Virus record (IMG/VR): IMGVR_UViG_3300022751_000001
Coordinates: 14,950 to 78,949 of that record
Strand: one strand, 5' to 3'
Length of the DNA stretch: 64,000 nucleotides
Origin: a virus
Lineage: Duplodnaviria; Heunggongvirae; Uroviricota; Caudoviricetes
Both the position numbers and the translations under genes were made by a program. Below are positions 1 through 64,000 of the stretch, in pieces. The notes beneath the pieces are model-generated. The model searched no databases. It was not told the DNA's origin and worked only from the letters and a program-made list of their open reading frames with translations. How positions within the stretch are numbered: position 1 is the stretch's first letter; the number at the start of each line of letters is the position of its first letter.

Positions 1-153
1 TTCTGCATAAGGCTGTCGGTGATGACTTGGTTTTATACCTACTATCACTGGCATACCTTATCGGGTTCGGTGTATCAAACTTTCACGAGGGCGAGATGCG
101 AGCAGACGTTCGCAACGAACTTCGTAAAAGGATAGCTGAGAAAGAGGCTAATA

Positions 154-450
154 ATGACAAAGGCTAAAGTGAACCTACCAGATTGGGGTAGCTATGTTGC
201 TCCTCAAGTCAAAGACGGTGTACCGATTACTCGGGAGCACTATACGTTCGATGAGCGTGTTATGTTGATGATGAAGGACCGCTACCCAGACCGCAGTGAT
301 GCCTTGATACGATCTTCAGTGGCTATCTTGTACTCACTGAGCGGTTGGTCGCCCTCTGATGGTGAACCAAGCGAGTATACGGAGAACTATATAACTAACC
401 TGCTTATTATGAGCATAGTAGAAGAGGAGAGACAGAATGGCGACGTTTAA
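154..450 (+). CDS. hypothetical protein
   Basis: 98-aa ORF, first in a plus-strand block of short tightly packed genes; no recognisable motif. Confidence 0.45.
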   Translation: MTKAKVNLPDWGSYVAPQVKDGVPITREHYTFDERVMLMMKDRYPDRSDALIRSSVAILYSLSGWSPSDGEPSEYTENYITNLLIMSIVEEERQNGDV

Positions 451-721
451 TATATCACCTAAGAACATAGGCTACCTTACCGTTACCTATGACGAGCTGA
501 TGTCCTACAGCAGGATACCAGAATTGGTTTGCGACAACTGCAACAACCTGTTGAAACACGATGAACCTGCCACTGTGATACCAGTATTGAACAGTGCTTA
601 CTGCCCTACTTGCACACCCGATTATATGGAGAGCGTAAAAGACTACCCAGAAGACAGGGCGATACGAGCAAGGCGCGAGCAGTTCTGGTGCGACTTCTAC
701 GGTATAGAGGCTACAGTATGA
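437..721 (+). CDS. hypothetical Cys-rich small protein (possible zinc ribbon)
   Basis: 94 aa with CDNCNN...CPTC cysteine pairs; overlaps the previous ORF by 14 nt. Confidence 0.45.
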   Translation: MATFNISPKNIGYLTVTYDELMSYSRIPELVCDNCNNLLKHDEPATVIPVLNSAYCPTCTPDYMESVKDYPEDRAIRARREQFWCDFYGIEATV

Positions 722-885
722 AACAACCACCTAAGAAAATGACACTGGCGAAACTCGACGTTCTGGTTATGCCTAACGGTGAGATACTCTCTGGCGGTAT
801 GACCGTCGGTTGGGTGTCCGAGGTTAGCGAAGTAGCAAAGCACCTAAGCGACTTTCGGGACGCAATCACAGGGGAGCCTGTATGA
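718..885 (+). CDS. hypothetical small protein
   Basis: ATGA overlap with the previous stop at 718-721; 55 aa (MKQPPKKMTLAKL...). Confidence 0.35.
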   Translation: MKQPPKKMTLAKLDVLVMPNGEILSGGMTVGWVSEVSEVAKHLSDFRDAITGEPV

Positions 886-1026
886 GTTTTTACGAAGATT
901 ATGTAGCCGATGGTTTGTGTTGTATGTCCTGCGGGACACTTATCGACGGTGACGAGCCTGGGTATCCACGATCCTGTGGGTGCGATGGCCTCTCCGATGA
1001 CGAGGACGACGATGAGCTTGCGTGAG
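882..1026 (+). CDS. hypothetical small Cys-rich protein with acidic tail
   Basis: ATGA overlap at 882; MSFYEDYVADGLCCMSCGTLIDGDEPGYPRSCGCDGLSDDEDDDELA; below the 60-aa ORF-track cutoff. Confidence 0.3.
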
Positions 1027-1254
1027 GCGGTGAAAACATTTGTTTTGGCCTGCCCCGCTCCCAGGATTAGTTCGCATCGGGTTATCGTCCACCGCAGAAA
1101 AGGTCGTGGGCGAGTAAAGAGCAAGTACGACAAGAAGTACGGCACGAAAGGCAAGTGGGCCTTGCTGTGCGGTCAATGGGTTACGCAGGATATGAACGTA
1201 ACCACCAACGATAGAAACGTAACGTGTATGAAATGTTTAAGGAGAATGCAATGA
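1009..1254 (+). CDS. hypothetical basic protein with C-terminal CxxC...CxxC
   Basis: internal ATG of the 910-1254 ORF chosen to avoid a long overlap; ...LLCGQW...CMKCLRRMQ. Confidence 0.3.
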   Translation, partial: TMSLREAVKTFVLACPAPRISSHRVIVHRRKGRGRVKSKYDKKYGTKGKWALLCGQWVTQDMNVTTNDRNVTCMKCLRRMQ

Positions 1255-1409
1255 GTGTATCTTTGCGAGAAGTGCTAGAGGCCGCTGAATACGATATTGA
1301 AACGTATCAAGACGCTCTATGGCTGTTATCGAAGCAGAGCGAGTTCGAGGAATTGATCGAAGAGGCTCAAGAAGTGGTCGAGATGACCGAAGATAGCGAG
1401 GACGAATAA
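1251..1409 (+). CDS. hypothetical acidic small protein
   Basis: ATGA overlap at 1251; 52 aa, Glu/Asp-rich C-terminus. Confidence 0.35.
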   Translation: MSVSLREVLEAAEYDIETYQDALWLLSKQSEFEELIEEAQEVVEMTEDSEDE

Positions 1410-1594
1410 TGATTGACCGTGTAACCTACAGGATTACAGACGAGACCCCTGCACATATCAGGTTCAGCTTATGGGTGAACGGTGGGTTGATATGCAGCCC
1501 TGGTGGTTTATGTCTACGAGTTGATGAGTTTGAACCGTTCATGGCTAAGCTCGGAGCGATTTCAGACTCTGAGTGGTACAATAGTTTAGATTAG
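1409..1594 (+). CDS. hypothetical protein
   Basis: TAATG overlap with the previous stop; 61 aa. Confidence 0.45.
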   Translation: MIDRVTYRITDETPAHIRFSLWVNGGLICSPGGLCLRVDEFEPFMAKLGAISDSEWYNSLD

Positions 1595-1639
1595 ATAAAA
1601 GGTATTGTATTTTATCTTGAAACGTGTTACTATTAGAGT

Positions 1640-1867
1640 ATGAAACAGATTAAAGTCAATTATATTGCGACAGGTGAATGGGCCAGTTATGGCACACCTT
1701 TTTGGTTAGAGTGTCAGCACTCTGATTACGAAGAGGACGGTCAGCGGGTATACTGCGACTACTGTGACAAAATGGGCTACCGATACGAAGAAACTGAATA
1801 CGAGGGTACTGATGATGACGGAAACGTTGAAGTCAGCACTCACACGTTAATTGAATGGTTTGAATAA
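1640..1867 (+). CDS. hypothetical small Cys/His protein
   Basis: 75 aa; CQH...CDYCDK motif. Confidence 0.45.
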   Translation: MKQIKVNYIATGEWASYGTPFWLECQHSDYEEDGQRVYCDYCDKMGYRYEETEYEGTDDDGNVEVSTHTLIEWFE

Positions 1868-1885
1868 CCAGAAAGGAGAAACGTT

Positions 1886-2602
1886 ATGAGTAACAAAGCA
1901 AGCACAATTTTCGATGACTTAATGGTTGAACGATATACAAAGAACCCTGAAAAGCACCGAATTAGCGTAGGCTTCACCGAGACAGGTACAGAAGTTAATT
2001 TCGGACTAAAGCAGATGGGTAACACACTTATCAGTGGTATTAGTCGTAGTGGTAAAACACAACTGGCGTTACACCTACTGGAATCAGTCACGAAGTTTGC
2101 AGATGTCGCTGTTTATTCGGTAAAACCGTCAGACTTTTTTATGTTCAGGGACGATGTCAAGATTGTTGACGATAGCAACACTATGAGCAAATTGATACGT
2201 CGTACAGTAGGCGAGATTGAGCGTCGAGCAGACCGAGTTCGCAAAGCGAGCGAGAAGGCTGGGTATGTCGTAGAATGTACCGAGAAACCGATGATTGTTA
2301 TGATTGATGAGTTTGCGGCATACAGCAGTACTATGGACGAGGCGACAGAGATAGCACTTGAAAAGATTGCAGGTGTTGGTATGGGGTTGAATGTATACCT
2401 ATATATTAGCTGTTTGCTACCAAGCAAAAAAGTTATGGGTGATATTCGGGACCAGTTTATAACGAGTATTTCGTTTAGACACCGTGACCGATACGGCAGT
2501 CAAGCAGCGATAGGCACGAGTGAAGCAACACGGCTAGAGTTGCGACAGTGTATCGTACAGAACGTCATCAGCACGTTTTTAGTTACAAGTCTTAACAAGT
2601 AA
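1886..2602 (+). CDS. RecA-superfamily ATPase (Sak4-like recombination ATPase)
   Basis: RBS aaaggag upstream; Walker A SRSGKTQLALHL (RecA/RadA-like GKTQLAL) and Walker B MIVMIDEFAAY; 238 aa as in phage Sak4. Confidence 0.55.
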   Translation: MSNKASTIFDDLMVERYTKNPEKHRISVGFTETGTEVNFGLKQMGNTLISGISRSGKTQLALHLLESVTKFADVAVYSVKPSDFFMFRDDVKIVDDSNTMSKLIRRTVGEIERRADRVRKASEKAGYVVECTEKPMIVMIDEFAAYSSTMDEATEIALEKIAGVGMGLNVYLYISCLLPSKKVMGDIRDQFITSISFRHRDRYGSQAAIGTSEATRLELRQCIVQNVISTFLVTSLNK

Positions 2603-2605
2603 ATA

Positions 2606-2640
2606 AATAGAGCTAGAGAGCAATCTCTGGCTTTATTTTT
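2606..2640 (+). terminator. possible rho-independent terminator after the ATPase gene
   Basis: short hairpin (ctagaga-gcaa-tctctgg) followed by ctttattttt. Confidence 0.35.
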
Positions 2641-2902
2641 ACCTTCTCGATCAGCCTGTGTTTCTTGGATTACTCTTCGCTGCGTCCTGTAGCCTGCGAC
2701 CGCCCCACACCACGCACGTTACGCTATGGTAATGACGTACCATCTCCCTAAATCCACGATAAAATCGTAAGCCTCGAGTTCGCAAAATACTTGACTTCCT
2801 ATGCTGGAAATGATTGAAAATGTGTGAAAAAGTAGTACACACATTTTTTGCACACTTTTTTTGAACGAAACCTTCGCATCGAAATTGAAGCCACGACCTC
2901 TG

Positions 2903-2931
2903 TTGACGCGGTACTTGCCATGTAGTATAAT
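2903..2931 (+). promoter_or_regulatory. sigma70-like promoter (TTGACG-17-TATAAT)
   Basis: ttgacg at 2903-2908, 17-nt spacer, tataat at 2926-2931; consensus -35 and -10. Confidence 0.6.
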
Positions 2932-3102
2932 AGTGTAAATGTTCGATTATAATATAGTTCGACCACCAAACGGCAAGATGCTCGGTTGCCCGTGGGGTAG
3001 AGTGGCGTGGCGACATGGGCACATGACAGGGGCTTTTGTTCGACACCAATGGTTGTTCGCGAGAGGCGCACGTTCTAACAACTTTTTGGCGGTAATGGGC
3101 TA

Positions 3103-3297
3103 ATGTTCGATTATATTATCGAGCTACCAGCAAGGCACGTTGTGCTGAAGAACAGATTTTCTATGGCTCAACAACCAGCGAAACCCGATATAGGACGGTT
3201 TAAGTTCTTTAAGCTAGAGCGGTATCTTTTCAGGCGAAGTCGCACGGGGTGTTACCTCCTTGTAAACGATAACCCAGAAGTGGCGGCAATAGGCTGA
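3103..3297 (+). CDS. hypothetical protein (doubtful)
   Basis: 64-aa ORF inside the long leader downstream of the 2903 promoter; weak RBS. Confidence 0.2.
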   Translation: MFDYIIELPARHVVLKNRFSMAQQPAKPDIGRFKFFKLERYLFRRSRTGCYLLVNDNPEVAAIG

Positions 3298-3917
3298 TGA
3301 CTCAAGAAGAGATGTACGAAATTATGCAAAAGCATTTGTCTAGCCCTGCCCCCTGGCGGCAGAAACTTTCTGGTTCTTGGGACGGTTTTCGCAAAGCTAA
3401 TCACTATACTGGCCCCGTAAAGAACGACATCTTTGTTCGACCACCTGTTGAACACGACAACCCGTTTGTTTTTGAAATGAAAAAACCCGCAAAAGTTGAT
3501 CGCGGGAAGAAGAATAACATTGAACACATGATTAAGGGCAGAATGGGTCAGTTGAAACATTCGAGAAGTGCCTATACAATCACGACGCTCGATAGCGGAG
3601 AAGTTGAGATGGTAGACCACACTGGGGGCTTAATACATTCGTTTGACCTTGCCCGCCACCAGTCAAGCTCAGTGTCGACCCCGTTCCCAGCACGATGGGA
3701 CGACGCGTGGATGCGAGGACGATTCGACACGAATGAACCCCGTCTACACCACACCGTAAATATCGAGACAGACAGAGTTGAGCTGAAATCTTTGTCGGGT
3801 GAGAGCATTATGATTGACGACTATAGGACTAACGTTACTTGGTCTAACCGTGAGGTTGAATTACCGAAGTTTGCGCAGGGTGGAATCATCAAGCTAGATG
3901 AGTATACCGACTGGTAA
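3297..3917 (+). CDS. hypothetical protein
   Basis: 206-aa ORF with no recognisable motif; followed by a strong terminator. Confidence 0.5.
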   Translation: MTQEEMYEIMQKHLSSPAPWRQKLSGSWDGFRKANHYTGPVKNDIFVRPPVEHDNPFVFEMKKPAKVDRGKKNNIEHMIKGRMGQLKHSRSAYTITTLDSGEVEMVDHTGGLIHSFDLARHQSSSVSTPFPARWDDAWMRGRFDTNEPRLHHTVNIETDRVELKSLSGESIMIDDYRTNVTWSNREVELPKFAQGGIIKLDEYTDW

Positions 3918-3950
3918 CCATCTTTGATCGTAAAACGTATCCAGCGAGCT

Positions 3951-3976
3951 CCTGTGCAGTCACAGGGGCTTTTTTA
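3951..3976 (+). terminator. rho-independent terminator
   Basis: cctgtg-cagt-cacagg stem followed by ggctttttt; sits between convergent genes. Confidence 0.6.
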
Positions 3977-5632
3977 AGTGCTTAGAGAAGCTATCTGGCT
4001 ACCCGTGATCGCAGCTGCGTCAGCTAATGTAACGTGAGCAGTACCGACTGTGTCGTCGACAGGTACGCCATAGAGTACGTCTTCGGGGTCAGGGACAATC
4101 ATTGTACCGACTTTGTCGTCATTATCGTAAACCACACCAGCACGAACGTCTGTTACGGCTATATCTGAGTCGACATCTGAGAGTGGTGGTATTTGTTCGA
4201 CATCTACGTAATTGTTTGTCGCAACATAGCGCCAGATTAAGTGAGCGTCGTCTGCAACGAGATAAGGCACTGCGATTGCGGCTGCATACGCGGTATTCGT
4301 GATAGTCGTAGTTTGGTTCGCTTTACCGATAGTAACCGTACCCACGAATTGAGTCGTACACTGAATTGCAGGAGAACCCGATGTACCTCTAGTAGAGATT
4401 TCAGGACCTTCAACGACGAGGTTTGAGCCGTTGTTGTTCAATGAAACACCTACACCGAGGGAGTTAGTCGATGCGCTAAGACCTGCGTAAACGCTACCAC
4501 CAATCCAAACCTGGATACCCCCCGCTGCGCTACCACCCGCACTGATTCCACCAGCATTCGGGCCACCGCGTACGTCACCAGTTACAGTAATGTAGCTGAT
4601 ACCCGTAAATGTGTTGATTGTGTTGAATGAGATACCCTGAGCACCTGAGCCGCCTGTAAGTTGGTTAGCCGATACATTGCCGTTGACGGTAATCTTACCA
4701 CCAACGCTACCGCCCTGAATACCTACCGCACCGCTTGAGTTAGAGGTCCCGCCAGTGACATCACCGTTAACCGTAATATCGAAGTTGAAACCGTTGAGTG
4801 TTATACCAGTTGCGCTACCGCTTGAAGTGTTACCACCAGTGACGTTACCGTTAATGATAAGTTGAACCCCACCGTTAACACTTAGACTTGGTGAGCTACC
4901 AGGCCCGATATTACCATTGACCGTGATAACCCCAGCAGTTGTGCGAGTACCGCTAAACCCTGCACCAGCACCGACTATACCGACAATAGAGCCAGTGTTT
5001 ATTGTCACTGGTTTCACAAAAGGAACTGCGGTAGTACCACCAGAGATGTTTAGCCCCGCTGAGATTATTGGCACTGTTAAAGTTATCGCGCTATCACCCA
5101 AAGAGGAGAAGGCCTGAGCAAACGCCGTACCGTTACCTTGGAGTGCTGTCGTCAGGTTGATGTCTAAGTCAGCCGTTGAAGAATTTAGCAGCACTAATGG
5201 TTCGTTACCCGTTGCTTGGTTGTCAGCTTGCCAGCTAGTGCCCGTGAACGCAACAGACCCAGTCGCAGCGGCTAAAATGTTGATCGCAGCCAGTGCGGTT
5301 GTACCCGTGTGAGAACCGATTGATACAAGACCAGTATTGATAACAGAACCCGTTGCGCTATAAGAGCCATCAATTTCTAGCAAGCAAGTACCCGTAGCGG
5401 TTACGCTGAGAAGCATTGACACCGTGCAAGTGATAGTTCGTGGGGTTGAACCAGTTAAGACGAACTTACCGTTACCTGTATTTGAAAGACTTTGCACCGT
5501 GACATTTTGGTCGATTGTGACAACGTGACCAGTGACTACTTGAGCAACGTCATTTACGCCTGGCAATACACCACCGCTCCATGTTGAAGGGCTAGACCAG
5601 TTACCAGTTGCTTGAGATGCAATTGTTGCCAT
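3974..5632 (-). CDS. tail fibre / tail spike-like protein (Gly/Thr/Ser-rich repeats)
   Basis: 552 aa; N-terminal GNWSSPSTWSGGVLPGVNDV; long G/T/S/N-rich repeat body; C-terminus similar to the paralog at 5638-7008. Confidence 0.65.
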   Translation of the reverse strand: MATIASQATGNWSSPSTWSGGVLPGVNDVAQVVTGHVVTIDQNVTVQSLSNTGNGKFVLTGSTPRTITCTVSMLLSVTATGTCLLEIDGSYSATGSVINTGLVSIGSHTGTTALAAINILAAATGSVAFTGTSWQADNQATGNEPLVLLNSSTADLDINLTTALQGNGTAFAQAFSSLGDSAITLTVPIISAGLNISGGTTAVPFVKPVTINTGSIVGIVGAGAGFSGTRTTAGVITVNGNIGPGSSPSLSVNGGVQLIINGNVTGGNTSSGSATGITLNGFNFDITVNGDVTGGTSNSSGAVGIQGGSVGGKITVNGNVSANQLTGGSGAQGISFNTINTFTGISYITVTGDVRGGPNAGGISAGGSAAGGIQVWIGGSVYAGLSASTNSLGVGVSLNNNGSNLVVEGPEISTRGTSGSPAIQCTTQFVGTVTIGKANQTTTITNTAYAAAIAVPYLVADDAHLIWRYVATNNYVDVEQIPPLSDVDSDIAVTDVRAGVVYDNDDKVGTMIVPDPEDVLYGVPVDDTVGTAHVTLADAAAITGSQIASLST

Positions 5633-5637
5633 TTATT

Positions 5638-7008
5638 TTACTCGCTTAATGTGGCTATTTGACCACCCGTTATATTTGCTAGGTCGTTGTTATCTGCTAA
5701 TGCTGTACCTACGGTCGTGTCGTCGTACGTAACTCCAGCTCTGACGGAGTGCGGCATTGGCATTTTTAGATCGCCTGTAGTCTCACCGACTGCGTAGGCT
5801 TCACCCTCTCGAACATTTGCTGGGGTTGGCCCCGCCCCGTGTTCGGTGAGATATAGCAGAGAACCGTCTTCGTGTCGCTGAATAACTTCGTAGTCGTTGC
5901 CAGGTGCAAGAATGCTTTGCCCCCATACCGCGAGACCAGTTCCCCTCGACTCAAGGCGGTGGGTTGCACCTGCGTTAGGTGTACCTATAACTACCTTTGC
6001 TGTGTTCGTAAGGTAGAAAGCGGAAGCTGACCCCTCAGAGATTGCGCTACCATTTAGAAAGAATGTTGCACCACTAGAGCTGACCACCCCAGCGTTAGTA
6101 CCGTTCGCACGAGCAATTACGTCTCCGTTGATAGTTACTTCCCATTGGCTCATGTTTACCATAGCAGTACCACTACTACCGACTGCTTGTTCGATGTTGC
6201 CATTGAAGATTGTCGTTGATCCGACAAGCGAACCACCTGACACGATACCAGCACTACCCGTGCGAATGAAGTCCCCATTGATAATAACTTCTGCTTCGGT
6301 GCTGTTCATGTTGATACCCGCACTTGAGTTTGTGGTGTTGAGAATAAAGTCACCGTTTACAGTAACATACCGTCTTGAACCACTTTGAGAGGTGTGAATG
6401 AAGAACCCACCGACACTAATAGGCTGGTCAAGAGTGTTCAGGACAAACTCTGCTGGGGTTCCTGTAGATGCGTTTGAGTAGAAGTATGGGCTGAAGTTCA
6501 TTACTAATGAAGGACAGGTGACTACGAAGCGTGACATAATGTCCAGTGCGCTCACTCCGTTACCCCAGAAGAGAGCTGGGTTTGAACCCGCTTGGTTCGA
6601 ATCCCCGACGAAGCTATTCATCGTGAGATTAAATGTACCAGAACACCCTTGCAGACCACGGCAAAAACCGTTACCGTTAGTAATTGAACCTGAGTGGGCT
6701 GCGATGACTACGTTGTTTGCAACAATACCGCCAGTTTCTGCGCTGTATGAACCGTCAATAGTGAACATAGCACCCTGGCTGGCGTTCTGTGTAATTGTGC
6801 CTGTTGATGTGAGCACATACCCAGTTGAACCTACCCAAGTAATCTGACCAACGCTTGTGGTTACGAGGTTAACACAAAAGCCATTCGTGTCAAGCGTGAC
6901 GTTGTGACCAGCAATTGTTACGTTATCAGCCGCGCCAGGAACAACCCCACCCGTCCATGTTGAGGGTGAAGACCAAGGACCGTTTGCGCCTGATGAAATG
7001 TTTGCCAT
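5638..7008 (-). CDS. tail fibre / tail spike-like protein, paralog of 3974-5632
   Basis: 456 aa; N-terminal GPWSSPSTWTGGVVPGAADNV; C-terminal ...TYDDTTVGTALADNNDLANITGGQIATLSE resembles the C-terminus of 3974-5632. Confidence 0.65.
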   Translation of the reverse strand: MANISSGANGPWSSPSTWTGGVVPGAADNVTIAGHNVTLDTNGFCVNLVTTSVGQITWVGSTGYVLTSTGTITQNASQGAMFTIDGSYSAETGGIVANNVVIAAHSGSITNGNGFCRGLQGCSGTFNLTMNSFVGDSNQAGSNPALFWGNGVSALDIMSRFVVTCPSLVMNFSPYFYSNASTGTPAEFVLNTLDQPISVGGFFIHTSQSGSRRYVTVNGDFILNTTNSSAGINMNSTEAEVIINGDFIRTGSAGIVSGGSLVGSTTIFNGNIEQAVGSSGTAMVNMSQWEVTINGDVIARANGTNAGVVSSSGATFFLNGSAISEGSASAFYLTNTAKVVIGTPNAGATHRLESRGTGLAVWGQSILAPGNDYEVIQRHEDGSLLYLTEHGAGPTPANVREGEAYAVGETTGDLKMPMPHSVRAGVTYDDTTVGTALADNNDLANITGGQIATLSE

Positions 7009-7022
7009 TTATTCTATTATAC

Positions 7023-10892
<3,870 letters not shown>

Positions 10893-10912
10893 TTATATAT
10901 ACCTATTTATTT

Positions 10913-13441
10913 CTATGCTGGGTCTCTAATGTAATATGAAAGACCGTCGCTGTCCTGTCGAATGAATACTCGCGAGTTTTGGTAATATGTATCACCATTT
11001 ACAAGCATATTGTTCATTTCGATAGTGTCGTTGTTAGCTCGGAACGCGACTTCGTTGTTTGAGTCGTATGAGGCGAACTCGCTTGGTGTCATCATTGTGT
11101 ATGAACCAACGTTCTCATCTGAGTATACCCGAATACCGCGTGTGTCGATCTGGACACTAGTGTTAAGGATTTCACCGTTGAACTGAGACCAAACCTGACG
11201 GTAAACACCAGTCACGAGCATTGGGTCAGTTATGTAAAATGCGGACGCACCGTCTGATTCGATTTCGATGTCGAAGTATACGTCTGAAGCTATTATACCT
11301 TCCGTGTAGAAGAAAGTCCAAGTGTAGATTTGCCCAGAAAGCATATCAAATTCGTAGTTGTCGACCGAGTTAGAAAGACGGATATGAGCGTTACCTGCAG
11401 TCGTCTTGCTTGCGTAGACTGAGAATGAGTACTCACCACCAAGTGTCACAGGGACACGCTGGCTGATTTTCTTGCTTGCGCCTGTAACCATAATCGAGTG
11501 ACCAGATACCGCACCGTATGCGAGTGAAGAAGGAGCGTCTTGAGATGATAATGCACCTGTACCAGATTCGATCCAGTGAGATAGGGACGTACCTTCGCGA
11601 GAGAAGCCCACAGAGTTTTGGATTAAGTTACCGCCACCAGTTGATTGAATCGTTGATGTGATGTTTTCGAGGGTTTGAAGCACTTGAGTAAATTGTGAAG
11701 TCGTTTCATTCGCAAAAGACGTGTATTCAGCCACGAGAGACGTGATGCTGTTGTTTTGGTGGTCTACTTGAATCTTTGTGTTGTAAAGCGTCGTCAAGAC
11801 ATTACCAGCAGTTTGTTGGTTTGTCGTACCGTCGTCAAATGGAACTGAAACGAGAGTTTCTTTGATGCTACCACCTTCCATGACAAGGTCGATTTCGTTG
11901 ATGAACATATTGTATTGGTCGCTGCCGTTGTCCATAACGATTACGTCACCTACGTCATACGCACATAGACCGATTGTTTCTGCACGACCTGTGTAGTATT
12001 CGATGCCATCGTATACGTCGTTGAACAGGTTCACGATGAAAGCGGCTCGGTTCGGGTCCATAATCCAGTTGTTTACGATACGATATGTAGTCAAACCGTC
12101 TGCCACTGCTGATGTTTCATTCGTTTCTACGATGTTGTCGTCTTGTGGTTGACGAGATAGTGACAATTGGTTAACTCTACCAGTTGTTGCGATAACTTTG
12201 AGCTTGCTAAGCGTGCTGTGGTCGAGAGTGTCGACTGGGTTCATACTGATTGGGGTAAACTCTAGCTGATTTTGAGGTGTGATTCGAGCAGTTGACCCTG
12301 TCGCTTCTGCAATATCCGCAATGAAGTCCCGAACCATATAGTTCTGGATATTAGCGAACGCGTCAGAAGCAAGTGAATAGTCGAGGTTAGGTAGATTATC
12401 TGGGTAGACCGCGCTACCATTTGTGATGATTGAGGTTGCGATTGCGTTAATCAGACCTTCGATTGTAACTGGGTAATCGAGGTTAAGGCCACCGTACGGA
12501 GTTGAAGCCGCGACAACAAGAGCGTCGTCAATGGTGATTGTAGTGCTAGGTGCGTCTTCGTCTTTTTCAACCTTCGTTACTTCCCCACGGTGAAGGATAA
12601 AACGGTCGAAGTAAGCCAGGTCAGCGTTGTTAGACACTTGAGGTTCGAGAGCTACATCATCTAAGAAGTAGTCGATACCCGCAGAACCGTTACCAGTTTG
12701 TAAGTAAAGATCCATGAGTGGTGATTGCATTAGTCGAACTCGGTCTTGAGCTTCGAAATTGATCGTATATTTAGTCCAGACATCGCTTGTTGAGATAGCA
12801 ATGTTAGGTGTTTCACCCCAAGTACCATCTGCTTGCAGGTAAACTGTATCCCCGTTTGCTTTTTGCATTGTCAAAACGAGGTTGAGAACCCCCTCTTCGG
12901 TAGATTTGTGCCAGAAAGAGAAGGTGTAAAGACCTTCAGGGGTAAGCCGTATGATATTTGGTACGTCTAGAGCGTCAGAAACACCAGCTGAAACATAATT
13001 ATCGTCTTCGTCAACGTGTAATTGAAGTGATTTCGTACCGCTGTGGTGTTCAGAAGTTGTTGTCGCAGCGTAACTTGAGCCACCTTCGTTCTTTAGGTAC
13101 CAACCAGCGACGGTTGAGGTATCCCAAGTATCCGTAGATTGCAAATCACCGTTGTAGATGACCGCGAGGGTCTCTTTTTGCACGAGAAGTGCTGAGTCTG
13201 CACTTAATCCTTCTTTGTTTTCAACAATACCGTGTATCTTGAGTACATTTCGTGAACCGACTGCTGAGTTGAAAGAGCCAGCTGTGGTGATATTGCTTGA
13301 GATGATAGTAGGAGCGTCAATACCTTGCTCGTAGTATTCGACAGAATCAAGCGATGTTTCGGAATAAAAAGCAGTAGCGTAGTGAATACGCTTAATGGTT
13401 TGCTTCATTGTTCGGAGCTTGTCTGGTCGGACTATCTTCAT
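10913..13441 (-). CDS. large virion structural protein (putative tail/baseplate or host-specificity protein)
   Basis: 842-aa ORF immediately upstream of the fibre genes on the same strand; no specific motif. Confidence 0.5.
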   Translation of the reverse strand: MKIVRPDKLRTMKQTIKRIHYATAFYSETSLDSVEYYEQGIDAPTIISSNITTAGSFNSAVGSRNVLKIHGIVENKEGLSADSALLVQKETLAVIYNGDLQSTDTWDTSTVAGWYLKNEGGSSYAATTTSEHHSGTKSLQLHVDEDDNYVSAGVSDALDVPNIIRLTPEGLYTFSFWHKSTEEGVLNLVLTMQKANGDTVYLQADGTWGETPNIAISTSDVWTKYTINFEAQDRVRLMQSPLMDLYLQTGNGSAGIDYFLDDVALEPQVSNNADLAYFDRFILHRGEVTKVEKDEDAPSTTITIDDALVVAASTPYGGLNLDYPVTIEGLINAIATSIITNGSAVYPDNLPNLDYSLASDAFANIQNYMVRDFIADIAEATGSTARITPQNQLEFTPISMNPVDTLDHSTLSKLKVIATTGRVNQLSLSRQPQDDNIVETNETSAVADGLTTYRIVNNWIMDPNRAAFIVNLFNDVYDGIEYYTGRAETIGLCAYDVGDVIVMDNGSDQYNMFINEIDLVMEGGSIKETLVSVPFDDGTTNQQTAGNVLTTLYNTKIQVDHQNNSITSLVAEYTSFANETTSQFTQVLQTLENITSTIQSTGGGNLIQNSVGFSREGTSLSHWIESGTGALSSQDAPSSLAYGAVSGHSIMVTGASKKISQRVPVTLGGEYSFSVYASKTTAGNAHIRLSNSVDNYEFDMLSGQIYTWTFFYTEGIIASDVYFDIEIESDGASAFYITDPMLVTGVYRQVWSQFNGEILNTSVQIDTRGIRVYSDENVGSYTMMTPSEFASYDSNNEVAFRANNDTIEMNNMLVNGDTYYQNSRVFIRQDSDGLSYYIRDPA

Positions 13442-13453
13442 CTATAGGTCTAC

Positions 13454-13690
13454 TTATTTCTTAGTGTGGTTTGCGCTGACAACCTGTTGGATAGTCTGTG
13501 TTTGCACATTACCGTCTACAACGCTAAAGATAAAGTTTGCGTAGCATTTACGGCATCGAGCTTCACCAGCTGAGCCGTCAGATACTTTTACGCAGAGAGA
13601 GTTACATTTATAGTTTTGACCGTTGGTTCGAGACAGCTTCTCGTATGGGCAGCGAATTTCGTGGAAATTATTTACCTGCATTGTCGTCAT
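13454..13690 (-). CDS. hypothetical Cys-rich small protein
   Basis: 78 aa with 6 Cys (C..C...C..C..C). Confidence 0.4.
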   Translation of the reverse strand: MTTMQVNNFHEIRCPYEKLSRTNGQNYKCNSLCVKVSDGSAGEARCRKCYANFIFSVVDGNVQTQTIQQVVSANHTKK

Positions 13691-13961
13691 CTCGCAGATT
13701 CACTACATCTTCTTCTGGGATTTCGCCAGTTTCGCGTTCGAAGTAGTTGCGTGTGAACGTAGGTGTTTCATCAGGGGTTGTGCTGACAGTTGCAGGGGTA
13801 GTCTTTGCGCGCTTGCGTGATTTCGTCTTCGGTGAGCTGGTCGTATCGCTTCCCGAGCTTTTCGCTAAAAAATCGTCTAAGATTGCCTGTTCTGCTTTTG
13901 TTAGCTTATAAAACTTATTCTTGCTAAGTTTTAAGAGTAATTGTGGGTTAGTCACGGACAT
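13668..13961 (-). CDS. hypothetical basic Ser/Thr/Lys-rich protein
   Basis: 97 aa; first gene of the minus-strand structural operon. Confidence 0.4.
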   Translation of the reverse strand: MSVTNPQLLLKLSKNKFYKLTKAEQAILDDFLAKSSGSDTTSSPKTKSRKRAKTTPATVSTTPDETPTFTRNYFERETGEIPEEDVVNLRDDDNAGK

Positions 13962-14137
13962 GTTGTCGTCTCTTTCTATATCTTGTTTATCTATATCTAG
14001 TATAACTAAAGGTCAAAAACAGGGGTTACGGAAAGGCGGAACGTTCGCGGTGAAAATGGTGGTGAAAATGTGTTGACAGCTCGTTTTATGGGTGGTACGA
14101 TAGGTGTGTACATTAAAATATCGGTAGTTCAAAGGAG

Positions 14138-14428
14138 GTGTGTATCAGTAGTTTTCAAGCACAGCTACAAAAACTGTACAAAGTTGGCTCAAAACAAGCT
14201 CACATTCAGACCAAAGACAATACCTATTGTCTCGAGAAGAAGTGTAGCTACAAATCTGAGACTAACTTAATGTTACACGTATCACGTGTGCATGGCCTAA
14301 CCCGTACTCAGTATCTTGCTAAACACAAGTTACCATACACGACTAGGTTATACACGAAAAAACACGCAGAGAAGATGCAACAGGCAGCTTTATTGCGTGA
14401 AACTAACAAGAACGCGAAAGGTGAATAA
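14138..14428 (+). CDS. MucR/Ros-family zinc-finger transcriptional regulator (start codon uncertain)
   Basis: YCLEKKCSYKSETNLMLHVSRVHGLTRTQYLAKHKLPY lines up with the Ros/MucR finger (CLECG.SFKSLKRHL.THH..TPEEYREKWDLP); RBS aaaggagg at 14131-14138 but the only in-frame start is a GTG overlapping it. Confidence 0.5.
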   Translation: MCISSFQAQLQKLYKVGSKQAHIQTKDNTYCLEKKCSYKSETNLMLHVSRVHGLTRTQYLAKHKLPYTTRLYTKKHAEKMQQAALLRETNKNAKGE

Positions 14429-14431
14429 ATA

Positions 14432-14842
14432 ATGGCATTAACTGAGTTTACAGTTAGCAGTCGAGACCCTAAGTCTCACGACGAGGACATCGTCAGTCAC
14501 ACAGTTGACGGGTTCTACTTCGGACAAGATAAACCAGATTTTGAGTACGCAAAGATTCTTTTCGACCCAGATGAAGGGATTGTCAAGTTCGTACCAGTCG
14601 CGACCAAAGAACACTTAGGTATTGGTTACTTAAAGTCTATGACCCGAAACGGTAAGACTAACCATACTCTACGTTCAATTCGTTTTGCTAAGAGTGGGAT
14701 CGCACCACGGGGCAAATACGTAAAGGTCGAGGGTGAAGAATATACATATAAGTTCTACAAACCAGCAGCTCGTTCAGCGGACATTCGTCTTGGTGTTAAA
14801 AAGCCAGGCTACGTTCGACCACGAACTCGAACAATAGAGTAG
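14432..14842 (+). CDS. hypothetical protein
   Basis: 136 aa; RBS aaaggtga before the ATG. Confidence 0.5.
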   Translation: MALTEFTVSSRDPKSHDEDIVSHTVDGFYFGQDKPDFEYAKILFDPDEGIVKFVPVATKEHLGIGYLKSMTRNGKTNHTLRSIRFAKSGIAPRGKYVKVEGEEYTYKFYKPAARSADIRLGVKKPGYVRPRTRTIE

Positions 14843-14926
14843 CAATAGGACCTGAGCGGTATGTCTCTAAACTACGGTGTATAAGAAGAAGAATATAAAA
14901 TTGCTTTAGAAGCAAGGAGATCAAAG

Positions 14927-15661
14927 ATGTCACGAACAACAAACCAAGTGCAGTCTACAGTAGACTATGCGCAATTCAAGGTACTCGGTGGTAACCGAAA
15001 CGTAGACCAACGACACGTTAAGCGTTTAATCGCGCAAATCGAACAACCAGACGCAAAAGGTAAACCAACTAACATTACAGAAATCTCACCTATTACTGTA
15101 AACGAAAAGATGGAAGTTATTGATGGTCAACACCGTCTACAAGCTGCCGAAACAGCAGGCATCCCAGTTGCTTACATTATGCGCCCAGGTCTAACTGTTT
15201 CTGACGCTCTACAGATGAACATTACATCTAAGACTTGGAACCTCATGGACTACCTACACCTTTATGTTTCTCAAGGTTCTCAGACTTACAAGAACTTTGC
15301 AGACATTCTAGAAAATCACACATGGTTAACACCTACAATTCTTCTAGCGGTTATCGTTGGTGGAGAATCATCAGGTAAAAACCGACGCTTCAAGCTCGGC
15401 CAACTTGCTGACTTCGACCATGAAACTATCGAAGACCGTGTACAGCAAATCGAAGACATTGCACGTATCAACCCTATCTTCATTCAAGGTAAGATGATCC
15501 GAGCGTATCTTTCAGCTCTTGGTACACCAGGATTCTCACACGAGCGTTTCTACAACAACTTCAAAGCTACGGGTGGTATCTTCCGAGCACAATTGTTCTG
15601 GTTTGACAACGTGTCAATCATTATGAACATTCACGACAAAGCTATTGCAGAAGTAAAATAG
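14927..15661 (+). CDS. ParB-like nuclease domain protein
   Basis: RBS gcaaggag; ...VIDGQHRLQAAETAGIPVAYI matches the ParB/Srx N-terminal DGxHR motif. Confidence 0.6.
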   Translation: MSRTTNQVQSTVDYAQFKVLGGNRNVDQRHVKRLIAQIEQPDAKGKPTNITEISPITVNEKMEVIDGQHRLQAAETAGIPVAYIMRPGLTVSDALQMNITSKTWNLMDYLHLYVSQGSQTYKNFADILENHTWLTPTILLAVIVGGESSGKNRRFKLGQLADFDHETIEDRVQQIEDIARINPIFIQGKMIRAYLSALGTPGFSHERFYNNFKATGGIFRAQLFWFDNVSIIMNIHDKAIAEVK

Positions 15662-15724
15662 TCGAGTTACAATAAACGTGCGCATAGGTAAAAACCTTAG
15701 CGACGTATCGAAAGAGAGACTTAC

Positions 15725-16258
15725 CTACGGGTTGGTCTCTTTTTCGTTGTACTGGAAATTAGTGCGAGCGAACTCACCGAATAATTGCATTGCCCATTGG
15801 TCGTAGATGTACGCGGCTTGTATAGGGTCGTCATCTGCCCAGACCCGCTTGATCTTCATACCAGGGATTTGAATGAAGACAGCCCATTTGTTAAGGCGTG
15901 AGTCCCAAGAGACGCCTTTGTAGCCAGAGGTGTTCTGCTTACCGATGGCGACGTTCTGTGCATTTTGCTGTCGAGTAACCTTTCGCAAGTTTCGCTTGCG
16001 GTTGTCGAAGCGGTTGCCGCTGATATGGTCGATCATCTGACTATTCATAATGAAGTTGTGCAGACCGATTTGTTTTTCACCGACTACCGTGATTGCATAC
16101 CCGCTTCTACCAACTAACCAGCGACGCTTTAAAACACGCTCAGCGTCGTCTTCGTCAACGATTGTCTTAGCGCGTACCTTACCGTCTTTGTCTAACAAAA
16201 ACAGGGTGCAAACCCCGTCTTTGATGATATGTGGGTTACCAGTTAACTTTTTGCCCAT
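15725..16258 (-). CDS. HNH homing endonuclease with AP2 DNA-binding domain
   Basis: HNH core IDHISGNRFDNRKRNLRKVTRQQN; AP2 domain GYKGVSWDSRLNKWAVFIQ...AAYIYDQWAMQLFGEFARTNF. Confidence 0.75.
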   Translation of the reverse strand: MGKKLTGNPHIIKDGVCTLFLLDKDGKVRAKTIVDEDDAERVLKRRWLVGRSGYAITVVGEKQIGLHNFIMNSQMIDHISGNRFDNRKRNLRKVTRQQNAQNVAIGKQNTSGYKGVSWDSRLNKWAVFIQIPGMKIKRVWADDDPIQAAYIYDQWAMQLFGEFARTNFQYNEKETNP

Positions 16259-16297
16259 AATCGCTCACGCCCGATGGAGGCGGGTGGCAGAGAGTGT

Positions 16298-16732
16298 TTA
16301 GCTCTCTACTTCCTCGTCTTCGTCAGCTTGTTTGTATTTCGCATTGAACTCAAGTGTTTGACGTTCACGTAGACCTTCGTAGCCAAGCTCTTCAAGGTCA
16401 GCAAGTGATTGCTTTGCGCCCTCAAGTTGCTTCTCAAAAATGTCGATACGTGACTGAATGAACTTCTTCTCAAGTAGGTCGCGGTCAATCTTGGTTTCAA
16501 GCTCTTTTGCAACAAGCTCAAGGTCGTCTAGTGACGTAAGCACAGACGTGATTGGGGCGAACGTACCATCAAGGTTCTGAATGTTCAGCGAGTATTTAAC
16601 CACACCTGGATCAAGTGAAGAGATGCTCATTTGAACGTGGTAGTCGGTTTCGTTGTTTCGAATGCTCTTACGGATAACGCGTTGTACTTTGCGTTCAATC
16701 GCGAGCAAACGTGATTCTACTGATTTTGCCAT
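16298..16732 (-). CDS. hypothetical coiled-coil protein
   Basis: 144 aa; RBS gggag upstream. Confidence 0.5.
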   Translation of the reverse strand: MAKSVESRLLAIERKVQRVIRKSIRNNETDYHVQMSISSLDPGVVKYSLNIQNLDGTFAPITSVLTSLDDLELVAKELETKIDRDLLEKKFIQSRIDIFEKQLEGAKQSLADLEELGYEGLRERQTLEFNAKYKQADEDEEVES

Positions 16733-16882
16733 TTATTTTCTCCCTAATTTTCGTTTGCGTCGTATTTCAGACTTCGGTTGCATAGCCCAGCGAGCTTTCG
16801 TTCGCTTTGGATCTGACGGCTGAGTTGCTCGTCGTTGCGCACGGTTCTGTGGGCTACTGATGTGTATTTTGTCTTCTACCAT
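16733..16882 (-). CDS. hypothetical small basic protein
   Basis: internal ATG (MVEDKIH...) of the 16733-16978 ORF; TAAATG overlap with the downstream gene. Confidence 0.3.
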   Translation of the reverse strand: MVEDKIHISSPQNRAQRRATQPSDPKRTKARWAMQPKSEIRRKRKLGRK

Positions 16883-16888
16883 ACTTTC

Positions 16889-16897
16889 ATTATACAG
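16889..16897 (-). promoter_or_regulatory. extended -10 promoter (TGnTATAAT) for the minus-strand operon
   Basis: reverse complement reads ctgTATAATg just upstream of the 16882 start. Confidence 0.35.
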
Positions 16898-17204
16898 GAC
16901 AATGGAAAAGTAGCATTGGCACAGGACGCCCTGTATGATATGAATTGGGACGAGAACTAGGAAGTGGTGCAAACCCACGAAGCTATGCTCTTATCGACTT
17001 CTGACACGCGGTTTACGGCCTGGACAGAATGGTATAGCAAGTTGTCGCTGTAACCCTTTGACGTGACAGGTCATTGTACTACTTATAGGGGGTGGTTACA
17101 CTGTTGAAACTGCGAGAGCATGGCTCCGAGAAAGATTCAGCTTACCTATTCTTCAAGACGTTTATGTTCTTGGGGGGTAGGGGGGGCTGTCTCCTCAACT
17201 CAAA

Positions 17205-17237
17205 CAATCACCAAAAAAGATTAGGGTCTTCGCCTAA
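17205..17237 (-). terminator. rho-independent terminator (minus strand)
   Basis: on the minus strand TTAGG-cgaagac-CCTAA then TCTTTTTTGG; stop codon of gene 17221 lies in the 3' arm. Confidence 0.5.
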
Positions 17238-18528
17238 CACGTTCAAGTTGATTACGGTTAGTAACCATACGATACATACGCCAACGTTGAACATTTCGAG
17301 AGGTATTAGCTTTATTAGCTACTTTATGCCAGATATGATATATAGGACCCTCGATTCTTAGCGGTTCACCCGAGACAATTTGTGCCGCTTTATAGAAAAT
17401 GTTATCTTCAGCACCCCAACCAACGCATCGCTGGTCAAATCCATGCACTTGCTCGTAAACATTACGCGGAACAATCACGATTAACGACTGCGTACCGAGC
17501 GGTTCGGTGCGAACGCTTTCGAGTTCTTCTTTTGCAAACTTATATCTGAATATCTGCTTGTCTAGCATATATAACGAGTTGGCTCTATTTACCGACTCAA
17601 CCCGAGTGAACGGTATTACGACTTTTTGCTCTTTAACCGCTAACGCGATACCTTTTTTCAATACGTCTGGATCAATATACGCATCTGAATCGACGAATAT
17701 ACCGACCGACCAGTTACCTGCGGCTTTCGCAGCGATATTCAAGCCTGTACTTCGGTTGAACATTCCTTCGACGTGGTGCCCTTCGTATACTTTGTATAGC
17801 AATTTACTCCAGTAGTTGTCTTTGATATGTCGCCAAATGCGGTCGCGGTGACCGTTATCATTCCTTCGAGCAACCATAATAGGTACTTCAAACTGATTAC
17901 GGTATTCTGCGTATACAGGTAATTTGCTTTCATCGACAAAACGCCAACCGCCCTTACCCTCATCGGGTGCAGTGGTAATGTTTGCGGTGTCTTGGTCAGC
18001 GCAGTAGATTAACTCGCTACTGTTTTTTACGTCTTGAAATGGGTGAGTCGTGAAACCTTCATTGTGAATCCGCATTGATAAGTTCTCGTGTTCGCGACCA
18101 TAGCGACCGAACGCATTGTGCATACCACCGACAATCGGGATAAGTGTCGCATCAAGGTAGAGCATACACCCCCGTGATTTATCGAAAGCATTTACTGTGT
18201 CGGTTTCTGCGATTTTTTTAATCTTCCAGTGGTCGGGTGCATTTTCGAAGTTGTATTGTAGGTGCGGTTCAGGTGAATTAACATACGGTTCCCACCATTT
18301 ATCAGCAATTGGGTAGGTGTCGTCATCAAACAAAAAGATTTGATCGCAACCAGAATCCATGAGGTTCTCGATACCTTGGTTCTTATTTACAGCGATACCC
18401 CAGTAGTCTTTATCGAGCGTGACGACCAGCGTGGAGTTTTTTGGCATCACCTTTTTGAATTGCTTGATGGTATTCTCAAGAACCCTCTTGCGTGAGGGGA
18501 CAGTTGAGATTGCAATTCCTATTTTCAT
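17221..18528 (-). CDS. two-domain glycosyltransferase
   Basis: 435 aa; N-terminal half parallels gene 18525-19244 (MKIGIAISTV...FLFDDDTYP, DxD motif); C-terminal half has FVDSDAYI...GWGAEDN (GT-A fold). Confidence 0.6.
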   Translation of the reverse strand: MKIGIAISTVPSRKRVLENTIKQFKKVMPKNSTLVVTLDKDYWGIAVNKNQGIENLMDSGCDQIFLFDDDTYPIADKWWEPYVNSPEPHLQYNFENAPDHWKIKKIAETDTVNAFDKSRGCMLYLDATLIPIVGGMHNAFGRYGREHENLSMRIHNEGFTTHPFQDVKNSSELIYCADQDTANITTAPDEGKGGWRFVDESKLPVYAEYRNQFEVPIMVARRNDNGHRDRIWRHIKDNYWSKLLYKVYEGHHVEGMFNRSTGLNIAAKAAGNWSVGIFVDSDAYIDPDVLKKGIALAVKEQKVVIPFTRVESVNRANSLYMLDKQIFRYKFAKEELESVRTEPLGTQSLIVIVPRNVYEQVHGFDQRCVGWGAEDNIFYKAAQIVSGEPLRIEGPIYHIWHKVANKANTSRNVQRWRMYRMVTNRNQLERVRRRP

Positions 18529-19244
18529 TTGTAGTCTATGAAGTCTGTGCGACCGCGCAGTTTTATTTTGATTGGTTTGTTTTTAATTATAAACTTTCTT
18601 CGCTCATTTGCCGTGAAAGTGCTTTCAACCGCGTCGAACTCGTCAGAAGAATAGATGTATTTATCAGTGTCGATTGCGTCTTGGTATGCGTGGGTCGTGA
18701 AGCCAGCTGCGTGAATACGGTCGCTCAGTTCTGTGTGTTCGTAGCCACCGTCACCGAATATCGGGTCGAAACCGCCAACCGTTTCAATGACATCGCTCTC
18801 GAAGTAAAGCATACACCCGCGAGTGTGGTTGAACCAGCGAAGGTCGTTATCTTTATCCATACCCTCGAGACCGAATGTGCGGGTCTGGTTTCCCTTGTTA
18901 ACGAAGACGTAAAACAGGTGCGGTTCTTTGTTCTTGATGTATTTGTTTGCCCATGGGCGTTGAAGTGGCCAAGTGTCATCGTCGAATAAGAAAATGTGAT
19001 GAGCACCCCACTCCATTGCAAGCTCGAGACATTTGTTTTTCGCACGAGGGATGCCGAGCTTTTTCTCTGCGTAGTACCACGTTTCATCTTCAAGCACTGG
19101 TTGGGTTTCAGCGACTGGTTCTGTTGAGTTGTCGTCTACCACGAAGATTCTTGCGCCTTTTGGTAAGTACGCGCGTTGCATTGCAAGACCTTTACCGAAC
19201 ACTTCAGTTCGATTACGGGTGGTTATACAGACAGCTATTTTCAC
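18525..19244 (-). CDS. glycosyltransferase (GT-A, DxD)
   Basis: MKIAVCITTRNR...IFVVDDNS...FLFDDDTWP; paralogous to the N-terminal domain of the downstream gene; ATGA overlaps with both neighbours. Confidence 0.6.
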   Translation of the reverse strand: MKIAVCITTRNRTEVFGKGLAMQRAYLPKGARIFVVDDNSTEPVAETQPVLEDETWYYAEKKLGIPRAKNKCLELAMEWGAHHIFLFDDDTWPLQRPWANKYIKNKEPHLFYVFVNKGNQTRTFGLEGMDKDNDLRWFNHTRGCMLYFESDVIETVGGFDPIFGDGGYEHTELSDRIHAAGFTTHAYQDAIDTDKYIYSSDEFDAVESTFTANERRKFIIKNKPIKIKLRGRTDFIDYK

Positions 19245-19900
19245 AGAAGACCCTCCAGATATTGCTTGTACTTGTTGAACTTGACATTGCTCGTAGAAAG
19301 GTAGGCAGTAATGTCTTCGATTTTGATGTTCTTTACATCATCGTAAGGTATCGAACCGAGACCGTCAAGCGATGGGTAGAAGTTGTAGTACAGGCTTTTA
19401 ATTTGCAGGTCAAAATCCGTGTCGATAAGGTTGTTCGTCATATACAACGCTTTCTCTTTTTCAATCACAGCTGGTACGTGGAGTTCGTAGTTACGGGTAC
19501 CGAGGTCGTTCTGCTTCAGGTATACGTCAGTCTTTACGAGTGACTTGCGGTACTGGTCGTCGGTGCGAGCTTTTATTTTGTCGTGAAGCATTGGGTATTT
19601 GCGGTCGTACATTCGGTGCGGCTCAAAAGGTGCGGTGAGGTAGACATCGTCCATCATAAGGATAAACTGGTCGGTTAGCTCGGGTATGCGTACTGCAAGT
19701 GCGAACTTGAGCATTTGGTCAGCGAACTTACCTACGATTGAGCGGTGTAGAATGTGGACTACTTCACCATAAAGCCTTGTTGGGGGCAGATCACCGATAA
19801 CGTAAATAGTGCCAAGGTTGGGGTAGAACTTCTTTAGCAAGCGAATAGAATAGATTAGCTCATCGCTGTTCGTGTGCTTGTAAAGATAGACCGCGTCCAT
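19241..19900 (-). CDS. Stealth-family-like sugar-1-phosphate transferase fragment (CR2-like motif)
   Basis: HTNSDELIYSIRLLKKFYPNLGTIYVIGDLPP resembles the Stealth CR2 consensus (NxDELRYSLRS....PW...IYIVT..Q.P); 219 aa. Confidence 0.45.
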   Translation of the reverse strand: MDAVYLYKHTNSDELIYSIRLLKKFYPNLGTIYVIGDLPPTRLYGEVVHILHRSIVGKFADQMLKFALAVRIPELTDQFILMMDDVYLTAPFEPHRMYDRKYPMLHDKIKARTDDQYRKSLVKTDVYLKQNDLGTRNYELHVPAVIEKEKALYMTNNLIDTDFDLQIKSLYYNFYPSLDGLGSIPYDDVKNIKIEDITAYLSTSNVKFNKYKQYLEGLL

Positions 19901-20157
19901 TACTTCTTCTTAGCTGGTTCGACTGCATCTTCCCGTGTGATGACGTATTTGAACTTAACAAAGTACTTGAGGTTATCACCATCGACGACAGTGTAGCCAC
20001 GCCAAGTGCGGTTGGTCACCTGCACCTTGTAAATATACGGTGGTAGACGGTCACCAGCTAGAAATAGAGCCAGACCAGTCTTTTGTTGCATAACTGACGA
20101 ACGAATGAGAATCGTGTCATCAGCCTTGTAGAAGTATTTGTCAAATAAGGTTTTCAT
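19900..20157 (-). CDS. hypothetical protein
   Basis: 85 aa; start/stop overlaps with neighbours. Confidence 0.45.
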   Translation of the reverse strand: MKTLFDKYFYKADDTILIRSSVMQQKTGLALFLAGDRLPPYIYKVQVTNRTWRGYTVVDGDNLKYFVKFKYVITREDAVEPAKKK

Positions 20158-20522
20158 AGTAAGTTCTTTAGCTCCTCTGCTATATGATTACGTCGTGATT
20201 GCGAGACATTGATGAGTCGCCATGATGAGTCGATTAGTTTGTTGAGACGTGCTACGGTCGCACGGTTCGCTGCACTTTCAAGCCGCACCTTCTGGTTGAC
20301 TTTTGTGTCTGACCAATTGTTGCGAGACAGCTCTTTTACCTTCTCGGCTTCGAACAGAATCATTTCTGACTCGATGTCAGCTACGATTTCTTCTGCGGCT
20401 GAAACGTATTGAGCGAGCTTGTACATATTTTCACTAAGAAGAACAGGGGCGGTAATCGCATCTGGTGAGCGCAATTCCTCGCGAGTCTCTTTGATACCTT
20501 TGATTACGTCCTCTATTTTCAT
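20154..20522 (-). CDS. hypothetical protein
   Basis: 122 aa, helical. Confidence 0.45.
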   Translation of the reverse strand: MKIEDVIKGIKETREELRSPDAITAPVLLSENMYKLAQYVSAAEEIVADIESEMILFEAEKVKELSRNNWSDTKVNQKVRLESAANRATVARLNKLIDSSWRLINVSQSRRNHIAEELKNLL

Positions 20523-20548
20523 CTGGTGCTAATTATACAGGAATATGC

Positions 20549-20578
20549 TTGCAGATACAACGGGGCAAATGGTACAAT
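20549..20578 (+). promoter_or_regulatory. sigma70-like promoter for the HNH gene (TTGCAG-18-TACAAT)
   Basis: ttgcag at 20549-20554, tacaat at 20573-20578. Confidence 0.5.
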
Positions 20579-20600
20579 GCGAACAAAATTAAGGTGCACA

Positions 20601-21002
20601 ATGGCAAAAGTATTATCAACTAACAAATGGAAACTAACCAGACAAAAATGGGTAAAACAAAACCCAGTCACCGAGTTCAGTGAAGAGGGTGATACTGGTT
20701 GGCTGTGTGCTTTTTGTGGTGAACCTGTCTGGAAATACGAGCTGTCTCTCGACCACATTCTTCGAGTTCAGGATTACCCGCAATGCAAGTACGACGTAAG
20801 CAACTTACGCCCTATGCACCAAAGTTGCAACTCAAACCTCGACGCGATTTGGCGAACCGAAAAAGGTCGCACGACATTTGTTCGACGTAAGAAAGCAGAA
20901 CGCTCTCACAAGATTCGCTGTATCAATGAAACTCAAGAATGGTACGAACTAGCGATTAGTACGGGTGCCATTCCATACACTGCCAGCAAAAGTCTTGTGT
21001 AA
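20601..21002 (+). CDS. HNH endonuclease
   Basis: RBS aaggtg; CAFCGEPVWKYELSLDHILRVQDYPQCKYDVSNLRPMHQSCN is an HNH motif; lone plus-strand gene inside a minus-strand block. Confidence 0.7.
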   Translation: MAKVLSTNKWKLTRQKWVKQNPVTEFSEEGDTGWLCAFCGEPVWKYELSLDHILRVQDYPQCKYDVSNLRPMHQSCNSNLDAIWRTEKGRTTFVRRKKAERSHKIRCINETQEWYELAISTGAIPYTASKSLV

Positions 21003-21357
21003 AGCGTCGCGGGTCAATCGGTATCGCTTTACCGTTTACTTTAACTTGTACAGGGAACGAACGAATGCCACTAGACCCCTCAACTTCGATTTTGAGGGGT
21101 TGTGACTTTACTCGTTTTTGGTAGACCACCTTTTTGCAGGTGTCGCATTTGCTGGTGTAGTAGCTGTAGCGGTCGTAACGTGAGCGGTGCAGTGTTTGCA
21201 CCCATTTGTGTTCGACTCCTACTTTACCTTTGCACCATTTTTTCGTGTCTTTTTTCTTCGCTTTGCGTGACACGCGTTCAACCACAGCTGGTTGTTGGTA
21301 TTTTGTCCAGAGACCACTTGAGTGATAACCCCCGTGGTCGCGTTTAAGTTGTCCCAT
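20956..21357 (-). CDS. hypothetical basic protein
   Basis: 133 aa, Lys/Arg-rich with scattered Cys. Confidence 0.4.
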   Translation of the reverse strand: MGQLKRDHGGYHSSGLWTKYQQPAVVERVSRKAKKKDTKKWCKGKVGVEHKWVQTLHRSRYDRYSYYTSKCDTCKKVVYQKRVKSQPLKIEVEGSSGIRSFPVQVKVNGKAIPIDPRRFTQDFCWQCMEWHPY

Positions 21358-21395
21358 GGGACCTCCTATGCTTATTGGTACTTGATTGTACCTAA

Positions 21396-21518
21396 GTCAT
21401 AGCGAGTATCGCCTTACGATCTTCAAGTTTCTTGCTGTTACCGATACGCTTCCATGGTTTACAAAGCCCACACGAACGTTTGGACTTGTAATTTGGTTTT
21501 CGTTTATGATTCGCCATT
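21396..21518 (-). CDS. hypothetical very small basic protein
   Basis: 41 aa (MANHKRKPNYKSKRSCGLCKPWKRIGNSKKLEDRKAILAMT); no strong RBS. Confidence 0.2.
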
Positions 21519-21698
21519 TAGTATATCTGCAATTTCTTGATAATCTTTATCTGTTAATTGTACCTCTGGGGCGTGTTTACCGCAAGCGCAAGTAAACGTG
21601 ATATTTGGGTCACGCGGTTGTTTGCTTAGTGCTTCAAAACGTTGTTTGATTTCTTCTGCTGTAACCATAATAATTTCTGGGGTCAGACAATACATCAT
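21504..21698 (-). CDS. hypothetical protein
   Basis: 64 aa; CxC motif. Confidence 0.4.
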   Translation of the reverse strand: MMYCLTPEIIMVTAEEIKQRFEALSKQPRDPNITFTCACGKHAPEVQLTDKDYQEIADILNGES

Positions 21699-21826
21699 TG
21701 ACCCAGAACCGTATCCTGCCCGCTGACCCCATTCGTTCGTATAGATACGCTCGTTTTGTTTGGCAGTCTAGCTCTGGTGTACTTCTATTATAACCGTTAT
21801 AGCACGGCACGACAATTTATTTTATT

Positions 21827-22279
21827 TTAAGATTCTGTTGGTTCGGTGATGCCATCAGGCCCAGCGTTAATTGTATAACCGCTTTCACCAACGATTTGAC
21901 CCGAGCGGGTTGTCACGTTGCTATAGCGGTTGTAGATTGCTTGCTTGATGAGCGATTTAAATGCCTTGCGTTGATCTTTGTCTGTAATGGTAGCGTCTAC
22001 GATAGTGAGTACCGCGCCTACGATTTGTTCAACGTCTCGGTCTGTAATGATGTTCGGTACCATATTGATCCAACCTGTGTCAGATGAACCAGACGATTTG
22101 CCGTCTTCTGAACCTGTTGTGATGGTGCTTTTTACTTTTGCCCCGACTAGGTGTACACCTTGGTCGAAGCCCATTTCTGGTATTGGTAGTTCAATCGTGT
22201 GTTTAACGATGTCGCTACTAAGGCCCCAGCTAGTGCCGTTCTTTTCAAATACTAACTCTACTGATTGTGTTTTTGTCAT
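21827..22279 (-). CDS. hypothetical protein
   Basis: 150 aa; first gene of a minus-strand operon. Confidence 0.5.
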   Translation of the reverse strand: MTKTQSVELVFEKNGTSWGLSSDIVKHTIELPIPEMGFDQGVHLVGAKVKSTITTGSEDGKSSGSSDTGWINMVPNIITDRDVEQIVGAVLTIVDATITDKDQRKAFKSLIKQAIYNRYSNVTTRSGQIVGESGYTINAGPDGITEPTES

Positions 22280-22704
22280 TTCTTTTCTTGTCTTTTCTTT
22301 GTGAGTCGTGCCGTGTTGTAAAGGTTCTAATTGGTGGAAGCGTCGGGTATTGCACCCGAGTCCAGCGGTTTAACGATTAAGCGTCTACAAGTTTGTTCTG
22401 TTTAAGGCAGACATCTAGGTGGTGTGCCCACTTTTTATTTTGCGTGGTAGTGAGAAACCACGACAACGACATTTATAGGGTGTATGACGTTTTATACGCT
22501 AATGAAGAACTTGTATAAAACGCACTGCTAGTAAGCAGCTGTCGCAAGAACTGGGCTGGCAACGAATTGCGCAACTGCGTTCTTAACTTTTGAAACGAAT
22601 TTGTTTGCGTTTAAAATGTGATTGTAACTAATCATGTACTTGCAACTCAATTGTTAGGTACTACTGTCGAAATCTATATCGCCCCCGTTACGTCTATTAT
22701 ACAC

Positions 22705-22733
22705 TTATAAAAACAGTTGTGCAGTGCTATAAT
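22705..22733 (+). promoter_or_regulatory. promoter with extended -10 (ttataa-17-TGcTATAAT)
   Basis: tataat at 22728-22733 preceded by tgc; weak -35 ttataa at 22705-22710. Confidence 0.45.
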
Positions 22734-22764
22734 CTATGAAAAGCATATTAACTCGGAGAATACA

Positions 22765-23346
22765 ATGGCACCCCCAAAGACACCTTGGTACGCAACAAGC
22801 AAAGCAATCAGCATTTTTATCGGTTTAGGAGTAGCATTTGTACTTCTCTGGATCATCATCGGTACGCTTGCTGGTTACAACAACACATACGTTAACAAAT
22901 CTGAAACTGTTGCAACTGCAAAGTCAAACATCAGTAAAGAAGAGCAACGACGTGTCGACCTGTTTAACAACCTTGTAGACGCAGTGCAAGACGCTCGTAC
23001 GTTTGAGCAAGAAACTCAGACAACTATCGCAGAAGCTCGTTCACAAGCTAACAAGGGTAATGTAGAGCAAGCAGCATTGACGCTACAAGCGGTCACAGAA
23101 GCATACCCAGAGATCAAATCGACTGAACTGTACAAGCAAACAATGCTCGAGTTCAGCGCGACCGAAAACCGTCTCGCACAGTACCGCGAACAGTACAACA
23201 GCACAGTTCAAGACTTCAACCAATACGTACAAGGGTTCCCAAACACTCTATTCTTGAGCATTCTTGGTAAAGACCTCTCACGTAAACCGCTACTCGACTA
23301 CAACGTAAACAACGCAGAAGCTCGCGACCTCTTCGACAAGCAATAA
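22765..23346 (+). CDS. lemA: LemA family membrane protein
   Basis: N-terminal TM helix then RRVDLFNNLVDAVQDARTFEQET...AYPEIKSTELYKQTMLEFSATENRLAQYREQYNSTVQDFNQYVQGFPN, matching the LemA pattern. Confidence 0.75.
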   Translation: MAPPKTPWYATSKAISIFIGLGVAFVLLWIIIGTLAGYNNTYVNKSETVATAKSNISKEEQRRVDLFNNLVDAVQDARTFEQETQTTIAEARSQANKGNVEQAALTLQAVTEAYPEIKSTELYKQTMLEFSATENRLAQYREQYNSTVQDFNQYVQGFPNTLFLSILGKDLSRKPLLDYNVNNAEARDLFDKQ

Positions 23347-23347
23347 T

Positions 23348-23590
23348 ATGTCAGAACACACAGAAGCTAAACCTGTCTATATGCACGATTGCCCTGCACT
23401 GGGCAAGAACACTAAGATTATCGAATCTACTATGTTAAGTGACGGTGACGACAAGGTGCTTCTGTACCGACAAAACAAGTGCCCATTCTGCTCGAAAACT
23501 GCTGGTGAAAAACGATACGGGCGTGGTGTCATACCGCTCGCTGACGGTGGTTATTCAGTAGATATGGGACTGGCTGAGAAGTTTGAATGA
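23348..23590 (+). CDS. hypothetical small zinc-ribbon protein
   Basis: 80 aa; HDCPALG...CPFCSK. Confidence 0.45.
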   Translation: MSEHTEAKPVYMHDCPALGKNTKIIESTMLSDGDDKVLLYRQNKCPFCSKTAGEKRYGRGVIPLADGGYSVDMGLAEKFE

Positions 23591-24333
23591 ACGACTTAAA
23601 GCGAATACTCATTATCTTCATTGGTGCGGCAGTGTTGATTGGTCTAGGCTTATGGATCAAAGATTTCGCAGACACAGAGGGTTGGAAAACCGCGTATAAA
23701 TACAATATCGCAATACCCGCAGAGAAGCAGGACGAGTTCAACTACGACGTTGACTCACACCAAGGGCTCGTGCTATCTCGCGGTGAGTTCGTTACTAAAA
23801 ACGGTATCAAGTTCGACGATCAAAAAGAAACGTTCACATACGTAGAGGAGGTACATGAACGCTACACTCGACACACACAGACATATTCTTGCGGTTCTAG
23901 CAAACACCCACGTACTTGTACTCGTACCTACTACAGCTGGGACAGAGTGGGGAGCGAAGAAAAGTATGCTGATAAAATCACCTACTTTGGGCGAGACTAC
24001 AGCGCGAATAACTTCAATATCGGTAACTTCGTCGAACGAGTTGAAGGGTATCACCGTAAAGACTTTAGTGACAGATACTATTACAATATAGTACCGCTCA
24101 AGTTCACCGCGTCATTCTTGACGAACACCTCAGAGGGGCGACTTGATTCTGCATTTGGTGGTCAGGTGAAACTCGAAACAGTCTCTATTGAACAGCTAAG
24201 AAAAGACTCGCTAAGCTACAAGCTGGTGAATAATATCATCGTGACAATCGTATCAATTATCATTCTCATCGGTGCGTGTATCGGTGCGTGGTCTTGGGTA
24301 TGGGCAGACGGTAAGTGGAGTATGAAGCACTAG
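23587..24333 (+). CDS. membrane protein (N- and C-terminal TM helices)
   Basis: 248 aa; ATGA overlap with the upstream gene; hydrophobic termini (ILIIFIGAAVLIGLGLW... and IIVTIVSIIILIGACIGAWSWVW). Confidence 0.5.
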   Translation: MNDLKRILIIFIGAAVLIGLGLWIKDFADTEGWKTAYKYNIAIPAEKQDEFNYDVDSHQGLVLSRGEFVTKNGIKFDDQKETFTYVEEVHERYTRHTQTYSCGSSKHPRTCTRTYYSWDRVGSEEKYADKITYFGRDYSANNFNIGNFVERVEGYHRKDFSDRYYYNIVPLKFTASFLTNTSEGRLDSAFGGQVKLETVSIEQLRKDSLSYKLVNNIIVTIVSIIILIGACIGAWSWVWADGKWSMKH

Positions 24334-24641
24334 AGGGAGTCGGTATCAAGTGAGTTGACTTGGTACTGCATATAATAGTCGACAACATCATCGTCAGGGT
24401 ACTTAGCCCAGACGGTAGTGAAATCATTGTCATCGAGTATAGACATAAGTTCTGGCTGGTTGAATAGCATTATAGCCTTCATCGCTGTTTGACCCATAGC
24501 TTCACGAGTATGCACCACGTGGTTCATTGTCTCGTATTCTTCAGAGTAGAGGCGAACGACCGTATTGTCGCGGTCAAGTTCGTAGTCTTCGTTCCCTGTG
24601 TGAATTTCGATTACTGGGCTTTCTTCTCTAGGTATCAGCAT
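24330..24641 (-). CDS. hypothetical protein
   Basis: 103 aa acidic. Confidence 0.45.
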   Translation of the reverse strand: MLIPREESPVIEIHTGNEDYELDRDNTVVRLYSEEYETMNHVVHTREAMGQTAMKAIMLFNQPELMSILDDNDFTTVWAKYPDDDVVDYYMQYQVNSLDTDSL

Positions 24642-24822
24642 GTTCGTTCTCCACTGTCAGCTGTGTGCTGTATTCAATTTCGTCTCTCAGAGCTGCGATT
24701 GCGAGTGAGCGGGTAAGCTCGCCACGATCAACCATTCGCATGTAGTCTTCAAACCGCTTTAATCTATAGAGCTTAATCTCTTCTTCGATTTTGCGGGGTG
24801 ACTTCCATTCTTTCTCTGTCAT
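24628..24822 (-). CDS. hypothetical protein
   Basis: 64 aa. Confidence 0.4.
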   Translation of the reverse strand: MTEKEWKSPRKIEEEIKLYRLKRFEDYMRMVDRGELTRSLAIAALRDEIEYSTQLTVENEHADT

Positions 24823-24831
24823 CTAACCTGA

Positions 24832-25158
24832 TTATAGCTGAATACCATTATCTTTACGGTTGTGGCACCTTCGACACAGCCACTGCAGGTTGCTTTGAAC
24901 ATATCGCAGGTCAGGGCGAACGCTGCGTTTAATAATATGGTCGACATCGGTTGCGGGGTTACCGCAGAACGAACACTTCGCATCGGGGTTATTAGCCACA
25001 AAGATTTTGCGAGCTTCTTGCCATAAGTCATAGTGCTTACCGCGTTGCTTGATTGCTTTACGCGGTTTTGCTTCTACCTCTTTGCGGGGTCGTTGCGAGC
25101 ATTGGAACGAGTAGTGCTTGTCAACCGCTTTGCAGTATTTGCAGACGGTCGCTTTCAC
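24832..25158 (-). CDS. HNH endonuclease
   Basis: CSFCGNPATDVDHIIKRSVRPDLRYVQSNLQWLCRRCHNRKDN; extra Cys pairs at the N-terminus. Confidence 0.7.
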   Translation of the reverse strand: MKATVCKYCKAVDKHYSFQCSQRPRKEVEAKPRKAIKQRGKHYDLWQEARKIFVANNPDAKCSFCGNPATDVDHIIKRSVRPDLRYVQSNLQWLCRRCHNRKDNGIQL

Positions 25159-25748
25159 TATTTGACCCTGACGCTAATACCGCTGTACTGGTCGAGAACG
25201 TCTCGAATGCTGTCGTTGATCTCAAGGATTGTCTCTTCGTCAGCAGCCTTGATTGTGAGTGAGTATGTCTTTTCTTTCTCATCAACCATACTTGAGAGAG
25301 CTTCGTCTTCTTCTTCGTTAACGTCCACGAACGCTTCATTTGCAAGTGTATAATCAAGTGCGTCAAAGTGTATGTTCGAAATATCCAAGTGTTCAAGGCC
25401 TACTACGAAGTCATTGAAGCCATCTTCTGTGATGACACCGTACTGTGACGAGATGAACAAAATCTTGCGACGAGCTTCATCGTAGTCTTCAGCTTCTACA
25501 GCCACGTATGGGACTTCAACGTCCCAGCCTTCTTTTTCCATGACCTTTTGACGTGAGTGACCGTCGAGCAGATATGTGTCACCATCGTGCTGCCAGACGA
25601 AGATAGGCAGGTAGAACCCGTCGTCAATGATTGACTGTTTGAGCTTGTCGTAGTTCTCTTGCGTGAGCACTTTCAATTCACCTTGTACGGGTATAGCTTC
25701 ACTGATTTTTACTAGTGGTAGGTTGGTCGGGTTGTGTACTTTAATCAT
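25158..25748 (-). CDS. ParB-like nuclease domain protein
   Basis: ...YLLDGHSRQKVM... (DGHxR ParB motif); TAATG-type overlap with the HNH gene. Confidence 0.55.
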   Translation of the reverse strand: MIKVHNPTNLPLVKISEAIPVQGELKVLTQENYDKLKQSIIDDGFYLPIFVWQHDGDTYLLDGHSRQKVMEKEGWDVEVPYVAVEAEDYDEARRKILFISSQYGVITEDGFNDFVVGLEHLDISNIHFDALDYTLANEAFVDVNEEEDEALSSMVDEKEKTYSLTIKAADEETILEINDSIRDVLDQYSGISVRVK

Positions 25749-25758
25749 AATTTGTCTC

Positions 25759-26907
25759 CTAGTTTACTTTGACCACCATTGAAAAACGGGGGCCGAGGTT
25801 TGTTGGGTTGCAGACAGCCATCTCGTTAATGACATCGACTGCGTACACCTTTCCTGTGTATTTCTTTTTGATAATGTCCTCTACCTTTATTCTAGCGAAC
25901 TTTGGACGATTAACCACCAATTGCGTTGAGTAGCTTGTTGTAGTTATAGTTGTTGGGTAGCCAATCTTAAAGAAAAGGTCTGCGAGCTGTTCTGCTTGTT
26001 CAACATTGCTGACTGTGAAGTCGAGCGGGGGACCTTTTGAGGGAATACCATTGTCGAAGTCCCACTCGGGTTTCTTGATGCGGAGTATCTCCTCGATGAA
26101 CGCATACACCGCGTCGGGTGAGGTTGAGCGCATAATCACATTTGGTATTGTTCGCTGAGATATACGCTTACCGATGAACCGTCTGAGTGAACGTGCCGCA
26201 CCTGCACCACTACGAAGAATTACCAGTCGTTCGAGGTGACCATTTCTTACAGCACTTGAAGTTCGATATGCGATTCGGTTTCGATCAAGCAAATCCATAA
26301 GACGCGTCGGGTCATCTTTCTCTCGTACCCTGAACATAGTGTAGGTAGAACGGCTGGTGTCGTCACTTTTAATTGTGCCCCTTAGCACCGCGTACGCGAG
26401 AAGTCTGAAGTATTCTGACTCGCTCATATCCACTGAACCATTCTTGATGAGACCCGCTTGGTGACGCTTATCTTTCATCGTGAACTGCAGAGGGCTTTTG
26501 ACAATCGCTTGCACATTCTTCTTGATGTCTTTGAGCTTGATGGTGTCGATTTGCTCGACCGCTATTCGGTTGCCAGTAAGAACGCTCTTGCGAAACAGCG
26601 TCTTTCTAATCGGTATGGTGCTATCTTCGGTGAGCGAGAAGTGACTAATAATACCACCCTGTCGCTTGAAGATATGCACATGTTCATAAATGTATCCGTC
26701 ATAATCGTACTCTGTAATGTTGAGTACTGGCGAGAATATACCGTGACCCGCGAAGTTGGTCGTTAAAACCTCGTCACCTACATTTAATTCGGTGACGTTT
26801 TTCCAACCGTTGACGGTTAACAGGTTATTTGAAGGGGTGAGCATACTACCACCTAATATACGCGCCAACAGGCTTTGGTTTAAACGCGTTGTAAGCCATG
26901 TTAGCAA
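25759..26907 (-). CDS. Hint-domain (intein-like / BIL-like) protein, possibly with a homing-endonuclease region
   Basis: SMLTPSNNLLTVNGWKNVTELNVGDEVLT matches intein N-terminal block A but with Met in place of Cys1; C-terminal ...KVYAVDVINEMAVCN resembles intein block G with a terminal Asn; 62-nt out-of-frame overlap with terL. Confidence 0.5.
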   Translation of the reverse strand: MLTWLTTRLNQSLLARILGGSMLTPSNNLLTVNGWKNVTELNVGDEVLTTNFAGHGIFSPVLNITEYDYDGYIYEHVHIFKRQGGIISHFSLTEDSTIPIRKTLFRKSVLTGNRIAVEQIDTIKLKDIKKNVQAIVKSPLQFTMKDKRHQAGLIKNGSVDMSESEYFRLLAYAVLRGTIKSDDTSRSTYTMFRVREKDDPTRLMDLLDRNRIAYRTSSAVRNGHLERLVILRSGAGAARSLRRFIGKRISQRTIPNVIMRSTSPDAVYAFIEEILRIKKPEWDFDNGIPSKGPPLDFTVSNVEQAEQLADLFFKIGYPTTITTTSYSTQLVVNRPKFARIKVEDIIKKKYTGKVYAVDVINEMAVCNPTNLGPRFSMVVKVN

Positions 26908-28252
26908 TCATCATCGCGTCAGCCCAGTCAGGTGACCGACCGATTTTCTTGCGAAGTACGCTTTTCTTGACCACTCGAGTTTTACCTGTGTCGAGGTCGT
27001 AGGTGTGGGCAATAAGTTCTTTCTTAATTTCTGATACGTTGAAGTCTTTTGCACCCTCAAGCAATTTCATACGGCCAGAGTCTAGGTCGAGCATAAGGTT
27101 ATAGAAGCCGTCTGAGCGGGTTTGTTGGGTCGCAATGTATACATTTACCTTCCAGCCCTTAGAACGCAAGGCATCGCGTGCTGAAGCCCCCACACCGTTA
27201 CCCTCAATCGTGATGTACTTAGCAACTGCAGGAGTGAACCCATTCTTGAGTGCGAAGTCGATAAGTTTCTCTGCGATAGCGTGACCGATTGCTTGGTCGC
27301 TGCCCTTTGGTGATTTGATTTCAATAGCTTTGACCGCGACACCATTTTCAACGAGTACAGCGATGGTTGCGTCCTTACCGCTGTCTGAAAGGTCGACACC
27401 GATTGCTTTGTTGAACTTGTCGTCTACTGGCTCGTCTAAATCAGCTTCGAATGTCGTAGCTTTGTCGAGTAGCTTCATCGGGAACAACGAGTCATCGTCA
27501 TCAAGGTAATTCCAGTCACCGTCAAGCAAACGCTTGCGTTCTTGTGGTGGTAGCTTCTTCAAGTTTTCGATGTAGTTCGGGTCGATGAACGGGTTAGATG
27601 TTACGGTTGCACGAATATACACGTCGTAAGCTGGCACCTTTGTACCGTCTACCCACACTTCACCGTTCTCCCACTTTTGAACTGGTCCCATGCCACGCTT
27701 TTCATAAGGGTCGTAGAACTCTTGTCGCAACCAGTTAGTTGAAGGGTTACACGCGAGCAGTGTTGTACCGACTAGACCAAACTCGCGATTCATCCATCGT
27801 CCTACACGTGAAGAAAGCACGTCAACCGCGCGCTTATCTGTTTCACCTGCTTCGTCAACGAGTGCAATAGTCAATTCAAGTGAACCGAGACTTTCGAAGT
27901 CAGGGTCTGATGGCTTCGCAGTTAGATCAAGAAACTGAACTCGCGAACCGTTGCGGTATTCGAGAAAGTTTTCACGACCGTTAATAACGTAGTCGTCTTG
28001 GGTGATACCGAGTGCGGGGTGTACTTTTGAGAGCAATGTAGAGAGTGTTGTTTGTCGCAAGCTCATCAACTCTTTTCGAGCGAGACCAATACGTATACCA
28101 GCGTACTTTCTAGACATTAGCGCAACAATAAGACATATAAAGAATGACTTACCACCACCCGCACCACCACCATAAAGAATACGGGTACTTTGCGGGTTTA
28201 AGAACTCGTTATAAGCGAGCAACTGCGCGTCTGAAAATACGACATCTGCCAT
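26846..28252 (-). CDS. terL: terminase large subunit
   Basis: Walker A GGGAGGGKS, LLACNPSTNW, Walker B-like LVDEAGE, C-terminal nuclease region; 468 aa, apparently complete. Confidence 0.85.
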   Translation of the reverse strand: MADVVFSDAQLLAYNEFLNPQSTRILYGGGAGGGKSFFICLIVALMSRKYAGIRIGLARKELMSLRQTTLSTLLSKVHPALGITQDDYVINGRENFLEYRNGSRVQFLDLTAKPSDPDFESLGSLELTIALVDEAGETDKRAVDVLSSRVGRWMNREFGLVGTTLLACNPSTNWLRQEFYDPYEKRGMGPVQKWENGEVWVDGTKVPAYDVYIRATVTSNPFIDPNYIENLKKLPPQERKRLLDGDWNYLDDDDSLFPMKLLDKATTFEADLDEPVDDKFNKAIGVDLSDSGKDATIAVLVENGVAVKAIEIKSPKGSDQAIGHAIAEKLIDFALKNGFTPAVAKYITIEGNGVGASARDALRSKGWKVNVYIATQQTRSDGFYNLMLDLDSGRMKLLEGAKDFNVSEIKKELIAHTYDLDTGKTRVVKKSVLRKKIGRSPDWADAMMIANMAYNAFKPKPVGAYIRW

Positions 28253-28827
28253 TAAGATTCATCGACTTCTGCATCGAGTTCGGTGCCTAGGTGTTCTTCA
28301 ATCATTTCAGAAGCATTTGATTCGATGTACTTCGGTTCTTCGCCCTGTAGCTCCTCAACAGTGTATGTTGGGTTGACCACACGAATCGTGAAGTCTGGCT
28401 TACCGAAGAATGAATCGTCTTCAGCTTCGACGGTTACCTTTTCACCGAACCCAGTCTTGCGAACCCAGTCAGCAGCTTTGAGGTTACCTGACATCGCCAT
28501 AGTAATCATACTGGTTGTCATAATATATGCGGCATTCTTAACAGGTAGACCTTGCCACCAGTCAGGTTGGTTACGGATCACCTTGTCAATCCACTCAGGG
28601 TCAGCAAGCACTTCTTGCACGATTTTTGAGAGGTTTTTCACAGATGGTTTACGTTGCACAACGTCACCGTCTTTTGTTAGCTGATAGTCTGACGGGTCCA
28701 TGCCCGCAGCTTCCATAAGTTCTTTCTTTTCTTTTGCAATTTCGCGACCACGTTCAAGTTGAGCGATGAGTCGGGCTCGTCGTTCTTCAGGGGTCTCTTT
28801 TGGTTTTTGGTCGGGTTGATTATTCAT
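28252..28827 (-). CDS. putative terminase small subunit
   Basis: 191 aa; charged N-terminus; directly upstream of terL with ATGA overlap. Confidence 0.5.
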   Translation of the reverse strand: MNNQPDQKPKETPEERRARLIAQLERGREIAKEKKELMEAAGMDPSDYQLTKDGDVVQRKPSVKNLSKIVQEVLADPEWIDKVIRNQPDWWQGLPVKNAAYIMTTSMITMAMSGNLKAADWVRKTGFGEKVTVEAEDDSFFGKPDFTIRVVNPTYTVEELQGEEPKYIESNASEMIEEHLGTELDAEVDES

Positions 28828-28841
28828 AGTTCTATTACCTA

Positions 28842-29756
28842 TTATACTTTCTTATGCTCTTCTCGAAGGATAAGAGGTGCAGTGTTACGCCAGTTAATAC
28901 GGTGGTGAATGCGAAACGCGTTATTGTCTTTTTCTTTACCCGCGCCCTTGATCGCAGATGTGTTGTAAAGAACCGAGAACTTTGCACCTGACGGGTGGGT
29001 GATAATTGTGTACGCGGTCTTGGTATAGGTACCGAGCGATTTGTACATCTCAGACATACCGCCAGTGTTTGTTTGGGTAGTCTTCTGGTTGAGTGCGATG
29101 AACGCTGTCGTTAAGAACAAGAACCCTTGGTGTGCGAGTGACGTGTAGGTGTTTACGTCTTCGTTAATACGACCGACAAAGTTGAAACGTCTGTCAGTTG
29201 AGCAAATGAAGCTATTCATCACCTTGCGTCTGAATTGGTCGCTTACCATCTTCGAACCGCCACCACCGATGTAGTCACCAGACTGCGCCATGCAGAGTGA
29301 ATACATCAGGGGAACCGATATGAAGTATTCGAGCATTATGTCAAAGACCTTATCGAGCGTCTGTTCTTCGGGTAGCGGGGATAGCATAAGCGAAGAGTAT
29401 TCGATGTTTTCGTTCATTCGCCACCTGAAACTGTCGTAGTCATCATCAAGCTGGATAAAATACTTATACCCTAGCTTTTCAGCAATATCGAACGAAGCGT
29501 TGCGAGCGTAAAAGATAGTGCGACGTTCACCTGAGTTGTCTACCTCATCAAACCGCTCTGCGATTTCATTCTTACTAAACGTGACGATTTTGTCATCACC
29601 CCATACTCTACGGTACTCGGGTAATGTTGCGTCTTCATCGTCCACAACGAGCTTCCAATCACCTGTATAACCGTGACGCTTGAGCGTGTTTACGGTAACT
29701 TGGTTATTCGGTCGCCCGTGCGTCAATATCAGTGCTACGAAGTTTTTGTTTTCCAT
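28842..29756 (-). CDS. hypothetical protein, possible GT-A-like nucleotide-sugar transferase
   Basis: 304 aa; ALILTHGRP...VVDDED...QLDDDYD (DxD-like motifs); weak. Confidence 0.35.
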   Translation of the reverse strand: MENKNFVALILTHGRPNNQVTVNTLKRHGYTGDWKLVVDDEDATLPEYRRVWGDDKIVTFSKNEIAERFDEVDNSGERRTIFYARNASFDIAEKLGYKYFIQLDDDYDSFRWRMNENIEYSSLMLSPLPEEQTLDKVFDIMLEYFISVPLMYSLCMAQSGDYIGGGGSKMVSDQFRRKVMNSFICSTDRRFNFVGRINEDVNTYTSLAHQGFLFLTTAFIALNQKTTQTNTGGMSEMYKSLGTYTKTAYTIITHPSGAKFSVLYNTSAIKGAGKEKDNNAFRIHHRINWRNTAPLILREEHKKV

Positions 29757-30174
29757 GTATTTCTTTGTCGTAATTTGTTTGTTTTGATCGTACGCTCATA
29801 AGGCGTTTATTCATTTGAACGTAGCCCTCTTCGATTGCTTTGTCAAAGTCAATAATCACGAGGTGTGACGCTTCAAATAGTTCTTGTACTTCTTTAGGTG
29901 CGTGAGCGTAGTATTCAGCGATTTTTCTATAGTCATAGACATAGTGTCGGGTCGCAGCTTTGCGAAGGAACACTTGAATCTCAGATGGTATATTTGATCC
30001 GCGAATACGCTCATTTAGGTCACGTACTTTTTTGTCGTCGACCAGTTCGTCGATGTCTGGCTTATCGCCAGTTGGCGTATAAATCGGGGTTTTTATTTTG
30101 TCGCTGTATATCTCACTCATTCTGTATATTATTGTACTGGAAAATGCTATACTGACTTTCAAATGGCAGAGCAT
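29704..30174 (-). CDS. hypothetical protein
   Basis: 156-aa ORF; the more likely start is the internal MSEIYSDK ATG (~30120). Confidence 0.4.
   Translation of the reverse strand: MLCHLKVSIAFSSTIIYRMSEIYSDKIKTPIYTPTGDKPDIDELVDDKKVRDLNERIRGSNIPSEIQVFLRKAATRHYVYDYRKIAEYYAHAPKEVQELFEASHLVIIDFDKAIEEGYVQMNKRLMSVRSKQTNYDKEIHGKQKLRSTDIDARATE
30145..30153 (+). promoter_or_regulatory. extended -10 promoter (TGcTATACT)
   Basis: tgctatact upstream of the 30163 start, in a divergent intergenic region. Confidence 0.35.
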
Positions 30175-30333
30175 TTAGACAACGTAAGGTACCTACCCGT
30201 GCCGAAAGAGTTGACACCGCAGCAACGCGAACATTGGGAATACCAACTCGAGGTTGCAGAACGCGCAAGAGAATATGCGCTACGAATGCTGGGTCGTCTT
30301 GGGGTAGAAAAAGGATTGAATGAAGACTGACGA
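30163..30333 (+). CDS. hypothetical small protein
   Basis: 56 aa (MAEHLDNVRYLPVPKELTPQQREHWEYQLEVAERAREYALRMLGRLGVEKGLNED). Confidence 0.3.
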
Positions 30334-30523
30334 AGACATCTTAAAGGGTAAAGACCATGAACACGAATACTACGCGTCACAATGCGAAGAGGGTTGTGGT
30401 TGCGATTATTTGCATTTGGGTTGCAAAGACACTGACTGCACATTTTACGCAATTGCTGACGGGTGGAAAGACTGCAACGTCGACTGGGAATACCGTATCA
30501 AGGAGCTGAAAAATGAATCGTGA
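30320..30523 (+). CDS. hypothetical Cys-rich small protein
   Basis: 67 aa with 7 Cys and several His. Confidence 0.4.
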   Translation: MKTDEDILKGKDHEHEYYASQCEEGCGCDYLHLGCKDTDCTFYAIADGWKDCNVDWEYRIKELKNES

Positions 30524-30839
30524 AGAAAAGCTGAATAAGTACCAACGCGAACACACCTTATTATTAAATGAAATCAAAGAACTGCAAGAGCAAAAGAAGC
30601 CCATCGAAAACCGCTTACGCAAACTGAACTCACGTCGGCACCGAGTCGGTATGGCTATCTACGACTTGAAGCACGATGGTATGGTGCCAGAGGTGACTGA
30701 CCACGCAATTGTTCGTTATTTGCAGCGCGTGGAAGGGTATGATATAAATGACTTAAAGCTAAAGGTATCGCAATCGAAGCAAGCGATAAAAGTGGGCAAC
30801 GTAATCGTAACCGTTAATGAGGACCGAGAAGATGACTGA
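30513..30839 (+). CDS. hypothetical protein
   Basis: 108 aa, coiled-coil N-terminus. Confidence 0.45.
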   Translation: MNREEKLNKYQREHTLLLNEIKELQEQKKPIENRLRKLNSRRHRVGMAIYDLKHDGMVPEVTDHAIVRYLQRVEGYDINDLKLKVSQSKQAIKVGNVIVTVNEDREDD

Positions 30840-31119
30840 TAAAGACATACGACTCCTGAAGAAGATTCGTCAACACTTACACGACCTGCACGTTGAATGG
30901 GAGAACGACCCAGAGACAGACGGTCACTGCAAAAGTACCGAGGGATATGTCGGGCTTATGCTGAGTTACCCTAACTGGTTCGAGACCGATGACTACTTAA
31001 ATGCAAAGCCCGAAGTTGGCTGTGAGGTTTACTCCTACCTGTTTGGGCCGCACCGTTTGCACCAATACAACACTATGGAAGAAGCATGGGCTGCAGTTAA
31101 AACCTGGACGTACCGCTGA
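30817..31119 (+). CDS. hypothetical protein
   Basis: 100 aa. Confidence 0.45.
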   Translation: MRTEKMTDKDIRLLKKIRQHLHDLHVEWENDPETDGHCKSTEGYVGLMLSYPNWFETDDYLNAKPEVGCEVYSYLFGPHRLHQYNTMEEAWAAVKTWTYR

Positions 31120-31418
31120 TGCACAAAAACGTACCAGACATAAATGACCTGACCGATATTATCGACAAGTTCATGCAAGACGCACACGACAACATGGCAG
31201 CTGGTCGCAACTCATTGCGTGCTGAGAAGCGAGCGATGGAAGCTGTCGTTAAAGAGCTTGCCTTTCGAGACGAGTATGCGGTTAAGACGACGATTGCGAT
31301 GTTCTTGCGTATGCAACTTGAAAGTATCAGTAAAGAAGATAAACGCATAAATGTGGACGAAGTGAAGCGTCGTGCGATAGAATACCTACAGGAGAACCGC
31401 GATGAGCAAATACGATGA
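31119..31418 (+). CDS. hypothetical protein
   Basis: 99 aa; overlapping start/stop. Confidence 0.45.
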   Translation: MHKNVPDINDLTDIIDKFMQDAHDNMAAGRNSLRAEKRAMEAVVKELAFRDEYAVKTTIAMFLRMQLESISKEDKRINVDEVKRRAIEYLQENRDEQIR

Positions 31419-31587
31419 ATTAAGGTTACAATTCCTGAAAGATCACGAGAAAGCTGACGAGATGGTTTTTAAGCTGAATGATGACTTTATCACCCCTGTT
31501 AAAGCTATTTATCTTGCACCAGACCCCGAAGTAGATTATGATGAGCTTGACAAACTAATAGAAGAAGTCAATAAGGAGATTGAATAA
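31402..31587 (+). CDS. hypothetical acidic protein
   Basis: 61 aa. Confidence 0.4.
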   Translation: MSKYDELRLQFLKDHEKADEMVFKLNDDFITPVKAIYLAPDPEVDYDELDKLIEEVNKEIE

Positions 31588-32420
31588 TGTTCGAGGGAAG
31601 AACTAGCACACAGACAAATAGTCAGGTAAAAAAGTATATCAAGTGGGGAATTTGGGGTTTTGTAGGCCTACTGCTACTAATCACATTCTTTAGCTCATTA
31701 ACTACTATCGGTACAGGTAAAGTCGGTGTCGTGACTAACTATGGTCGCGTTACTGGTCGTGAACTTACTGAGGGTATCGCTTTCAAAGCACCTTGGGGTA
31801 TTGAAACGGTTACAGAATATGATGTAAAGACACTACGTTCTGAGTCGGCTGCACCATCTGCGACAAAAGACCTACAAGACGTTAACGCGACAATCGTGCT
31901 TAACTACCGTATCAATGCAGGTAAAATCGGTGACATTCACCAGAACGTCGGTAAAGACTACTATAAGACTATTATTGAACAGCAAATCATCGAATCTTTC
32001 AAAGCTGTATCAGCTAAGTACACAGCGAGTGAGCTAATCACCGAGCGTGCGGCTGTAAAGACTGAGTTCTTCGACCTACTCAAAGAACGCATTCAAAACA
32101 ACCCAGAACACAAGAAGCGTTATGTCATTCAAGACGTAGCAATTACCAACTTTACATTCAGCGCGGCATTCAACCAAGCTATTGAAGCAGTGCAAATCGC
32201 TAACCAGAAGATCGCACAAGCTCGTCAGGAGCTCGAGACCACAAAGGTTGAAGCAGAGAAGACTGTAGCAGAAGCAAACGCACAGGCAGAAGCACAACGC
32301 GTTAAACAGCAAACACTCACACCAGAGCTATTGCAACAAGAATGGATCAAGAAGTGGAACGGTGCTCTACCAACTACCCAAGCGGGTGACGGTGCACAAT
32401 TCTACATTCCGACTAAGTAA
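31587..32420 (+). CDS. SPFH/band-7 (prohibitin/HflC-like) domain membrane protein
   Basis: N-terminal TM helix then ...TTIGTGKVGVVTNYGRVTGRELTEGIAFKAPWGIETVTEYDVKTL...; C-terminal coiled coil. Confidence 0.7.
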   Translation: MFEGRTSTQTNSQVKKYIKWGIWGFVGLLLLITFFSSLTTIGTGKVGVVTNYGRVTGRELTEGIAFKAPWGIETVTEYDVKTLRSESAAPSATKDLQDVNATIVLNYRINAGKIGDIHQNVGKDYYKTIIEQQIIESFKAVSAKYTASELITERAAVKTEFFDLLKERIQNNPEHKKRYVIQDVAITNFTFSAAFNQAIEAVQIANQKIAQARQELETTKVEAEKTVAEANAQAEAQRVKQQTLTPELLQQEWIKKWNGALPTTQAGDGAQFYIPTK

Positions 32421-32698
32421 TGACAGTACGAGATACAAGCATCGCTGCCTATGAAGACGTGACACCGTCACTTGGTGATAGGCAGCGTGTGGTTCTCGAT
32501 GTTATACGTTTAGCGAAAAGACCCGTCAACAACCAAGAAATTGCAAATCACTTGCACAAGCCGATCAACACCATCACGCCTAGAACAAACGAGCTAGTCG
32601 AGAAGGGGTTGGTCGAACTTGCGTTTAAGGACGTTTACCCAGTTACGAATAGAAAAGTATGTTATTGGAGAATTAAAGATGGCAACAAAAACAATTAG
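32420..32698 (+). CDS. winged-helix DNA-binding protein
   Basis: 92 aa; ...RPVNNQEIANHLHKPINTITPRTNELVEKGLVEL... Confidence 0.45.
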   Translation: MTVRDTSIAAYEDVTPSLGDRQRVVLDVIRLAKRPVNNQEIANHLHKPINTITPRTNELVEKGLVELAFKDVYPVTNRKVCYWRIKDGNKNN

Positions 32699-32963
32699 CG
32701 ACGTACTAGAATACCTATACCGAAACAAAAAGCGCGAGCTTGCAGAAGCGGTAATCGCAGAATTGCGACGACCTGCACCTGTTGCGCCAACGCTTCAACC
32801 GTCGAAACCGTATTCACCATTAACCCCTATCTTCACTACACCAACACCGAAGTCACCTACGAACCCATACTTTGTGGGTGACCGACCCGATGCGTGGATG
32901 GGAACCAACGGTTCTGTTGACAAACCCGAGGACAAAGAGTATCCTACGATTACAAAGCAATAA
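32679..32963 (+). CDS. hypothetical Pro/Thr-rich protein
   Basis: internal ATG (MATKTISDV...) of ORF 32619-32963 preceded by ttaaag. Confidence 0.35.
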   Translation: MATKTISDVLEYLYRNKKRELAEAVIAELRRPAPVAPTLQPSKPYSPLTPIFTTPTPKSPTNPYFVGDRPDAWMGTNGSVDKPEDKEYPTITKQ

Positions 32964-32978
32964 TAGGAGAGAAAGAAA

Positions 32979-33269
32979 ATGATCTTGACCAACTGGCTCG
33001 TAGTCAACAAAAACGGTGTTAAATCAGTACGAAAACAAAAACCATCGCTCGACTGGGACGAAGTAGCTGTAAAGCTGAACATCGACGTACCAAAAGAATT
33101 ATTTGAACGCCCAACTCTAGAGGCTTCACTCGTTGTAAGCGAAATCCCGAACAACGCATATCACCCAGACGTTATCCTCGATACTGTCGACTTGATTGAA
33201 CAGCAAACAGGTGCTAAGATTAACTTCACAGTAAGCACCGTAATTGAAAATGAATCAACAGAATCCTAA
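32979..33269 (+). CDS. hypothetical protein
   Basis: 96 aa; RBS gagagaaag. Confidence 0.45.
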   Translation: MILTNWLVVNKNGVKSVRKQKPSLDWDEVAVKLNIDVPKELFERPTLEASLVVSEIPNNAYHPDVILDTVDLIEQQTGAKINFTVSTVIENESTES

Positions 33270-33705
33270 CGACTACGATTTTACGCAAGTTAACCCCCGT
33301 GACATACACAAGGGTGACATTTTGTGGGAGTCTGGTCAGTACGGCAGCATTCAATTCGAAGTGCTAAACGAACCGACACACGTTGATGGGAAGTGGGAGT
33401 GGAAAGCTCGCACAACCCAGCACGGTACGGTTGACTATCTTATCACTGACGGTATGGAGCATTATGGCCCACGTATCTACCGCAACGCAGTCTACGCGTT
33501 TGGTATTGAACCTCTTGAAGATACAGACGAAGAAGAGCTTACACCGCTCGACAACTGGTTTAACGAGTACGTTATGGTATCAAACACGGGTCGACAGACT
33601 GAAGCGGTTCACGCACTCATTCAGCTGATGGCTCAAGATCGTGAGAACGCGTTTTACCACGGTTTAACACAAGGTAGAAAAGAGGGTCACGATGAAGAAG
33701 AGTGA
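33244..33705 (+). CDS. hypothetical protein
   Basis: 153 aa. Confidence 0.45.
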   Translation: MKMNQQNPNDYDFTQVNPRDIHKGDILWESGQYGSIQFEVLNEPTHVDGKWEWKARTTQHGTVDYLITDGMEHYGPRIYRNAVYAFGIEPLEDTDEEELTPLDNWFNEYVMVSNTGRQTEAVHALIQLMAQDRENAFYHGLTQGRKEGHDEEE

Positions 33706-33973
33706 AATCGAAGCGATTAAGCGAGAAGCGTACCGTCAAGGGTGGAACGAATGCGAAGATGAGATGCTATTTGGCACAGCTGGTCTGCAAAGCCCAGTCT
33801 ACTCAGAGCGACACGTCAAAGTTGCAAAGCTCGAAGCAACGATTGAAACGCTAGAGCAAATGCAACTATCAGCTAGTCTGTATTCTGACTCGAGCAGTTT
33901 CTCACAGGTAATAACTATCTGGTTACCGCACCGTCTCGAAGAGGCGAAGAAGCAGCTAGAGGAGCTCGTATGA
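33692..33973 (+). CDS. hypothetical protein
   Basis: 93 aa. Confidence 0.45.
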   Translation: MKKSEIEAIKREAYRQGWNECEDEMLFGTAGLQSPVYSERHVKVAKLEATIETLEQMQLSASLYSDSSSFSQVITIWLPHRLEEAKKQLEELV

Positions 33974-34377
33974 GACAACCGCTAAAGTTCTACATCGACT
34001 TATACAATATGGTGGGTAAAAGTCGCGTTAAAGCAGACTACCGCTTCAGTAAGAGCGGTTTTAAGTCTCTACTGACACATATTCAGTGGGACAAAGAAGA
34101 CGCTGTTAAAGAGGCTATGAAAGCACCTGAGCTAGAAGTGCTCAAAGCGTGGCGCTTCAAAGACATTGTCTGCGAAGACTGTCGTAGTCGCGGGTGGTTC
34201 GGTGGGGCAGCTATGACCACATGGGAGTGCCCAGTTTGCAAGACCTCGAAAATGCACGGTAGTACTGCTACACCACAGATATGCACGAACTGCGCAATCA
34301 GTAGTTTTAAGTGTCAGCGGTGTCTAAAAAGTCTTGACGAAGACCTTGAAAAGTTATATAATCGAGCTAATAAGTAA
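33970..34377 (+). CDS. hypothetical zinc-finger protein
   Basis: 135 aa; CEDCRSRGW...CPVCKTSK...CTNCAISSFKCQRC. Confidence 0.45.
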   Translation: MRQPLKFYIDLYNMVGKSRVKADYRFSKSGFKSLLTHIQWDKEDAVKEAMKAPELEVLKAWRFKDIVCEDCRSRGWFGGAAMTTWECPVCKTSKMHGSTATPQICTNCAISSFKCQRCLKSLDEDLEKLYNRANK

Positions 34378-34390
34378 TACAAAGGTTTAT

Positions 34391-34522
34391 ATGAAGAATT
34401 TTCTGAACAAATTGGCGTGCAAGTTAGGTTTTCACGACTGGGACAAGTACAACGGTTACTACAAAGAACGAGTCTCTTGGAACGCTACTTGTCAGCGTTG
34501 CGGCAAAAAGAACAATGTCTAA
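34391..34522 (+). CDS. hypothetical small Cys protein
   Basis: 44 aa from the internal ATG (MKNFLNKLACKLGFHDW...CQRCGKKNNV); RBS aaagg. Confidence 0.3.
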   Translation: MKNFLNKLACKLGFHDWDKYNGYYKERVSWNATCQRCGKKNNV

Positions 34523-34910
34523 GATTCTTCAAGCAATCGACGAGTTGGCTGAGTCGCTAGAGGGTAAGACCGTTACGACCGATACCGCAGCTGAACTTCG
34601 CAACTTCGTCAAAGAGGCAACCGAGAAGCTCGAGAAGCTATCTTTCAAAACAGGTGACGACTACATTCTATTGAAATGGGGTAGTCTCAAGGGCTGGGAG
34701 CTTCACAGCGCGAAGGGCAAGAACCTCTCTGACGACTACATCAATAACGGTCGGTCTATGAGCGCAATGCTTCAAAAAGACAACCCACGACAAAAAGAAA
34801 TCATCTTAGAAATGATCGAAGAGTGCAACGGTGTCATTCAAAACGACTGGGACGGTTCGTACTACACCAAAGAGCAAGCTCGCGATTATATCACAACTTA
34901 TAGCGCATAA
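34515..34910 (+). CDS. hypothetical protein
   Basis: 131 aa. Confidence 0.45.
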   Translation: MSKILQAIDELAESLEGKTVTTDTAAELRNFVKEATEKLEKLSFKTGDDYILLKWGSLKGWELHSAKGKNLSDDYINNGRSMSAMLQKDNPRQKEIILEMIEECNGVIQNDWDGSYYTKEQARDYITTYSA

Positions 34911-34968
34911 CCTCAAAACTGTATAATAAGTAATGAATATACAGAGAGGTTATTTTATATGGCAAACG

Positions 34969-35135
34969 TACCAACAGAAGCAGAAATCAACAAACTGCAA
35001 GAGCAGTCAGAAAAAGCAGACGTAAAAAAGCAAGCGTCACAAGCAAAGCAAAACAAAGATTTTGTGAATAACGGTCAGGGTGTTATCCCTGAAGCTGTTT
35101 GGAAAGAGCTACCTGGGAAGGTGGAATCTGAATAA
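34969..35135 (+). CDS. hypothetical small protein
   Basis: 55 aa; RBS agagagg; TAATG overlap with the amidase gene. Confidence 0.4.
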
Positions 35136-36301
35136 TGGCAGACGTTAACCGAAAAAAAGTAGATTATCTTGTCCTTCACCACGCGGTGACTCCTCTCTGG
35201 ACTGAAAAGTCAAAAGCATGGCTTGCACAATGGTTTAGCGACAACGGGTACGCTCGCGCTTACGGTTCAAATGCTGGTAACTGGTCTGGTCTTATCAACC
35301 CTTACACTGGCGCACGTTCATACTCACAAGCCCACTATGCGGGGCAACGAGTTGATGGTAGCACTCCTGACGCTACTGATGCTGAACGAGCCGCTGGTTA
35401 CCGTCTAGTACCTCTCGTTAGCGACCCATTCGGTCAAATCACTTGGCACGCTGGTAACTGGGACATCAACACTCGTTCAATCGGTATCGAAAACCTTGGT
35501 GACTACCGAAACTACACTCTCCGTGATGGTGACAACAAAGTCATCGCTGCTTTCTGGCGACCACAAGACGTTGCTCTTGGTGGCGCAACCGCAGTCGTAG
35601 GTCACCACGAAGTATCACAACTTGGTACTGCTTGTCCTGCACGTATCATGGAACAACGTGACGCAATCGTTAACTACATTAACAACCCACCTCAACCACC
35701 TGCACCTGCTGACCCAACATGGCAAGCAATGGACGCACCACGTCGTATGCGAGCTAAAGCTGGTGGTACTACACTCGTTGAAGTTAAGACTGGTAACGGT
35801 GTAAAAGCCTACCCAGCTGGTACTGAGTTCGATCTCAACCAAAAGTCAAACTGGAACGGCAAGACTTACCTGCGTACACCTTACTCATCTACTAACAATG
35901 TTGGTAACGGGTTTGATGAAAATACACTAGAAGCTCTACCTACTGTAGAAGTGAAAGAAGAAAGCAAGACTGAAGAAGTCGCATTCCAAATCACTAAGTC
36001 TACAGACGCGACACTACCTGTCGGTAAAGAAAAGGTTATCCGAGCTGGTGTTAAGGGTGTTCGAACAATCGTCTGGACGGTAACCTACACAAACGGTGTT
36101 GAAACCGCACGAACAGTCAAGTCTGACGCTGTGACAACTCCTGCTGTTGACGAGCTAATCGCAGTCGGTTCATACGTTGAACCACCAACCACCCCACCAG
36201 TGATTCCAGTCCCTGAAGACGGTGAAAGTGCTACGAGCTGGCTATCTAAGGTCATTAAGTTGATCGTAGACTTGCTCTCAAAATTCACTTTCAAGAAGTA
36301 A
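35135..36301 (+). CDS. N-acetylmuramoyl-L-alanine amidase (Amidase_2/PGRP-type endolysin) with C-terminal extension
   Basis: YLVLHHAVT...GQITWHAGNWDINTRSIGIEN...VVGHHEVSQLGTACPA matches the Amidase_2 zinc-amidase pattern; ~200-aa C-terminal region could be a cell-wall-binding domain. Confidence 0.75.
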   Translation: MADVNRKKVDYLVLHHAVTPLWTEKSKAWLAQWFSDNGYARAYGSNAGNWSGLINPYTGARSYSQAHYAGQRVDGSTPDATDAERAAGYRLVPLVSDPFGQITWHAGNWDINTRSIGIENLGDYRNYTLRDGDNKVIAAFWRPQDVALGGATAVVGHHEVSQLGTACPARIMEQRDAIVNYINNPPQPPAPADPTWQAMDAPRRMRAKAGGTTLVEVKTGNGVKAYPAGTEFDLNQKSNWNGKTYLRTPYSSTNNVGNGFDENTLEALPTVEVKEESKTEEVAFQITKSTDATLPVGKEKVIRAGVKGVRTIVWTVTYTNGVETARTVKSDAVTTPAVDELIAVGSYVEPPTTPPVIPVPEDGESATSWLSKVIKLIVDLLSKFTFKK

Positions 36302-36472
36302 AGTAGTATACTGTCTCTATGACAGTACAAGAAGCAGAAGAATACTATGAACCGCTGTCAGCTACACAAGCCCAGCGGTTCAATCTTTTAGTTACCATTG
36401 GTATGAAACTAGGTAAACCTATTGAAGGCGCATACGACTACGCTAAGACCGTAATGGAGAAGGACAAAAAAG

Positions 36473-36724
36473 ATGAGCGCGAATAACTTTTATTTTGCAA
36501 AAGAAATAGACGGTAAGTGGTACGGTTGGGACTTGATGGCAGAAGCGTGGGGAGATCACGGTCTCGACAACCCTGTGAAGGTTCACCTAGTGCGAGCGGT
36601 CACCGCTGAATCTATACACGAGCTAGAACACAAGCTAGACGAGCAGGGTCTATACTGCGAATACGGTTTAACGACACAACCCTACCTACCAAAAGACGGT
36701 ACACCGATAGAAGTCGTTATTTGA
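36473..36724 (+). CDS. hypothetical protein
   Basis: 83 aa. Confidence 0.4.
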   Translation: MSANNFYFAKEIDGKWYGWDLMAEAWGDHGLDNPVKVHLVRAVTAESIHELEHKLDEQGLYCEYGLTTQPYLPKDGTPIEVVI

Positions 36725-36877
36725 TAAAGTCTGTAATAGAAGTCTGACCCTCTAGAACGGGTAGGTTACTCGGTTGCGGTACAGATTTATTCTTCTTTTT
36801 ACTCATTACTCTTATTTTACCAGAAACCAACAGAGGTGAACACACTGTTGATTATTCTACATCGTTAAAAAGTGGAC

Positions 36878-36906
36878 TTGACAGGCCGAATGCCCTATGA
36901 TAAACA
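36878..36906 (+). promoter_or_regulatory. possible promoter (consensus -35 TTGACA, weak -10)
   Basis: ttgaca at 36878-36883; downstream -10 candidates (gataaa/taaaca) are weak. Confidence 0.3.
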
Positions 36907-36928
36907 CATAAATAGGAAAACATTCAAT

Positions 36929-37744
36929 ATGCAAAGTCAAGAGCGAACAGTGACAGTAGACCTCGAAGTCTCACCGTTACTCGCATACAGTTACCCTCCA
37001 ATGTGGCAAGCTAATACGTTCAACATCGTTCACAACCAAATCTTGATGAGTTTCTCGTACAAGTGGCTAGACGAAGACAAAGTGCACCACGTTCAACTAC
37101 CAGATTTTAAGACCCGATACAAAGCTGACAAGCACGACGACAAAGATGTGGCTATCGCGCTGCACAAAATCCTAGACGAAGCGGCTATCGTGGTAGGTCA
37201 CAATCTCCGTGGTTTCGACATCAAGATGGCAAACACCTACTTCATCAAGCACAAGCTAGGGGCACCATCACCGTACAAGACAGTTGATACGCTCGCGCAA
37301 GCAAGGCGTATTTTTAAATACCCGTCTAACCGACTCGATGAAATCAGCAAGTACCACGGTTACAGCGGTAAATCGGAAATCAAGGTTGGGGCGTTATGGT
37401 ATGATTGTCTAGAAAAGAAAGATAAGCACAGCTGGAAGTTATTGAAAGAATATAACGACCAAGACGTTGCAATCACTGAACAAATCTACATCGACCAACG
37501 TGGCTTCGATAGAACTCACCCGAACATGGGTATCATTCTCAACCGTCAAGGTGTTTGTGCTCACTGTGGTACAAGTTCTGCAGCCTTCCAATCACGAGGT
37601 ACCGAACCTCGTGTCAACGGTATGATCCGTCGATACTGGTGTAACCCTGCTAAGGGCGGTTGTGGTGGTTGGAACAACTTACGCTACGTCGAAGAAGAAG
37701 ACCGCGTTGCTAAAGAGGATCGCCCTGACTTCGTCTCGGCTTAA
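36929..37744 (+). CDS. DnaQ-like 3'-5' exonuclease (DEDDh) with C-terminal zinc ribbon
   Basis: TVDLEVSP (Exo I), VVGHNLRGFDIKM (Exo II), YNDQDVAIT (Exo III); C-terminal CAHCG...CNPAKGGCGG. Confidence 0.6.
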   Translation: MQSQERTVTVDLEVSPLLAYSYPPMWQANTFNIVHNQILMSFSYKWLDEDKVHHVQLPDFKTRYKADKHDDKDVAIALHKILDEAAIVVGHNLRGFDIKMANTYFIKHKLGAPSPYKTVDTLAQARRIFKYPSNRLDEISKYHGYSGKSEIKVGALWYDCLEKKDKHSWKLLKEYNDQDVAITEQIYIDQRGFDRTHPNMGIILNRQGVCAHCGTSSAAFQSRGTEPRVNGMIRRYWCNPAKGGCGGWNNLRYVEEEDRVAKEDRPDFVSA

Positions 37745-37750
37745 AATGAT

Positions 37751-38005
37751 ATGAAATACACACGATACGACAAAAACAAAATGGTGTTCTGGGTTTACGC
37801 TGACAAAGTAGTAATCGCAATGACACCGCTACAAACCACACGGTACGATATTTATACGACCGCTAATAAACGTAACTTCTACACTTTCAAGAAATCGCTT
37901 GTCGACATACTGAAAGACGAAGATAGCGAGCTGACTGTATACGACGTAATGGCCCTAGGTCAGAAAAGTCGTATACACAGTACCGCAGCAAGTAGGCCAG
38001 AATGA
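37751..38005 (+). CDS. hypothetical protein
   Basis: 84 aa. Confidence 0.4.
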   Translation: MKYTRYDKNKMVFWVYADKVVIAMTPLQTTRYDIYTTANKRNFYTFKKSLVDILKDEDSELTVYDVMALGQKSRIHSTAASRPE

Positions 38006-38376
38006 CGATGCACGACTATATGTTCGAACTACGGGGTCGCATACCCTCTAAGAAAAACTCGCGAATCACCCTACGCAACGGTCGCACTATACCAAGTAAA
38101 GCGTATACCGAATGGCACAAGACTGCCGAAGAACAGCTCATCGGTTTAGAAAAAGAAGGTCTCGACGAACCACTATCCATAAGGTACGACTTTTACCTAC
38201 CCGACAGACGCAGGACTGATCTATCTAACAAAATTGAATCCGTGAATGACCTGCTAGTAGATATTGGGTTCATTACAGATGACAACGCCAACATTCTTAG
38301 CACGTTGCACGTTTACTATAGAGGGGTAGATAAAGAAAACCCTCGATGTGAAATCGGGGTTTCTAAGCAGTCTTAG
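38002..38376 (+). CDS. rusA: RusA-family Holliday junction resolvase
   Basis: MFELRGRIPSKKNSRITLRNGRTIPSKAY... matches the RusA N-terminal pattern; 124 aa. Confidence 0.75.
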   Translation: MTMHDYMFELRGRIPSKKNSRITLRNGRTIPSKAYTEWHKTAEEQLIGLEKEGLDEPLSIRYDFYLPDRRRTDLSNKIESVNDLLVDIGFITDDNANILSTLHVYYRGVDKENPRCEIGVSKQS

Positions 38377-38824
38377 CTTCTTCTTTAGGTGTCGGGTATT
38401 GTATTCGCGCAATCTTTATTGCTTCTGCGAGTGACTTACCATCATCGTCCATCAATGATTTGACTAGTTCACCTCGTGCTTTTTGTAGCGGGGTGAGTTC
38501 TGGGTCTTTAGGTCGTTCTTTAGCAACGCCACCAGTTCCCCAACCTTGCTTACAGACGGTTTCGTCACGAGTGTGCCAGTGACCGCGTTCGCATTGCCAG
38601 TCACCTTTTTTGCGTCGGTTCATTTCTTCGACCTTTGCAGTAGGTGCAACCATAGTAATTTCACGTGCTTGTACGAGTGTACCGTCAATCTCTAGGTAGT
38701 CTGGTTTAGACGGTGAAAGCAAGAGTGCTTCAACCTTAGCAGCGCGTTCGAGATCAAGATAAAAAAGTGCACCGTTTCGGGTGATGACGACTTTTTGCTG
38801 TAGTGATACTTCGTTTTCGCTCAT
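38363..38824 (-). CDS. hypothetical protein
   Basis: 153 aa; CERGHWH...C motif. Confidence 0.45.
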   Translation of the reverse strand: MSENEVSLQQKVVITRNGALFYLDLERAAKVEALLLSPSKPDYLEIDGTLVQAREITMVAPTAKVEEMNRRKKGDWQCERGHWHTRDETVCKQGWGTGGVAKERPKDPELTPLQKARGELVKSLMDDDGKSLAEAIKIARIQYPTPKEEAKTA

Positions 38825-39387
38825 ATTTTTTCAACTCTTGTTTTAGTATAATGCTTTTCAGCTGATTGGTAAATCTTTAACCAATGTTTTCGAAGACCCG
38901 AGGCAGACTGAACGATGTACTTCTCACCCCAGAACGGGATATTCGTGTAGATGTTTAAGATACCTGCAATCGTTTCAACTGCGATACCGTCCTTCTCTAC
39001 CATTAGCTTTATAACCTTATAGTCACTCGTGTTTGGTTTGACCTCTTTTGCACCACCTGGAGATGTCTCGTTGATAACCTTGTAGAGCATTTGCACTAGA
39101 CGGGTGTAGTTGTCGTCGAGAGCGACAGCAGTGGTGGCTGCAGTGACTTCTTTGCCGCTTTTTTCAACGATAGAAAAAGACTCACCATCGGTTGAGATGA
39201 GTCCTTCTTTGAGTAGTCGGTCAGTGATAATCTTAACCGTGTCGTGTACCAGACCAGTTCGAGAGCTAACCGAACCGACCGTAGCTTTTTTAATAGTAGC
39301 TACTACAAGTAGAGTGAACTTCTCGTCAGCAATGAGCGATTTGAACCGCTTGTCGCTGTAGAACCAGTCATCTATTTGTATCTTCAT
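38821..39387 (-). CDS. hypothetical protein with winged-helix-like segment (possible replication/organiser protein)
   Basis: 188 aa; ...TGLVHDTVKIITDRLLKEGLIS... Confidence 0.4.
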   Translation of the reverse strand: MKIQIDDWFYSDKRFKSLIADEKFTLLVVATIKKATVGSVSSRTGLVHDTVKIITDRLLKEGLISTDGESFSIVEKSGKEVTAATTAVALDDNYTRLVQMLYKVINETSPGGAKEVKPNTSDYKVIKLMVEKDGIAVETIAGILNIYTNIPFWGEKYIVQSASGLRKHWLKIYQSAEKHYTKTRVEKI

Positions 39388-39425
39388 GGCTTGATTGTAA
39401 CATACAAGCCTCTCTTATCAATGGG

Positions 39426-39653
39426 CTAAATACCGATTGCGTTTTTGAGTGCTGGTCGGTCGAAACCTCGCACAATTGTGTCACCGATGACAGTAACTGG
39501 GACACCGCTACCTACGTTCAGAGCTTCAAACTCCTTCATTGCAGCTTCGTCTTCGTCAATCATCTTTGATTCGTATGCAACCCCGAGAGAGTCGAGCCAT
39601 TGCTTTTCTGTCTTGCAGAATGCGCACCACGCGGTGCTGTAAATTGTAACCAT
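39426..39653 (-). CDS. glutaredoxin-like protein (NrdH/Grx)
   Basis: MVTIYSTAWCAFCKTEKQWL... (CxxC active site); C-terminal GVPVTVIGDTIVRGFD. Confidence 0.7.
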   Translation of the reverse strand: MVTIYSTAWCAFCKTEKQWLDSLGVAYESKMIDEDEAAMKEFEALNVGSGVPVTVIGDTIVRGFDRPALKNAIGI

Positions 39654-39654
39654 A

Positions 39655-39843
39655 TTATTCAGTTCCTAGAATGATGTTGTCGTTAATTGCGATTTCACCA
39701 AGCATACGGACTTCGGCTTCAGTTACCAGACGTTCACCATCTGCTCCCCAAAGTTCAGGGTCCATAATGCGAGCGTATACGCTTGGGTTCACTTCAGGGT
39801 TGTGAGCCCCAAAGTCTAGACTACCTAGATGTTCGCCAGCCAT
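39655..39843 (-). CDS. hypothetical protein
   Basis: internal ATG (MAGEHLG...) of ORF 39655-39861; TGATG overlap with the upstream small gene. Confidence 0.35.
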   Translation of the reverse strand: MAGEHLGSLDFGAHNPEVNPSVYARIMDPELWGADGERLVTEAEVRMLGEIAINDNIILGTE

Positions 39844-40016
39844 CACTGACAACCTTCGCACATAAGAGCGTCTGAAGGGTCGATAGGGGCTGCAACACGA
39901 CCTTGCGCTTTTGCTGTGCTATCAGCTGTTGCTTGTGCATTTGCCATCGCTGCGTCAATAGCTGCGAGCTTTTCTTCTAGTGTCATTTCGTCGTTGATGA
40001 GTGTAGTTGCGTTCAT
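39844..40016 (-). CDS. hypothetical small protein
   Basis: 57 aa (MNATTLINDEMTLEEKLAAIDAAMANAQATADSTAKAQGRVAAPIDPSDALMCEGCQ); first ORF downstream of the tRNA array on the same strand. Confidence 0.3.
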
Positions 40017-40146
40017 TTGTACCCCGTTTTAAGTGTAAATAATAAGCACCTCATTTGAGGGCTTGGTTGATTCTCTACTTAGTATAACGGGATTTATCAC
40101 GACACATTCCCAGCGGTTATTCAACGTAAAATACAATATAATTTCT

Positions 40147-40221
40147 TGGCACTCGCGCTAGGACTCGAACCTAGATTGCTGGAGCCAAAATCCAGTGTCC
40201 TACCAGTTAGACGACATGAGT
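40147..40221 (-). tRNA. tRNA-Gln(UUG)
   Basis: cloverleaf on the reverse complement; anticodon stem CTGGA/TCCAG, loop TTTTGGC; GTTCGAGTC T-loop; CCA encoded. Confidence 0.7.
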
Positions 40222-40226
40222 ATACT

Positions 40227-40302
40227 TGGGGTAAAAGATGAGAATTGAACTCACATTATCGGCACCACAAGCCGACGTTCTAACCATTGAACTACTTTCA
40301 CC
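40227..40302 (-). tRNA. tRNA-His(GUG)
   Basis: extra 5' G(-1), anticodon loop TTGTGGT, discriminator C, CCA encoded. Confidence 0.7.
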
Positions 40303-40307
40303 ACGCT

Positions 40308-40371
40308 TGGCTCCGCACACGGGTTGCAACGCCTTGGTGCAAACGTTATACACTTCAGACACGTGTACGGA
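40308..40371 (-). pseudogene. 64-nt CCA-terminated tRNA-like element (degenerate tRNA?)
   Basis: 7-bp acceptor-like helix TCCGTAC/GTGCGGA, discriminator G, CCA; too short for a cloverleaf; contains GTTGCAAC...CCCGTG as in the elements at 40907 and 43165. Confidence 0.3.
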
Positions 40372-40374
40372 GTT

Positions 40375-40458
40375 TGGCGGAAGATTGGATAATCGAAAAC
40401 CATGCTTTCACACTCATCGCTTAGCGGGCGAGACCTGATCCTATCAGGTTAATCTTCC
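40375..40458 (-). tRNA. tRNA-Ser(GCU)-like, atypical D-arm (possible pseudogene)
   Basis: perfect acceptor GGAAGAT/ATCTTCC, discriminator G, CCA, T-loop TTCGATT, anticodon loop CCGCTAA with C33, long variable arm; D region is a 7-bp hairpin with a 3-nt loop. Confidence 0.4.
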
Positions 40459-40461
40459 ATG

Positions 40462-40547
<86 letters not shown>

Positions 40548-40553
40548 TAATTG

Positions 40554-40641
40554 TGGTCGGTCTAGCTAGATTTGAACTAGCACGAGGTTTTAATCTCCGC
40601 AGGGTTTAAGCCTGCTATGTCTACCGTTTCATCATAGACCG
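40554..40641 (-). tRNA. tRNA-Leu(UAA)
   Basis: type-II; anticodon stem GCAGG/CCTGC, loop CTTAAAC; CCA. Confidence 0.75.
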
Positions 40642-40646
40642 TAATT

Positions 40647-40732
40647 TGGTACCGAAGGTGGGACTCGAACCCACAACGCTTTTCAGCACTGGTTCCTAAG
40701 ACCAGCGTGTCTACCAATTCCACCACTTCGGC
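40647..40732 (-). tRNA. tRNA-Leu(UAG)
   Basis: type-II; 5' GCCGAAGTGGTGGAATTGGTAGACAC; anticodon loop CTTAGGA; CCA. Confidence 0.75.
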
Positions 40733-40737
40733 ATATT

Positions 40738-40822
40738 TGGTGTGCTTACTCAGACTTGAACTGAGATGAGATTAACTCGGTAGCTTTTGAAACTACTGCG
40801 TATACCGTTCCGCCATAAGCAC
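40738..40822 (-). tRNA. tRNA-Leu(CAA)
   Basis: type-II; anticodon loop TTCAAAA; T-arm CTCAG-TTCAAGT-CTGAG; CCA. Confidence 0.7.
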
Positions 40823-40827
40823 ATATT

Positions 40828-40901
40828 TGGAGAAACGTATCAGATTCGCACTGATGTAAACGGGTTTGCAATCCGCTGCGTAGCTGCTCCGCCAACGCTT
40901 C
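40828..40901 (-). tRNA. tRNA-Cys(GCA)
   Basis: anticodon arm GCGGATTGCAAACCCGT (cf. E. coli Cys GCGGATTGCAAATCCGT); discriminator U; CCA. Confidence 0.7.
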
Positions 40902-40906
40902 ATATT

Positions 40907-41022
40907 TGGCACCCCCGCAAACCTTTAGGGTGAGCTAACAAATGCTTTTTATAACTAGTATGTTGCACTTGCTTGCCTGCGTATCTACTCAGGTAATTAA
41001 GCTGAGCACTACAAACGGGGGT
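40907..41022 (-). ncRNA. 116-nt CCA-terminated tRNA-like element (function unknown)
   Basis: perfect 7-bp terminal helix ACCCCCG/CGGGGGT, discriminator G, CCA, enclosing ~100 nt of AT-rich sequence without a canonical T-loop; 3' region ...CCTAAAGG...CGGGGGTGCCA resembles the element at 43165. Confidence 0.3.
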
Positions 41023-41027
41023 ATATT

Positions 41028-41098
41028 TGGTGAAGTAGGACGGAATCGAACCATCGCCTTTTGATTTACAGTCAATCGGGTGCCCTGCACGCTACAAC
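41028..41098 (-). pseudogene. tRNA-Tyr(GUA)-like, probably degenerate
   Basis: anticodon loop CTGTAAA and T-arm GATGG-TTCGATT-CCGTC are good, but the acceptor has two T-T mismatches, the D-arm is tiny and the variable arm is short for Tyr. Confidence 0.3.
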
Positions 41099-41103
41099 AT
41101 ATT

Positions 41104-41180
41104 TGGTGGTTTCGGTCTGAATTGAACAGACGACCCCCTGTTCTTCAAACAGGTGCTCTAACCAACTGAGCTACAAAACC
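41104..41180 (-). tRNA. tRNA-Phe(GAA)
   Basis: GCTCAGTTGGTTAGAGC D-arm; anticodon loop TTGAAGA; CCA. Confidence 0.75.
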
Positions 41181-41193
41181 AAAAGTTACTTGT

Positions 41194-41274
41194 TCGGGGA
41201 GCCAGGAGTTGAACCTGGGCATCGGGTCTATATTACTCTGCAGCCCGCAGCACTAACGTTATGCTTACTCCCCG
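41194..41274 (-). pseudogene. atypical tRNA-like gene: no encoded CCA, 15-17-nt anticodon loop
   Basis: perfect acceptor CGGGGAG/CTCCCCG and T-arm CCAGG-TTCAACT-CCTGG, but the anticodon stem CGGG/CCCG encloses CTGCAGAGTAATATAGA; 3' end is ...A-ACA instead of CCA. Confidence 0.3.
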
Positions 41275-41277
41275 TTA

Positions 41278-41352
41278 TGGTCAGTCCAGTAGGGTTCGAA
41301 CCTACGGTCTCATGCTCCCAAAGCACGCGTGATACCACTTCACTATAGACTG
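41278..41352 (-). tRNA. tRNA-Pro(UGG)
   Basis: anticodon loop TTTGGGA; T-arm GTAGG-TTCGAAC-CCTAC; CCA. Confidence 0.7.
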
Positions 41353-41355
41353 ATT

Positions 41356-41430
41356 TGGCTCTAGATATTGGAATCGAACCAATCGCCTTCTCCTTAACAG
41401 GGAGCTGCCCTACCGATGGGCCGATCTAGA
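41356..41430 (-). tRNA. tRNA-Asn(GUU)
   Basis: perfect acceptor TCTAGAT/ATCTAGA; anticodon loop CTGTTAA; CCA. Confidence 0.7.
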
Positions 41431-41437
41431 ATATATT

Positions 41438-41512
41438 TGGCGCGACCAGCGAGAATTGAACTCGCGACTATACCGTGACAGGGTACTGTGATAACCACTT
41501 CACCATGATCGC
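41438..41512 (-). tRNA. tRNA-Asp(GUC)
   Basis: anticodon loop CTGTCAC; T-loop TCAATTC; CCA. Confidence 0.7.
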
Positions 41513-41517
41513 ATATT

Positions 41518-41600
41518 TGGCACACGTACACAGATTCGAACTGCTTAGCTTTCGCACTGGTTTTGGAGACCAGTTCCCATCGCCACTAGGGAGTACATGT
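41518..41600 (-). tRNA. tRNA-Trp(CCA) with 11-nt variable region
   Basis: acceptor ACATGTA/TACGTGT (one G-U); anticodon stem CTGGT/ACCAG, loop CTCCAAA; extra GCGAAAGC mini-hairpin in the variable region; 83 nt. Confidence 0.5.
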
Positions 41601-41985
41601 ATATTGGGTGCTGGGTTTTGTTGATTTGTGCCCAGCGTCCCGACTAGCGATATGCAATTGCATAAAGCTATCAAATCGGTCAGACCTTTCATCGGTAGTC
41701 TGAATGAGCCTTATACTTGAGACTCGCTTATCTTTCTCAAGCAGGGTGCGCTAAACGCTCCAAGGGTCGGCAGACCCGTCGTACAACCATTCATTTCGGG
41801 GGAGGGGAGTGTATGCCCCAGCTTAATCTATCGCTCTTTGCAATAGACCCCCTGATGTAACTCGACCGCTGCGCTACCCATCACGGTTTACAGTACCTAC
41901 CAGCTTTGGGAGCTGGGGTGTTAGGGTCACTTACAGCCCTATCTGCTGACTACCGTGCCAAAGCCTCGTCCGTCGGTTAATTTGT

Positions 41986-42019
41986 TAAAAAAAGACACCT
42001 ACTTGTGGGTAGATGTCTC
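41986..42019 (-). terminator. rho-independent terminator (minus strand) inside the tRNA region
   Basis: minus-strand GAGACATCTACC-cacaa-GTAGGTGTC then TTTTTTT. Confidence 0.45.
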
Positions 42020-42140
42020 TCGTTGTTTGTTTTCAAAATTCTTCTTATGAAGAGAACGACAAGACACCTACACTAAATTGATCCGGGCAATTTGACCAGA
42101 GCTGTGATAGTAGTGAGTGACTATATAATGTCTTCATAAT
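42020..42140 (-). ncRNA. candidate small RNA (~130 nt) bounded by promoter and terminator
   Basis: minus-strand promoter ttgtat-18-tgg-tataat (plus 42144-42173) upstream and the 41986-42019 terminator downstream; longest ORF inside is 21 codons. Confidence 0.3.
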
Positions 42141-42143
42141 TTC

Positions 42144-42173
42144 ATTATACCATAATAATAAATGGCAATACAA
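42144..42173 (-). promoter_or_regulatory. putative promoter with extended -10 (minus strand)
   Basis: reverse complement ttgtattgccatttattattatggtataat. Confidence 0.35.
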
Positions 42174-42188
42174 TCTTTTTTATAAATT

Positions 42189-42263
42189 TGGTCACCCATG
42201 GGAGAGTTGAACTCCCGTTGCATGATTGAAAATCATGTGTCCTAACCGTTAGACGAATGGGCG
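42189..42263 (-). tRNA. tRNA-Glu(UUC)
   Basis: anticodon stem CATGA/TCATG, loop TTTTCAA; T-arm GGGAG-TTCAACT-CTCCC; CCA. Confidence 0.7.
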
Positions 42264-42268
42264 ATATG

Positions 42269-42345
42269 TGGTGAAACCGATAGGGATCGAACCTATGACA
42301 CCCTGATTAAGAGTCAGGTGCTCTAACCAGCTGAGCTACGGTTCC
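42269..42345 (-). tRNA. tRNA-Lys(CUU)
   Basis: GCTCAGCTGGTTAGAGC D-arm; anticodon loop CTCTTAA; CCA. Confidence 0.7.
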
Positions 42346-42442
42346 ATATCTTGAAAAGGTGCTACGAGAAGTTTCGGCTCATACGTCCATGCAATTCCTG
42401 CCTGGTTTGACCTCGTAATCATACTTGCTACCAATATGTATT

Positions 42443-42518
42443 TGGTGGAGTTGCAGAGAATCGAACTCTGGTGAAGACGTTGCAAACGTCCCATAATAAA
42501 CCGTTATATGACAACCCC
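42443..42518 (-). tRNA. tRNA-Ala(UGC)
   Basis: acceptor GGGGTTG/CAACTCC; anticodon loop TTTGCAA; T-arm CAGAG-TTCGATT-CTCTG; CCA. Confidence 0.65.
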
Positions 42519-42526
42519 GAATTGTT

Positions 42527-42602
42527 TGGTAGTTCCCGCTGGACTTGAACCAGCACCAGCTTCGTTAGAACCGAAGTGCCCTATCCATTAGACCAGAGAA
42601 CC
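42527..42602 (-). tRNA. tRNA-Arg(UCU)
   Basis: anticodon stem CTTCG/CGAAG, loop GTTCTAA; T-loop TTCAAGT; CCA. Confidence 0.65.
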
Positions 42603-42830
42603 TTATATTTCTGCTTTGAGGTACTTATCGAGCAGATCATTGATTTGAGTAATGTGAACCATACCAGCTTGTTTCACAGCTATTTCACCAAAGTGTCTGC
42701 GCAGTACTACGAAACCTTGTTCGAGTGCTTGCGTTTCTTCTTCAATGATGTCGCGAGTTAGGTCATGCACTAGACTTTCAGCTTGTCGCTTGACTAAGTT
42801 TGGGTCTGGGTCTTTGCGGTATGCTTCCAT
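42603..42830 (-). CDS. hypothetical protein nested inside the tRNA array
   Basis: 75 aa from the internal ATG (MEAYRKDPDPNLVKRQAESLVHDL...); the longer ORF start would overlap tRNA-Gly; stop abuts the 5' end of tRNA-Arg. Confidence 0.4.
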   Translation of the reverse strand: MEAYRKDPDPNLVKRQAESLVHDLTRDIIEEETQALEQGFVVLRRHFGEIAVKQAGMVHITQINDLLDKYLKAEI

Positions 42831-42846
42831 ACTCTTATTATACGTA

Positions 42847-42921
42847 TGGTGCGGGTACACAGAATCGAACTGTGATCCCCTGATTGGAAGTCAGGTATAT
42901 TAGCCGTTATACTATACCCGC
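42847..42921 (-). tRNA. tRNA-Gly(UCC)
   Basis: perfect acceptor GCGGGTA/TACCCGC; anticodon loop CTTCCAA; T-arm CACAG-TTCGATT-CTGTG; CCA. Confidence 0.7.
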
Positions 42922-42927
42922 AAATGT

Positions 42928-43005
42928 TGGAGCCCCTCACGGAGTCGAACCGTTCCTCGTACCTACCACGGTACGCGTGCTAACCAACGTTACACTAACT
43001 GGGGC
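42928..43005 (-). pseudogene. tRNA-Thr(GGU)-like with irregular anticodon loop and acceptor (possible pseudogene)
   Basis: anticodon region CGTAC-CGTGGTAG-GTACG allows only a 6- or 8-nt loop around GGT; T-loop TTCGACT present; acceptor pairing imperfect; CCA position ambiguous. Confidence 0.3.
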
Positions 43006-43008
43006 GTA

Positions 43009-43082
43009 TGGGGCCGCCACTCGGTACTGCCCCGAGGTCGATAGTTTACAAAACTACTACTCTACTTTTGAGCTATGGCGGC
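43009..43082 (-). tRNA. tRNA-Thr(UGU) with non-canonical T-loop
   Basis: perfect acceptor GCCGCCA/TGGCGGC, discriminator C, CCA; anticodon loop TTTGTAA; T-arm TCGGG-GCAGTAC-CCGAG lacks the T54-psi55-C56 consensus. Confidence 0.5.
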
Positions 43083-43085
43083 ACT

Positions 43086-43161
43086 TGGTAGTCCCAGAAG
43101 GAATTGCACCCTCGACACCTTGTTCCGAAGACAAGTGCTCTATCTGCTGAGCTATAGGACT
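43086..43161 (-). tRNA. tRNA-Arg(UCG)
   Basis: acceptor AGTCCTA/TGGGACT; D-arm GCTCAGCAGATAGAGC; anticodon loop CTTCGGA; CCA. Confidence 0.6.
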
Positions 43162-43164
43162 TTA

Positions 43165-43268
43165 TGGTGCACGGGGGCAGCTTTAGGCTACCTCTATTCT
43201 AATAACGCTTCAGTGCACCTCTACGCTTTCGATTCTCGAGCCACGTTGCAACGATGTGCTCTCCGTAC
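43165..43268 (-). ncRNA. 104-nt CCA-terminated tRNA-like element (function unknown)
   Basis: terminal helix GTACGGA/CCCGTGC, discriminator A, CCA; no T-loop; interior contains CGTTGCAACG and ...GCCTAAAGCTGCCCCCGTGCACCA, echoing the elements at 40308 and 40907. Confidence 0.3.
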
Positions 43269-43273
43269 AAATT

Positions 43274-43358
43274 TGGTTGCGGGGACGGGATTCGAACCCG
43301 TGTATCTTGCGACAAAGGGATATGAGCCCTCCGAGAATGACCGCTTCTCAACCCCGCT
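43274..43358 (-). tRNA. type-II (long variable arm) tRNA with CAU anticodon and A1-A72 mismatch
   Basis: acceptor AGCGGGG/CCCCGCA with A1 opposite A72; 3-bp D-stem GAG/CTC; anticodon stem GAGGG/CCCTT, loop CTCATAT (anticodon CAU); variable arm TGTC-GCAA-GATA hairpin; T-arm ACGGG-TTCGAAT-CCCGT; CCA. Confidence 0.55.
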
Positions 43359-43363
43359 ATATA

Positions 43364-43439
43364 TGGTCGTCTCTGTAGGACTCGAACCTACAACCTTCTG
43401 TGTGTAAAACAGATGCTCTAGCCATTGAGCTAAGAGACG
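43364..43439 (-). tRNA. tRNA-Val(UAC)
   Basis: acceptor CGTCTCT/AGAGACG; D-arm GCTCAATGGCTAGAGC; anticodon loop TTTACAC; CCA. Confidence 0.7.
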
Positions 43440-43451
43440 ATAATTTGTTAA

Positions 43452-43525
43452 TGGTCGGTGTAGGTGGTTCTGCCCCACCGTATGCAGAATATAAGTCTGC
43501 TGTTCTACTATTGAACTATACACCA
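43452..43525 (-). tRNA. tRNA with UAU anticodon (Ile-UAU?) and non-canonical T-loop
   Basis: acceptor TGGTGTA/TACACCG; D-arm GTTCAATAGTAGAAC; anticodon stem GCAGA/TCTGC, loop CTTATAT; T-arm GGTGG-GGCAGAA-CCACC lacks the TTC consensus; CCA. Confidence 0.45.
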
Positions 43526-43532
43526 GAATACT

Positions 43533-43609
43533 TGGTTGGACGAGTAGGATTTGAACCTACGATCTCCTGAATATCAGTCAAGTGCTTTAACCAGCTAAGC
43601 TACCGTCCA
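43533..43609 (-). tRNA. tRNA-Ile(GAU)
   Basis: acceptor TGGACGG/TCGTCCA; anticodon stem CTTGA/TCAGG, loop CTGATAT; T-arm GTAGG-TTCAAAT-CCTAC; CCA. Confidence 0.6.
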
Positions 43610-43616
43610 TTATTTG

Positions 43617-43691
43617 TGGTGGGCTCGGTTGGAATCGAACCAACGTGGTACAGATTAAAAGTCTGCTGCTCAACCACTGAGCCACGAACCC
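43617..43691 (-). tRNA. tRNA-Lys(UUU)
   Basis: acceptor GGGTTCG/CGAGCCC; D-arm GCTCAGTGGTTGAGC; anticodon loop CTTTTAA; T-arm GTTGG-TTCGATT-CCAAC; CCA. Confidence 0.7.
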
Positions 43692-43746
43692 AAGATATAA
43701 AAAAAGAGCTATTTAGCTCCAACTATGACTTGAGTTGTAAGCTATA

Positions 43747-43917
43747 TTATTCTTTCTTCTTTTCACCCCGTTTTGTAAATGTACCCATAATGAACCCTGT
43801 CACTGCCACAATAGCAATAATGCCGCCAGCTATTGCTGTCGTCTCTTTGGTGCGCTTGACGTATTTCACTAGGTCAGCCGCTTCCTTTTGAATCTTCTTG
43901 GTGTTCATAGTATTCAT
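43747..43917 (-). CDS. hypothetical small membrane protein (first gene of the tRNA operon?)
   Basis: 56 aa (MNTMNTKKIQKEAADLVKYVKRTKETTAIAGGIIAIVAVTGFIMGTF...), one TM helix; below the ORF-track cutoff. Confidence 0.3.
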   Translation of the reverse strand: MNTMNTKKIQKEAADLVKYVKRTKETTAIAGGIIAIVAVTGFIMGTFTKRGEKKKE

Positions 43918-44076
43918 TATACACATATTAGTATATAATGCAAAATGCGCGGTGGCAGGGCAACAGATAGTCAGTGCACTATATCTGTTGGACCGTAAGA
44001 CCGACCATAATTTTACTGATTACAAAGAGATGCGCCAAATCAGTCATGTAGACCTCTTAGCGGGGGTCTATTTTTA

Positions 44077-44304
44077 GTGTATAGTAGTCGGTATAAAACT
44101 ATGACAAAATACTCAATATATGAAGTTGGCGAAAAAGCTAACAAAAATCGCGACTCATTAGACTTCGAAAAATGGTTAGAACGCACCCTCAAATATATAA
44201 CTGAAAAGATCGACCCAGCGTTCAACCGAGAAAAATTTGCAGAATGGTTAGAAGAAGACGACGAAAAACCATTTATTTCTGGTAAAAATAGGTATTATTG
44301 GTAG
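44077..44304 (+). CDS. hypothetical protein
   Basis: 75 aa; first gene of a plus-strand block. Confidence 0.45.
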   Translation: MYSSRYKTMTKYSIYEVGEKANKNRDSLDFEKWLERTLKYITEKIDPAFNREKFAEWLEEDDEKPFISGKNRYYW

Positions 44305-44336
44305 CAACGCCCGTAAATTCCTGCTATAATAAGGAT

Positions 44337-44768
44337 ATGAAAGATATTCAGAACGAAGCAGAAACAGGTGTACAAACCATCACAAACCTGCAGATGACAC
44401 TCGCGCAAATCGAGAACGAACTGCAAACCAACCCTAAGTTCATTGAGTTCCTACGCGTCCAGGACGAGCTTAACGCAAAGCGTTCAGAGTTCGACTCGAC
44501 AATGAAAGACTTGATGATTGAGCGGTTCAAAGACACAGGTGAAAAGAAGCTCGAAGTTGGTAACGCAACATTCGCGCTAACACCACGTGAAGAACTGATA
44601 ATCACAGACGAAGACAAAGTTGACGATGCCTTCGTTACTAAAGTAACCGTAAAAAAGCTAGATAAAGAGGCAGTGAAAGCTGTTCAAGTTCTTGAAGGTC
44701 GCCTCGTTGACGGAGTCGGTGTTCGACAATCGTTCGCATACAAACTAACCATTAAGGATAACGAATAA
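44337..44768 (+). CDS. Gp157-like protein (siphovirus Gp157 family)
   Basis: internal ATG preceded by aaggat; coiled-coil N-terminus; sits immediately upstream of a RecT-family gene as Gp157 proteins typically do. Confidence 0.4.
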   Translation: MKDIQNEAETGVQTITNLQMTLAQIENELQTNPKFIEFLRVQDELNAKRSEFDSTMKDLMIERFKDTGEKKLEVGNATFALTPREELIITDEDKVDDAFVTKVTVKKLDKEAVKAVQVLEGRLVDGVGVRQSFAYKLTIKDNE

Positions 44769-44769
44769 A

Positions 44770-45444
44770 ATGGCAGTAAATCTACAAGCACTAAAAGAAA
44801 AGCTCATCGAGAGCAACCAAGACGCGAACAAGGTTAACAAGACTATCGCATACCTAAGTGGTACAAAGGTCAACCAAATCGTGCAGAAGCACACTAACCA
44901 AGAGATGTACTCACTCATTGTTAAGTACCTGAACGTCGGTACGAACCTAGATGGTGTAAACGTCATCTTGTCTGGTCAGAACATGGGTCTTGTAACGTAC
45001 CAAGGGTATATGAACAAGGTGAAGCAACTACACCCAGACGTATTCTTTGACGTGCAACTCGTACGCGAAGGTGACACATTTGAAGTTGGTAAGCGTTCTG
45101 GTCTTGTTGAATACAAGCACGAAATCGCTAACCCGTTTGCAAGCTATGACGACAAGAAGATCAACGGTGCGTACTGTGTCGTGAAGTTCGACAACAACGA
45201 GTCAATCGAGCTATTGAACGAACGCGACTACCTTGAAATGAAGGGTGCCTCAAAGAGCAGTTACACTTGGGACAAATGGCCATCAGAGTTTTGGCGAAAG
45301 TCTGTTATTAAGCGGGCATGTAAGGTATACTTTTCAGAAGAAGTCGCTTTGCTCGAAAAGGTTGATAACGAAGACCACGGCCTAGCTGATGACGATACTA
45401 GCACTGACGCACTCGACGCAATCGTAGCTGCAAAGAAAGGGTAA
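44770..45444 (+). CDS. recT: RecT-family single-strand annealing protein
   Basis: QLVREGDTFEVGKRSG (cf. RecT VVREGDEFSFEFG) and WPSEFWRKSVIKRACKVYF (cf. RecT W.EMAKKTAIRRLFKYLP). Confidence 0.6.
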   Translation: MAVNLQALKEKLIESNQDANKVNKTIAYLSGTKVNQIVQKHTNQEMYSLIVKYLNVGTNLDGVNVILSGQNMGLVTYQGYMNKVKQLHPDVFFDVQLVREGDTFEVGKRSGLVEYKHEIANPFASYDDKKINGAYCVVKFDNNESIELLNERDYLEMKGASKSSYTWDKWPSEFWRKSVIKRACKVYFSEEVALLEKVDNEDHGLADDDTSTDALDAIVAAKKG

Positions 45445-45446
45445 TT

Positions 45447-45851
45447 ATGGGGAACCTCACTGGACGAATCAAAGAAGATAAGAATGGTGAGGGGCTGTGG
45501 CTGCTGGTCGACAAGGTCGGCAGTTCACAAGCTGATAACCTAATCGAAGAGCAACCGCTATCGCGTGAAAGTGGTAGCGTTGCTTGGGCAGTTTTACCCG
45601 AAGAAGTTGAAGCAATTCGCGACGCTTGTAACGACTATCTACGCGACAAGGAAGTTGACAGCATCGACATTGTATGGTCTGTTGACGACGTGTTTAACGT
45701 GATGTATGATTACGAAGAGAAAGATGAGTATAGCGAAGACGATTACGAACTAGCTAGAGCAGTCTTGCAACATGTAAAGAACCATCACGATGCGACTGTC
45801 GGTGTCAGCTGGGAGACACTTGAAAGCGCAATCGACTACCTAAGAGGATAA
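45447..45851 (+). CDS. hypothetical acidic protein
   Basis: 134 aa. Confidence 0.45.
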   Translation: MGNLTGRIKEDKNGEGLWLLVDKVGSSQADNLIEEQPLSRESGSVAWAVLPEEVEAIRDACNDYLRDKEVDSIDIVWSVDDVFNVMYDYEEKDEYSEDDYELARAVLQHVKNHHDATVGVSWETLESAIDYLRG

Positions 45852-45852
45852 A

Positions 45853-46155
45853 ATGTTTGACGTTGAACAAGAGCAAAAACAAATCATAGACCGCTTGCAA
45901 GATTCAGGCAAATTCTATGATGCTCTTGTGAAGAAGAACGACAAATGGGAGAAGCGTTTCTTATACGGTTCTTTTCTTTTTATGTTCCCATCGCTATTGA
46001 TACCGCTTGCACCAGTTAAGTTCTTCGCACTTGTTGCTCAAATAGCTATGCTCACTGGGTTTCTGATTACTTCTAAGCGCGGTATGAAGATTAGAAAAGA
46101 ACGACTCACCCTGATGGAGAGCGAACACGATTATATAAGGCACATGTATGAGTAA
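45853..46155 (+). CDS. hypothetical membrane protein
   Basis: 100 aa with two hydrophobic helices. Confidence 0.45.
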   Translation: MFDVEQEQKQIIDRLQDSGKFYDALVKKNDKWEKRFLYGSFLFMFPSLLIPLAPVKFFALVAQIAMLTGFLITSKRGMKIRKERLTLMESEHDYIRHMYE

Positions 46156-46432
46156 GAACCGAATACTAGGTCACCTGCGAATTTTTCAAAGCGTTCAAGC
46201 TGACTTGAATATGGCTAACCGTTGGGACAAGCAAAGCTACGAGTATGAAGGCACCGACCCGTTTAATCTAGAAGATGACGCGTTCCCAGTCACAGTGGGG
46301 TTGATTGAGATATACGCAGGTCGCAAGCAAGTTGAGGTTGTTGATGAATTGCTTGAAACACTCAGCCGACCAGACACCCGTAAGGTGCTACTACAAATCA
46401 AAAAGAGACTGGAAGACCAACTACCAAAATGA
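46148..46432 (+). CDS. hypothetical protein
   Basis: 94 aa. Confidence 0.45.
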   Translation: MSKNRILGHLRIFQSVQADLNMANRWDKQSYEYEGTDPFNLEDDAFPVTVGLIEIYAGRKQVEVVDELLETLSRPDTRKVLLQIKKRLEDQLPK

Positions 46433-46989
46433 TTACCTACCACGACAAAATCGAACAGAACACGCCTGAATGGTTCGCTATTCGTGAAGACCACCCGCTT
46501 ACAGGGTCGACTTCGTATGAATTTCTACTAGCCCGTAACCCAGCAACGTATAAGCTCAAAGAGAGCAACTTCACTGGTAACAAGTATACGGAGCGTGGTC
46601 ATACGTTAGAGCCTGTAGCAAGGACGCTCCTGGACCGCGTGTACGACATCAAAACGCTCGAGACGGGTTTCGTTACCAATAGCGACTTCCCGTGGGCAGG
46701 ATGCTCTCCAGACGGGTACACAGACGAGTATATGGTTGAGATCAAATGCTTTATGAAAGAACGACACTTATTGAACGCTGTGACGACTGACGCGAAGATT
46801 TTATCCCAAGTGCAGTGGAATATGATGATTATGGGCAAAACCAAAGCGTTGCTCGTCTTCTTCTGTCCTGATAACACGCTCGACCCGTCTGAACAGCTTA
46901 TAATTAAAGAAATAGAAGCGAACCCGCACATCTGGGCTAATATGAAGAATAGGATCGAAGTTTATGGCGCAGCAAGAGCTAATACTTGA
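46429..46989 (+). CDS. YqaJ-like viral recombinase exonuclease (PD-(D/E)xK)
   Basis: QNTPEWFAIREDHPLTGSTSYEFL (YqaJ N-terminal signature), later GHTLEP and EIKC (D/E...K motif). Confidence 0.7.
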   Translation: MITYHDKIEQNTPEWFAIREDHPLTGSTSYEFLLARNPATYKLKESNFTGNKYTERGHTLEPVARTLLDRVYDIKTLETGFVTNSDFPWAGCSPDGYTDEYMVEIKCFMKERHLLNAVTTDAKILSQVQWNMMIMGKTKALLVFFCPDNTLDPSEQLIIKEIEANPHIWANMKNRIEVYGAARANT

Positions 46990-47284
46990 AAAGATAGTCG
47001 AATCGTTATCAAACCCTAACCGAGCATATCTAGAAGAACAGGGTACGTGGGTAGGTAAACTCTATACCGACAAAGGGCTACCGCTCGACATCTCAATCGC
47101 TGAACTGCGAAAGCGTAACACTAGCGAAGACGATATGTTCGTGATTATTGAAGGTGCGCTCACTTGGTTCGTACAGCACAAGCGAAACTCTGGTGCGACC
47201 GAGAAAGCGTTGAACCGTCAGCGCGAGCAGAACAACAAGATCATGGCAGCTTTTCTAGCTGGTAAAGAAACGGGTCTGTACTAG
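46964..47284 (+). CDS. hypothetical protein
   Basis: 106 aa. Confidence 0.45.
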   Translation: MAQQELILEKIVESLSNPNRAYLEEQGTWVGKLYTDKGLPLDISIAELRKRNTSEDDMFVIIEGALTWFVQHKRNSGATEKALNRQREQNNKIMAAFLAGKETGLY

Positions 47285-47523
47285 TGTCGAGACTCGAGAC
47301 GTTGCACATGGACGGGCTGTTTAGCGACGAAGACATTGCGAATCGTCATTACGTTATTCGACAGTGTATTGACTGTTTAGCGTTCACCAAATGGGACATA
47401 CGCAACAAGAATACCTACGCTTGCGCTACCTGTGGCAGTGGTAAGTTCGACTCGAATCGGCAGCACTCAATTCGCACCCACCACAACTTTATTGGTAAAA
47501 AGGGTCGAAAGAAGGTAAAATAG
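47284..47523 (+). CDS. hypothetical zinc-finger protein
   Basis: 79 aa; CIDCLAF...CATCGSGK. Confidence 0.4.
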   Translation: MSRLETLHMDGLFSDEDIANRHYVIRQCIDCLAFTKWDIRNKNTYACATCGSGKFDSNRQHSIRTHHNFIGKKGRKKVK

Positions 47524-47527
47524 ACCT

Positions 47528-48106
47528 ATGAAAGAAACTCTCAAAGCACTCGCTGAAGAAATTCAAGGTATGTCATTACGCTACAAACTGCAAACAGTAG
47601 CACGTCCTAAAACATGGTCACGCATTCACAAGTTTCGTCGTCAACGTATCTCACGAGGGTACAGCGACAAAGATATGTGGAATAGCGGTACTCACCTAAT
47701 GACGCTCATCTCAGAGAGCTTGAAGTGGCACGAATCAAAAGGTGTCAGCGACTTCGAGTATATGTTCAAGATGTGGGTAGACGAAGGCAGTAACTTCGGT
47801 TACAAGAGTCTCAAGCAGGTCTACACCGATATTGATAAATACTTAGCGGTTGATCGCGGTGACTGGGCGACTGGTCTTGCGGGTCAAATCGTAAACCTTG
47901 AAGACGCGTATATCGCAGAGGGTGAAGCAGAAGACACCTCAAGTATTAGTGTTGAATGGCGCGAAGAGAAGACTGGTAAAAAACTCACCGAAGCTCGCGT
48001 ACAAAAGCTAATGCACGAACACCACGCAAAGGTTGAAAAGCTACACGCGAAAGCTGTGAACGCTCTAACTTTCTGGGCTCATCACGCTCGACAGTTCTGG
48101 GACTAA
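47528..48106 (+). CDS. hypothetical protein
   Basis: 192 aa. Confidence 0.45.
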   Translation: MKETLKALAEEIQGMSLRYKLQTVARPKTWSRIHKFRRQRISRGYSDKDMWNSGTHLMTLISESLKWHESKGVSDFEYMFKMWVDEGSNFGYKSLKQVYTDIDKYLAVDRGDWATGLAGQIVNLEDAYIAEGEAEDTSSISVEWREEKTGKKLTEARVQKLMHEHHAKVEKLHAKAVNALTFWAHHARQFWD

Positions 48107-48107
48107 T

Positions 48108-48254
48108 ATGACCGAACGCGAATACGTTTACGAAGTAGGTTTAACCCCTGACGACAAAGCACGCTTGCAACGTATGCTAGGTGTTAGTACACTTAGTCTT
48201 GAAGATTATGAACACGCTAAAAACGTGATTAACGATATAGAGGTTGAAGAGTGA
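48108..48254 (+). CDS. hypothetical small protein
   Basis: 48 aa (MTEREYVYEVGLTPDDKARLQRMLGVSTLSLEDYEHAKNVINDIEVEE); GTGA overlap with the next gene. Confidence 0.3.
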   Translation: MTEREYVYEVGLTPDDKARLQRMLGVSTLSLEDYEHAKNVINDIEVEE

Positions 48255-48868
48255 AAGTTTTAGCAGTCGGTGACACTCACCAAAAGCAGTGGATTTTAGA
48301 CAAGGTTGAAAAAATCGCTGGTAACTACGACAAAGTAGTTCTTTTAGGTGACTACCTCGACAACTGGGGTTCTAGCGGGTTCGACCGACTTGATATGATT
48401 CTGCGGGTGCAACGATTAGTGCAAACTAACCCGAACGTCATCGCGCTATGCGGTAACCACGACCTATGCTATTTCAACAAGAAGTACAGCGGTATGTATT
48501 CAGGGTGGGACGCTCACGCACAAATGATGTTTGACGCTGAACCGCAACTCACTGACTTTATGCGAAAGCTACCAGAAACCTACGAGATTGACGGGGTTAC
48601 CTACTCGCACGCTGGTCTGACTGATGACTGGACACCAAACCGTCACCCACTCGCAGATGATGGGCACATGTGGGTACGACCAGGGCAAGGCTACGTCTAC
48701 AAACCAAACCAAGTGTTCGGTCACACCCCAAGCAAGACTTGCTGGGAAGTACAACAAAACGTATGGTGTGTTGACACATTCTCGCAATACCCAGACCTTA
48801 CCCACTTTGGTGACTGTTCTGTGCTTGAAATCGTAGACGGTAAGACGTACACTGTTACTCAGTTATGA
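48251..48868 (+). CDS. calcineurin-like metallophosphatase (lambda-PPase-like Ser/Thr phosphatase)
   Basis: GTG start; VLAVGDTHQK (GDxHG), VLLGDYLDNWG (GDxxDRG-like), CGNHD (GNHE). Confidence 0.7.
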   Translation: MKVLAVGDTHQKQWILDKVEKIAGNYDKVVLLGDYLDNWGSSGFDRLDMILRVQRLVQTNPNVIALCGNHDLCYFNKKYSGMYSGWDAHAQMMFDAEPQLTDFMRKLPETYEIDGVTYSHAGLTDDWTPNRHPLADDGHMWVRPGQGYVYKPNQVFGHTPSKTCWEVQQNVWCVDTFSQYPDLTHFGDCSVLEIVDGKTYTVTQL

Positions 48869-49620
48869 GAATCTTAATCACTGGTTCTGAAGGGTTTATC
48901 GGTCGTCACGTTGTAGCGACCGCTCGCAATCGAGGGCACACGGTTGTTTGTGTTGACCACTTGCTAGAAAATGCTCGCTATATTAACCAGTATGACGTTG
49001 ATAGTTTTGACGCGGTCATTCACTTAGCGGCATATATTGATATTGGTCAATCTTTCAAAGACCCTTGGCTATATGTTTCGAACAACCTGTTGCAAATGCA
49101 AACGCTCGAGAATGCACGACGCGTCGTATTCGCTTCTAGCGCGGCTGTATACGGTAAGTTCTCACCCTACGGTTACACAAAGCGTCTCGGTGAATCACTG
49201 CTACCGAAGAACAGTATCTCGCTACGTCTATTTAACCCGTTCGGGCCTGGCGAAAACCACAAACCAGAGAACCACATTGTACCGCTACTCGCAGGTAACT
49301 CAAATGAGGGCAACGTAACCACTCTTTACCACGATGGTGAGCAGATTCGTGACTTTATTCACGTTAGTGATGTTGCTCTCGCTTTTGTGATGGCTGCAGA
49401 ATCTGATGCGACTGGTGCGTACGACCTTTGTAGCACACCGCTGTCTATCAAGAAAGTTGCTGAGCTTATGAAAGTACCGTTTGAATTGTCTAAAAGGTCT
49501 CGCGACGCTGGTGATACTATGAGCTTAGTTGGTGACCCGTTACCACTTGAAAAAGCAATCGGGTTCACACCTCAAAAAGATGTCAAAGAAATGCTAAAAA
49601 ACTGGCGATATTGGTATTGA
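48865..49620 (+). CDS. NAD-dependent epimerase/dehydratase-family protein (short form)
   Basis: MRILITGSEGFIGRHV Rossmann motif; catalytic YGYTKRLGE (YxxxK); 251 aa, shorter than typical UDP-sugar epimerases. Confidence 0.65.
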   Translation: MRILITGSEGFIGRHVVATARNRGHTVVCVDHLLENARYINQYDVDSFDAVIHLAAYIDIGQSFKDPWLYVSNNLLQMQTLENARRVVFASSAAVYGKFSPYGYTKRLGESLLPKNSISLRLFNPFGPGENHKPENHIVPLLAGNSNEGNVTTLYHDGEQIRDFIHVSDVALAFVMAAESDATGAYDLCSTPLSIKKVAELMKVPFELSKRSRDAGDTMSLVGDPLPLEKAIGFTPQKDVKEMLKNWRYWY

Positions 49621-49669
49621 TTTTGTCGCGGCTTCTAGCTTATAATTAAGCCTGTAAAGGGGCTATAAG

Positions 49670-49876
49670 ATGTATAAAGCAAAAACAAAGTTCAAGAGCA
49701 AATCACATAACGCACGAGTGGTCAAAGAGGGCGAGCTGTTCGAGCTAGAAGCAATCTACCACAACAATTATGATATTGGTCGTTCAAAGGTAGAACTAAA
49801 CTCCGCAGACCGACCATTCTTTCTATCAATCACTCACGACGAGTTCAACGAATTTTTCGAAGAAGTTGACTTGTAG
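49670..49876 (+). CDS. hypothetical protein
   Basis: 68 aa. Confidence 0.4.
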   Translation: MYKAKTKFKSKSHNARVVKEGELFELEAIYHNNYDIGRSKVELNSADRPFFLSITHDEFNEFFEEVDL

Positions 49877-49929
49877 CCGATTGATGTTCATACTTAGGTA
49901 TGAAAGAGATAAAACATAAAAGGATCAAC

Positions 49930-50862
49930 ATGAAAAAACCTATTCTACGTATGATGGTTGGTCTCCCTGGCTCAGGTAAAAGCACCGCAGCTAGTGAGCT
50001 GACAGACAACAGTACCCCAGATGAAACTTGGGTGCAGGTTGAGAAAGACCTTATTCGCAAAGACAGCAAGCTCTTTGAGGGCGGTGAGTACAACCACAAG
50101 CGCGGTGACGAAGCTATCGTTATTCGAGAGCGCAACCGTCTTATTCGTGACGCACTACGAGCTGGTAACAGCGTAGTCGTTTCAGACACAAACCTCGACC
50201 CTAAGCACCGTGGGCAACTGCGAATGTTGGCTACCGAAACCGACGTAGATTTCGAAGTCGATGACAGCTTCTTAGATGTACCAGTTGACGAATGTATTAA
50301 GCGCGACGAAGACCGTGAAAAGAGTATCGGTAAAGACGTTATCTTAGATATGTATTACAAATACGTTCACCCAGGCTTTCACCAACGTCGTTCTGACTGG
50401 AAAGACAAGCTACCACGTGCGTTCTTGTGCGACATTGACGGTACACTGGCTCACAACCTCACTGGGCGTAGCTGGTACGACCTCGAGCAAGTTAAGAATG
50501 ACACACCGAACTACGCACTAACACACATCTTTGACGCGATTGACCTGTTTCGTGATGACTTTTCTCGCAAGCACACGAAGTACACACACATCATTCTCTT
50601 GAGCGGTCGCAAAGAGGGGGCTCGAGCGGCTACAGAAGCGTGGTTAGACCAATGGTCAATACCGTATGATGAACTCATTATGCGCGCAGACAACGATGAC
50701 CGACAAGACTCTATCACAAAGAAAGAGCTGTACGAGCAACACATTAAAGACAAGTACAATGTTCTAGCTGTATTTGACGACCGACCACAGGTAGTTGATA
50801 TGTGGCGACGTGAGCTTGGCTTGATGGTATTTCAGGCTGCAGATCACGACTTGAAGTTTTAA
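49930..50862 (+). CDS. pnk: polynucleotide 5'-kinase/3'-phosphatase (T4 Pnk-like)
   Basis: P-loop MVGLPGSGKST; VSDTNLDPKHR (T4 ISDTNLNPERR); HAD phosphatase motifs FLCDIDGTLAH, ILLSGRKEG, VFDDRPQVVDMWRRELG (T4 IDDRTQVVEMWRRIG); start may be 49900. Confidence 0.8.
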   Translation: MKKPILRMMVGLPGSGKSTAASELTDNSTPDETWVQVEKDLIRKDSKLFEGGEYNHKRGDEAIVIRERNRLIRDALRAGNSVVVSDTNLDPKHRGQLRMLATETDVDFEVDDSFLDVPVDECIKRDEDREKSIGKDVILDMYYKYVHPGFHQRRSDWKDKLPRAFLCDIDGTLAHNLTGRSWYDLEQVKNDTPNYALTHIFDAIDLFRDDFSRKHTKYTHIILLSGRKEGARAATEAWLDQWSIPYDELIMRADNDDRQDSITKKELYEQHIKDKYNVLAVFDDRPQVVDMWRRELGLMVFQAADHDLKF

Positions 50863-50885
50863 GGATTGATAGGTAGTATAGGGGT

Positions 50886-51065
50886 ATGAATAAAAAAGAA
50901 CTGTTAGCGAAAGCGAAACTCGCGAACGCTCTCATTGAAGATAAGGAGTCTCGGGTGATTCTGGGTCTCTTTATCGACAATCTGAAGCTGGACATCGAGA
51001 AAGAGAAACCAACTTTAGGGTTCAGATCAAGTAAGGAAGAAACTGATGCAGACGGAGAAACTTGA
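50886..51065 (+). CDS. hypothetical small protein
   Basis: 59 aa; GGGG-rich RBS region. Confidence 0.3.
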   Translation: MNKKELLAKAKLANALIEDKESRVILGLFIDNLKLDIEKEKPTLGFRSSKEETDADGET

Positions 51066-51324
51066 ACCACTACACCGACTTGCAGAAGAAATCATGCGTG
51101 ATGACGCTGCAGGTAAACTTCCGCTACACTATACACACGATGATATTATTGCCGTGACTGTAGTGTTCTCTCACGTTATGGGTGCACGTTTCGTGCAGTA
51201 TCTTGAGAAAGAGAAGATAGGGCTGGGTGCAAGCAGAAAACTCACGAAGGGCCTAGGAGCCAAGATAAGTGACACTGTGATGTATGCAACAGATATTGAC
51301 GTAAAAATAAAAGAGGTAGTATGA
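51046..51324 (+). CDS. hypothetical protein
   Basis: 92 aa. Confidence 0.4.
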   Translation: MQTEKLEPLHRLAEEIMRDDAAGKLPLHYTHDDIIAVTVVFSHVMGARFVQYLEKEKIGLGASRKLTKGLGAKISDTVMYATDIDVKIKEVV

Positions 51325-51458
51325 GCAAGAACGAACAACCAGAAGACAAAGGCGGAGCACTAATCGTAGGTACAGCCGCAGCAATTATCATCGCGTGTAT
51401 TGTAGCTGTTGTAATCGCAATCGCGGTAGCGGCAATTAAGTGGATCCTGGGTCTTTAA
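51321..51458 (+). CDS. hypothetical small membrane protein
   Basis: 45 aa, single TM (LIVGTAAAIIIACIVAVVIAIAVAAIKWILGL); ATGA overlap. Confidence 0.3.
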   Translation: MSKNEQPEDKGGALIVGTAAAIIIACIVAVVIAIAVAAIKWILGL

Positions 51459-51559
51459 TAGAGGTACTTTGGTCTGCACAATTGGGTAGCCAGAACCCCA
51501 AATCCGTGTATAATAAGAAGAGTAATAACTATGTAAAGGGCGAAAGCCGAAGGAATAAA

Positions 51560-51946
51560 ATGGCAGACTTAAATACCGTCACCATCACAGGGCGTCTTAC
51601 AAAAGACCCAGAACTAAAATCAACAACAACAGGCAAGAACGTCGTAAGTTTCTCTGTAGCAGTAAATGGTTACAAAGAAGGCGACACTAGCTTTATCGAC
51701 GTTACCGCGTGGGAAAAGACTGCCGAACTAGTTGCTAATCACTTCAGCAAGGGTTCACGAATCCTACTGCAAGGTCAACTACAGCAACGAACATGGGACA
51801 AAGATGGTCAAAAGCACAGTAAGATCGAGATTAACGCTCGTGAAATCGTGTTCATCGACCCAAAGAAGCAAGATAGTGGGAGCCAAGACGTAGTCATTGA
51901 CGACATCGAAGACAAGCCTATCGACCTATCTGCGATCCCTTTCTAA
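51560..51946 (+). CDS. ssb: single-stranded DNA-binding protein
   Basis: RBS aaggaataaa; OB-fold-like MADLNTVTITGRLTKDPELK...; C-terminal acidic tail ending DLSAIPF (cf. SSB DDDIPF). Confidence 0.75.
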   Translation: MADLNTVTITGRLTKDPELKSTTTGKNVVSFSVAVNGYKEGDTSFIDVTAWEKTAELVANHFSKGSRILLQGQLQQRTWDKDGQKHSKIEINAREIVFIDPKKQDSGSQDVVIDDIEDKPIDLSAIPF

Positions 51947-51968
51947 TAAACATCGAAACAAAAAAGAA

Positions 51969-51992
51969 GACCACCTCTCGGGGTGGTTTTTC
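51969..51992 (+). terminator. bidirectional rho-independent terminator
   Basis: ACCACC-tctcgg-GGTGGT followed by tttttc and preceded by aaaaaagaag. Confidence 0.6.
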
Positions 51993-52207
51993 TATCTCAT
52001 CAAGCTAACGAAACTGAGTTTTACGTACCTGCGACCGTGCTTTTTAGCAATCACCTTACCACGTTCATCAATCGCGTCTAGAATAGGTTGAGCGCGTTCA
52101 TACGCTTCTTCACGGGTAATTTGACCAGTATTATAAAGACGCTTAATTTCGTCTATCTGGGTTATATTCGCTTCAGCATAATCGCTTACGTTCTTCGTGT
52201 CAGTCAT
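51992..52207 (-). CDS. hypothetical protein
   Basis: 71 aa; minus-strand gene inside a plus-strand block. Confidence 0.4.
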   Translation of the reverse strand: MTDTKNVSDYAEANITQIDEIKRLYNTGQITREEAYERAQPILDAIDERGKVIAKKHGRRYVKLSFVSLMR

Positions 52208-52220
52208 ATAAAGTATAATA

Positions 52221-52580
52221 TCATTTATCTATGTTCACGTCAAGGTCTGTACTGACCATAAACATGTGACGCGCGAGCTTGTGGTGGTATTTGAACTCAA
52301 ACCAGTTGCTCTTCTGCTTGTGCATAATAATTGCTACTTGTTCCTCATTGAAATAACCCACGTCTAACGTGTTGATTTGCGCTGGTTGCGCTGGTCTTAA
52401 TACACCGTCGATAGTTATAACACTACCCCCCGTGTCACTGACCAGTACCCTCGGGTACAGTGACGCTTGATCTACCATAACTTCATTATAGCTATTTTTG
52501 AGCTTTCGTAAATAACATTCGTGCCCAATCTTCGTGTATAATGATACATAGCGGACCAGTCGGTTAGTACCTTTTTTCAC
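52221..52580 (-). CDS. hypothetical protein
   Basis: 119 aa. Confidence 0.4.
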   Translation of the reverse strand: MKKGTNRLVRYVSLYTKIGHECYLRKLKNSYNEVMVDQASLYPRVLVSDTGGSVITIDGVLRPAQPAQINTLDVGYFNEEQVAIIMHKQKSNWFEFKYHHKLARHMFMVSTDLDVNIDK

Positions 52581-52660
52581 ACGTCACTTATATAATATAA
52601 TATACAGGAGTAATACAGACCGCCTCACCACCACCGTGAAAACGAGAGAGAGTCTACATT

Positions 52661-52909
52661 ATGAGTATCAAACAATTAGTGTTGTTTGGTGGTGTCAGTA
52701 TCGCAATAATCGCTATTATCGCAGCTTTCATCACCGTTTTACCTGATCGCAAGGATACAGAACCAGCTGTCACAATTGAACAGTTGGACAACCAATTAAA
52801 AACCATTCAGTCAGACAATGAGTCTGGCTTATTTCAATTGAAGGAGAAGCAAGAAACCCTTGCAACTCTGCAAACTGAGCGTCAGTCGCTCGAAGAGAGA
52901 CTTAGATGA
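52661..52909 (+). CDS. hypothetical membrane/coiled-coil protein
   Basis: 82 aa; N-terminal TM helix then coiled coil; ATGA overlap with the CHAP gene. Confidence 0.4.
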   Translation: MSIKQLVLFGGVSIAIIAIIAAFITVLPDRKDTEPAVTIEQLDNQLKTIQSDNESGLFQLKEKQETLATLQTERQSLEERLR

Positions 52910-53487
52910 TAGTCGAGTTCGCTGTTGCTTCACTGATGTCGCTACAAGGTATACCTGCGTTACCTAACCCGCAACTAGAACAACAGCGAGTTCAACAAAC
53001 AATGATGGTCGAAATGACCAAAAAAATCGCAGAAGAAAAAGCAGAACGCGAGAAAATCATCGCACAACGAGCTGAACTTGAGGCTCAAATCAATCAGCTA
53101 GATACTGCTGTCGCTGGTCTCAAGAGCTTCTTTGTAGAACCAGGGCGCGACTCACCGAATAAAGGTGGTAACAGTTACGCTTGGGGTCAATGTACGTGGT
53201 ACGCACGCTCTCAACGCCCAGACATCGGTAGTTTCTGGGGTAACGCTAATAGATGGACCTCATCAGCACGAGCTGAAGGCTTTGAAATCGGTAAAGAACC
53301 TAAGATTGGGGCTATCGGTGTAAGCTATGCGGGGTGGGCTGGTCACGTCTTTATCGTTGAAAGCATGTCTCGTGACAAAACCGAAGTGACGATTAGTGAA
53401 ATGAACTACGCTGGCGGTATCGGTAGAGTCAACATTCGTACGGTGCCAGCATCATACGGGAACGATTATATCTACAGCCTAAAGTAA
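52906..53487 (+). CDS. CHAP-domain peptidoglycan hydrolase (lysin)
   Basis: YAWGQCTWYARSQRP...GWAGHVFIVESM are the Cys and His blocks of a CHAP domain; N-terminal coiled-coil/hydrophobic segment. Confidence 0.7.
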   Translation: MIVEFAVASLMSLQGIPALPNPQLEQQRVQQTMMVEMTKKIAEEKAEREKIIAQRAELEAQINQLDTAVAGLKSFFVEPGRDSPNKGGNSYAWGQCTWYARSQRPDIGSFWGNANRWTSSARAEGFEIGKEPKIGAIGVSYAGWAGHVFIVESMSRDKTEVTISEMNYAGGIGRVNIRTVPASYGNDYIYSLK

Positions 53488-53538
53488 ATCTGTGCTAAAA
53501 TCAGTTCATATATGACATAGGTATAGGGGAGGACGATT

Positions 53539-53763
53539 ATGGTCGGCAAGCGCAAGCGAATTAGGAATACTATCCGAAATGCTCAAAAGCACGGGAAGAA
53601 TATCAACCCGAAAGAGCTTGCGTCGTGCACTGGCAAGATACGTCACTCCACCTATGAATCAGCAAAAGAGCATAATAAAGAGAAAGGGGACGCAGTAAAG
53701 GCTTATAAATGCCAATTCTGTCCGTTCTATCACGTCGGTCGCGCACCGAAGAAAAAAATATAA
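53539..53763 (+). CDS. hypothetical basic protein
   Basis: 74 aa; Lys/Arg-rich; CQFCPFYH. Confidence 0.4.
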   Translation: MVGKRKRIRNTIRNAQKHGKNINPKELASCTGKIRHSTYESAKEHNKEKGDAVKAYKCQFCPFYHVGRAPKKKI

Positions 53764-54056
53764 TGCTCATACTTTTTATACTAATTGCACCGCTAGTTGT
53801 GTGGCGTATCGTTCACATGCTACAAGAAGAATCTGGACCGTTTGCTGTCTTTGACCGCTTTCGAGCATGGGCAGCTAGGCACACCTCAAGCGAACCAGGG
53901 CACTTCTTTGACGGGTTCACCTGTTTCAAATGCGCAAGCGTTTGGTTTTCTGCAATATACGCAGCGTTTCTACCAATCAACCCTCTCGAGTGGCTTGCAC
54001 TCACCTTCGCAATCTCAGCGGTTGCTATCTTCATAAACGCTCGCTATACGAAATAA
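53763..54056 (+). CDS. hypothetical membrane protein
   Basis: 97 aa from the ATG overlapping the previous stop (TAATG); 2-3 hydrophobic helices; CFKC. Confidence 0.4.
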   Translation: MLILFILIAPLVVWRIVHMLQEESGPFAVFDRFRAWAARHTSSEPGHFFDGFTCFKCASVWFSAIYAAFLPINPLEWLALTFAISAVAIFINARYTK

Positions 54057-54079
54057 CCCTCGAAAGAGGGTGTTTCTTT
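54056..54079 (+). terminator. rho-independent terminator
   Basis: CCCTC-gaaa-GAGGG then tgtttctttt. Confidence 0.6.
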
Positions 54080-54217
54080 TATTAGGTGTATAATGACTTA
54101 TAGGAACACACATAAGAGGGATTGCAAGTATGAGCGAACTAGACGTTATCGAAGAGCAAGCTGAAAAAGAACTCTTCGAACTAATCAAGAAGATCAATAC
54201 AAAAGAATCTGAATAGT

Positions 54218-54670
54218 TTACAGAATCGTTTTGTTTGTGTAGAAATCTTTTAAGTAAGGTATCTGTTCACGGATCGCTCTAATAGACAAACCCCCAAGCT
54301 CACGCTCAAGCGGCTTAACCCTCGGGTGACGTAGTGACTTCTCGACTAGCAATGAATACTGGTCGATACCATCGAGAACATCTAGGTTTCGTGGTAGTTC
54401 ACGCGCAACAAATTGAATGGTATGCAATGACGGTACAGGTACCGCCATTGTTTCTTTGTGTATCAAATTATGGGCTGCTACACCAAGTCGGTGAGCAATC
54501 ATACTCGGGTTCTCGCGAATCTCTAACGAAGCAGGGTGACCTTCCCAGAAACCTCTAGTGTGCGCAGTGTGGTGCTCGTTAAATCGTATCATTCCCGTCA
54601 TACTCCTTACCATCATAATACGCTTTTCCGTCTCTGAATAGAATATGATCGACTTGATATTGTCCGTCAC
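54218..54670 (-). CDS. hypothetical protein (start uncertain)
   Basis: 150-aa ORF overlapping the upstream gene by up to 92 nt; internal ATGs would cut the overlap to about 14 nt. Confidence 0.45.
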   Translation of the reverse strand: MTDNIKSIIFYSETEKRIMMVRSMTGMIRFNEHHTAHTRGFWEGHPASLEIRENPSMIAHRLGVAAHNLIHKETMAVPVPSLHTIQFVARELPRNLDVLDGIDQYSLLVEKSLRHPRVKPLERELGGLSIRAIREQIPYLKDFYTNKTIL

Positions 54671-55610
54671 CGTAGTCGCGAACGTGTGTCATTCCTTGTT
54701 GCCAGTTCTCTTGATATGCTACAGGGAGATTATGGTCATCTACTGCGCTGTGAAAGCCTGGAACCTCTCCAGTGGTGCGGCAGAGTGCACCTGCAACGTA
54801 TGCACCGAGTACTTTACCACGTCGGTCTGTGCGGTGGAATGACTCTGCTCTGTGAGCGTGACCTTGCATAACGTTTCGGTCTGGATTTTCTTTAGATAGT
54901 TTTTGTGCAGTAGAACCTGAAGCTGAAGACATAGTACCGTGCATAAATGCGAAGTCGTCAGCGTACTCGAATGCGGCTGCACCGTAACCACCGACCCAAT
55001 CAACACCTACGTGCTGTAGGTTTGCGAGATAAGGGTATGTCATTACTGGGTATTCGTCGCTAGAACCAGCTTGTCGCACCCCGTACATCTGCGGCATATT
55101 CTTGAGCGTGTAGTTCTTCAAGCGCACGTTGTGGTTTGAGTCTACCTCTGTAATCTTAGCTCGTGGGTTGTCAGAGCGAAGACCTGCGTAGAAGTCGTGG
55201 ATTCGTTGCAGCGAAGGTCCCAAAGTCCTGTGGAAGTGGTCTGAATCGGGGTTGAATCGAGATAAAGCCGCGAAGTCGACTGAGTCGCCAAGGTTAACGA
55301 TATGGTCTGGTTGTAGGTCGCGACAGATGTAGCGTGCAAGTTTCATCGCTCGTTCGTCGTGAATAGGTAGAAGCTCACCGCTATCTAACCGTCGATAATC
55401 AATCTGACTATCTCCCATCGCTACGATTGATGTGTATGGTCGGTCAACGCTTTTGCGACGACTTGGGGTAATGCGAGCTGCGACTGCTGGTGAAAATGGT
55501 TCACGGTCTTCTATGTACTCATACGACTGCAGGGTTGTGTGATCCCATTCGTTCGTTTCGCGGTTAAATGCCGCTGATTCCCATTCTTTTGATAGTCGCT
55601 TCTCGCTCAT
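54579..55610 (-). CDS. calcineurin-like metallophosphoesterase
   Basis: VAMGDSQID (GDxH), NLGDSVD (GDxxD), NHN (GNH), QGHAHRAE (GHxH). Confidence 0.7.
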   Translation of the reverse strand: MSEKRLSKEWESAAFNRETNEWDHTTLQSYEYIEDREPFSPAVAARITPSRRKSVDRPYTSIVAMGDSQIDYRRLDSGELLPIHDERAMKLARYICRDLQPDHIVNLGDSVDFAALSRFNPDSDHFHRTLGPSLQRIHDFYAGLRSDNPRAKITEVDSNHNVRLKNYTLKNMPQMYGVRQAGSSDEYPVMTYPYLANLQHVGVDWVGGYGAAAFEYADDFAFMHGTMSSASGSTAQKLSKENPDRNVMQGHAHRAESFHRTDRRGKVLGAYVAGALCRTTGEVPGFHSAVDDHNLPVAYQENWQQGMTHVRDYGDGQYQVDHILFRDGKAYYDGKEYDGNDTI

Positions 55611-55698
55611 TGGTGTACCCCTGTTGTGTGTTTATTTTTGACTGATATGAAACAACAGCCGTACGCGTTGTACGACTGCTGTTCGAATTAAATGATCG

Positions 55699-55720
55699 AA
55701 GCGGGGATTTCGCCCGCTAC
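55699..55720 (-). terminator. possible terminator hairpin (minus strand)
   Basis: AGCGGG-gatttcg-CCCGCT; U-tract only moderate. Confidence 0.3.
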
Positions 55721-55723
55721 TCA

Positions 55724-55891
55724 TTATAGTTGCTTGTTACCTGAGAAATAGACTTGTGCGCCTATCAAGATACCTACGACTGGTGCAACCCAACCGAACT
55801 GACCGCCACCTGGGATAAGCCAGAGTACGATTGCTACGATGATTGCTGCAACGAGTCCTGTTAATGCTGCTTTTACTAATAGTCCTAACAT
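55724..55891 (-). CDS. hypothetical small membrane protein (holin-like?)
   Basis: 55 aa, two hydrophobic segments (MLGLLVKAALTGLVAAIIVAIVLWLIPGGGQFGWVAPVVGILIGAQVYF...); below the ORF-track cutoff. Confidence 0.3.
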   Translation of the reverse strand: MLGLLVKAALTGLVAAIIVAIVLWLIPGGGQFGWVAPVVGILIGAQVYFSGNKQL

Positions 55892-55912
55892 TTTACTGAT
55901 AGTCTCCTTTTT

Positions 55913-56161
55913 TTATAGACCTTTAGCGGCCTTTTGTGCTTCTTCTACTGCAACGTCTGTTGCGGCTTTGTTAGCTGCGTCGATAGCTGGGCTAACGTTG
56001 AATGCGGCAAGCGCACCCGCGACAGCTACTTCTGCTGACCAGAGAGTAACCTCTAGGTCACCGATGATACCCATTGAGAGCAGGTATGCAATCACTGGTG
56101 TACCCACGGCTGTGAGAATGTAGATCGCGACACGTAGTTGATATGGAATGTTTAATGTCAT
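55913..56161 (-). CDS. holin-like membrane protein
   Basis: 82 aa, two predicted TM helices and a charged C-terminus. Confidence 0.4.
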   Translation of the reverse strand: MTLNIPYQLRVAIYILTAVGTPVIAYLLSMGIIGDLEVTLWSAEVAVAGALAAFNVSPAIDAANKAATDVAVEEAQKAAKGL

Positions 56162-56182
56162 ATTATTGATCCTTTTTTATGT

Positions 56183-56956
56183 TTAGAATAGCCCTTGTAC
56201 GAACTTCAGAATACCACCGATAAGACCTGTATCTTCTTCTGGCGCTGGGGCTGGAGTAGGATTTGTGGTGTTATTTGTAGTCGTGTTGTTCGTAGTTGAG
56301 TTGTTTGTTACAGGTGCAGAGGTCGTATTTCGAGAGGTATTGTTATTCGTTGTGCTTGGAGCTGGGGTTGTTGCACCCGCTGATTCAAGCTGGCGAATCT
56401 TTTCTTCGAGAGCCTCTACTTGTTGTCGCACAGTTGCAGGGTCAAGTGATGCTTCTTCGACTGTAAATGTAACAGTTCGGTTTCGCTCACAGTGATCTCG
56501 CCATAGAATTACGTCAGTGTAACATACGTCGAAGTTGAGGTAACAGTCGCGTGGTAGGCCATCGAATTGCGTTACGTCAGGGATAACGATTGCGTTATCT
56601 CGAGGTGGGTTCACCCCGTTAGGTCGGGTCGCAGGGATCGAGTCGAGCTGGATTTCACGTGCGTCACGCCCACCAGTTGCTTCACAGATAATAGTACGAA
56701 TACTTGTACCTGTAGCGTTAATCAGCTTAGTCGACTGACTTTGGAAGACAAGTGTGTCACCTGGATTAAATACAGGCTTGTCACCGTTATAGTTTTTAAC
56801 ATCTGTAATCTCTATTTTCCAGTCAACCAAAACATCAATCGGTTTGTTCATCAGATAGATGAAGCCCCCAAGAATGATTAAGATAAATGATAGGTTAATT
56901 AGTACAAGGGGACGGTGTGTGACCCAAGCCCACCAGCCGATTAGTTTTAGTTTCAT
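56183..56956 (-). CDS. membrane-anchored protein with Thr/Asn-rich low-complexity tail
   Basis: N-terminal signal anchor (LVLINLSFILIILGGFIYL); C-terminal PAPSTTNNNTSRNTTSAPVTNNSTTNNTTTNNTTNPTPAPAP. Confidence 0.45.
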   Translation of the reverse strand: MKLKLIGWWAWVTHRPLVLINLSFILIILGGFIYLMNKPIDVLVDWKIEITDVKNYNGDKPVFNPGDTLVFQSQSTKLINATGTSIRTIICEATGGRDAREIQLDSIPATRPNGVNPPRDNAIVIPDVTQFDGLPRDCYLNFDVCYTDVILWRDHCERNRTVTFTVEEASLDPATVRQQVEALEEKIRQLESAGATTPAPSTTNNNTSRNTTSAPVTNNSTTNNTTTNNTTNPTPAPAPEEDTGLIGGILKFVQGLF

Positions 56957-56961
56957 AGTGA

Positions 56962-57171
56962 TTACAATGTTCCTTTTGCTAGGAAATAGATTCCCGCTGC
57001 GACTATTGCGGCAAGCACCACCGTAATAATTCGGTTATTTAGTAGTGACGCAAGGGTGATTCCGCTTTTATTAGCGTCAACAAACTGCTTCACCTCCGTA
57101 AGCTGTGGAATAATGATCTTGTCTTGATTAAACTCAAGCTCACTAATACGGTCTGTGTTACTTTTTGCCAT
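56962..57171 (-). CDS. hypothetical small membrane protein
   Basis: 69 aa, C-terminal TM helix (IITVVLAAIVAAGIYFLA). Confidence 0.4.
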   Translation of the reverse strand: MAKSNTDRISELEFNQDKIIIPQLTEVKQFVDANKSGITLASLLNNRIITVVLAAIVAAGIYFLAKGTL

Positions 57172-57280
57172 TTAATTTACCCAGCCACGCTGGTCTCTTG
57201 CGCTTTCTACTATAATGTGGTGCCACTTAATTGATGTTTGTGTTTGTTCACTCATTATTATAGCGGGAGGTCGGATATAG

Positions 57281-58426
57281 CTAGGCTAGGTGGTCGAGGT
57301 GGTGAGAGGGGTTATACCAACCATCAGTCTTGAGATCGTGTAGCCGAGAAAGGTAAGCGTCGAACTGTAAAGCAACAGGTTCAAGAGAGAAACGTTCTTG
57401 TGCGCGTTTACGAATAACACGACGTTGCGCGGTCGTAAAGTTTTCAGTTCTACGTACAGCTTCTAAGAAGTCACCGAACGTGTTACAGCGGTAACCGTCG
57501 ACACCTTGTAGCACTGTTTGCGCGAAGATACCGAAGTTTGTCGTGATGACAGGGGTACCAGATAATAGCGATTCAACGTGGACGTTACCGCCAGGTTCAA
57601 GATAAGTGGTAGGCATAAGTACGGCATCAGCGCGACTCATAAGTCGACCGCGTTCTTTAACACCGATTGTACCGATATATTCACCGTAACCAGTGAACTC
57701 TTGCCCTTCATTAAGCTGCCCAGCGATAATAAGACGCTTGCCGAGCTTTTCTGCGACTTGTTGAGCGATGTTATAACCCTTACGGTCAATCAAGCGACCG
57801 ATGTAGAGTAGATAATTACCCTTTTTGTCACCACGTTTCACTGCAAACGGGAACTGTTCTTTAGGGTGGTAAGGTGGAATCACTGCGTCGTAGAACTTTC
57901 CGTCATCATCGTGTCGTTCACCGTACACATAGTGTTGGTGAGTGATAGATTCGAACACCTTGTAGGGTGAATAAACACCTGTGTAGCCAATAAATAGCTC
58001 TGGTGCAATCAGATTAGGGATAGCATCAGTGACTTGTTTCTGACAATAGCCCGCTAAAACACCGAACAGAACGTCTTCGTCTGGGTGTTCTTTGATGTAA
58101 TCCTGCAAGAAGGTGATAGTTCGCTTGTTGTAGAGCTGCCAGTGAGCGTCTGTAGGCTCCCAAGTAAGGTTGTACATCGTCTTTTTGTACGCGAGCGGGT
58201 CACCGAAGAATTTTTCTTGCTCTTTCTTCGTGATAATAGGCACGTGTGAGTGACCGTGTTCGACAATATCGCACTCTTCACCACCCAAAGTAATGACTTT
58301 ATAGCCAATGCGAGCCATCATAATAGCAAAATTGCGCACCTTAGATTGGTACGCGTCGCTGGAGTATTCTGTGGTCAGGTGGGTGTGTGGTAGTCCTGCG
58401 ACTACGATAGTGAATTTATCGCTCAT
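57281..58426 (-). CDS. glycosyltransferase, GT-B fold (GT1/GT4-like)
   Basis: C-terminal EPGGNVHVESLLSGTPVITTNFG (E-x7-E-like nucleotide-sugar binding motif); 381 aa. Confidence 0.65.
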   Translation of the reverse strand: MSDKFTIVVAGLPHTHLTTEYSSDAYQSKVRNFAIMMARIGYKVITLGGEECDIVEHGHSHVPIITKKEQEKFFGDPLAYKKTMYNLTWEPTDAHWQLYNKRTITFLQDYIKEHPDEDVLFGVLAGYCQKQVTDAIPNLIAPELFIGYTGVYSPYKVFESITHQHYVYGERHDDDGKFYDAVIPPYHPKEQFPFAVKRGDKKGNYLLYIGRLIDRKGYNIAQQVAEKLGKRLIIAGQLNEGQEFTGYGEYIGTIGVKERGRLMSRADAVLMPTTYLEPGGNVHVESLLSGTPVITTNFGIFAQTVLQGVDGYRCNTFGDFLEAVRRTENFTTAQRRVIRKRAQERFSLEPVALQFDAYLSRLHDLKTDGWYNPSHHLDHLA

Positions 58427-58514
58427 ATATACTTATTATAATACAGGAAGACCAGTTATGCTATTTCGAGCGTAGAATGCGTCCTGCCGCTTCTCCTGCT
58501 GTCACAGACCCTAT

Positions 58515-59237
58515 TTAGAACGCACCACCAAGCAGATGAGGTGGCACACCTTTTGGTATATCTTCTGTGTATTCAAGGTCAAAGCGGTTCAAGAAGTCTT
58601 TGCGATTATTTCTCGCTTCGGGCACTATACTTTTTATAGCTTCATCGTCAAACTCTGAGTGAGCGAACGTCTCGAGCTTTTCACGAATCATTTCGTCACC
58701 ACCTAAACTCGAAAGGTGCCAACCGATTGCGTTACTCTTTGGCCATTGTGCGTACCAGCGAGCGTTAGAAGCCCCACCGACATCTTCATAGTCTTCGATA
58801 CGACCAATAACAGGTTGGTGGTCGGGTTGCCACTTCAGTACACCGCGCCAGTCTGCGTAAAAGTTGCGGTAATCGGTCAGTAGCGTGGTAGGTTTACCCC
58901 CTGCGGCTAGAATAGCAGCTGGGTGCGGTATCTCGTCACCGTCAGAAACGATATAGATTGCGTCAGGGTAGAGCTTATTAGCTTCAATAAGCACGCTGTC
59001 ACGCAACCACATCTCAGATTCCCACGGGTCTAACCCTTCAGGTATCGTAACAATCACGTCAATGACGTTTGGTAGGTCGAGTTTACGAACTTCGCGGGGT
59101 TTACCACGAAAAGTGTTGGTCGCTTGAACTGCAACGTGTTTGTCTACGGTGTTACCAAGAGTCGCGAGTCGTATTTTAACCGCATCGTATTCGTAACTCC
59201 ACATAAAAGCGTCAATTATCACAGTTCTATTCCCCAT
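58515..59237 (-). CDS. putative glycosyltransferase (DxD)
   Basis: IYIVSDGDEIP (DxD); 240 aa; overlaps the upstream GT gene by 19 nt. Confidence 0.45.
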   Translation of the reverse strand: MGNRTVIIDAFMWSYEYDAVKIRLATLGNTVDKHVAVQATNTFRGKPREVRKLDLPNVIDVIVTIPEGLDPWESEMWLRDSVLIEANKLYPDAIYIVSDGDEIPHPAAILAAGGKPTTLLTDYRNFYADWRGVLKWQPDHQPVIGRIEDYEDVGGASNARWYAQWPKSNAIGWHLSSLGGDEMIREKLETFAHSEFDDEAIKSIVPEARNNRKDFLNRFDLEYTEDIPKGVPPHLLGGAF

Positions 59238-59791
59238 TTATTCTGGTAGTATTCGCGGTCTAGAGCAATTTGATCTTGCATTCGACTCTGCGAGCTGTCA
59301 CCGTATTTGTTTTCAACCTTTTTAGACTCAAAGATAACGAACCCGTTAGCTTCTTCACACTGTCGCTGAATGTCGTCATCACCATACCACCAGACAAGGT
59401 TTTCGTCAGCGAGTATGTTGTGGTGGGGGTTAATTGCAAAAGCGTACCCCGAAATCATATAATACTGCCCTCGGTCTGCACTCGCACCTGAGTTACCGCC
59501 ACGAATAGCACTCACAGCTTGGTAGAGCCACCCGTCAGGTATAACTACATCATCGTTAAGAACAAGAATTACATCTGCGTCACCTTGGTCAAGGGCGTAT
59601 CGTATACCTCGGTTCCACCAACGAGAGATGTTAAAGGTCTCGTCGTATGTCCACGGGCCCTCAGCGTATACTTGAGCTTCTTCGCTGGTAGCAATAGTAA
59701 CGGGGGTCACCCCACTATTCGCACACCATTCGATTACGCTATGGTATTCTTTGGGTCGGTTACCTGTAGGTATTACTGCGTATATCTTCAT
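59219..59791 (-). CDS. glycosyltransferase family 2-like (GT-A)
   Basis: MKIYAVIPTGNRP...ADVILVLNDDVVIPDGW...WWYGDDD. Confidence 0.6.
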   Translation of the reverse strand: MKIYAVIPTGNRPKEYHSVIEWCANSGVTPVTIATSEEAQVYAEGPWTYDETFNISRWWNRGIRYALDQGDADVILVLNDDVVIPDGWLYQAVSAIRGGNSGASADRGQYYMISGYAFAINPHHNILADENLVWWYGDDDIQRQCEEANGFVIFESKKVENKYGDSSQSRMQDQIALDREYYQNKWGIEL

Positions 59792-60156
59792 CTCTTCGTC
59801 ATTATACCTTTACGTCGGTTGCACCTCAAGTGACACAGTGCGAGGTTTGAATATGAAGAAGTACCGCCTCTTGCGAGCGGTTTAATATGATCGACTGAGT
59901 ACATACCCGTCATCGGTGTCTTGCAAAGATAGCAAAGACGTTTCTGTTCGATTAGTTTCTTACGTCGCCATGTTTTGAATGCAGCGGTAAGTTTCTTGCG
60001 TTCGAATGCAGCTCGCCTCGCTCTTATCTGAGACGGGGTGAGCATACCGATGTCACGCTTTTTGCGTTGTACCCATTTAGAGCCAACCTTTACCCAGACC
60101 ACTTTAAATCCAAGCGGCTTTTGAAACAGGTACGAGTTGAATCTGAAACTCTTCAA
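59788..60156 (-). CDS. HNH endonuclease
   Basis: CYLCKTPMTGMYSVDHIKPLARGGTSSYSNLALCHLRCNRRKG. Confidence 0.7.
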   Translation of the reverse strand: MKSFRFNSYLFQKPLGFKVVWVKVGSKWVQRKKRDIGMLTPSQIRARRAAFERKKLTAAFKTWRRKKLIEQKRLCYLCKTPMTGMYSVDHIKPLARGGTSSYSNLALCHLRCNRRKGIMTKR

Positions 60157-60484
60157 GACGACAGATAGTGACTGCGTCTAGGGTTACGTCAGCCGCGTAG
60201 AACTTTGCGGTTTTCATTGTGCGAGTAGCGTTGTCGAAGAATGTCACGTTGAAGTACGGTACGTTGACCGCGTTAAGCAATTGCTGTGCTCGTTCAAGTG
60301 TGGTTACTGTGATTGTCACGTTTACGTTAGGGAAGATACCGATGAAGTTAGCGACAATGTCACCACTCATATTTCGGTATGCGTCTGACCAGAGCTTAGC
60401 GTATTGAATCTGCCATGCTTTGATCTCTGCGGTTCCTACCACTACACCGTTAATGGTGATTGGTTGGTCTGGTATGTTAGACAT
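60104..60484 (-). CDS. hypothetical tail-associated protein (immediately downstream of tape measure)
   Basis: 126 aa; position after the TMP suggests a distal-tail/assembly role, but it is small. Confidence 0.35.
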   Translation of the reverse strand: MSNIPDQPITINGVVVGTAEIKAWQIQYAKLWSDAYRNMSGDIVANFIGIFPNVNVTITVTTLERAQQLLNAVNVPYFNVTFFDNATRTMKTAKFYAADVTLDAVTICRLEEFQIQLVPVSKAAWI

Positions 60485-63400
60485 AAATTTGGTTTACTCC
60501 TGTCACCATTGTGCGGTCGTTAATTGAATTGCTGATAGCCCCACCAACTTTGTTACCGTCTAGGTATACGTTGATGACTGTTGGCCCATCGCTGCCCTTT
60601 GATTGACCGTTCAACTTAGAAGCAAGCTCGTCGATCCAACCAGTGTTGTTTTCGAGTGGCATTACGGCTTCACGTCCGTCTTCACCGAACATAGCGAGTG
60701 TCGCTTGGTCAACCACACCACCGCGAGCAAGTCGTGGGATAGATGGGAAGTTAGGTGATAGACCACCGATACCAGGGACGTTGTCTGGTACCTTAATCTT
60801 GTTGATTGATTTGATGACCCCGTTGATTGCGTCAATGATACCGTTGAAGACACCCTTAATGACACCAAGCACACCACTGAACACGTTTGTAATAGTATTC
60901 TTTAGGTTGTTGAATACCTGACTGATTGCGTTGCTTAATTGGTTGAACGCGTTTGCGATAGGGGCAACAACGTTGTTGTAGATCCAGTTGAAGATAGGCG
61001 ACATCACGCTAACGATTCTGCTGAAGATACCGCTTGCTACGTTGACGATTCCGTTCCATAGACCTGAGAAGGCACCCGCGATTGGGTCGATAATCTTAGT
61101 CTTGATCCAGTTGAAGAATGGTGACAAGAATGTCATTACTGCGTTGAACCCAGTGGTTACACCCGCAACGATACCGTTCCAGAGACCTGTGAAGAAGTTA
61201 GCAACTGGCGTGATTACGTTTACGAATACCCAGTTACCGAACATACCTAGTATCTGTGTGATGAATGACCACATAAGAATGAACGCGATTTGAATACCGC
61301 CCCATAGGTTAGCGAAGAACCCACCGATAGGCGTGATGATGTTTGTCATTATCCAGTTTGGTAGACCCGCTAGGGTGTTGAAGATAGTCGCTACCAGAGC
61401 AACGATTAAGACTACGATTGAAGCGAAGATTTGAGGGATAGGACCGAATGCACCTTCGAGTGCGAGCATGAAGACTTGACCGATTTGCGCACCAAGGTTC
61501 GTGAAGAACCCTACGATACCTTCGAAGATACCAGTGAACCACTTAGAGACAGCTTCCCAGTTAAAGATTAGAAGCAGTGCGGCTGTTAGAACTGCAGCGA
61601 TTGCCCAACCGATAGGACCGAACGCTTTCGCTACGTTTGCACCAACGGTCAGCACTGCTCGCAAGATAGTAGGTAAAGCTCTCAAGATGAGTGGACCAAT
61701 AGTCGTGAACACTCGAGCGATTTGAGGGCCTAGGTTAGTGAACACCGCGAGAATACGTGGACCGAGTGTCGTGAAGAACTTCACTAGGTTTGGCCCGAAG
61801 CTGCGTAGTGCGTTGATTGCTAGAGGACCTAGGTTCTTGAAGAAGTTAACGAAGTTTGCACCGAATACCGCAAGACCAGCACGAATAGCTGCCCATTGAG
61901 TAGGGAACCAACGAGTAAGTTGGTAAAGACCCGCGAGAACACCCGCAGGGATAATTAAGAAGTCCCACCAGTTGCTCTTAGGTGCGAGACCGTCGAGACC
62001 AGCAAGCATATTCTTGAGGTTATCTTTTAACTTACTGAAGTCAGGCAGAACAGGTTCAGTGATACCGAGGTCACCAAGACCACCACCACCGCCACCAGCA
62101 GCGTCAGCACCAGTAGGGCTGTTGATTACGTTCATCTTGTCGAATGCAGCTAGTTGCTTAGTGGCTTTCTTTGCAGCGTCACCAGCACCACCAAGGGCAC
62201 CTTCTACGTCACCGATACCAACAGCAGCGTTACCAGTTGATTCAGTAATACCGTCGAAGATTTCACCGAGTGCGTCAAGTGGACCTGTTGAAGGTGTTGC
62301 GCTGTTGAAGACACCGAACAGTGAGATAAGTGCGACAAGGGCAGCGACTACAAGCGCGATACGACCCGCAGTTGATACGAGTGCTCGCCCGAGTGCTAGA
62401 ACAGCGGCAGCGATACCGAGAATGACTGGAGTGACCGCAAGACCAACCGCTAAGAATATCGTGAACAATGTAATTGCTTGTGTCACTGATGGACCTAAGA
62501 AGTTCGCGATTGCTGTCGCAGTTTGAATGATTGCGTTAAGACCGATAAGCACCGCTTGAGCTAAACCGAAGAACAGCCGTGTAGCGATAACGAGTGCAGG
62601 TGCGATACCTTGACCAAGTACCTGTAGTAACTGTGCGAAGTTCGCTAGTAGTTGTCTGAACAGACCTTCGTTTTGTTGAACGAATTGAATTGCGATACCA
62701 AGAACACTCACGAGTGCTTGTTGCATGGCTGATGATGATGCGACTAGAGCCGCGAAGAGACCGACCAAGAGACCAGTACCGTAACCAATTTCACCAATCA
62801 AGTTACCGATGAACGGAATACGTGAGATCAAGTCTGTTGCGAATGCTAGGAACAGACCAGATAGAATTGCAACTACTTGCGGGTATTGTGATAGCAAGCT
62901 AAGCAGTGCACCAACCGCTTGACCGATTCTTTCGAAGGTCGCGACAACAAGTGGGTTTTCTACGAATGAAAGCAAGCTACTAAGTAGGTTCTTCAATCGA
63001 GAATAAAGACCGTCAACCGCAACGGTCATACCGTCTGTGGTTACAGTCACACCGAAGAATGCGAGACCGACACGCTTCAAGTTGTCTTGCAAGTTGTTCA
63101 AGATACCAGCGAATGTAGATGATTGCTTAATAGCACCTTGGAAGGCAATACCGCCTTCTTTGGTCAGGTTGTTCAATGCCTTAACGATGACTTCAGACGT
63201 TACTGAACCGTCACCGAATGCGCTACGAACTTCACCCGCGCTCTTGCCCATTGCTTCACCGATAGCTGAGATGAACCCAGGGAGTGAGTTTTGAATCTGC
63301 AAGAAGTCAGTACCAGTAGCTTTACCAGCACCGAAGATTTGAGAGAGAACGTAGTAGAAACGGTCTAGTTGGTCAGAAGATGCACCGAAGGCACCACCGA

Positions 63401-64000
63401 TGTCAGAGACACGTTGGATAACACCGAATGCTTGCGCACCAGTAAGACCTACCGATACGAGCTTTTGTTCGTAAGCGATAAGGCTTGCTGTGTCGTACGG
63501 TGTTGAGTTCGCGTATGTGTATAGGTCGAAGATCGCTTTACCAGCGGCTTCAGTACTTTGCAACAGGCTTTCAAGACCGAGTTGAGCAGACTCAATCAGC
63601 GAGATGGTTTTAAGAATAGGGATAGTCGCGAATGCTGCAACAGCTGCCGCAAGACCAAGACCCATACGAGAAATTTCACCAGTAGCGGTGCGAATGTTGT
63701 TACCGAATTGTAGAACGCTCTTGCTAGGGCCACTGAAGTTCTTACCAGCAACGTCGTTGAAGACTTTACCGAACCCTTGCATAACGTCACGCAGGTGAGA
63801 GGTTTGGTTCGCTGCTTTTTCAGCTTCGTCTTCTACTTGCTTGATACCCGCTGCGATTGTAGGAGCTAGACCAGCGAGACCACCGAATTGTGAACCAAGT
63901 TGGCCACCCAAAGAAGAAGCGGTATCTTGTATCGCTGTTCGTTGTCGTTCTAGCCAGTTGGTAGTGATTGAGCCCGCAGTAGCTGCGTCTGCACCCGTAC
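60477..64000 (-). CDS. tail tape measure protein, 5' end beyond the window
   Basis: ORF open to the window edge (no in-frame stop between 63911 and 64000); tandem ~11-aa (FxxNLGP...) and ~36-aa (NWI...ITPIxxFFxxLWNGI) repeats and hydrophobic helical segments typical of TMPs. Confidence 0.75.
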   Translation of the reverse strand, partial: TGADAATAGSITTNWLERQRTAIQDTASSLGGQLGSQFGGLAGLAPTIAAGIKQVEDEAEKAANQTSHLRDVMQGFGKVFNDVAGKNFSGPSKSVLQFGNNIRTATGEISRMGLGLAAAVAAFATIPILKTISLIESAQLGLESLLQSTEAAGKAIFDLYTYANSTPYDTASLIAYEQKLVSVGLTGAQAFGVIQRVSDIGGAFGASSDQLDRFYYVLSQIFGAGKATGTDFLQIQNSLPGFISAIGEAMGKSAGEVRSAFGDGSVTSEVIVKALNNLTKEGGIAFQGAIKQSSTFAGILNNLQDNLKRVGLAFFGVTVTTDGMTVAVDGLYSRLKNLLSSLLSFVENPLVVATFERIGQAVGALLSLLSQYPQVVAILSGLFLAFATDLISRIPFIGNLIGEIGYGTGLLVGLFAALVASSSAMQQALVSVLGIAIQFVQQNEGLFRQLLANFAQLLQVLGQGIAPALVIATRLFFGLAQAVLIGLNAIIQTATAIANFLGPSVTQAITLFTIFLAVGLAVTPVILGIAAAVLALGRALVSTAGRIALVVAALVALISLFGVFNSATPSTGPLDALGEIFDGITESTGNAAVGIGDVEGALGGAGDAAKKATKQLAAFDKMNVINSPTGADAAGGGGGGLGDLGITEPVLPDFSKLKDNLKNMLAGLDGLAPKSNWWDFLIIPAGVLAGLYQLTRWFPTQWAAIRAGLAVFGANFVNFFKNLGPLAINALRSFGPNLVKFFTTLGPRILAVFTNLGPQIARVFTTIGPLILRALPTILRAVLTVGANVAKAFGPIGWAIAAVLTAALLLIFNWEAVSKWFTGIFEGIVGFFTNLGAQIGQVFMLALEGAFGPIPQIFASIVVLIVALVATIFNTLAGLPNWIMTNIITPIGGFFANLWGGIQIAFILMWSFITQILGMFGNWVFVNVITPVANFFTGLWNGIVAGVTTGFNAVMTFLSPFFNWIKTKIIDPIAGAFSGLWNGIVNVASGIFSRIVSVMSPIFNWIYNNVVAPIANAFNQLSNAISQVFNNLKNTITNVFSGVLGVIKGVFNGIIDAINGVIKSINKIKVPDNVPGIGGLSPNFPSIPRLARGGVVDQATLAMFGEDGREAVMPLENNTGWIDELASKLNGQSKGSDGPTVINVYLDGNKVGGAISNSINDRTMVTGVNQIYV

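Follow-up and report, generated by a model that had tools for sequence, protein, structure and literature searches.

Two tRNA genes of this phage, tRNA-Thr(UGU) and tRNA-Ile(UAU), most likely encode working elongator tRNAs in which the D- and T-loops are mutually adapted and build an alternative elbow, and we predict that both are in functional use. The tRNA-Thr would read ACN codons, and the tRNA-Ile would read AUA; both would be aminoacylated and used in translation, which the encoded CCA, the conservation and the unique decoding slots in a complete set support indirectly. The genes are located on the minus strand of the window, i.e., the whole 64,000-nucleotide stretch of DNA that was analysed.

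Identity and fold of the two tRNA genes

The tRNA-Thr(UGU) gene occupied positions 43009–43082 and the tRNA-Ile(UAU) gene positions 43452–43525, both on the minus strand and separated by 369 nt. They were identified by the Rfam tRNA model, the minimum-free-energy cloverleaf and conservation. The RF00005 family (gathering score 29) matched positions 43012–43082 with 48.3 bits and positions 43455–43525 with 50.3 bits. An earlier note on this DNA had given exactly these gene boundaries, with a distance of about 370 bp, and covariance scoring, a kind of check that it proposed, gave Rfam values above the threshold for both genes. The cloverleaf was the minimum-free-energy fold, with z-scores of −3.1 (Thr) and −3.7 (Ile).

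In tRNA-Thr, the acceptor strands GCCGCCA and UGGCGGC enclosed, from 5′ to 3′, the dinucleotide UA, the D-arm (GCUC-AAAAGUA-GAGU), a single A, the anticodon arm (GUAGU-UUUGUAA-ACUAU), the variable loop CGAC and the T-arm (CUCGG-GGCAGUA-CCGAG), and were followed by C73 and CCA. The corresponding segments of tRNA-Ile were UGGUGUA and UACACCG for the acceptor strands, UA, GUUC-AAUAGUA-GAAC, A, GCAGA-CUUAUAU-UCUGC, AUAC and GGUGG-GGCAGAA-CCACC, followed by A73 and CCA. All 21 stem pairs formed in both molecules (7-bp acceptor, 4-bp D, 5-bp anticodon and 5-bp T stems). The acceptor stems, previously described as perfect, indeed paired throughout, with the qualification that the stem of tRNA-Ile opens with a U1–G72 wobble. 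The CCA ends were encoded in both genes, as had been noticed before, and the anticodons UGU and UAU sat in ordinary 7-nt loops, UUUGUAA and CUUAUAU, respectively, which kept U33 and a purine at position 37. Mispairing of the tRNA-Ile T-loop (GGCAGAA) with the anticodon stem (GCAGA/UCUGC) was considered and rejected, as the cloverleaf was still both the minimum-free-energy and the centroid fold.

The discriminators, both of which had been called correct, must be treated separately. A73 of tRNA-Ile fits an Ile-type body. The tRNA-Thr gene has C73, and other Thr tRNAs of the variant class described below carry U, G or C at this position, so that a correct Thr discriminator cannot be asserted. The discriminator of E. 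coli tRNA-Thr is A73. The tRNA-Ile showed the Ile-type body features A73, U12:A23, A35, U36 and A37; it lacked C29:G41 and C4:G69, which are part of the E. coli tRNA-Ile identity set. C73 in tRNA-Thr and U1–G72 in tRNA-Ile are non-textbook identity features.

Bases forming the elbow

The D- and T-loops of both tRNAs were 7 nt long. Direct reading in the register of the Rfam alignment assigned the T-loop of tRNA-Thr (positions 43025–43031, minus strand) as G54, G55, C56, A57, G58, U59 and A60, and that of tRNA-Ile (positions 43468–43474, minus strand) as G54, G55, C56, A57, G58, A59 and A60, so that the two loops share one motif, GGCAGNA. The D-loop of tRNA-Thr (positions 43063–43069, minus strand) consisted of A14, A15, A16, A18, G19, U20 and A21, without G18, and the D-loop of tRNA-Ile (positions 43506–43512, minus strand) of A14, A15, U16, A18, G19, U20 and A21. 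Both followed the pattern AANAGUA (AAAAGUA and AAUAGUA) and lacked the GG dinucleotide of the Rfam consensus, AAUGGUA. The elbow replacements were therefore G18 to A18, U54 to G54, U55 to G55 and A58 to G58, and the retained tertiary bases were U8, A14, G19:C56, A21 and G53:C61. Moreover, the variable loops had 4 nt, with the final C opposite A15.

This assignment corrects the earlier description in part. The T-arm given there for tRNA-Ile (GGTGG-GGCAGAA-CCACC) stands, whereas the one for tRNA-Thr (TCGGG-GCAGTAC-CCGAG) was one base off register and does not pair; in the proper register, the reported resemblance of the two T-loops becomes an identical motif. The loss of T54-ψ55-C56 holds for U54 and U55, and A58 is replaced as well, but C56 is present in both loops. 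Nor are the genes otherwise perfect, given the D-loops without GG and the 4-nt variable loops with C opposite A15. The proposal of an altered D/T-loop tertiary interaction agrees with the covariation presented below; what had been overlooked is the accompanying replacement of G18 by A18 in the D-loop, and it is this exchange that makes sense of the altered T-loop.

Conservation among related contigs

The four related contigs were ~90–92% identical overall, with a mean of 94.5% for the tRNA genes and 86.8% for the spacers. The identity was 97–100% for tRNA-Thr(UGU) and 94.6–98.6% for tRNA-Ile(UAU), i.e., the two genes were conserved to the same degree as the adjoining canonical tRNAs. Stem changes preserved pairing, and the T-loops as well as A18 and G19 of the D-loops did not change. 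[quoted passage not shown]

The tRNA array and the decoding role

Both genes belong to a tRNA array at positions 40147–43691 (minus strand), formed by 22 tRNAs called by ARAGORN, the two variants and three low-scoring tRNAs. The array set leaves none of the 20 amino acids uncovered, and most four-codon boxes are served by a single U34 tRNA; tRNA-Thr(UGU) is its sole Thr tRNA, and tRNA-Ile(UAU) its sole reader of AUA. CCA was encoded in every parsed array tRNA except the tRNA-like gene at positions 41195–41273, and the array also holds several conserved tRNA-like RNAs that do not resemble normal tRNAs.

The full variant was limited to two of the ~27 array tRNAs, and G55 occurred in four. The other two show a half-way elbow. 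The tRNA-Arg(UCG) at positions 43086–43161 (minus strand) had the T-loop UGCAAUU, with G55, and the D-loop AGCAGAUA, in which AG replaces GG; it displays the same A18/G55 coupling as the Thr and Ile variants but retains U54 and A58. The tRNA-Cys(GCA) at positions 40828–40901 (minus strand) had the T-loop UGCGAAU, also with G55, and the D-loop AGCAGCU. We also observed G55 with an AG D-loop in the phage's own tmRNA.

In the phage genes, ACA was the commonest Thr codon (33%), and AUA accounted for 13% of Ile codons. The enrichment of these codons in late genes, suggested earlier as a check, was not meaningful: both codons are used, but in structural genes and in the other set, respectively, ACA accounted for 36% and 34% of Thr codons and AUA for 9% and 6% of Ile codons. 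The UAU anticodon, previously described as rare in bacteria, is ordinary in phage tRNA sets (9 distinct viral members of the class).

A T4-type polynucleotide kinase-phosphatase, an enzyme of the tRNA-repair type, is encoded 6 kb from the array; its RNA ligase partner was not found among the 20 ORFs neighbouring the array. The blastn comparison of the array region with cultured phages returned generic tRNA similarity of 68–76% only and no close relative. In tblastn, the matches of the large terminase were all distant (25–40% identity) and came from phages of Bacteroidota and of other groups, which did not establish the host.

Recurrence in phages and CPR bacteria

A search pattern modelled on both genes (TCAANAGTAGA and, after a gap of 22–32, GGGGCAGNACC) gave 81 matches at 72 viral loci, corresponding to 58 distinct sequences with 18 anticodons. 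In about 55 of the 58, the acceptor, anticodon and T stems were also complete, features on which the pattern places no demand. A loop-agnostic scan yielded 110 distinct GGCRG members and extended the class to at least 22 anticodons across different phages, in which these tRNAs correspond to at least 15 amino acids. The class is also cellular: the pattern matched tRNA-His and tRNA-Trp genes of CPR bacteria as well. These lie between canonical tRNAs and genes of an ordinary cellular kind, and the longest contig measures 751 kb. BLAST identified class members in cultured phages, namely tRNA-Met of SPO1 (FJ230960, positions 28867–28940) and tRNA-Gly of the Streptomyces phage BillNye (NC_042105, positions 87207–87278). 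The model phage T5 has no class member; its sole variant is tRNA-Ile1, with A19:U56.

Variant elbows were clustered by phage, as the other tRNAs at loci with one class tRNA were 6 times as rich in G55 and 15 times as rich in G54/G58 as those at control loci. For 38 of 51 class tRNAs, the nearest relative outside the loops also belonged to the class, and in 16 of these 38 the anticodon differed; this nearest-neighbour analysis of common descent is suggestive but biased by the fetching pattern, and we do not rely on it.

Covariation of the D- and T-loops

Coupling between the loops was assessed in 954 unselected phage tRNAs, with the sequences counted as independent although many are related. 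Among those with 7-nt D-loops, the 18:55 combinations were G:U (209), A:G (47) and G:C (16), while G:G and A:U never occurred. Positions 54:58 were U:A in 876, G:G in 37, A:U in 20 and A:A in 11 tRNAs, and 58 of the 69 tRNAs with A54 or G54 also had A60. The association of G55 with a D-loop lacking GG gave a Fisher p = 7e-94. In counts not limited to these 954 tRNAs, G54 and G58 were likewise tightly coupled, with 116 G:G cases and no G:A or U:G; only 2–3 cases combined G54/G58 with U55/G18, which indicates strong coupling and not free drift. The half-way forms (UGCRA with A18) made up ~3% of the unselected phage tRNAs.

Within the class, A15/C48 was present in 59 of 78 members, vs 6% of canonical tRNAs, and positions 16 and 59 were associated (C-C 17, U-A 19, U-U 13, A-U 6). 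In the alignment of 50 class members, G19:C56 was invariant (50/50), and compensatory cells numbered 446 vs 142 in shuffles. The four helices were 96–100% paired, a percentage that is partly due to construction, because the D and T stems are in part prescribed by the pattern used to fetch the first sample, and the scanner accepts no tRNA with fewer than 19 of the 21 stem pairs.

Proposed structure of the alternative elbow

In the standard tRNA elbow, the T-loop contains a T54–A58 pair, and G18 is inserted into this loop, where it bonds to pseudouridine 55. To our knowledge, neither an A18–G55 nor a G54–G58 contact has been seen in any tRNA structure. In the variant elbow, both the A18–G55 contact and the G54–G58 pair are predicted from the covarying bases; A60 and an A15/C48 pair would accompany them, together with short loops, 7 nt for the D-loop and 4 nt for the variable loop. 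The T-loop type peculiar to tRNAs, UUCRA with G as the intercalating base, would in effect give way to the generic T-loop solution, i.e., G at the second position and an intercalating adenosine. Non-tRNA T-loops are described as UGNRA, with an adenosine intercalated between positions 4 and 5 and H-bonded to the sugar edge of G2. The first and fifth G of the variant loop match those of the GGAAG T-loop known from rRNA. The G54/G58 coupling is consistent with the three-dimensional T-loop fold, in which positions 1 and 5 form a non-canonical pair, a stacking gap separates 4 from 5, and the next two bases bulge out.

The anatomy of the elbow and the role of its G19:C56 face have been described (PMC4810234). 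Since G19:C56, G53:C61, U8, A14 and A21 are unchanged in the variants, the face presented to RNase P and the ribosome should stay the same. The conserved modified elbow positions in bacteria are 18, 54, 55 and 58 (PMC7912444). These are precisely the replaced bases, and the variants can in consequence be no substrates for those modifications there. In the literature searched, which covers older work on the 54–58 pair and T-loops incompletely, we found no published description of tRNA elbows with A18/G55 or GGCAG.

Origin of the variant elbow

The idea that the two genes are decaying tRNA pseudogenes, or tRNA-like RNAs acting outside translation (decoys, primers or processing signals), is highly improbable. 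ARAGORN called neither gene, the array does hold conserved abnormal tRNA-like RNAs, and T5 is annotated with tRNA-like stable RNAs of unknown function. Nevertheless, the stems, U33, purine 37, CCA ends and anticodons are intact, the genes are as conserved as their canonical neighbours (94.6–100%, with the tRNA and spacer means given above), and without them an otherwise complete set would have no decoder for Thr codons and none for AUA. Also against this idea are the compensatory changes, which affect all four helices across 50 members, and the use of the same design as tRNA-His in a cellular tRNA cluster. We rejected the pseudogene reading because of conservation, intact stems and the unique decoding role. 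The earlier view of a maintained variant, as opposed to random decay, is thereby upheld, with the 18:55 and 54:58 covariation as a further argument. Neutral compensatory drift is a distinct possibility; here, paired substitutions in phage tRNAs that evolve fast under weak constraint would have led to a second stable solution that spread by duplication and anticodon switching and conferred no advantage. Other low-frequency paired variants in the same data (A19:U56, C19:G56, A54:U58 and C55 with G18), among them T5 tRNA-Ile1, agree with such drift, as do the half-way forms and, subject to the fetching bias, the close relatives with different anticodons. On the other hand, the full variant joins six or more coordinated features and is shared by widely different phages and CPR cells, and G54/G58 is hardly ever found with U55/G18.

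An adaptive escape, in which the changed elbow evades a host factor that reads the T- or D-loop, such as a nuclease that cuts the T-loop in defence or in competition between bacteria, or frees the tRNA from the host enzymes TrmA, TruB, TrmI and TrmH for folding and function in any host, appears unlikely to us, although it is compatible with the structural explanation and would add a selective reason to it. The replaced bases are all modified in bacteria while the unmodified G19 and C56 are kept, the variant elbows cluster by phage, the tmRNA shows a similar change, and the polynucleotide kinase-phosphatase is encoded nearby. Resistance of phage tRNAs to host tRNases has been documented for anticodon loops (PMC10264068, PMC11555353). 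However, with the full variant in so few of the array tRNAs, a nuclease that attacks T-loops in general would still put the set out of action, and a class of at least 22 anticodons in different phages offers no single target isoacceptor. Moreover, CPR cells have this elbow in their housekeeping tRNA-His and tRNA-Trp; together with the small share of variants in the array and the unchanged G19:C56 face, by which the ribosome and RNase P contact the tRNA, this speaks against an anti-defence role that is exclusive to phages. No defence system or nuclease reading T-loop bases was found in the literature searched; Cas12a3 contacts only the T-arm backbone. Neither escape from a nuclease directed at tRNAs nor a changed ribosome/EF-Tu interaction, both suggested earlier, gained support.

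Returning to the mutually adapted elbow, we propose a broader interpretation only tentatively and with some doubt: a second natural tRNA elbow, locked as in generic T-loops, may have been adopted repeatedly by phages and CPR bacteria and selected for independence from modification or for invisibility to T-ψ-C readers. If this is true, the elbow folds and functions independently of host TrmA, TruB, TrmI and TrmH and is hidden from anything that reads T-ψ-C.

Detection and significance

ARAGORN missed both genes in default mode and when relaxed to -ps70, and is therefore unfit for judging either of them. In our sample, the program recovered 479 of 480 UUCRA tRNAs and 1 of 137 class members. This is an annotation blind spot, which left the phage tRNA set seemingly without a Thr tRNA; the G18/G19 and T-ψ-C signature is treated as near-invariant and built into tRNA finders. 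The variants suggest that tRNA elbows can be built in nature in more than one workable way, the second of which follows the T-loop rule of riboswitches and rRNA. They would also offer natural tRNA scaffolds without the targets of four conserved modification enzymes, of use in modification studies and for orthogonal tRNAs. SPO1 in B. subtilis and BillNye in Streptomyces are cultured systems in which function and selection could be tested.

Comparison with known systems

Nuclease-resistant phage tRNAs are, like the present ones, phage-encoded and different from the host at conserved positions. T5 tRNA-Lys reportedly counters PARIS in this way. We know of no nuclease that matches the elbow change. 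T5 tRNA-Tyr acts against retron effectors (PMC11555353). In the documented cases, including the anticodon-loop variants of mycobacteriophages, the change lies in the anticodon loop or stem, at the cut site of the nuclease; our Thr and Ile tRNAs have ordinary anticodon loops and are altered in the elbow instead.

The T-loop of the eukaryotic initiator tRNA (A54, A60) also couples a purine at position 54 to A60. The initiator retains G18, pseudouridine 55 and A58, whereas the variants change positions 18, 55 and 58 as well and are elongators. In tRNA-Sec, C16:C59 and U16:U59 tertiary contacts are described (PMC7609411), and positions 16 and 59 are likewise associated in our class, with C-C and U-U among the combinations; apart from these contacts, the T-loop of tRNA-Sec is canonical, and its overall architecture differs from that of the class. 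The tRNA-Pyl and animal mitochondrial tRNAs are also natural functional tRNAs without G18 G19 and T54 ψ55 C56, but they lose G19:C56, and their loops are shrunken or absent; the variant class keeps a 7-nt T-loop, G19:C56 and a normal cloverleaf.

With the canonical tRNA (RF00005), the variants share the 7/4/5/5-bp stems, U8, A14, A21, U33, purine 37, G53:C61, G19:C56 and the 3′ CCA. They differ in having A18, G54, G55 and G58 in place of G18, U54, U55 and A58, and A60 and A15/C48 in place of Y60 and R15:Y48. At the sequence level, G2 and the adenosine slotted between positions 4 and 5 are common to the variants and the generic T-loops of riboswitches, RNase P and rRNA, and the rRNA GGAAG loop has the same G…G at the first and fifth positions. 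Generic T-loops dock on other receptors, whereas the receptor of the variant loop would be the tRNA D-loop, with C56 at the third position in a Watson–Crick pair with G19.

The variant tRNA genes and their array

The window derives from a tailed phage (large terminase, tape-measure protein, tail fibres and endolysin are encoded) with a G+C content of ~46%. No close cultured relative was found by blastn of the region against cultured phages or by tblastn with the large terminase. ARAGORN located 22 genes covering 18 amino acids in the tRNA array (40147-43691, minus strand), and detected neither of the two variants, even with relaxed thresholds. The earlier note had called for covariance scores; both tRNA-Thr(UGU) (43012-43082, minus strand; 48.3 bits) and tRNA-Ile(UAU) (43455-43525, minus strand; 50.3 bits) exceeded the Rfam tRNA gathering score of 29. 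The Rfam alignment divided tRNA-Thr into GCCGCCA UA GCUC AAAAGUA GAGU A GUAGU UUUGUAA ACUAU CGAC CUCGG GGCAGUA CCGAG UGGCGGC C CCA, and tRNA-Ile into UGGUGUA UA GUUC AAUAGUA GAAC A GCAGA CUUAUAU UCUGC AUAC GGUGG GGCAGAA CCACC UACACCG A CCA.

The Thr T-arm register of the earlier note was one base off from this alignment. The likeness it saw between the two T-loops proved closer in the correct register, where both carry the identical motif G54 G55 C56 A57 G58 N59 A60. Of the T54-psi55-C56 reported as missing, U54 and U55 are indeed replaced (G54, G55), but C56 is kept in both genes. The D arms, described as good, both have A18 for G18 (consensus loop AAUGGUA), a change that had been overlooked. 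The variable loop is 4 nt long in both, with its last base, C, opposite A15. The cloverleaf was the minimum-free-energy and the centroid structure for both (z-scores -3.1 for Thr and -3.7 for Ile). The variants are members of the tRNA family that depart, in concert, from four of its near-universal nucleotides.

The array mostly serves each four-codon box with a single U34 tRNA. Its sole Thr supply is the variant tRNA (43009-43082), its sole Tyr supply a low-scoring tRNA gene (41028-41101), and AUA is readable only by the variant tRNA-Ile(UAU). An ARAGORN-based annotation of this phage would show a tRNA set without a Thr tRNA. Among Thr codons ACA is used most (33%), and AUA makes up 13% of Ile codons; enrichment of the two in late genes had been proposed as a check, and neither was enriched in structural genes. 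CCA is encoded on all array tRNA genes parsed, except the tRNA-like gene 41195-41273, which ends in AAC.

Conservation among relatives

The same array is present, at about 90-92% identity, on four related IMG/VR contigs (L023, L027, L048 and L061). Over these contigs, mean identity was 94.5% in tRNA genes vs 86.8% in spacers, with the variant tRNA-Thr 97-100% and the variant tRNA-Ile 94.6-98.6% identical. Stem substitutions in the variant genes kept pairing (C6 and C43, each changed to U, face a G), and the others affected position 26, D-loop position 16 and the variable loop. The T-loop and A18 G19 were free of substitutions in both. The variant genes evolve as functional genes do, unlike decaying ones. 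The earlier view that they do not reflect random decay thus stands, their identity being at least that of tRNA genes on average.

Other RNAs and genes in the array

Three array 'spacers' (40902-41027, 43162-43273 and 40302-40374, all minus strand) are 95-100% conserved in most relatives, with identity down to 77% for the last in L061. They are predicted to fold into branched or long-stem structures with CCA directly after the closing helix (in the same order, a 9-bp stem and GCCA, z -3.1; a 7-bp stem and CCA; an 11-bp stem and CCA), and have no Rfam match. 'tRNA-like stable RNAs of unknown function' are annotated at equivalent places in phage T5.

The tRNA-like gene 42928-43005 (minus strand), 96-97% conserved, adjoins the variant tRNA-Thr and combines a canonical T-arm and a CCA end with an acceptor stem of only 5 bp. 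Its anticodon arm can be drawn in two ways, with 5 bp closing a loop of 8 nt (CGUGGUAG) or 6 bp closing one of 6 nt. ARAGORN reported the gene as 'tRNA-???' only at -ps80, and Rfam made no call. The tRNA-like gene 41195-41273 (minus strand; Rfam tRNA 30.9 bits; 94-95% conserved in relatives) combines a good acceptor stem and T-arm with an oversized anticodon arm, and is without CCA. The only CAU-anticodon tRNA (43274-43358, minus strand) has initiator-like marks, namely an A1xA72 mismatch and an anticodon stem with three G:C pairs at its base, and in addition an unusual variable region of 13 nt; no separate elongator tRNA-Met was seen. The 83-nt tRNA-Trp(CCA) (41518-41600, minus strand) seems non-standard in architecture, since its sole match in a permissive Rfam search was a sub-threshold tRNA-Sec (30 bits vs a threshold of 47). 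An ORF of 85 codons within the array (42603-42860, minus strand; 93-95% conserved in relatives) is reminiscent of the small ORFs dispersed across the tRNA region of T5.

Distribution of the alternative elbow

A search pattern was derived from the two variants (TCAANAGTAGA, a gap of 22-32, GGGGCAGNACC) that does not specify the acceptor, anticodon or T stems. Among viruses it matched 81 tRNAs in 72 loci, representing 58 distinct sequences and 18 anticodons; all three stems were complete in about 55 of the 58, and 33 encode CCA. tRNAs of this design are referred to as the GGCRG class, after the T-loop. One member (IMGVR_UViG_3300049489_000017, ~666-715, minus strand), which bears a CUA anticodon, is an amber-suppressor-type tRNA built on the alternative elbow. 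BLAST also recovered tRNA-Met of Bacillus phage SPO1 (D-loop AAAAGUA, T-loop GGCGGUA) and tRNA-Gly of Streptomyces phage BillNye (AACAGUA, GGCGGCA). GenBank already lists both as tRNAs; in some SPO1-like genomes the tRNA-Met locus is without annotation or labelled 'tRNA-OTHER'. On the fetched loci, ARAGORN found 479/480 UUCRA tRNAs and 1/137 GGCRG tRNAs, and ARAGORN-based pipelines therefore systematically under-report the class.

In bacterial and archaeal genomes (596 Gb), the same pattern matched only 38 loci, all in MAGs or SAGs. Most encode either tRNA-His(GUG), in Levybacteria and other CPR lineages, or tRNA-Trp(CCA), in Parcubacteria-type lineages. The elbow in CPR/Patescibacteria MAGs is GGCAGCA/AACAGUA (loci L073-L110; e.g. 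L076 4191-4240; L097, L107, L108). The cellular tRNAs sit in ordinary tRNA clusters with otherwise canonical members, on contigs as long as 751 kb; one tRNA-His gene neighbours genes for a rhomboid protease, TerC, arginase and GreA. This setting among cellular genes suggests that the alternative elbow serves cellular translation too.

Covariation of the elbow positions

Loop sequence was ignored by a cloverleaf scanner requiring only U8, A14, U33 and ≥19/21 stem pairs, a stem requirement that itself inflates the percentage paired. It recovered 22 window tRNAs, both variants included. Applied to the pattern-fetched loci and to 120 control viral loci (retrieved with the pattern's canonical counterpart), it yielded 1131 distinct tRNAs, of which 954 were selected by neither pattern. 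In these unselected tRNAs, with 7-nt D-loops only, pair 18:55 was G:U in 209, A:G in 47 and G:C in 16, never G:G or A:U, and 19:56 was G:C in 261, A:U in 7, G:U in 4 and C:G in 1. Pair 54:58 was U:A in 876, G:G in 37, A:U in 20 and A:A in 11, with no G:A or U:G, and A60 accompanied a purine at 54. G55 was associated with D-loops lacking GG (Fisher p = 7e-94, the sequences not being phylogenetically independent). The covariation of 18:55 A:G and 54:58 G:G supports the altered D/T-loop tertiary interaction suggested in the earlier note.

G54/G58 almost never accompanied U55/G18 (2-3 cases vs 116), which argues that the four replacements (18, 54, 55, 58) act as one package. Half-way forms, with a UGCRA T-loop and A18, do occur. 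The window has two, in which G55 is present and U54 and A58 are kept: tRNA-Cys(GCA) (40828-40901, minus strand; T-loop UGCGAAU, D-loop AGCAGCU) and tRNA-Arg(UCG) (43086-43161, minus strand; T-loop UGCAAUU, D-loop AGCAGAUA), both with AG for GG. The A18/G55 coupling is also common to the variants and the window tmRNA (RF00023; 22332-22686, minus strand; 72.1 bits; missed by ARAGORN), whose tRNA-like domain has the T-loop UGCAAUA and AG in the D-loop analogue where the consensus is GG.

Full GGCRG members had A15/C48 in 59/78 (vs 6% of canonical tRNAs), a 7-nt D-loop in 67/78, a 4-nt variable loop in 61/78 and A57 in 69/78. An alignment of 50 class members contained compensatory changes in all four helices (446 cells vs 142 in shuffles), with a covariation score of 0.92 vs 0.19 in shuffles. 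Among unselected tRNAs of the control loci, G55 types made up 14/426 (3.3%) and G54/G58 types 2/426 (0.5%); among the other tRNAs at loci with one class tRNA, the counts were 75/429 and 28/429. The odds ratios are 6 for G55 and 15 for G54/G58, so that variant elbows are concentrated in certain phages.

Adaptive and neutral explanations

Positions 18, 54, 55 and 58 are the conserved modified elbow positions of Bacteria (PMC7912444), and precisely these are replaced in the class, so that its tRNAs cannot receive Gm18, m5U54, psi55 or m1A58. This loss would fit an adaptive origin, with the tRNAs independent of, or invisible to, those host factors that recognise T-psi-C, and the clustering of variant elbows by phage points the same way. 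So does a T4-type polynucleotide kinase-phosphatase, an RNA-repair enzyme type, encoded ~6 kb from the array (49900-50862, plus strand; kinase P-loop and PNKP HAD phosphatase, E 6e-41); no RNA ligase was found among the neighbouring ORFs. However, full variants number only 2 among about 27 array tRNAs, at least 22 anticodons are represented in the class, and CPR bacteria have the elbow in their own tRNAs. No defence nuclease reading T-loop bases was found in the literature searched, and the contact of Cas12a3 with tRNA is with the T-arm backbone only.

The many other rare paired variants, among them A19:U56, C19:G56 and A54:U58, would be accounted for equally well by neutral compensatory drift into a second stable solution. 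Model phage T5 likewise has a swapped tertiary pair: in its tRNA-Ile1(GAU) (L234 3211-3287; T-loop UUUAAAU, D-loop GA for GG), A19:U56 replaces G19:C56.

Proposed elbow structure and comparison with known tRNAs

In the standard elbow, a reverse-Hoogsteen U54-A58 pair closes the T-loop, and G18 is intercalated between 57 and 58 and bonded to pseudouridine 55 (PMC4810234). G19 pairs with C56, and the outer face of this pair is the stacking surface for the ribosome, RNase P and T-boxes (PMC4810234). Non-tRNA T-loops have the consensus UGNRA, and their intercalating base is almost always adenosine, hydrogen-bonded to the sugar edge of the position-2 G. At the sequence level, the A18/G55 coupling matches this generic rule exactly, and GGCAG is of the GGNAG type. 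On these grounds, we infer that class tRNAs use the generic T-loop lock instead of the tRNA-specific one and keep the G19:C56 outer face.

Neither this elbow class nor A:G covariation at 18:55 in tRNA was found described in the literature searched, which covers older work in part. Single features have counterparts. Eukaryotic initiator tRNA shares the purine-54/A60 coupling. The association of positions 16 and 59 in the class (C-C 17, U-A 19, U-U 13, A-U 6) recalls the tRNA-Sec contacts C16:C59 and U16:U59. The class tRNAs keep the G19:C56 contact, unlike tRNA-Pyl and mitochondrial tRNAs, where it is lost.

Follow-up and report, generated by a model that had tools for sequence, protein, structure and literature searches.

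A T4-type polynucleotide kinase/phosphatase gene at a segregating RNA ligase slot in a siphovirus-like phage

The 64,000-nucleotide stretch of phage DNA analysed here (the window) encodes a T4-type polynucleotide 5'-kinase/3'-phosphatase (Pnk) and shows no RNA ligase beside it, because the genome is of the ligase-less type at a presence/absence polymorphism placed exactly at the boundaries of a ligase ORF. Comparison with related sequences identifies pnk as a core gene of the phage group and the ligase as an optional, segregating accessory, as far as genomic data can tell. The explanation that we favour as a whole, at a probability of roughly 55%, is that this Pnk, left over from a ligase-pnk cassette, would act in the ligase-independent remodelling of nucleic acid ends and, by analogy with T4, in RNA decay.

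Pnk has long been read as the 'healing' half of heal-and-seal tRNA repair, and both the phage groups compared here and the literature covered show it together with an RNA ligase. The occurrence of near-identical pnk genes (99% at the amino acid level) with and without a ligase at one slot constitutes a natural experiment, in which ligase-less alleles persist over deep divergence with pnk strongly constrained, and in which one lineage keeps the kinase active site only. The job of a phage Pnk apart from a ligase, be it RNA turnover, DNA-end processing or the erasing of damage signals, becomes testable in this way, and it bears on the trade-off between replacement by tRNA arrays and repair by enzymes as counter-defences.

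Identity, domains and active-site residues of Pnk

The pnk gene lies at 49930..50862 (+) and spans 310 aa, stop included. The start at 49930 is the second in-frame ATG, and the gene calls of both ENA and Logan have the 310-aa form; the longest reading in the ORF listing (49900..50862) amounts to 320 aa, and an exact look-up of this longer form in the assembly index gave no match. Pfam places an AAA_33 P-loop kinase domain at residues 7-132 (6.4e-18; 49948..50325, +) and HAD_PNKP, a 3'-phosphatase domain of the DxDxT type, at residues 162-307 (5.9e-41; 50413..50850, +), and PHROG 505 'polynucleotide kinase' covers the protein over its full length (2e-81). The top PDB matches, both full length, are Pnkp1 (4xrp, 5.7e-33) and T4 Pnk (1ltq, 2.6e-27), the kinase preceding the phosphatase within a single polypeptide. 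The initial annotation had seen by eye a T4-Pnk-like ORF in both domains, and this is borne out: the motifs GLPGSGKS, SDTNLDPKHR, DIDGT, SGR and DDRPQVVDMWRR are all present and align with T4, the domain search returns Pnk and not another assignment, and the two aspartates of DIDGT are conserved.

At the level of individual residues, the P-loop GLPGSGKS occupies positions 11-18, with K17 and S18 corresponding to T4 K15 and S16, and the further kinase residues D40, R43, E61, D86 and R129 correspond to T4 D35, R38, E57, D85 and R126. DIDGT is found at 168-172, D168 and D170 being the counterparts of T4 D165 and D167, and conservation extends over the phosphatase residues D168, D170, T172, R180, S225, R227, D260, K264, D283 and D284. 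The T4 phosphatase set includes R176, R213 and D254, which come from earlier mutagenesis in the Shuman laboratory. With the T4 kinase residues as listed in PMC2831316 and the phosphatase residues D165, D167, S211, K258 and D277/D278 as listed in PMC3592404, residue mapping finds 7/7 kinase and 10/10 phosphatase functional residues, hence 17/17, kept in the window Pnk. It is predicted to be a catalytically intact T4-type Pnkp. Enzymes of this type are homotetrameric, convert 5'-OH into 5'-phosphate ends and strip 3'-phosphate and 2',3'-cyclic phosphate. In itself pnk is an ordinary new member of the Pnkp family, and the informative part is its evolutionary setting.

Conservation of pnk across the phage group

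The pnk gene is present and syntenic in 8/8 lineages, while the ligase is present in 2/8 and absent from 6/8; lineages L027-L030 are known from local context only (3-13 kb), and the ligase calls there refer to the locus. L027 is Logan contig SRR25048689_13778 and L028 is scaffold_66 of ERZ23499817, and relatives of the phage yield 718 listed homologues. The window Pnk is 99% identical in amino acid sequence to the copy from a ligase-plus sister genome and 85, 68 and 57% identical to those of L027, L030 and L028, respectively, the last two being the most divergent lineages and both without ligase. P0007, about as divergent as L028, is intact. Pairwise comparisons of pnk, including pairs in which both genomes are ligase-less, give dN/dS values of 0.012-0.061 at dS 0.47-0.80. 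For ligase-less pairs the ratio is 0.034 (window-L005), 0.061 (window-L006), 0.028 (L005-L006) and 0.047 (window-L029), and dS between ligase-less genomes reaches approximately 0.7-1.4. The lowest dN in the locus is that of pnk, and the four closest copies compared are all of 310 aa, with no indels or stops.

The ORF is intact (308-310 aa) in the six ligase-less lineages, all of which keep the complete set of kinase residues (6/6), and all catalytic residues are kept in 4/6. The L030 protein shows only the conservative changes S225T and D283E. A distinct situation is found in the ligase-less L028, where the kinase residues are all kept and the equivalents of T169, R176, R213, D254, D277 and D278 are lost; the kinase domain is here 66% identical to that of the window and the phosphatase domain 47%, a pattern that we read as erosion of the phosphatase site with retention of the kinase, in a single lineage.

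The ligase slot upstream of pnk

In the sister genomes L003 and L004 a 303-aa ligase of family PF09414 (1.5e-22, motif I EKLDGAN) is located at 9071-9982, 18 bp before pnk, and in L027 a PF09414 ligase of 301 aa is found at the same place. The slot lies in the sister genomes between pnk and a conserved 68-aa ORF (49670..49876, +, in the window), which is always directly upstream of it, occurs in the window, L003, L005, L027, L028, L029 and L030, and gave no match in a Pfam scan. The slot ligase belongs to the Rnl2 superfamily, its sole PDB match being T4 Rnl2. As the L003 and L027 copies are 78% identical, with a dN/dS of 0.033, the ligase has diverged in place.

In the window the slot holds a putative ligase-deletion scar (49900..49929, +), delimited by blastn, junction sequences, alignment and a junction comparison over nine loci. 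Its ATG (49900-49902) aligns with the start codon of the sister ligase, and 8 bp (49903-49910) stand in place of 908 bp of the ligase ORF. Positions 49911-49929 correspond to the ligase stop region together with the pnk ribosome-binding site. The ATG shares the pnk reading frame and so creates the 10-codon extension of the 320-aa reading. A promoter-like sequence upstream of the ligase/pnk start (TTGACT-17-CATACT, 9/12, at 49866..49894, +, a consensus match only) is conserved in the window, L003, L005 and L006. Among the nine loci compared, the window scar is also found in L005 and L006 and the junction of L029 differs, which suggests at least two ligase loss events; exact-pattern scans of IMG/VR and JGI metagenomes for the window-specific scar found none. 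The gene trees of the locus conflict, with the window pnk closest to that of the ligase-plus L003 and the window scar matching L005/L006, and these opposed affinities indicate recombination at the locus. Taken together, the window pnk is probably what is left of a cassette of two genes, ligase and pnk.

The same junctions have an alternative reading, possible though doubtful in our judgement, in which pnk alone is ancestral, some lineages acquired the ligase by insertion as a moron, and the 'scar' goes back to a mini-ORF or intergenic sequence of the ancestor. Indeed, 6/8 lineages are without ligase, including the two most divergent (L030 and L028), and the 8-bp junction derives from neither end of the ligase ORF. 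However, the 78% identity of the L003 and L027 ligases, their identical slot and their purifying selection imply that the ligase was in place before the clade of at least 85% Pnk identity, to which the window belongs, split up. Moreover, ligase-pnk adjacency is present in the outgroups MW202692 and L007, the ligase (38-39%) and Pnk (40%) are about equally diverged from MW202692, and the ligase-less alleles retain an ATG and a stop exactly at the ends of the ligase ORF.

Comparison with known Pnk systems

The window protein resembles T4 Pnkp (pseT; 1ltq) in its N-terminal P-loop kinase, its C-terminal DxDxT HAD phosphatase and the conservation of essential residues, and the two-gene logic of T4 Pnkp plus Rnl1 is found in the sister genomes. 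In T4 the two enzymes make up the tRNA heal-and-seal pathway that counters PrrC. The T-even Pnk is nevertheless only about 31% identical, T4 has Rnl1 whereas the window genome has no detected ligase, and the partner in the sister genomes is of the Rnl2 superfamily (PF09414) instead of Rnl1 (PF09511). The best match among solved structures is Pnkp1 of Capnocytophaga gingivalis (4xrp/4xru; residues 4-303 versus 11-307), with a very similar phosphatase C-terminus. Unlike in the bacterial Pnkp1-Rnl-Hen1 operon, a Hen1/Rnl partner was not detected in the phage genome: no methyltransferase family was found among the scanned ORFs, and the 310-aa Pnk has no extra domain. The Clostridium thermocellum type of Pnkp (kinase, metallophosphoesterase and ligase-like domain) is not matched, the window phosphatase being of the HAD type and the metallophosphoesterase of the locus unfused.

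Among phages, the Pnkp of mycobacteriophages Omega and Cjw1 (Clusters J, E and L) is 36% identical to the window Pnk over its full length. Pnk and Rnl strictly co-occur in mycobacteriophages (PMC3706429), where Pnk has been suggested to oppose host defences together with the phage tRNAs and Rnl (PMC3706429, PMC5511906); the two genes are coupled there, the ChotaBhai Rnl being about 0.3 kb downstream of pnk, whereas in the window they are uncoupled. Streptomyces phage Elmer likewise combines a Pnk (38% identical) with a large array, of at least 28 tRNAs and a tmRNA in the 25 kb viewed, but its pnk is embedded in the array, preceded at 0.65 kb by an Rnl1-type ligase (PF09511), while in the window the array is separate and divergent and the ligase absent. 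As in Elmer and ChotaBhai, a ligase is paired with pnk in phiP4-3. A per-genus census of Pnk and ligase matches in GenBank phages seemed at first to point to many orphan Pnks in Klebsiella and Mycobacterium, but on sampling the excess turned out to consist of phosphatase-domain-only proteins.

The closest Pnks outside the phage group are those of the uncultured podovirus MW202692.1, encoded in an RlaP-Rnl-Pnk operon (40% identical to the window's), and of IMG/VR contig 3300012001_000008 (L007), with the order Rnl-Pnk-PTH2-RlaP-CCA enzyme (45%). The 'DNA ligase' of MW202692 is a PF09414 protein (5.8e-27) and the one to which the sister-genome ligase is most closely related (38-39% identical, E=3e-47). 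Both loci are complete RNA-repair modules, whereas the window keeps only Pnk and the metallophosphoesterase. In the sister genomes and in all closest homologues examined, an RNA ligase is found within 4 kb of Pnk.

Genome setting and tRNA array

The window contains 22 tRNA genes for 18 amino acids (no Thr or Tyr), including Lys(UUU) and Lys(CUU), at 40147..43691 (-; ARAGORN). Pnk had been described as next to a large tRNA array; the array is real but the adjacency is loose, as 6.2 kb and about 14 genes lie between the two and the array belongs to an adjacent, divergently oriented gene block. An identical tRNA set and order is found in the ligase-plus L003/L004 and in the ligase-minus L006, and the array and the ligase therefore do not co-vary. 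What does hold is the association of the Pnk family with tRNA repair and arrays, homologues having a ligase within 4 kb.

On the strand of pnk we find a Gp157-like gene (44298-44768, +), RecT (44770-45444, +) and a YqaJ-type exonuclease (46429-46989, +), assigned by Pfam on identical Logan/ENA contigs, and, in the same-strand block downstream of pnk, SSB (51560..51946, +; PF00436), which maps to L001 10864-11250. The setting of RecT, YqaJ exonuclease and SSB would fit a role at DNA ends equally. A Lambda-phosphatase/NinI-like metallophosphoesterase (48251..48868, +; PF00149; PHROG 246, 2.1e-10) lies about 1 kb and three genes upstream of pnk as a separate, unfused gene; it is upstream of pnk in every lineage examined and also upstream of ligase-pnk in L007. 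A nucleotide-sugar epimerase of the SDR family (48865..49620, +; PF01370/PF16363; PHROG 540, 7.5e-42) occupies a second, independent presence/absence slot, filled in L006, L027 and L029 and empty in L003, L005, L028 and L030.

A function in DNA end-healing, which we regard as rather unlikely, would have Pnk act with RecT, the lambda-exo-like YqaJ and SSB in recombination-dependent replication or repair, with the host NAD-dependent LigA doing the sealing. Pnk would then supply the 5'-phosphate for lambda-exo-type nucleases and remove 3'-phosphate blocks, and a phage ligase would be unneeded. Lambda exonuclease prefers a 5'-phosphate. Such a function is in line with the same-strand block Gp157-RecT-YqaJ-...-pnk-...-SSB and its synteny in 8/8 lineages, with the fact that no phage DNA polymerase, helicase or primase was detected among the scanned ORFs, so that recombination may be central, and with the action of T4-type Pnkp on both DNA and RNA ends (PMC2831316). 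However, the slot partner belongs to an RNA-ligase family (PF09414; only PDB match T4 Rnl2) and is not a DNA ligase, and the nearest outgroup cassettes are RNA-centred (PTH2, RlaP, CCA-adding enzyme). In addition, the T4 kinase tunnel takes single strands only (PMC2831316), which ssDNA tails still fit, although this lends DNA ends no specific support.

Search for a ligase in the genome

The absence of a visible RNA ligase from the window, stated in the initial annotation, is confirmed by every approach used. Scanning practically all window ORFs of at least 150 aa with Pfam gave no RNA ligase, DNA ligase or RtcB, a PHROG search of the unannotated window ORFs gave no ligase, and a six-frame tblastn of the window with seven reference ligases found none. 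A KxDG regular expression run over the window ORFs returned three chance matches only, and ligase motif checks on these ORFs found no nucleotidyltransferase motifs. Several candidates for a cryptic ligase were rejected: the ORF at 54579-55610 is a metallophosphoesterase (PHROG 20266), and those at 25759-26907, 56183-56956, 23587-24333 and 47528-48106, among others, have no motif I/IV/V or 2H signatures. Two further suggestions, that a ligase may lie outside the window or that the host RtcB may be used, do not fare well. The circular genome measures about 83.9 kb, its ENA contig (ERZ27228458 k141_1923624) having 84,070 bp with a 141-bp overlap. The approximately 20 kb beyond the window showed no ligase, neither in 5.8 kb read from an identical genome nor in about 14 kb read from relatives of 72-92% nucleotide identity in place of the exact genome, which makes an outside ligase unlikely. 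As for RtcB, this enzyme joins 3'-P or 2',3'>P ends to 5'-OH ends, and the proposal is chemically inconsistent, since Pnk removes 5'-OH and 3'-P/2',3'>P groups and so destroys exactly the ends that RtcB needs. The use of 5'-OH ends by RtcB is described in PMC4787814.

We consider it improbable that tRNA heal-and-seal goes on by means of a host ATP-dependent RNA ligase or of an unrecognised phage ligase fold. The 99% identity to the Pnk of the ligase-plus sister makes the same substrate likely, the Pnk family as a whole goes with tRNA repair and tRNA arrays, and several window ORFs are still unannotated. Against this, no ORF of at least 150 aa matches a ligase family or has nucleotidyltransferase motifs, and RtcB, the common bacterial RNA ligase, is generally known to be unable to use Pnk-healed ends. 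Repeated ligase loss and the phosphatase erosion in L028 also argue that sealing is dispensable, the latter because sealing needs a 3'-OH. Finally, the view that pnk has no function and has been decaying since the ligase was lost, for which the absent canonical partner is the sole point, is effectively refuted by the selection analysis, given a dN/dS of 0.03-0.06 between ligase-less genomes, an intact ORF and kinase residues kept in 6/6.

Proposed role of Pnk without a ligase

Since pnk is core and under purifying selection in the ligase-less lineages, with the ligase optional, it probably has a function in this phage that needs no ligase. The most likely mechanism would be the remodelling of ends and not heal-and-seal: the kinase would phosphorylate the 5'-OH ends of RNAs cut by host or phage endoribonucleases and the phosphatase would clear their 3'-P and >P ends, and the remodelled RNAs would then be open to 5'-monophosphate-dependent RNases and to 3'-OH-dependent exonucleases. 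Damaged tRNAs would be replaced from the 22-tRNA array and not repaired, and in genomes with the ligase allele this Pnk may additionally support true tRNA repair. Phage tRNA arrays have been described as substitutes for cleaved tRNAs (PMC10264068, PMC11555353). A ligase-independent precedent is the role of T4 PNK in mRNA decay (PMC3014915), in which RegB-cut transcripts are passed on to RNase G/E and PNPase and both activities are used separately; a RegB homologue was not identified in the window phage, however, and the precedent serves as an analogy only.

More tentatively, the dependency between the two genes may be inverted, with Pnk, and ultimately its 5'-kinase, as the core and the ligase as an option gained or given up when alleles are exchanged at a fixed slot. 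Such a kinase would either license 5'-OH RNA or ssDNA ends for 5'-phosphate-dependent nucleases or erase 5'-OH/2',3'-cyclic-phosphate ends that are sensed or resealed by the host (RtcB/RtcR-type), and the array would replace the tRNAs, a 'replace and clear' counter-defence as opposed to the 'heal and seal' of T4.

Other features of the phage genome

The genome is siphovirus-like, as judged from its tape-measure protein. A megablast of the pnk locus against GenBank phages gave no match, and we regard this as a phage without a cultured close relative. The endolysin, considered as a clue to the host, had no phage match and, against bacterial genomes, gave no more than a G5-domain match to Streptococcus oralis and, in Saccharibacteria and other CPR bacteria, weakly matching amidases, and a host prediction on this basis was dropped. 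Five window genes (154-450, 437-721, 1886-2602, 3974-5632 and 28842-29756) have good ribosome-binding sites.

Identity and setting of the polynucleotide kinase gene

The initial annotation had proposed, from an alignment by eye, a kinase/phosphatase resembling that of phage T4, and this is borne out by profile and structure comparisons. The full ORF runs from 49900 to 50862 (+), its second in-frame ATG at 49930 yielding a 310-aa protein (Pnk); two public contigs, both 100% identical to the window there, carry this shorter form as their gene call. Residues 162-307 match the Pfam family HAD_PNKP (5.9e-41) and residues 7-132 the P-loop kinase family AAA_33 (6.4e-18), and PHROG 505 ('polynucleotide kinase') matches end to end (2e-81). 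The best match among solved structures is Capnocytophaga Pnkp1 (4xrp, 5.7e-33), aligned over the full length, as is T4 Pnk (1ltq, 2.6e-27). Mapping the HMMER alignment onto T4 numbering, we find that all seven kinase residues (K15, S16, D35, R38, E57, D85 and R126) and all ten phosphatase residues (D165, D167, T169, R176, S211, R213, D254, K258, D277 and D278) are kept, R176, R213 and D254 being positions that we take, from earlier mutagenesis, to be phosphatase residues of T4. The other positions are taken from the functional residues of T4 Pnkp listed in PMC2831316 and PMC3592404. Since the ORF does not fall in another kinase family and retains the Asp of the DxDGT motif, it is assigned to the T4-type Pnkp family, every defining feature that a sequence can test being present; as a gene, pnk is thus ordinary.

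The gene had also been described as lying next to a large tRNA array. ARAGORN detects 22 tRNAs at 40147-43691 (-), spanning 18 amino acids without Thr and Tyr, and the description holds for adjacent, divergently oriented gene blocks but not for direct neighbours, the array being 6.2 kb from pnk and on the opposite strand. On the plus strand, pnk is part of a long same-strand block composed, in order, of a Gp157-like gene, RecT, a YqaJ-type exonuclease, a lambda-phosphatase-like metallophosphoesterase, a nucleotide-sugar epimerase, a 68-aa ORF, pnk, small ORFs, SSB and a CHAP protein. Genomes with and without the ligase gene considered next have the same 22-tRNA array.

A vacant ligase slot upstream of pnk

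With reference ligases as queries, a strong tblastn match (E=3e-47) lies directly upstream of pnk in two IMG/VR relatives (L009/L010). The sister phages L003/L004, whose Pnk is 99% identical to that of the window, carry between the 68-aa ORF and pnk (start at 10001) a 303-aa ORF (9071-9982) that matches the Pfam RNA_ligase family (PF09414, 1.5e-22), has the motif I EKLDGAN and finds T4 Rnl2 as its only PDB match. Alignment of the junction shows that window positions 49880-49902, including the ATG at 49900, correspond to the upstream region and start codon of the ligase, and positions 49911-49929 to its stop codon and the ribosome-binding site of pnk; 8 bp (aaagagat) in the window stand against 908 bp of ligase ORF. 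The related phages L005 and L006 share this scar, which there forms a mini-ORF of 6 codons; in the window it is one A shorter within a run, which brings the relic ATG into frame with pnk and creates a 320-aa ORF. A promoter-like site at 49866-49894, a consensus match only, lies upstream of the scar.

The 68-aa ORF (49670-49876 (+), MYKAKTKFKSKSHNARVV…) is found directly upstream of the slot in all lineages of the phage group, which does not include the outgroup L007. It has no family match and a dN/dS of 0.06-0.29, and its small protein might be functionally linked to the ligase-pnk cassette.

That no ligase is visible in the window, as first noticed, is confirmed by several searches. Pfam scans of essentially all window ORFs of at least 150 aa returned no Rnl1, Rnl2, RtcB, DNA-ligase or 2H family, and the unannotated ORFs gave no ligase in PHROG scans and lacked nucleotidyltransferase or HxT/S motif sets; a KxDG regular expression across ORFs of at least 50 aa matched three times, always by chance. 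The ENA contig k141_1923624 (84,070 bp, 141-bp terminal overlap) indicates a circular genome of about 83.9 kb (about 83.7 kb by independent arithmetic from an IMG/VR relative), and therefore some 20 kb outside the window, where a ligase had been thought possible. Of these, 5.8 kb, read in the identical genome (L015), holds tail genes and no recorded ligase family. The remaining 14 kb or so was covered through relatives at 72-92% nucleotide identity, among them L011/L019, the nearest one to share the window's locus variant, and contains the portal gene, a 761-aa protein, a MoxR-type AAA ATPase, a 400-aa DUF2201_N-type protein and small ORFs, with no large ORF unexplained. Six-frame tblastn with seven reference ligases gave no match in the window or in these outer regions. 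Within the reach of these data, about 14 kb of them coming from relatives, the genome does lack a ligase.

Distribution of the ligase among related phages

Intermediate relatives were obtained from one large protein search and their contigs inspected, with four lineages (L027-L030) represented by the local context of the locus. All share the gene order RecT-YqaJ-metallophosphoesterase-[epimerase]-small ORF-[ligase]-pnk-SSB, the bracketed genes being variable. The ligase is present without the epimerase in L003/L004 and together with it in L027 (Pnk 85% identical to the window); the epimerase occurs without the ligase in the window, L006 (95%) and L029 (88%), and both are missing from L005 (95%), L030 (68%) and L028 (57%). 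All four combinations are therefore seen, which indicates two independent presence/absence slots and marks the 2 kb upstream of pnk as a cassette-exchange hotspot. The epimerase gene itself (48865-49620 (+)) is thus polymorphic independently of the ligase slot.

The ligases of L003 and L027 are 78% identical (Pnks 85%) with a dN/dS of 0.033, so the ligase has occupied this slot, and diverged in it, since before the window's clade split. Outgroups also pair the two genes: MW202692.1 carries RlaP, a PF09414 ligase (annotated 'DNA ligase') and Pnk together, and L007 (IMGVR_UViG_3300012001_000008) RNA ligase, Pnk, PTH2, RlaP and a CCA-adding enzyme. Because of this long residence and this pairing, loss in the window's lineage is the favoured reading, and the junction of L029, unlike the scar of the window, L005 and L006, suggests at least two loss events. 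Gain in some lineages could also have contributed, the ligase being missing from L030 and L028. Recombination at the locus is evident from the window's pnk being nearest to that of ligase-bearing L003 and its scar being of the L005/L006 type.

The extended RNA-repair cassette of L007 (4566-12064) comprises a metallophosphoesterase, GT2, RNA ligase (PF09414), Pnk, peptidyl-tRNA hydrolase PTH2, RlaP nucleotidyltransferase and CCA-adding enzyme (PolyA_pol), with no tRNA genes within the 18.5 kb examined.

Maintenance of pnk without its ligase

Selection was estimated by the Nei-Gojobori method on pairs with unsaturated dS (0.47-1.8), deeper comparisons being saturated in dS. The pnk dN/dS is 0.012-0.061 in all such pairs, including those in which both members lack the ligase (window-L005, 0.034; window-L006, 0.061; L005-L006, 0.028; window-L029, 0.047). 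No other gene of the locus has a dN as low as that of pnk, as in the window-L029 comparison (pnk 0.065, epimerase 0.203, metallophosphoesterase 0.295, 68-aa ORF 0.339). Ligase-less copies are all intact (308-310 aa) and every one retains the seven kinase residues. These low ratios and intact copies indicate that pnk is maintained without a phage ligase, and purifying selection excludes a decaying remnant.

A distinct scenario is found in L028 (Pnk at 6001-6927; ENA ERZ23499817 scaffold_66), the sole ligase-less copy with an eroded phosphatase: six active-site residues are lost (DIDGT to DLDTA, SGR to SGT, FDDR to FEGS, R180V, D260E) and all kinase residues are kept, identity to the window being 66% in the kinase domain and 47% in the phosphatase domain. 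This protein was found on two contigs, and a similarly distant homologue (P0007) has an intact phosphatase site. It appears that in the L028 lineage the kinase alone is maintained.

The window genome falls outside the phage Pnkp-plus-Rnl repair system, since a ligase was looked for and not found, whereas its sister genomes belong to it. Pnk and Rnl reportedly co-occur strictly in mycobacteriophages (PMC3706429), unlike here, and each annotated homologue group inspected has a ligase within 4 kb of pnk; in a rough census of GenBank phages, many 'Pnk' matches are phosphatase-domain-only proteins. What is new is a pnk uncoupled from its ligase and still core and constrained, which offers a usable natural experiment.

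Possible roles of the uncoupled enzyme

The intact Pnkp, the polymorphic slot, the lack of a detectable ligase and purifying selection on pnk are read directly from the sequences; we infer that pnk has a ligase-independent role, for which end remodelling of cleaved RNA is the best-supported candidate. By 5'-phosphorylation Pnk would turn RNA fragments into substrates of 5'-monophosphate-dependent RNases, and by 3'-dephosphorylation into substrates of 3'-OH-dependent exonucleases, and cleaved tRNAs would be replaced from the array rather than repaired. T4 PNK remodels the ends of RegB-cut mRNAs for decay (PMC3014915), and replacement of cleaved tRNAs by tRNA arrays is described in PMC10264068 and PMC11555353. 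A rival to RNA end remodelling is the healing of DNA ends for the neighbouring RecT, YqaJ and SSB machinery, nicks being sealed by host LigA; another is that tRNA repair goes on with an ATP-dependent RNA ligase supplied by the host. RtcB of the host, initially considered as a partner, is not a candidate, because it joins 3'-P or >P ends to 5'-OH and Pnk converts precisely these into ends it is unable to join. The need of RtcB for 5'-OH ends is documented (PMC4787814).

Other features of the genome

Among ORFs of at least 150 aa in the window and the relatives L010, L013, L016 and L019, none belongs to a detectable family of DNA polymerases, primases or replicative helicases; the sole DNA-metabolism genes seen are RecT, YqaJ exonuclease, SSB, a ParB-like gene (14927-15661), an RNase H-fold exonuclease (36872-37744), two HNH endonucleases and a weak FtsK-like ATPase (1886-2602). 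In the relative L013 (5428-7522), the stretch that borders the window's left end encodes a MoxR-type AAA_5 ATPase (296 aa) followed by the 400-aa protein, whose DUF2201_N (putative metallopeptidase) match is weak (9.6e-4, below Pfam's cut-off).

Sugar-transfer genes are unusually rich (28842-29756, 17221-18528, 18525-19244, 19241-19900, 57281-58426, 58515-59237 and 59219-59791, all (-), and the epimerase), comprising a TET-associated glycosyltransferase (TAGT, 2.3e-32), GT2/GT7C-like enzymes, a Stealth CR2 protein, GT1, weak GT17 and GT2 matches and the nucleotide-sugar epimerase. They suggest that the phage DNA is hypermodified and glycosylated, that the virion is glycosylated, or both; neither a TET/JBP dioxygenase nor a cytosine methyltransferase was identified.

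A 382-aa ORF (25759-26907 (-)) without Pfam or PHROG match overlaps the 3' end of a terminase-like ORF (26846-28252 (-); weak Terminase_3 match, 1.8e-4). Its N-terminus (…TVNGWKNVTELNVGDEVLT…) is reminiscent, by eye, of a homing-endonuclease or Hint/intein-like domain; the ORF may represent a mobile element that lies within the terminase gene or alongside it. Over 39930-64000 the window shares 100% identity with the ENA and Logan contigs, and five genes with good ribosome-binding sites within 1-30000 are unrecorded in the assembly index, either because the index is incomplete or because the left half of the window departs from the ENA genome k141_1923624, in which case mosaicism would be indicated.

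A 1289-aa protein (7023-10892 (-)) contains eight stretches of collagen triple-helix repeats (3.2e-41) and is flanked by Gly/Ser/Thr-rich fibre-like proteins (3974-5632, 5638-7008) and an 842-aa tail protein like Bacillus SPO1-like tail fibres. The endolysin (35135-36301 (+)) joins Amidase_2 to a G5 domain and has no match among GenBank phages; its G5 part shares 53-62% identity with proteins of Streptococcus oralis and its amidase part about 30% with those of Saccharibacteria, other CPR bacteria and Ktedonobacteraceae, a hint that the host may be oral or Gram-positive-like. The phage has a GC content of about 46%. A LemA-family protein (22717-23346 (+), 8.1e-25) and an SPFH/Band 7 protein (31587-32420 (+), 2.2e-24) are membrane-associated types uncommon in phage genomes.

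Follow-up and report, generated by a model that had tools for sequence, protein, structure and literature searches.

A two-module glycosyltransferase locus in a tailed phage, with a collagen-like tail fibre as candidate acceptor

To our knowledge, a few mycobacteriophages are so far the only phages shown to glycosylate their virion proteins with enzymes of their own; in these, the modification alters antibody recognition. T-even phages use strain-variable sets of glycosyltransferases (GTs) for DNA sugars, prophage-encoded TarP glycosylates wall teichoic acid of S. aureus, and eukaryotic GnT-III (MGAT3), the founding member of CAZy family GT17, transfers GlcNAc in β-1,4 linkage to a mannose acceptor. 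The passages of PMC12363180 and PMC10877033 that cite Freeman 2023 describe mycobacteriophages as glycosylating capsid and tail tube with GTs of their own, with Che8 (gp108-110), Corndog (gp38), and Myrna as examples. In C. difficile, SgtA, whose gene lies next to bclA3, O-GlcNAcylates Thr residues in the GPT collagen repeats; the BclA3 glycan is built in the cytoplasm from nucleotide sugars and is extended by additional GTs (PMC7157674). Among the enzymes of chlorovirus capsid glycans, GT17 genes occur in some strains only (Table 4 of PMC5408694). In T6-like phages, glucosyl-hmC receives its second glucose from TAGT enzymes (PMC13390438).

We analyzed a stretch of 64,000 nucleotides of a Caudoviricetes genome (hereafter the window). 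The sequence-only reading had recognized 3 consecutive minus-strand genes for one GT-B and 2 GT-A enzymes, and the ORF check, the Pfam and PHROG matches, and, for the 2 GT-A enzymes, the structure models bear this out. We designate the 3 co-oriented ORFs A, B, and C (Table 1). The motifs that had been quoted are present, namely EPGGNVHVESLLSGTPVITT in A, SDGDEIP in B, and VIPTGNRP, LNDDVVIPDGW, and WYGDDD in C, and the HNH gene lies just upstream as described. Of the placement between the tape measure and lysis genes, the tape-measure side holds and the lysis side is plausible though weakly supported: among the 4 small membrane proteins encoded downstream of the GT genes, one is weakly holin-like (E 0.025), and the recognizable CHAP lysin is encoded elsewhere. 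The HNH gene overlaps C by an ATGA at the C start codon, and C overlaps B by 19 nt. No TM segment is predicted in A, B, or C. A sigma-70-like site (TTGAGG-17-TATAAT) directly upstream of C is weak evidence for a promoter, being one of 7 consensus sites in the region, where 9.9 are expected by chance, and not significant alone; both of its hexamers are poorer in relatives. The promoter and terminator scan of the locus showed no enrichment over shuffles and thus gives no ground for proposing an independent transcription unit. No match to the locus was found by megablast among 50,697 GenBank phages.

Table 1. Coordinates of the features discussed, in positions of the window.
Feature	Position	Strand	Description and basis
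Collagen-like tail fibre	7023-10892	-	1,289 aa; Pfam Collagen E 3e-41, tail-fibre PHROGs; putative acceptor
First GT cluster	17221-19900	-	PHROG and Pfam matches
Two-domain GT of first cluster	17221-18528	-	
Second GT of first cluster	18525-19244	-	
Stealth-CR2-like protein of first cluster	19241-19900	-	
TAGT-family protein	28842-29756		Pfam PF20691 E 2e-32; phrog_842
Short GalE-like NAD-dependent sugar epimerase/dehydratase	48865-49620	+	Pfam Epimerase E 1.5e-34; NCBIfam galE 96 bits, below cut-off
CHAP lysin	52906-53487	opposite to A, B, and C	
p257	56183-56956		Membrane protein with T/N-rich mucin-like linker
A	57281-58426	-	Predicted soluble GT-B, GT4-like, retaining type; 381 aa; phrog_3408 family
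C-B cassette	58499-59802		1,304 bp; ~31 bp instead in close relatives
B	58515-59237	-	Soluble GT17-like GT-A; 240 aa
C	59219-59791	-	Compact soluble GT2-like GT-A; 190 aa
HNH endonuclease gene	59788-60156	-	Pfam HNH E 1.5e-9; abuts C-B cassette
Sigma-70-like site	59801-59829	-	At cassette border
Tape measure	60477-63911		

Protein A is, judged from its profile matches, a GT4-like GT-B enzyme of the retaining type. Its C-terminal Rossmann domain matches Pfam Glycos_transf_1 (PF00534; E 6e-14, 52.4 bits against a gathering cut-off of 26.4); A also scores 41.3 bits with PF13692 (cut-off 27) and matches phrog_3408, annotated "glycosyltransferase", over its full length (E 1.5e-63). The translation contains an E-x7-E motif, E277-PGGNVHV-E285; across 28 family members, E285 never varies, whereas the first position is mostly Gly. 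Sequence matches with solved GT-B enzymes span only residues ~200-360, and the nearest solved relatives include small-molecule GTs, the pterin glucosyltransferase and AviGT4. None of the proteins A, B, and C received an equivalog-level assignment from NCBIfam.

Proteins B (GT17-like) and C (GT2-like) are inverting GT-A enzymes, and their structure models are confident. B scores 31.7 bits with Pfam GT17 (PF04724; cut-off 26) over profile positions 74-190 of 348. Its remote relatives reach 94-105 bits, and giant proteins in which GT17, GT2, and methyltransferase domains are fused reach 200-239 bits, with E values for these strong matches of 1e-27 to 1e-71. B has the GT-A fold with a DxD-type metal/nucleotide-sugar site, and the motifs D99-G-D101-E102, GWHLSSLG, and FAHxE are invariant. 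C, with the motifs AVIPTxxR, NDD, and WWYGDDD and a conserved DxD, has a GT-A fold closest to GT2 enzymes; its PF00535 score of 20.6 bits is below the cut-off of 23.3 and covers residues 59-111 only, and a few homologues have a precomputed PF00535 match. Both ORFs are intact and keep every family-invariant catalytic residue. For B, the single-protein scan of IMG/VR found nothing, the alignment-based scan of IMG/VR found only relatives of 21-25% identity, the metagenome scan yielded short contigs only, the alignment and pattern scan of 185,579 reference genomes found no B relative, and the B profile had no meaningful match among PDB sequences.

Comparison between this locus and the BclA/BclA3-SgtA systems, which O-glycosylate exosporium proteins of Bacillus and Clostridioides, revealed that (i) a GT gene is coupled to a gene with Gly-X-Thr collagen repeats in those systems and in the A family at large, at 59 of 77 viral loci (described below), but not in this window; (ii) as for BclA3, the phage genome holds a Thr-rich acceptor candidate, the fibre, with 52 G-x-T triplets; (iii) SgtA is a GT-A enzyme with TPR (PMC7157674), whereas A is a GT-B enzyme without TPR, and the likeness is therefore one of analogy, with homology not expected; (iv) the acceptor in C. 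difficile is a spore surface protein, whereas the one proposed here is a phage tail fibre; and (v) the GT gene adjoins the acceptor gene in BclA3, whereas the GT and fibre genes of this phage are far apart.

The Che8-type systems likewise have 2 to 4 phage GT genes, sometimes with a methyltransferase, and soluble enzymes. The Che8 GT cluster adjoins an HNH gene, and its GTs have 391, 232, and 211 aa, against 381, 240, and 190 aa for A, B, and C. Che8 gp109 is homologous to one domain of the first GT cluster of this phage (the C-terminal domain of GT435, residues 238-432; E 3e-14). By contrast, A, B, and C themselves are not homologous to gp108-110, the GTs implicated by experiment, with hhalign probabilities of 27% (C with gp110) and 0.2% (B with gp109) and a BLASTP E of 10 (A with gp108). 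In place of a collagen-like fibre, the known Che8-type acceptors are the subunits of capsid and tail tube, and hosts and phage lineages differ. Chloroviruses (PBCV-1 A064R and others) also encode cytoplasmic virion-glycan enzymes with GT and methyltransferase domains, and their GT17 genes, like B, are strain-variable; however, they infect eukaryotic algae, the glycans of their major capsid protein are N-linked, and the role of their GT17 genes is assigned by annotation only. B shares with GnT-III a score above the Pfam GT17 cut-off, the GT-A fold, and a DxD-type motif, but B is a soluble protein of 240 aa, and at such distance donor and acceptor specificity are not transferable. Finally, the T-even and TET-TAGT systems have soluble phage GTs in strain-variable sets, and a TAGT-family gene lies elsewhere in this genome; here, by contrast, no base-hydroxymethylating or oxidizing enzyme was found in the ~80 of 84-86 kb surveyed, and none of the 3 enzymes is related to alpha-GT, beta-GT, or TAGT.

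The 3 GT genes are 2 modules, a resident A plus a C-B add-on, and not one inherited unit. In 3 close relatives, whose flanking genes are 90-100% identical, the HNH gene and A (96-97% identical) are kept, and C and B are missing. The blastn breakpoints, in comparison with L019 and L021, are window positions 59803 and 58498; that is to say, the cassette starts ~10 nt before the ATG of C, where it replaces the last HNH codons, and ends ~15 nt after the stop codon of B. The HNH gene (92-95% identical in L019-L021) is kept with or without the cassette, and the junction sequences differ in its C-terminal tail. The cassette has a GC content of 47.5%, like its flanks, no terminal or flanking repeats were found around it as a transposition signature, and the same cassette-bearing arrangement occurs in at least 2 independent assemblies. 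The genes had been read as one cluster, the absence of which from close relatives would speak against it; C and B are absent and A is not, and the cluster is a composite in which C-B is an indel cassette. A is the resident gene in the phage's lineage.

The A family is syntenic with collagen-like genes. Among viral A-family loci in IMG/VR, a collagen-like G-x-Thr ORF lies nearby in 59 of 77, compared with 1 of 17 controls (Fisher p 6e-8). These ORFs lie upstream of the A homologue on the same strand in 64 of 72 cases, and Thr dominates position Y. The synteny occurs in all 10 clusters obtained at 70% identity; at 50-60% identity, the IMG/VR homologues collapse to only 2-3 clusters. In cyanophage S-CAM7, gp014 (160 triplets) and gp015 (33 triplets) are directly upstream of the A homologue, which has the baseplate hub on one side and the tail fibre on the other. 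At cellular and MAG loci outside Nocardia, a collagen-like gene accompanies the A homologue in 14 of 22, compared with 0 of 14 generic GT4 loci (p 8e-5); at one cellular A-family locus (L042), three genes form an island flanked by housekeeping genes, and in Nocardia the neighbour of the A homologue has a G/S/T/P-rich tail. In prokaryotic collagens at large, G-x-T triplets are frequent, and conserved module order, rather than function, may account for part of the phage synteny. In this phage, A (57 kb) and the fibre gene (7-11 kb) are not adjacent but about 35-46 kb apart, and the synteny argument is therefore borrowed from relatives.

The fibre itself contains 123 G-X-Y triplets in 12 stretches, with Thr at Y in 52 and Ser or Thr at X or Y in 63%; its collagen-like segment spans about residues 498-1167. 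The structural proteins upstream of the tape measure have no striking S/T-rich tails. The membrane protein p257, encoded beside the cluster, was considered as an acceptor and rejected for C-B because relatives share its linker whether or not they carry the cassette; the segment may also be extracytoplasmic.

The C-B pair is conserved in diverse phage contigs of 44-69% GC, C always lying directly upstream of B, and the partner GTs and methyltransferases vary. On a 130-kb contig (L004), one operon contains the B homologue, a sugar-type methyltransferase, and a full-length, 38% identical homologue of the two-domain enzyme of the first cluster. A homologue of the GalE-like epimerase, a probable nucleotide-sugar supply enzyme by its profile matches, is encoded close to C-B in L003. 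In Gordonia phage GMA2, B is located between TerL and portal, and in L209 and similar small siphoviruses, C-B-GT2 follows the lysis genes at the end of the tail-lysis/late operon. In L007/8, a GT trio follows a Laminin_G ORF and a collagen-like ORF, the only case of a collagen-like ORF within 10 kb of a C-B locus. The GT-B of L007 was tested as an A orthologue and is not orthologous, and thus the combination of a GT-B with C and B is a convergent composition rather than a conserved trio. The proposal that several GT genes build a multi-step glycan gains support from the L004 operon and from the giant GT17/GT2/methyltransferase fusions.

We propose that the locus is part of a cytoplasmic phage protein-glycosylation system that decorates virion proteins, with the fibre as the likeliest target, and we put the probability of this at roughly one half. 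A would act on, or very early on, the hydroxyl-rich repeats of the fibre; C and B, inserted directly upstream of A and apparently in the same late operon, would extend the fibre glycan by further sugars or branches. They would work alongside the GalE-like epimerase and the variable first cluster, with its 2 GTs and Stealth-like protein, which probably belongs to the same pathway; in close relatives, both GTs of that cluster are swapped for a 464-aa GT and a methyltransferase. With GTs gained, lost, and swapped between phages that are otherwise ~95% identical, the surface glycan would differ from strain to strain. The acceptor had been left as protein or lipid, and the protein is favored here because of the synteny between the A family and genes for collagen-like fibres with G-x-Thr repeats. 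The spread of C-B over phages of such different GC content fits a host-independent acceptor, the GT genes belong to operons of late or structural genes, with the tape measure and the holin-like genes on either side in this phage, and no Wzx/Wzy/GtrA-type or lipid-carrier enzymes were seen in the window. It is thus probably the phage's fibre, and not its DNA, that receives the sugars. Here we infer, rather than demonstrate, what the acceptor is, in which order the enzymes act, which sugars they transfer, and how the phage benefits.

The DNA option, modelled on hmC glucosylation or arabinosylation in T-even phages or on the TET/TAGT systems, found no support. A, B, and C might add and extend sugars on modified phage bases and so evade restriction, and a true TAGT-family protein, the precedent of the second glucose in T6-like phages, and the variable T-even sets speak for this; we consider it very improbable. 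In ~80 of the 84-86 kb of the genome, surveyed as ~100 ORFs of the window plus the remaining genome of close relatives (many small ORFs being unannotated), Pfam revealed no TET/JBP, dCMP/dUMP (thymidylate-synthase-like) hydroxymethylase, C5-methyltransferase, or hmU kinase, that is, no base-hydroxymethylating or oxidizing enzyme; nor did any turn up in phages of 34-36 kb, of which at least 20 kb around C-B was sampled. In PHROG and Pfam, none of the 3 enzymes resembles alpha-GT, beta-GT, TAGT, or JGT. Their genes belong to late structural operons and have no link to the TAGT-like gene, a member of a ParB-like/terminase-adjacent group that occurs in small siphoviruses likewise without TET. DNA glycosylation is unlikely. 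An envelope target competes better, though we still rate it as rather unlikely: acting in solution like TarP, the GTs would glycosylate a cell-wall polymer or a cytoplasmic precursor (teichoic acid, arabinogalactan, or an LPS/capsule intermediate), thereby blocking superinfection or keeping progeny from adsorbing to debris. Polysaccharide synthesis is the classic setting for the GT4, GT2, GT25, Stealth, and epimerase families, and the phage and its relatives offer GT4, GT2, GT25-like neighbours, a Stealth-CR2-like protein, an RfbT-like methyltransferase, and the GalE-like epimerase; the position of C-B-GT2 after the lysis genes in the L209-like phages is a classic accessory (moron) or conversion position, and strain-level GT variability also fits receptor-related selection. 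However, no GtrA/GtrB, Wzx/Wzy, or integrase match was found in the window, and membrane, flippase, and priming enzymes are not among its genes, A, B, and C being themselves without TM segments. The phage looks virulent, since no integrase or repressor was seen and 22 tRNAs are encoded, and late-operon expression leaves little time for envelope remodelling. The range of the C-B pair across phages of 44-69% GC, including a Gordonia phage, makes a single host polymer unlikely, the lack of B relatives in the 185,579 reference genomes argues that B is not a common prophage conversion gene, and the A-collagen synteny is left unexplained.

There is also a slim chance that C-B is recently acquired cargo beside a homing HNH gene and has no role in this phage, being neutral or decaying, or that it acts on a small-molecule acceptor. 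The closest relatives are evidently viable without the cassette, which is flush with the HNH gene, and the solved relatives of A include small-molecule GTs. Against this stand the intact ORFs with their conserved catalytic residues and confident models, the identical arrangement in independent assemblies, and the GC content, which matches the genome; the overlaps between the HNH gene and C and between C and B indicate that the cassette is integrated into the operon.

Fibre glycosylation, if it occurs, may extend beyond this phage. As a tentative generalization, to which we give somewhat less than even odds, phrog_3408 may be a large and so far undescribed set of GT-B enzymes, from phages and some bacteria, that O-glycosylates Thr-rich collagen-like regions of tail fibres, with small mobile cassettes like C-B and swapped GT and methyltransferase genes diversifying the fibre glycan. 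Glycosylated collagen-like fibres would be common among environmental phages, and the fibre glycan would differ between near-identical strains, much like O-antigen loci on bacterial surfaces. The presence or absence of C-B and the swapped first cluster in ~95%-identical genomes form a natural experiment, in which the same fibre meets different glycan toolkits. If many environmental phages sugar-coat their fibres with their own enzymes, modelling and engineering of receptor-binding proteins would be affected, fibre stability and host range would be read differently, and so would the "auxiliary" GTs annotated in viromes, which are today taken as DNA-protection or cell-wall genes.

The source of the window is a tailed-phage genome of ~84 kb that is known from metagenomes alone; the locus also occurs on an ENA contig of 84,070 bp and on a Logan contig of 29.5 kb. 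ORF translation and gene annotation confirmed the coordinates, strand, motifs, and neighbors that the sequence-only reading had given for three glycosyltransferase (GT) genes, here designated C (compact GT2-like GT-A), B (GT17-like GT-A), and A (GT-B). Protein A is GT4-like: it scores 52 bits against Pfam Glycos_transf_1 (cut-off 26.4), is matched over its full length by phrog_3408 (E 1.5e-63), and contains an E277-x7-E285 motif. None of the three proteins has a transmembrane segment, and NCBIfam profiles gave a specific name to none of them. The 257-aa protein whose gene has the GT genes on one side and the holin-like genes on the other comprises an N-terminal transmembrane helix, a Cys-containing domain, a coiled coil, a Thr/Asn-rich mucin-like linker (TTNNNTSRNTTSAPVTNNSTTNNTTTNNTT) that is kept in relatives, and a C-terminal amphipathic helix; it may be lysis-associated or spanin-like.

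Features of the window and of the loci compared with it
Feature	Coordinates	Strand	Remark
Tape measure	63911-60477	-	first in minus-strand order, 5'->3'
phrog_1194 protein	60484-60104	-	after tape measure
HNH endonuclease	60156-59788	-	directly before C
C	59791-59219	-	190 aa
B	59237-58515	-	240 aa
A	58426-57281	-	381 aa
257-aa protein	56183-56956		mucin-like linker
Four small membrane proteins	downstream of A	-	one weakly holin-like; then metallophosphoesterase
Second HNH gene	15725-16258
Replacement of window 17221-19244	L024 19011-20933; L027 19527-20921		Stealth-like gene retained
LemA-family and SPFH/Band-7 proteins	22717-23346; 31587-32420
TAGT-family gene	28842-29756		adjoins TerL (26846-28252); weakly ParB-like gene nearby (25158-25748)
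tRNA array	40147-43691	-	22 genes
Two calcineurin-like metallophosphoesterases and T4-type PNKP	48251-48868; 49900-50862; 54579-55610		near epimerase gene
S-CAM7 (L017) 2OG-Fe(II) oxygenase	7966-8562

Position 1 of the ENA contig (k141_1923624) corresponds to window position 54366; the window thus stems from an assembly with another permutation, which fits a genome of ~84 kb that is circular or terminally redundant. The 22 tRNA genes, for 19 amino acids, are densely packed in an otherwise ORF-poor region, which suggests a virulent phage with codon usage independent of its host. A polynucleotide kinase-phosphatase (PNKP) and two metallophosphoesterases are encoded near the GalE-like epimerase, membrane-associated LemA-family and SPFH/Band-7 proteins are unusual phage cargo, and the ~80 kb surveyed contained no recognizable DNA polymerase, primase, or helicase. 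The closest cellular A homologs (46-51% identity) are from Candidatus Saccharibacteria (TM7) MAGs (loci L043-L054, L069, and L087) and often adjoin collagen-like genes; together with lysins bearing CHAP and Amidase_2+G5 domains, they hint at a Saccharibacterium or other Gram-positive-type host. Identity of the terminase to those of Bacteroidota phages is only ~30%.

A search of IMG/VR with the flanking tape measure yielded three close relatives on 54-86-kb contigs, at 76-84% identity for the tape measure and 90-100% for most flanking genes. The HNH gene (92-95%) and A (96-97%) are retained in all three, and C and B are both missing. Homology stops at window position 59803 and restarts at 58498, and the 1,304 bp between, which is exactly C and B, is represented in the relatives by ~31 bp. 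No close B homolog was found anywhere in IMG/VR, so the 86-kb relative is without B altogether. No flanking repeats and no GC anomaly (47.5%) were found for the cassette. Since A and the HNH gene are kept where C and B are missing, A is resident in the lineage and C-B is an accessory cassette; the three genes exist as the sequence-only reading described them, but they form a composite rather than one cluster. The window has several HNH genes (the two in the table and one more among small ORFs; one carries a fused AP2 DNA-binding domain), and two of these adjoin variable GT loci, as would fit gene exchange associated with homing endonucleases.

C and B make up a separate module. Homologs of C and B share contigs, with C directly upstream of B in L003, L005/6, L009, L209, and L007/8 (the C-like protein of the last verified by hhalign at 99.9% probability), on contigs whose GC content ranges from 44% to 69%. 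Their partners differ: some contigs have 200-209-aa GT2 and unknown proteins, L007/8 has an unrelated GT-B together with a fusion of methyltransferase and GT2, and L004 has GT2, TylF-like methyltransferase, and GT25-like genes. Among cultured phages, only Gordonia phage GMA2 has a B relative (39% identity; gene between terminase and portal), and a pattern scan of 185,579 reference genomes found none. The wider GT17-like superfamily comprises 3,798 representative clusters at E<=1e-10, and the close subfamily 49 at <=1e-30. Giant proteins of 1,000-2,250 aa encoded outside the window (P0223, P0224, P0228-P0230, and P0234) combine two GT17 with up to four GT2 and FkbM/TylF-type methyltransferase domains; these putative single-polypeptide glycan assembly lines suggest that GT17 plus GT2, with or without a methyltransferase, behaves as such a line.

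These fusions support the earlier proposal that several GT genes imply a multi-step glycan, as does L004, in which a full-length homolog (38% identity) of the first-cluster enzyme encoded at 17221-18528 shares an operon with a B homolog. Close relatives keep the first cluster's Stealth-like gene (74-91%), but in place of both GT genes they have a 464-aa GT that differs in its C-terminal half, with the N-terminal domain alone related (39%), and, in L024, a Methyltransf_23/RfbT-like methyltransferase. The first cluster is a replacement hot spot, and near-identical phages therefore carry different glycan toolkits. The two GT clusters are thus linked and both variable.

The A family is large (754 matches in the first search; 472 stretches in IMG/VR). 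Collagen-like ORFs, defined by at least 10 consecutive Gly-X-Y triplets, were present in 59 of 77 A-family IMG/VR loci, close relatives excluded, versus 1 of 17 control phage loci (Fisher p 6e-8). They lie upstream of the A homolog on the same strand in 64 of 72 cases, are denser within 3 kb of it than beyond (p 5e-4), and have Thr as the dominant residue at position Y. The association was seen in all 10 A clusters (70% identity clustering). In S-CAM7, an unrelated T4-like cyanophage, genes for two proteins of 160 and 33 triplets lie directly upstream of the A homolog. The same layout is present in L040, which is related at family level and shares the head-tail module. Inherited module order may account for some of the synteny signal. 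Among non-Nocardia cellular/MAG loci, a collagen-like gene was found in 14 of 22 A-family loci versus 0 of 14 generic-GT4 controls (p 8e-5); one such cellular locus, L042, is a three-gene island flanked by housekeeping genes, and in Nocardia the upstream gene encodes a Gly/Ser/Thr/Pro-rich tail. The fiber of the window phage (1,289 aa) has 123 triplets, 52 of them G-x-T. Its gene is far from A, and a nearby collagen-like gene is missing at most C-B loci. S-CAM7 also encodes a 2OG-Fe(II) oxygenase, whose gene comes right after the two collagen-like proteins and separates the A-family GT gene from the tail-fiber gene. This layout recalls the combined prolyl/lysyl hydroxylation and glycosylation of collagen; in the window phage, an oxygenase of this kind was not seen.

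The sequence-only reading had left the acceptor between DNA, as in T4, and a protein or lipid; the A-collagen synteny favors protein. Judged from gene content and order, the GTs would act in virion-protein glycosylation, most likely of the collagen-like fiber, with a probability of about 0.5. A biochemical precedent for a GT gene beside a collagen-repeat gene is SgtA of C. difficile, which is encoded beside bclA3 and O-GlcNAcylates Thr in GPT collagen repeats (PMC7157674). Virion glycosylation by phage-encoded enzymes is established in mycobacteriophages (PMC12363180, PMC10877033). The Che8 enzymes gp108-110 have no homology to A, B, or C, whereas gp109 is matched by one first-cluster domain of the window phage. 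A literature search returned no paper on glycosylation of phage collagen-like fibers.

Modification of the host envelope by the GTs is a less probable rival; the position of C-B at the end of the late operon in small siphoviruses also fits accessory genes of that kind. DNA glycosylation is unlikely. The genome does encode a true TAGT-family protein (PF20691, TET-associated glycosyltransferase, E 2e-32), but its gene is unlinked to the GT clusters, and its relatives (33-47% identity) likewise lie beside terminase and ParB-like genes, in small siphoviruses of Lactobacillus, E. coli, Salmonella, and Haloarcula. A TET/JBP, hydroxymethylase, C5-methyltransferase, or hmU kinase was detected neither in the window nor in the genome remainder as read from close relatives, which has a portal, a Mor-family activator, and an AAA ATPase instead, nor around C-B in small phages.

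The locus is a resident fiber-associated GT-B joined by a mobile GT2/GT17 pair. The reading that fits best makes it part of a virion glycosylation system that varies between strains, and this reading is directly testable.
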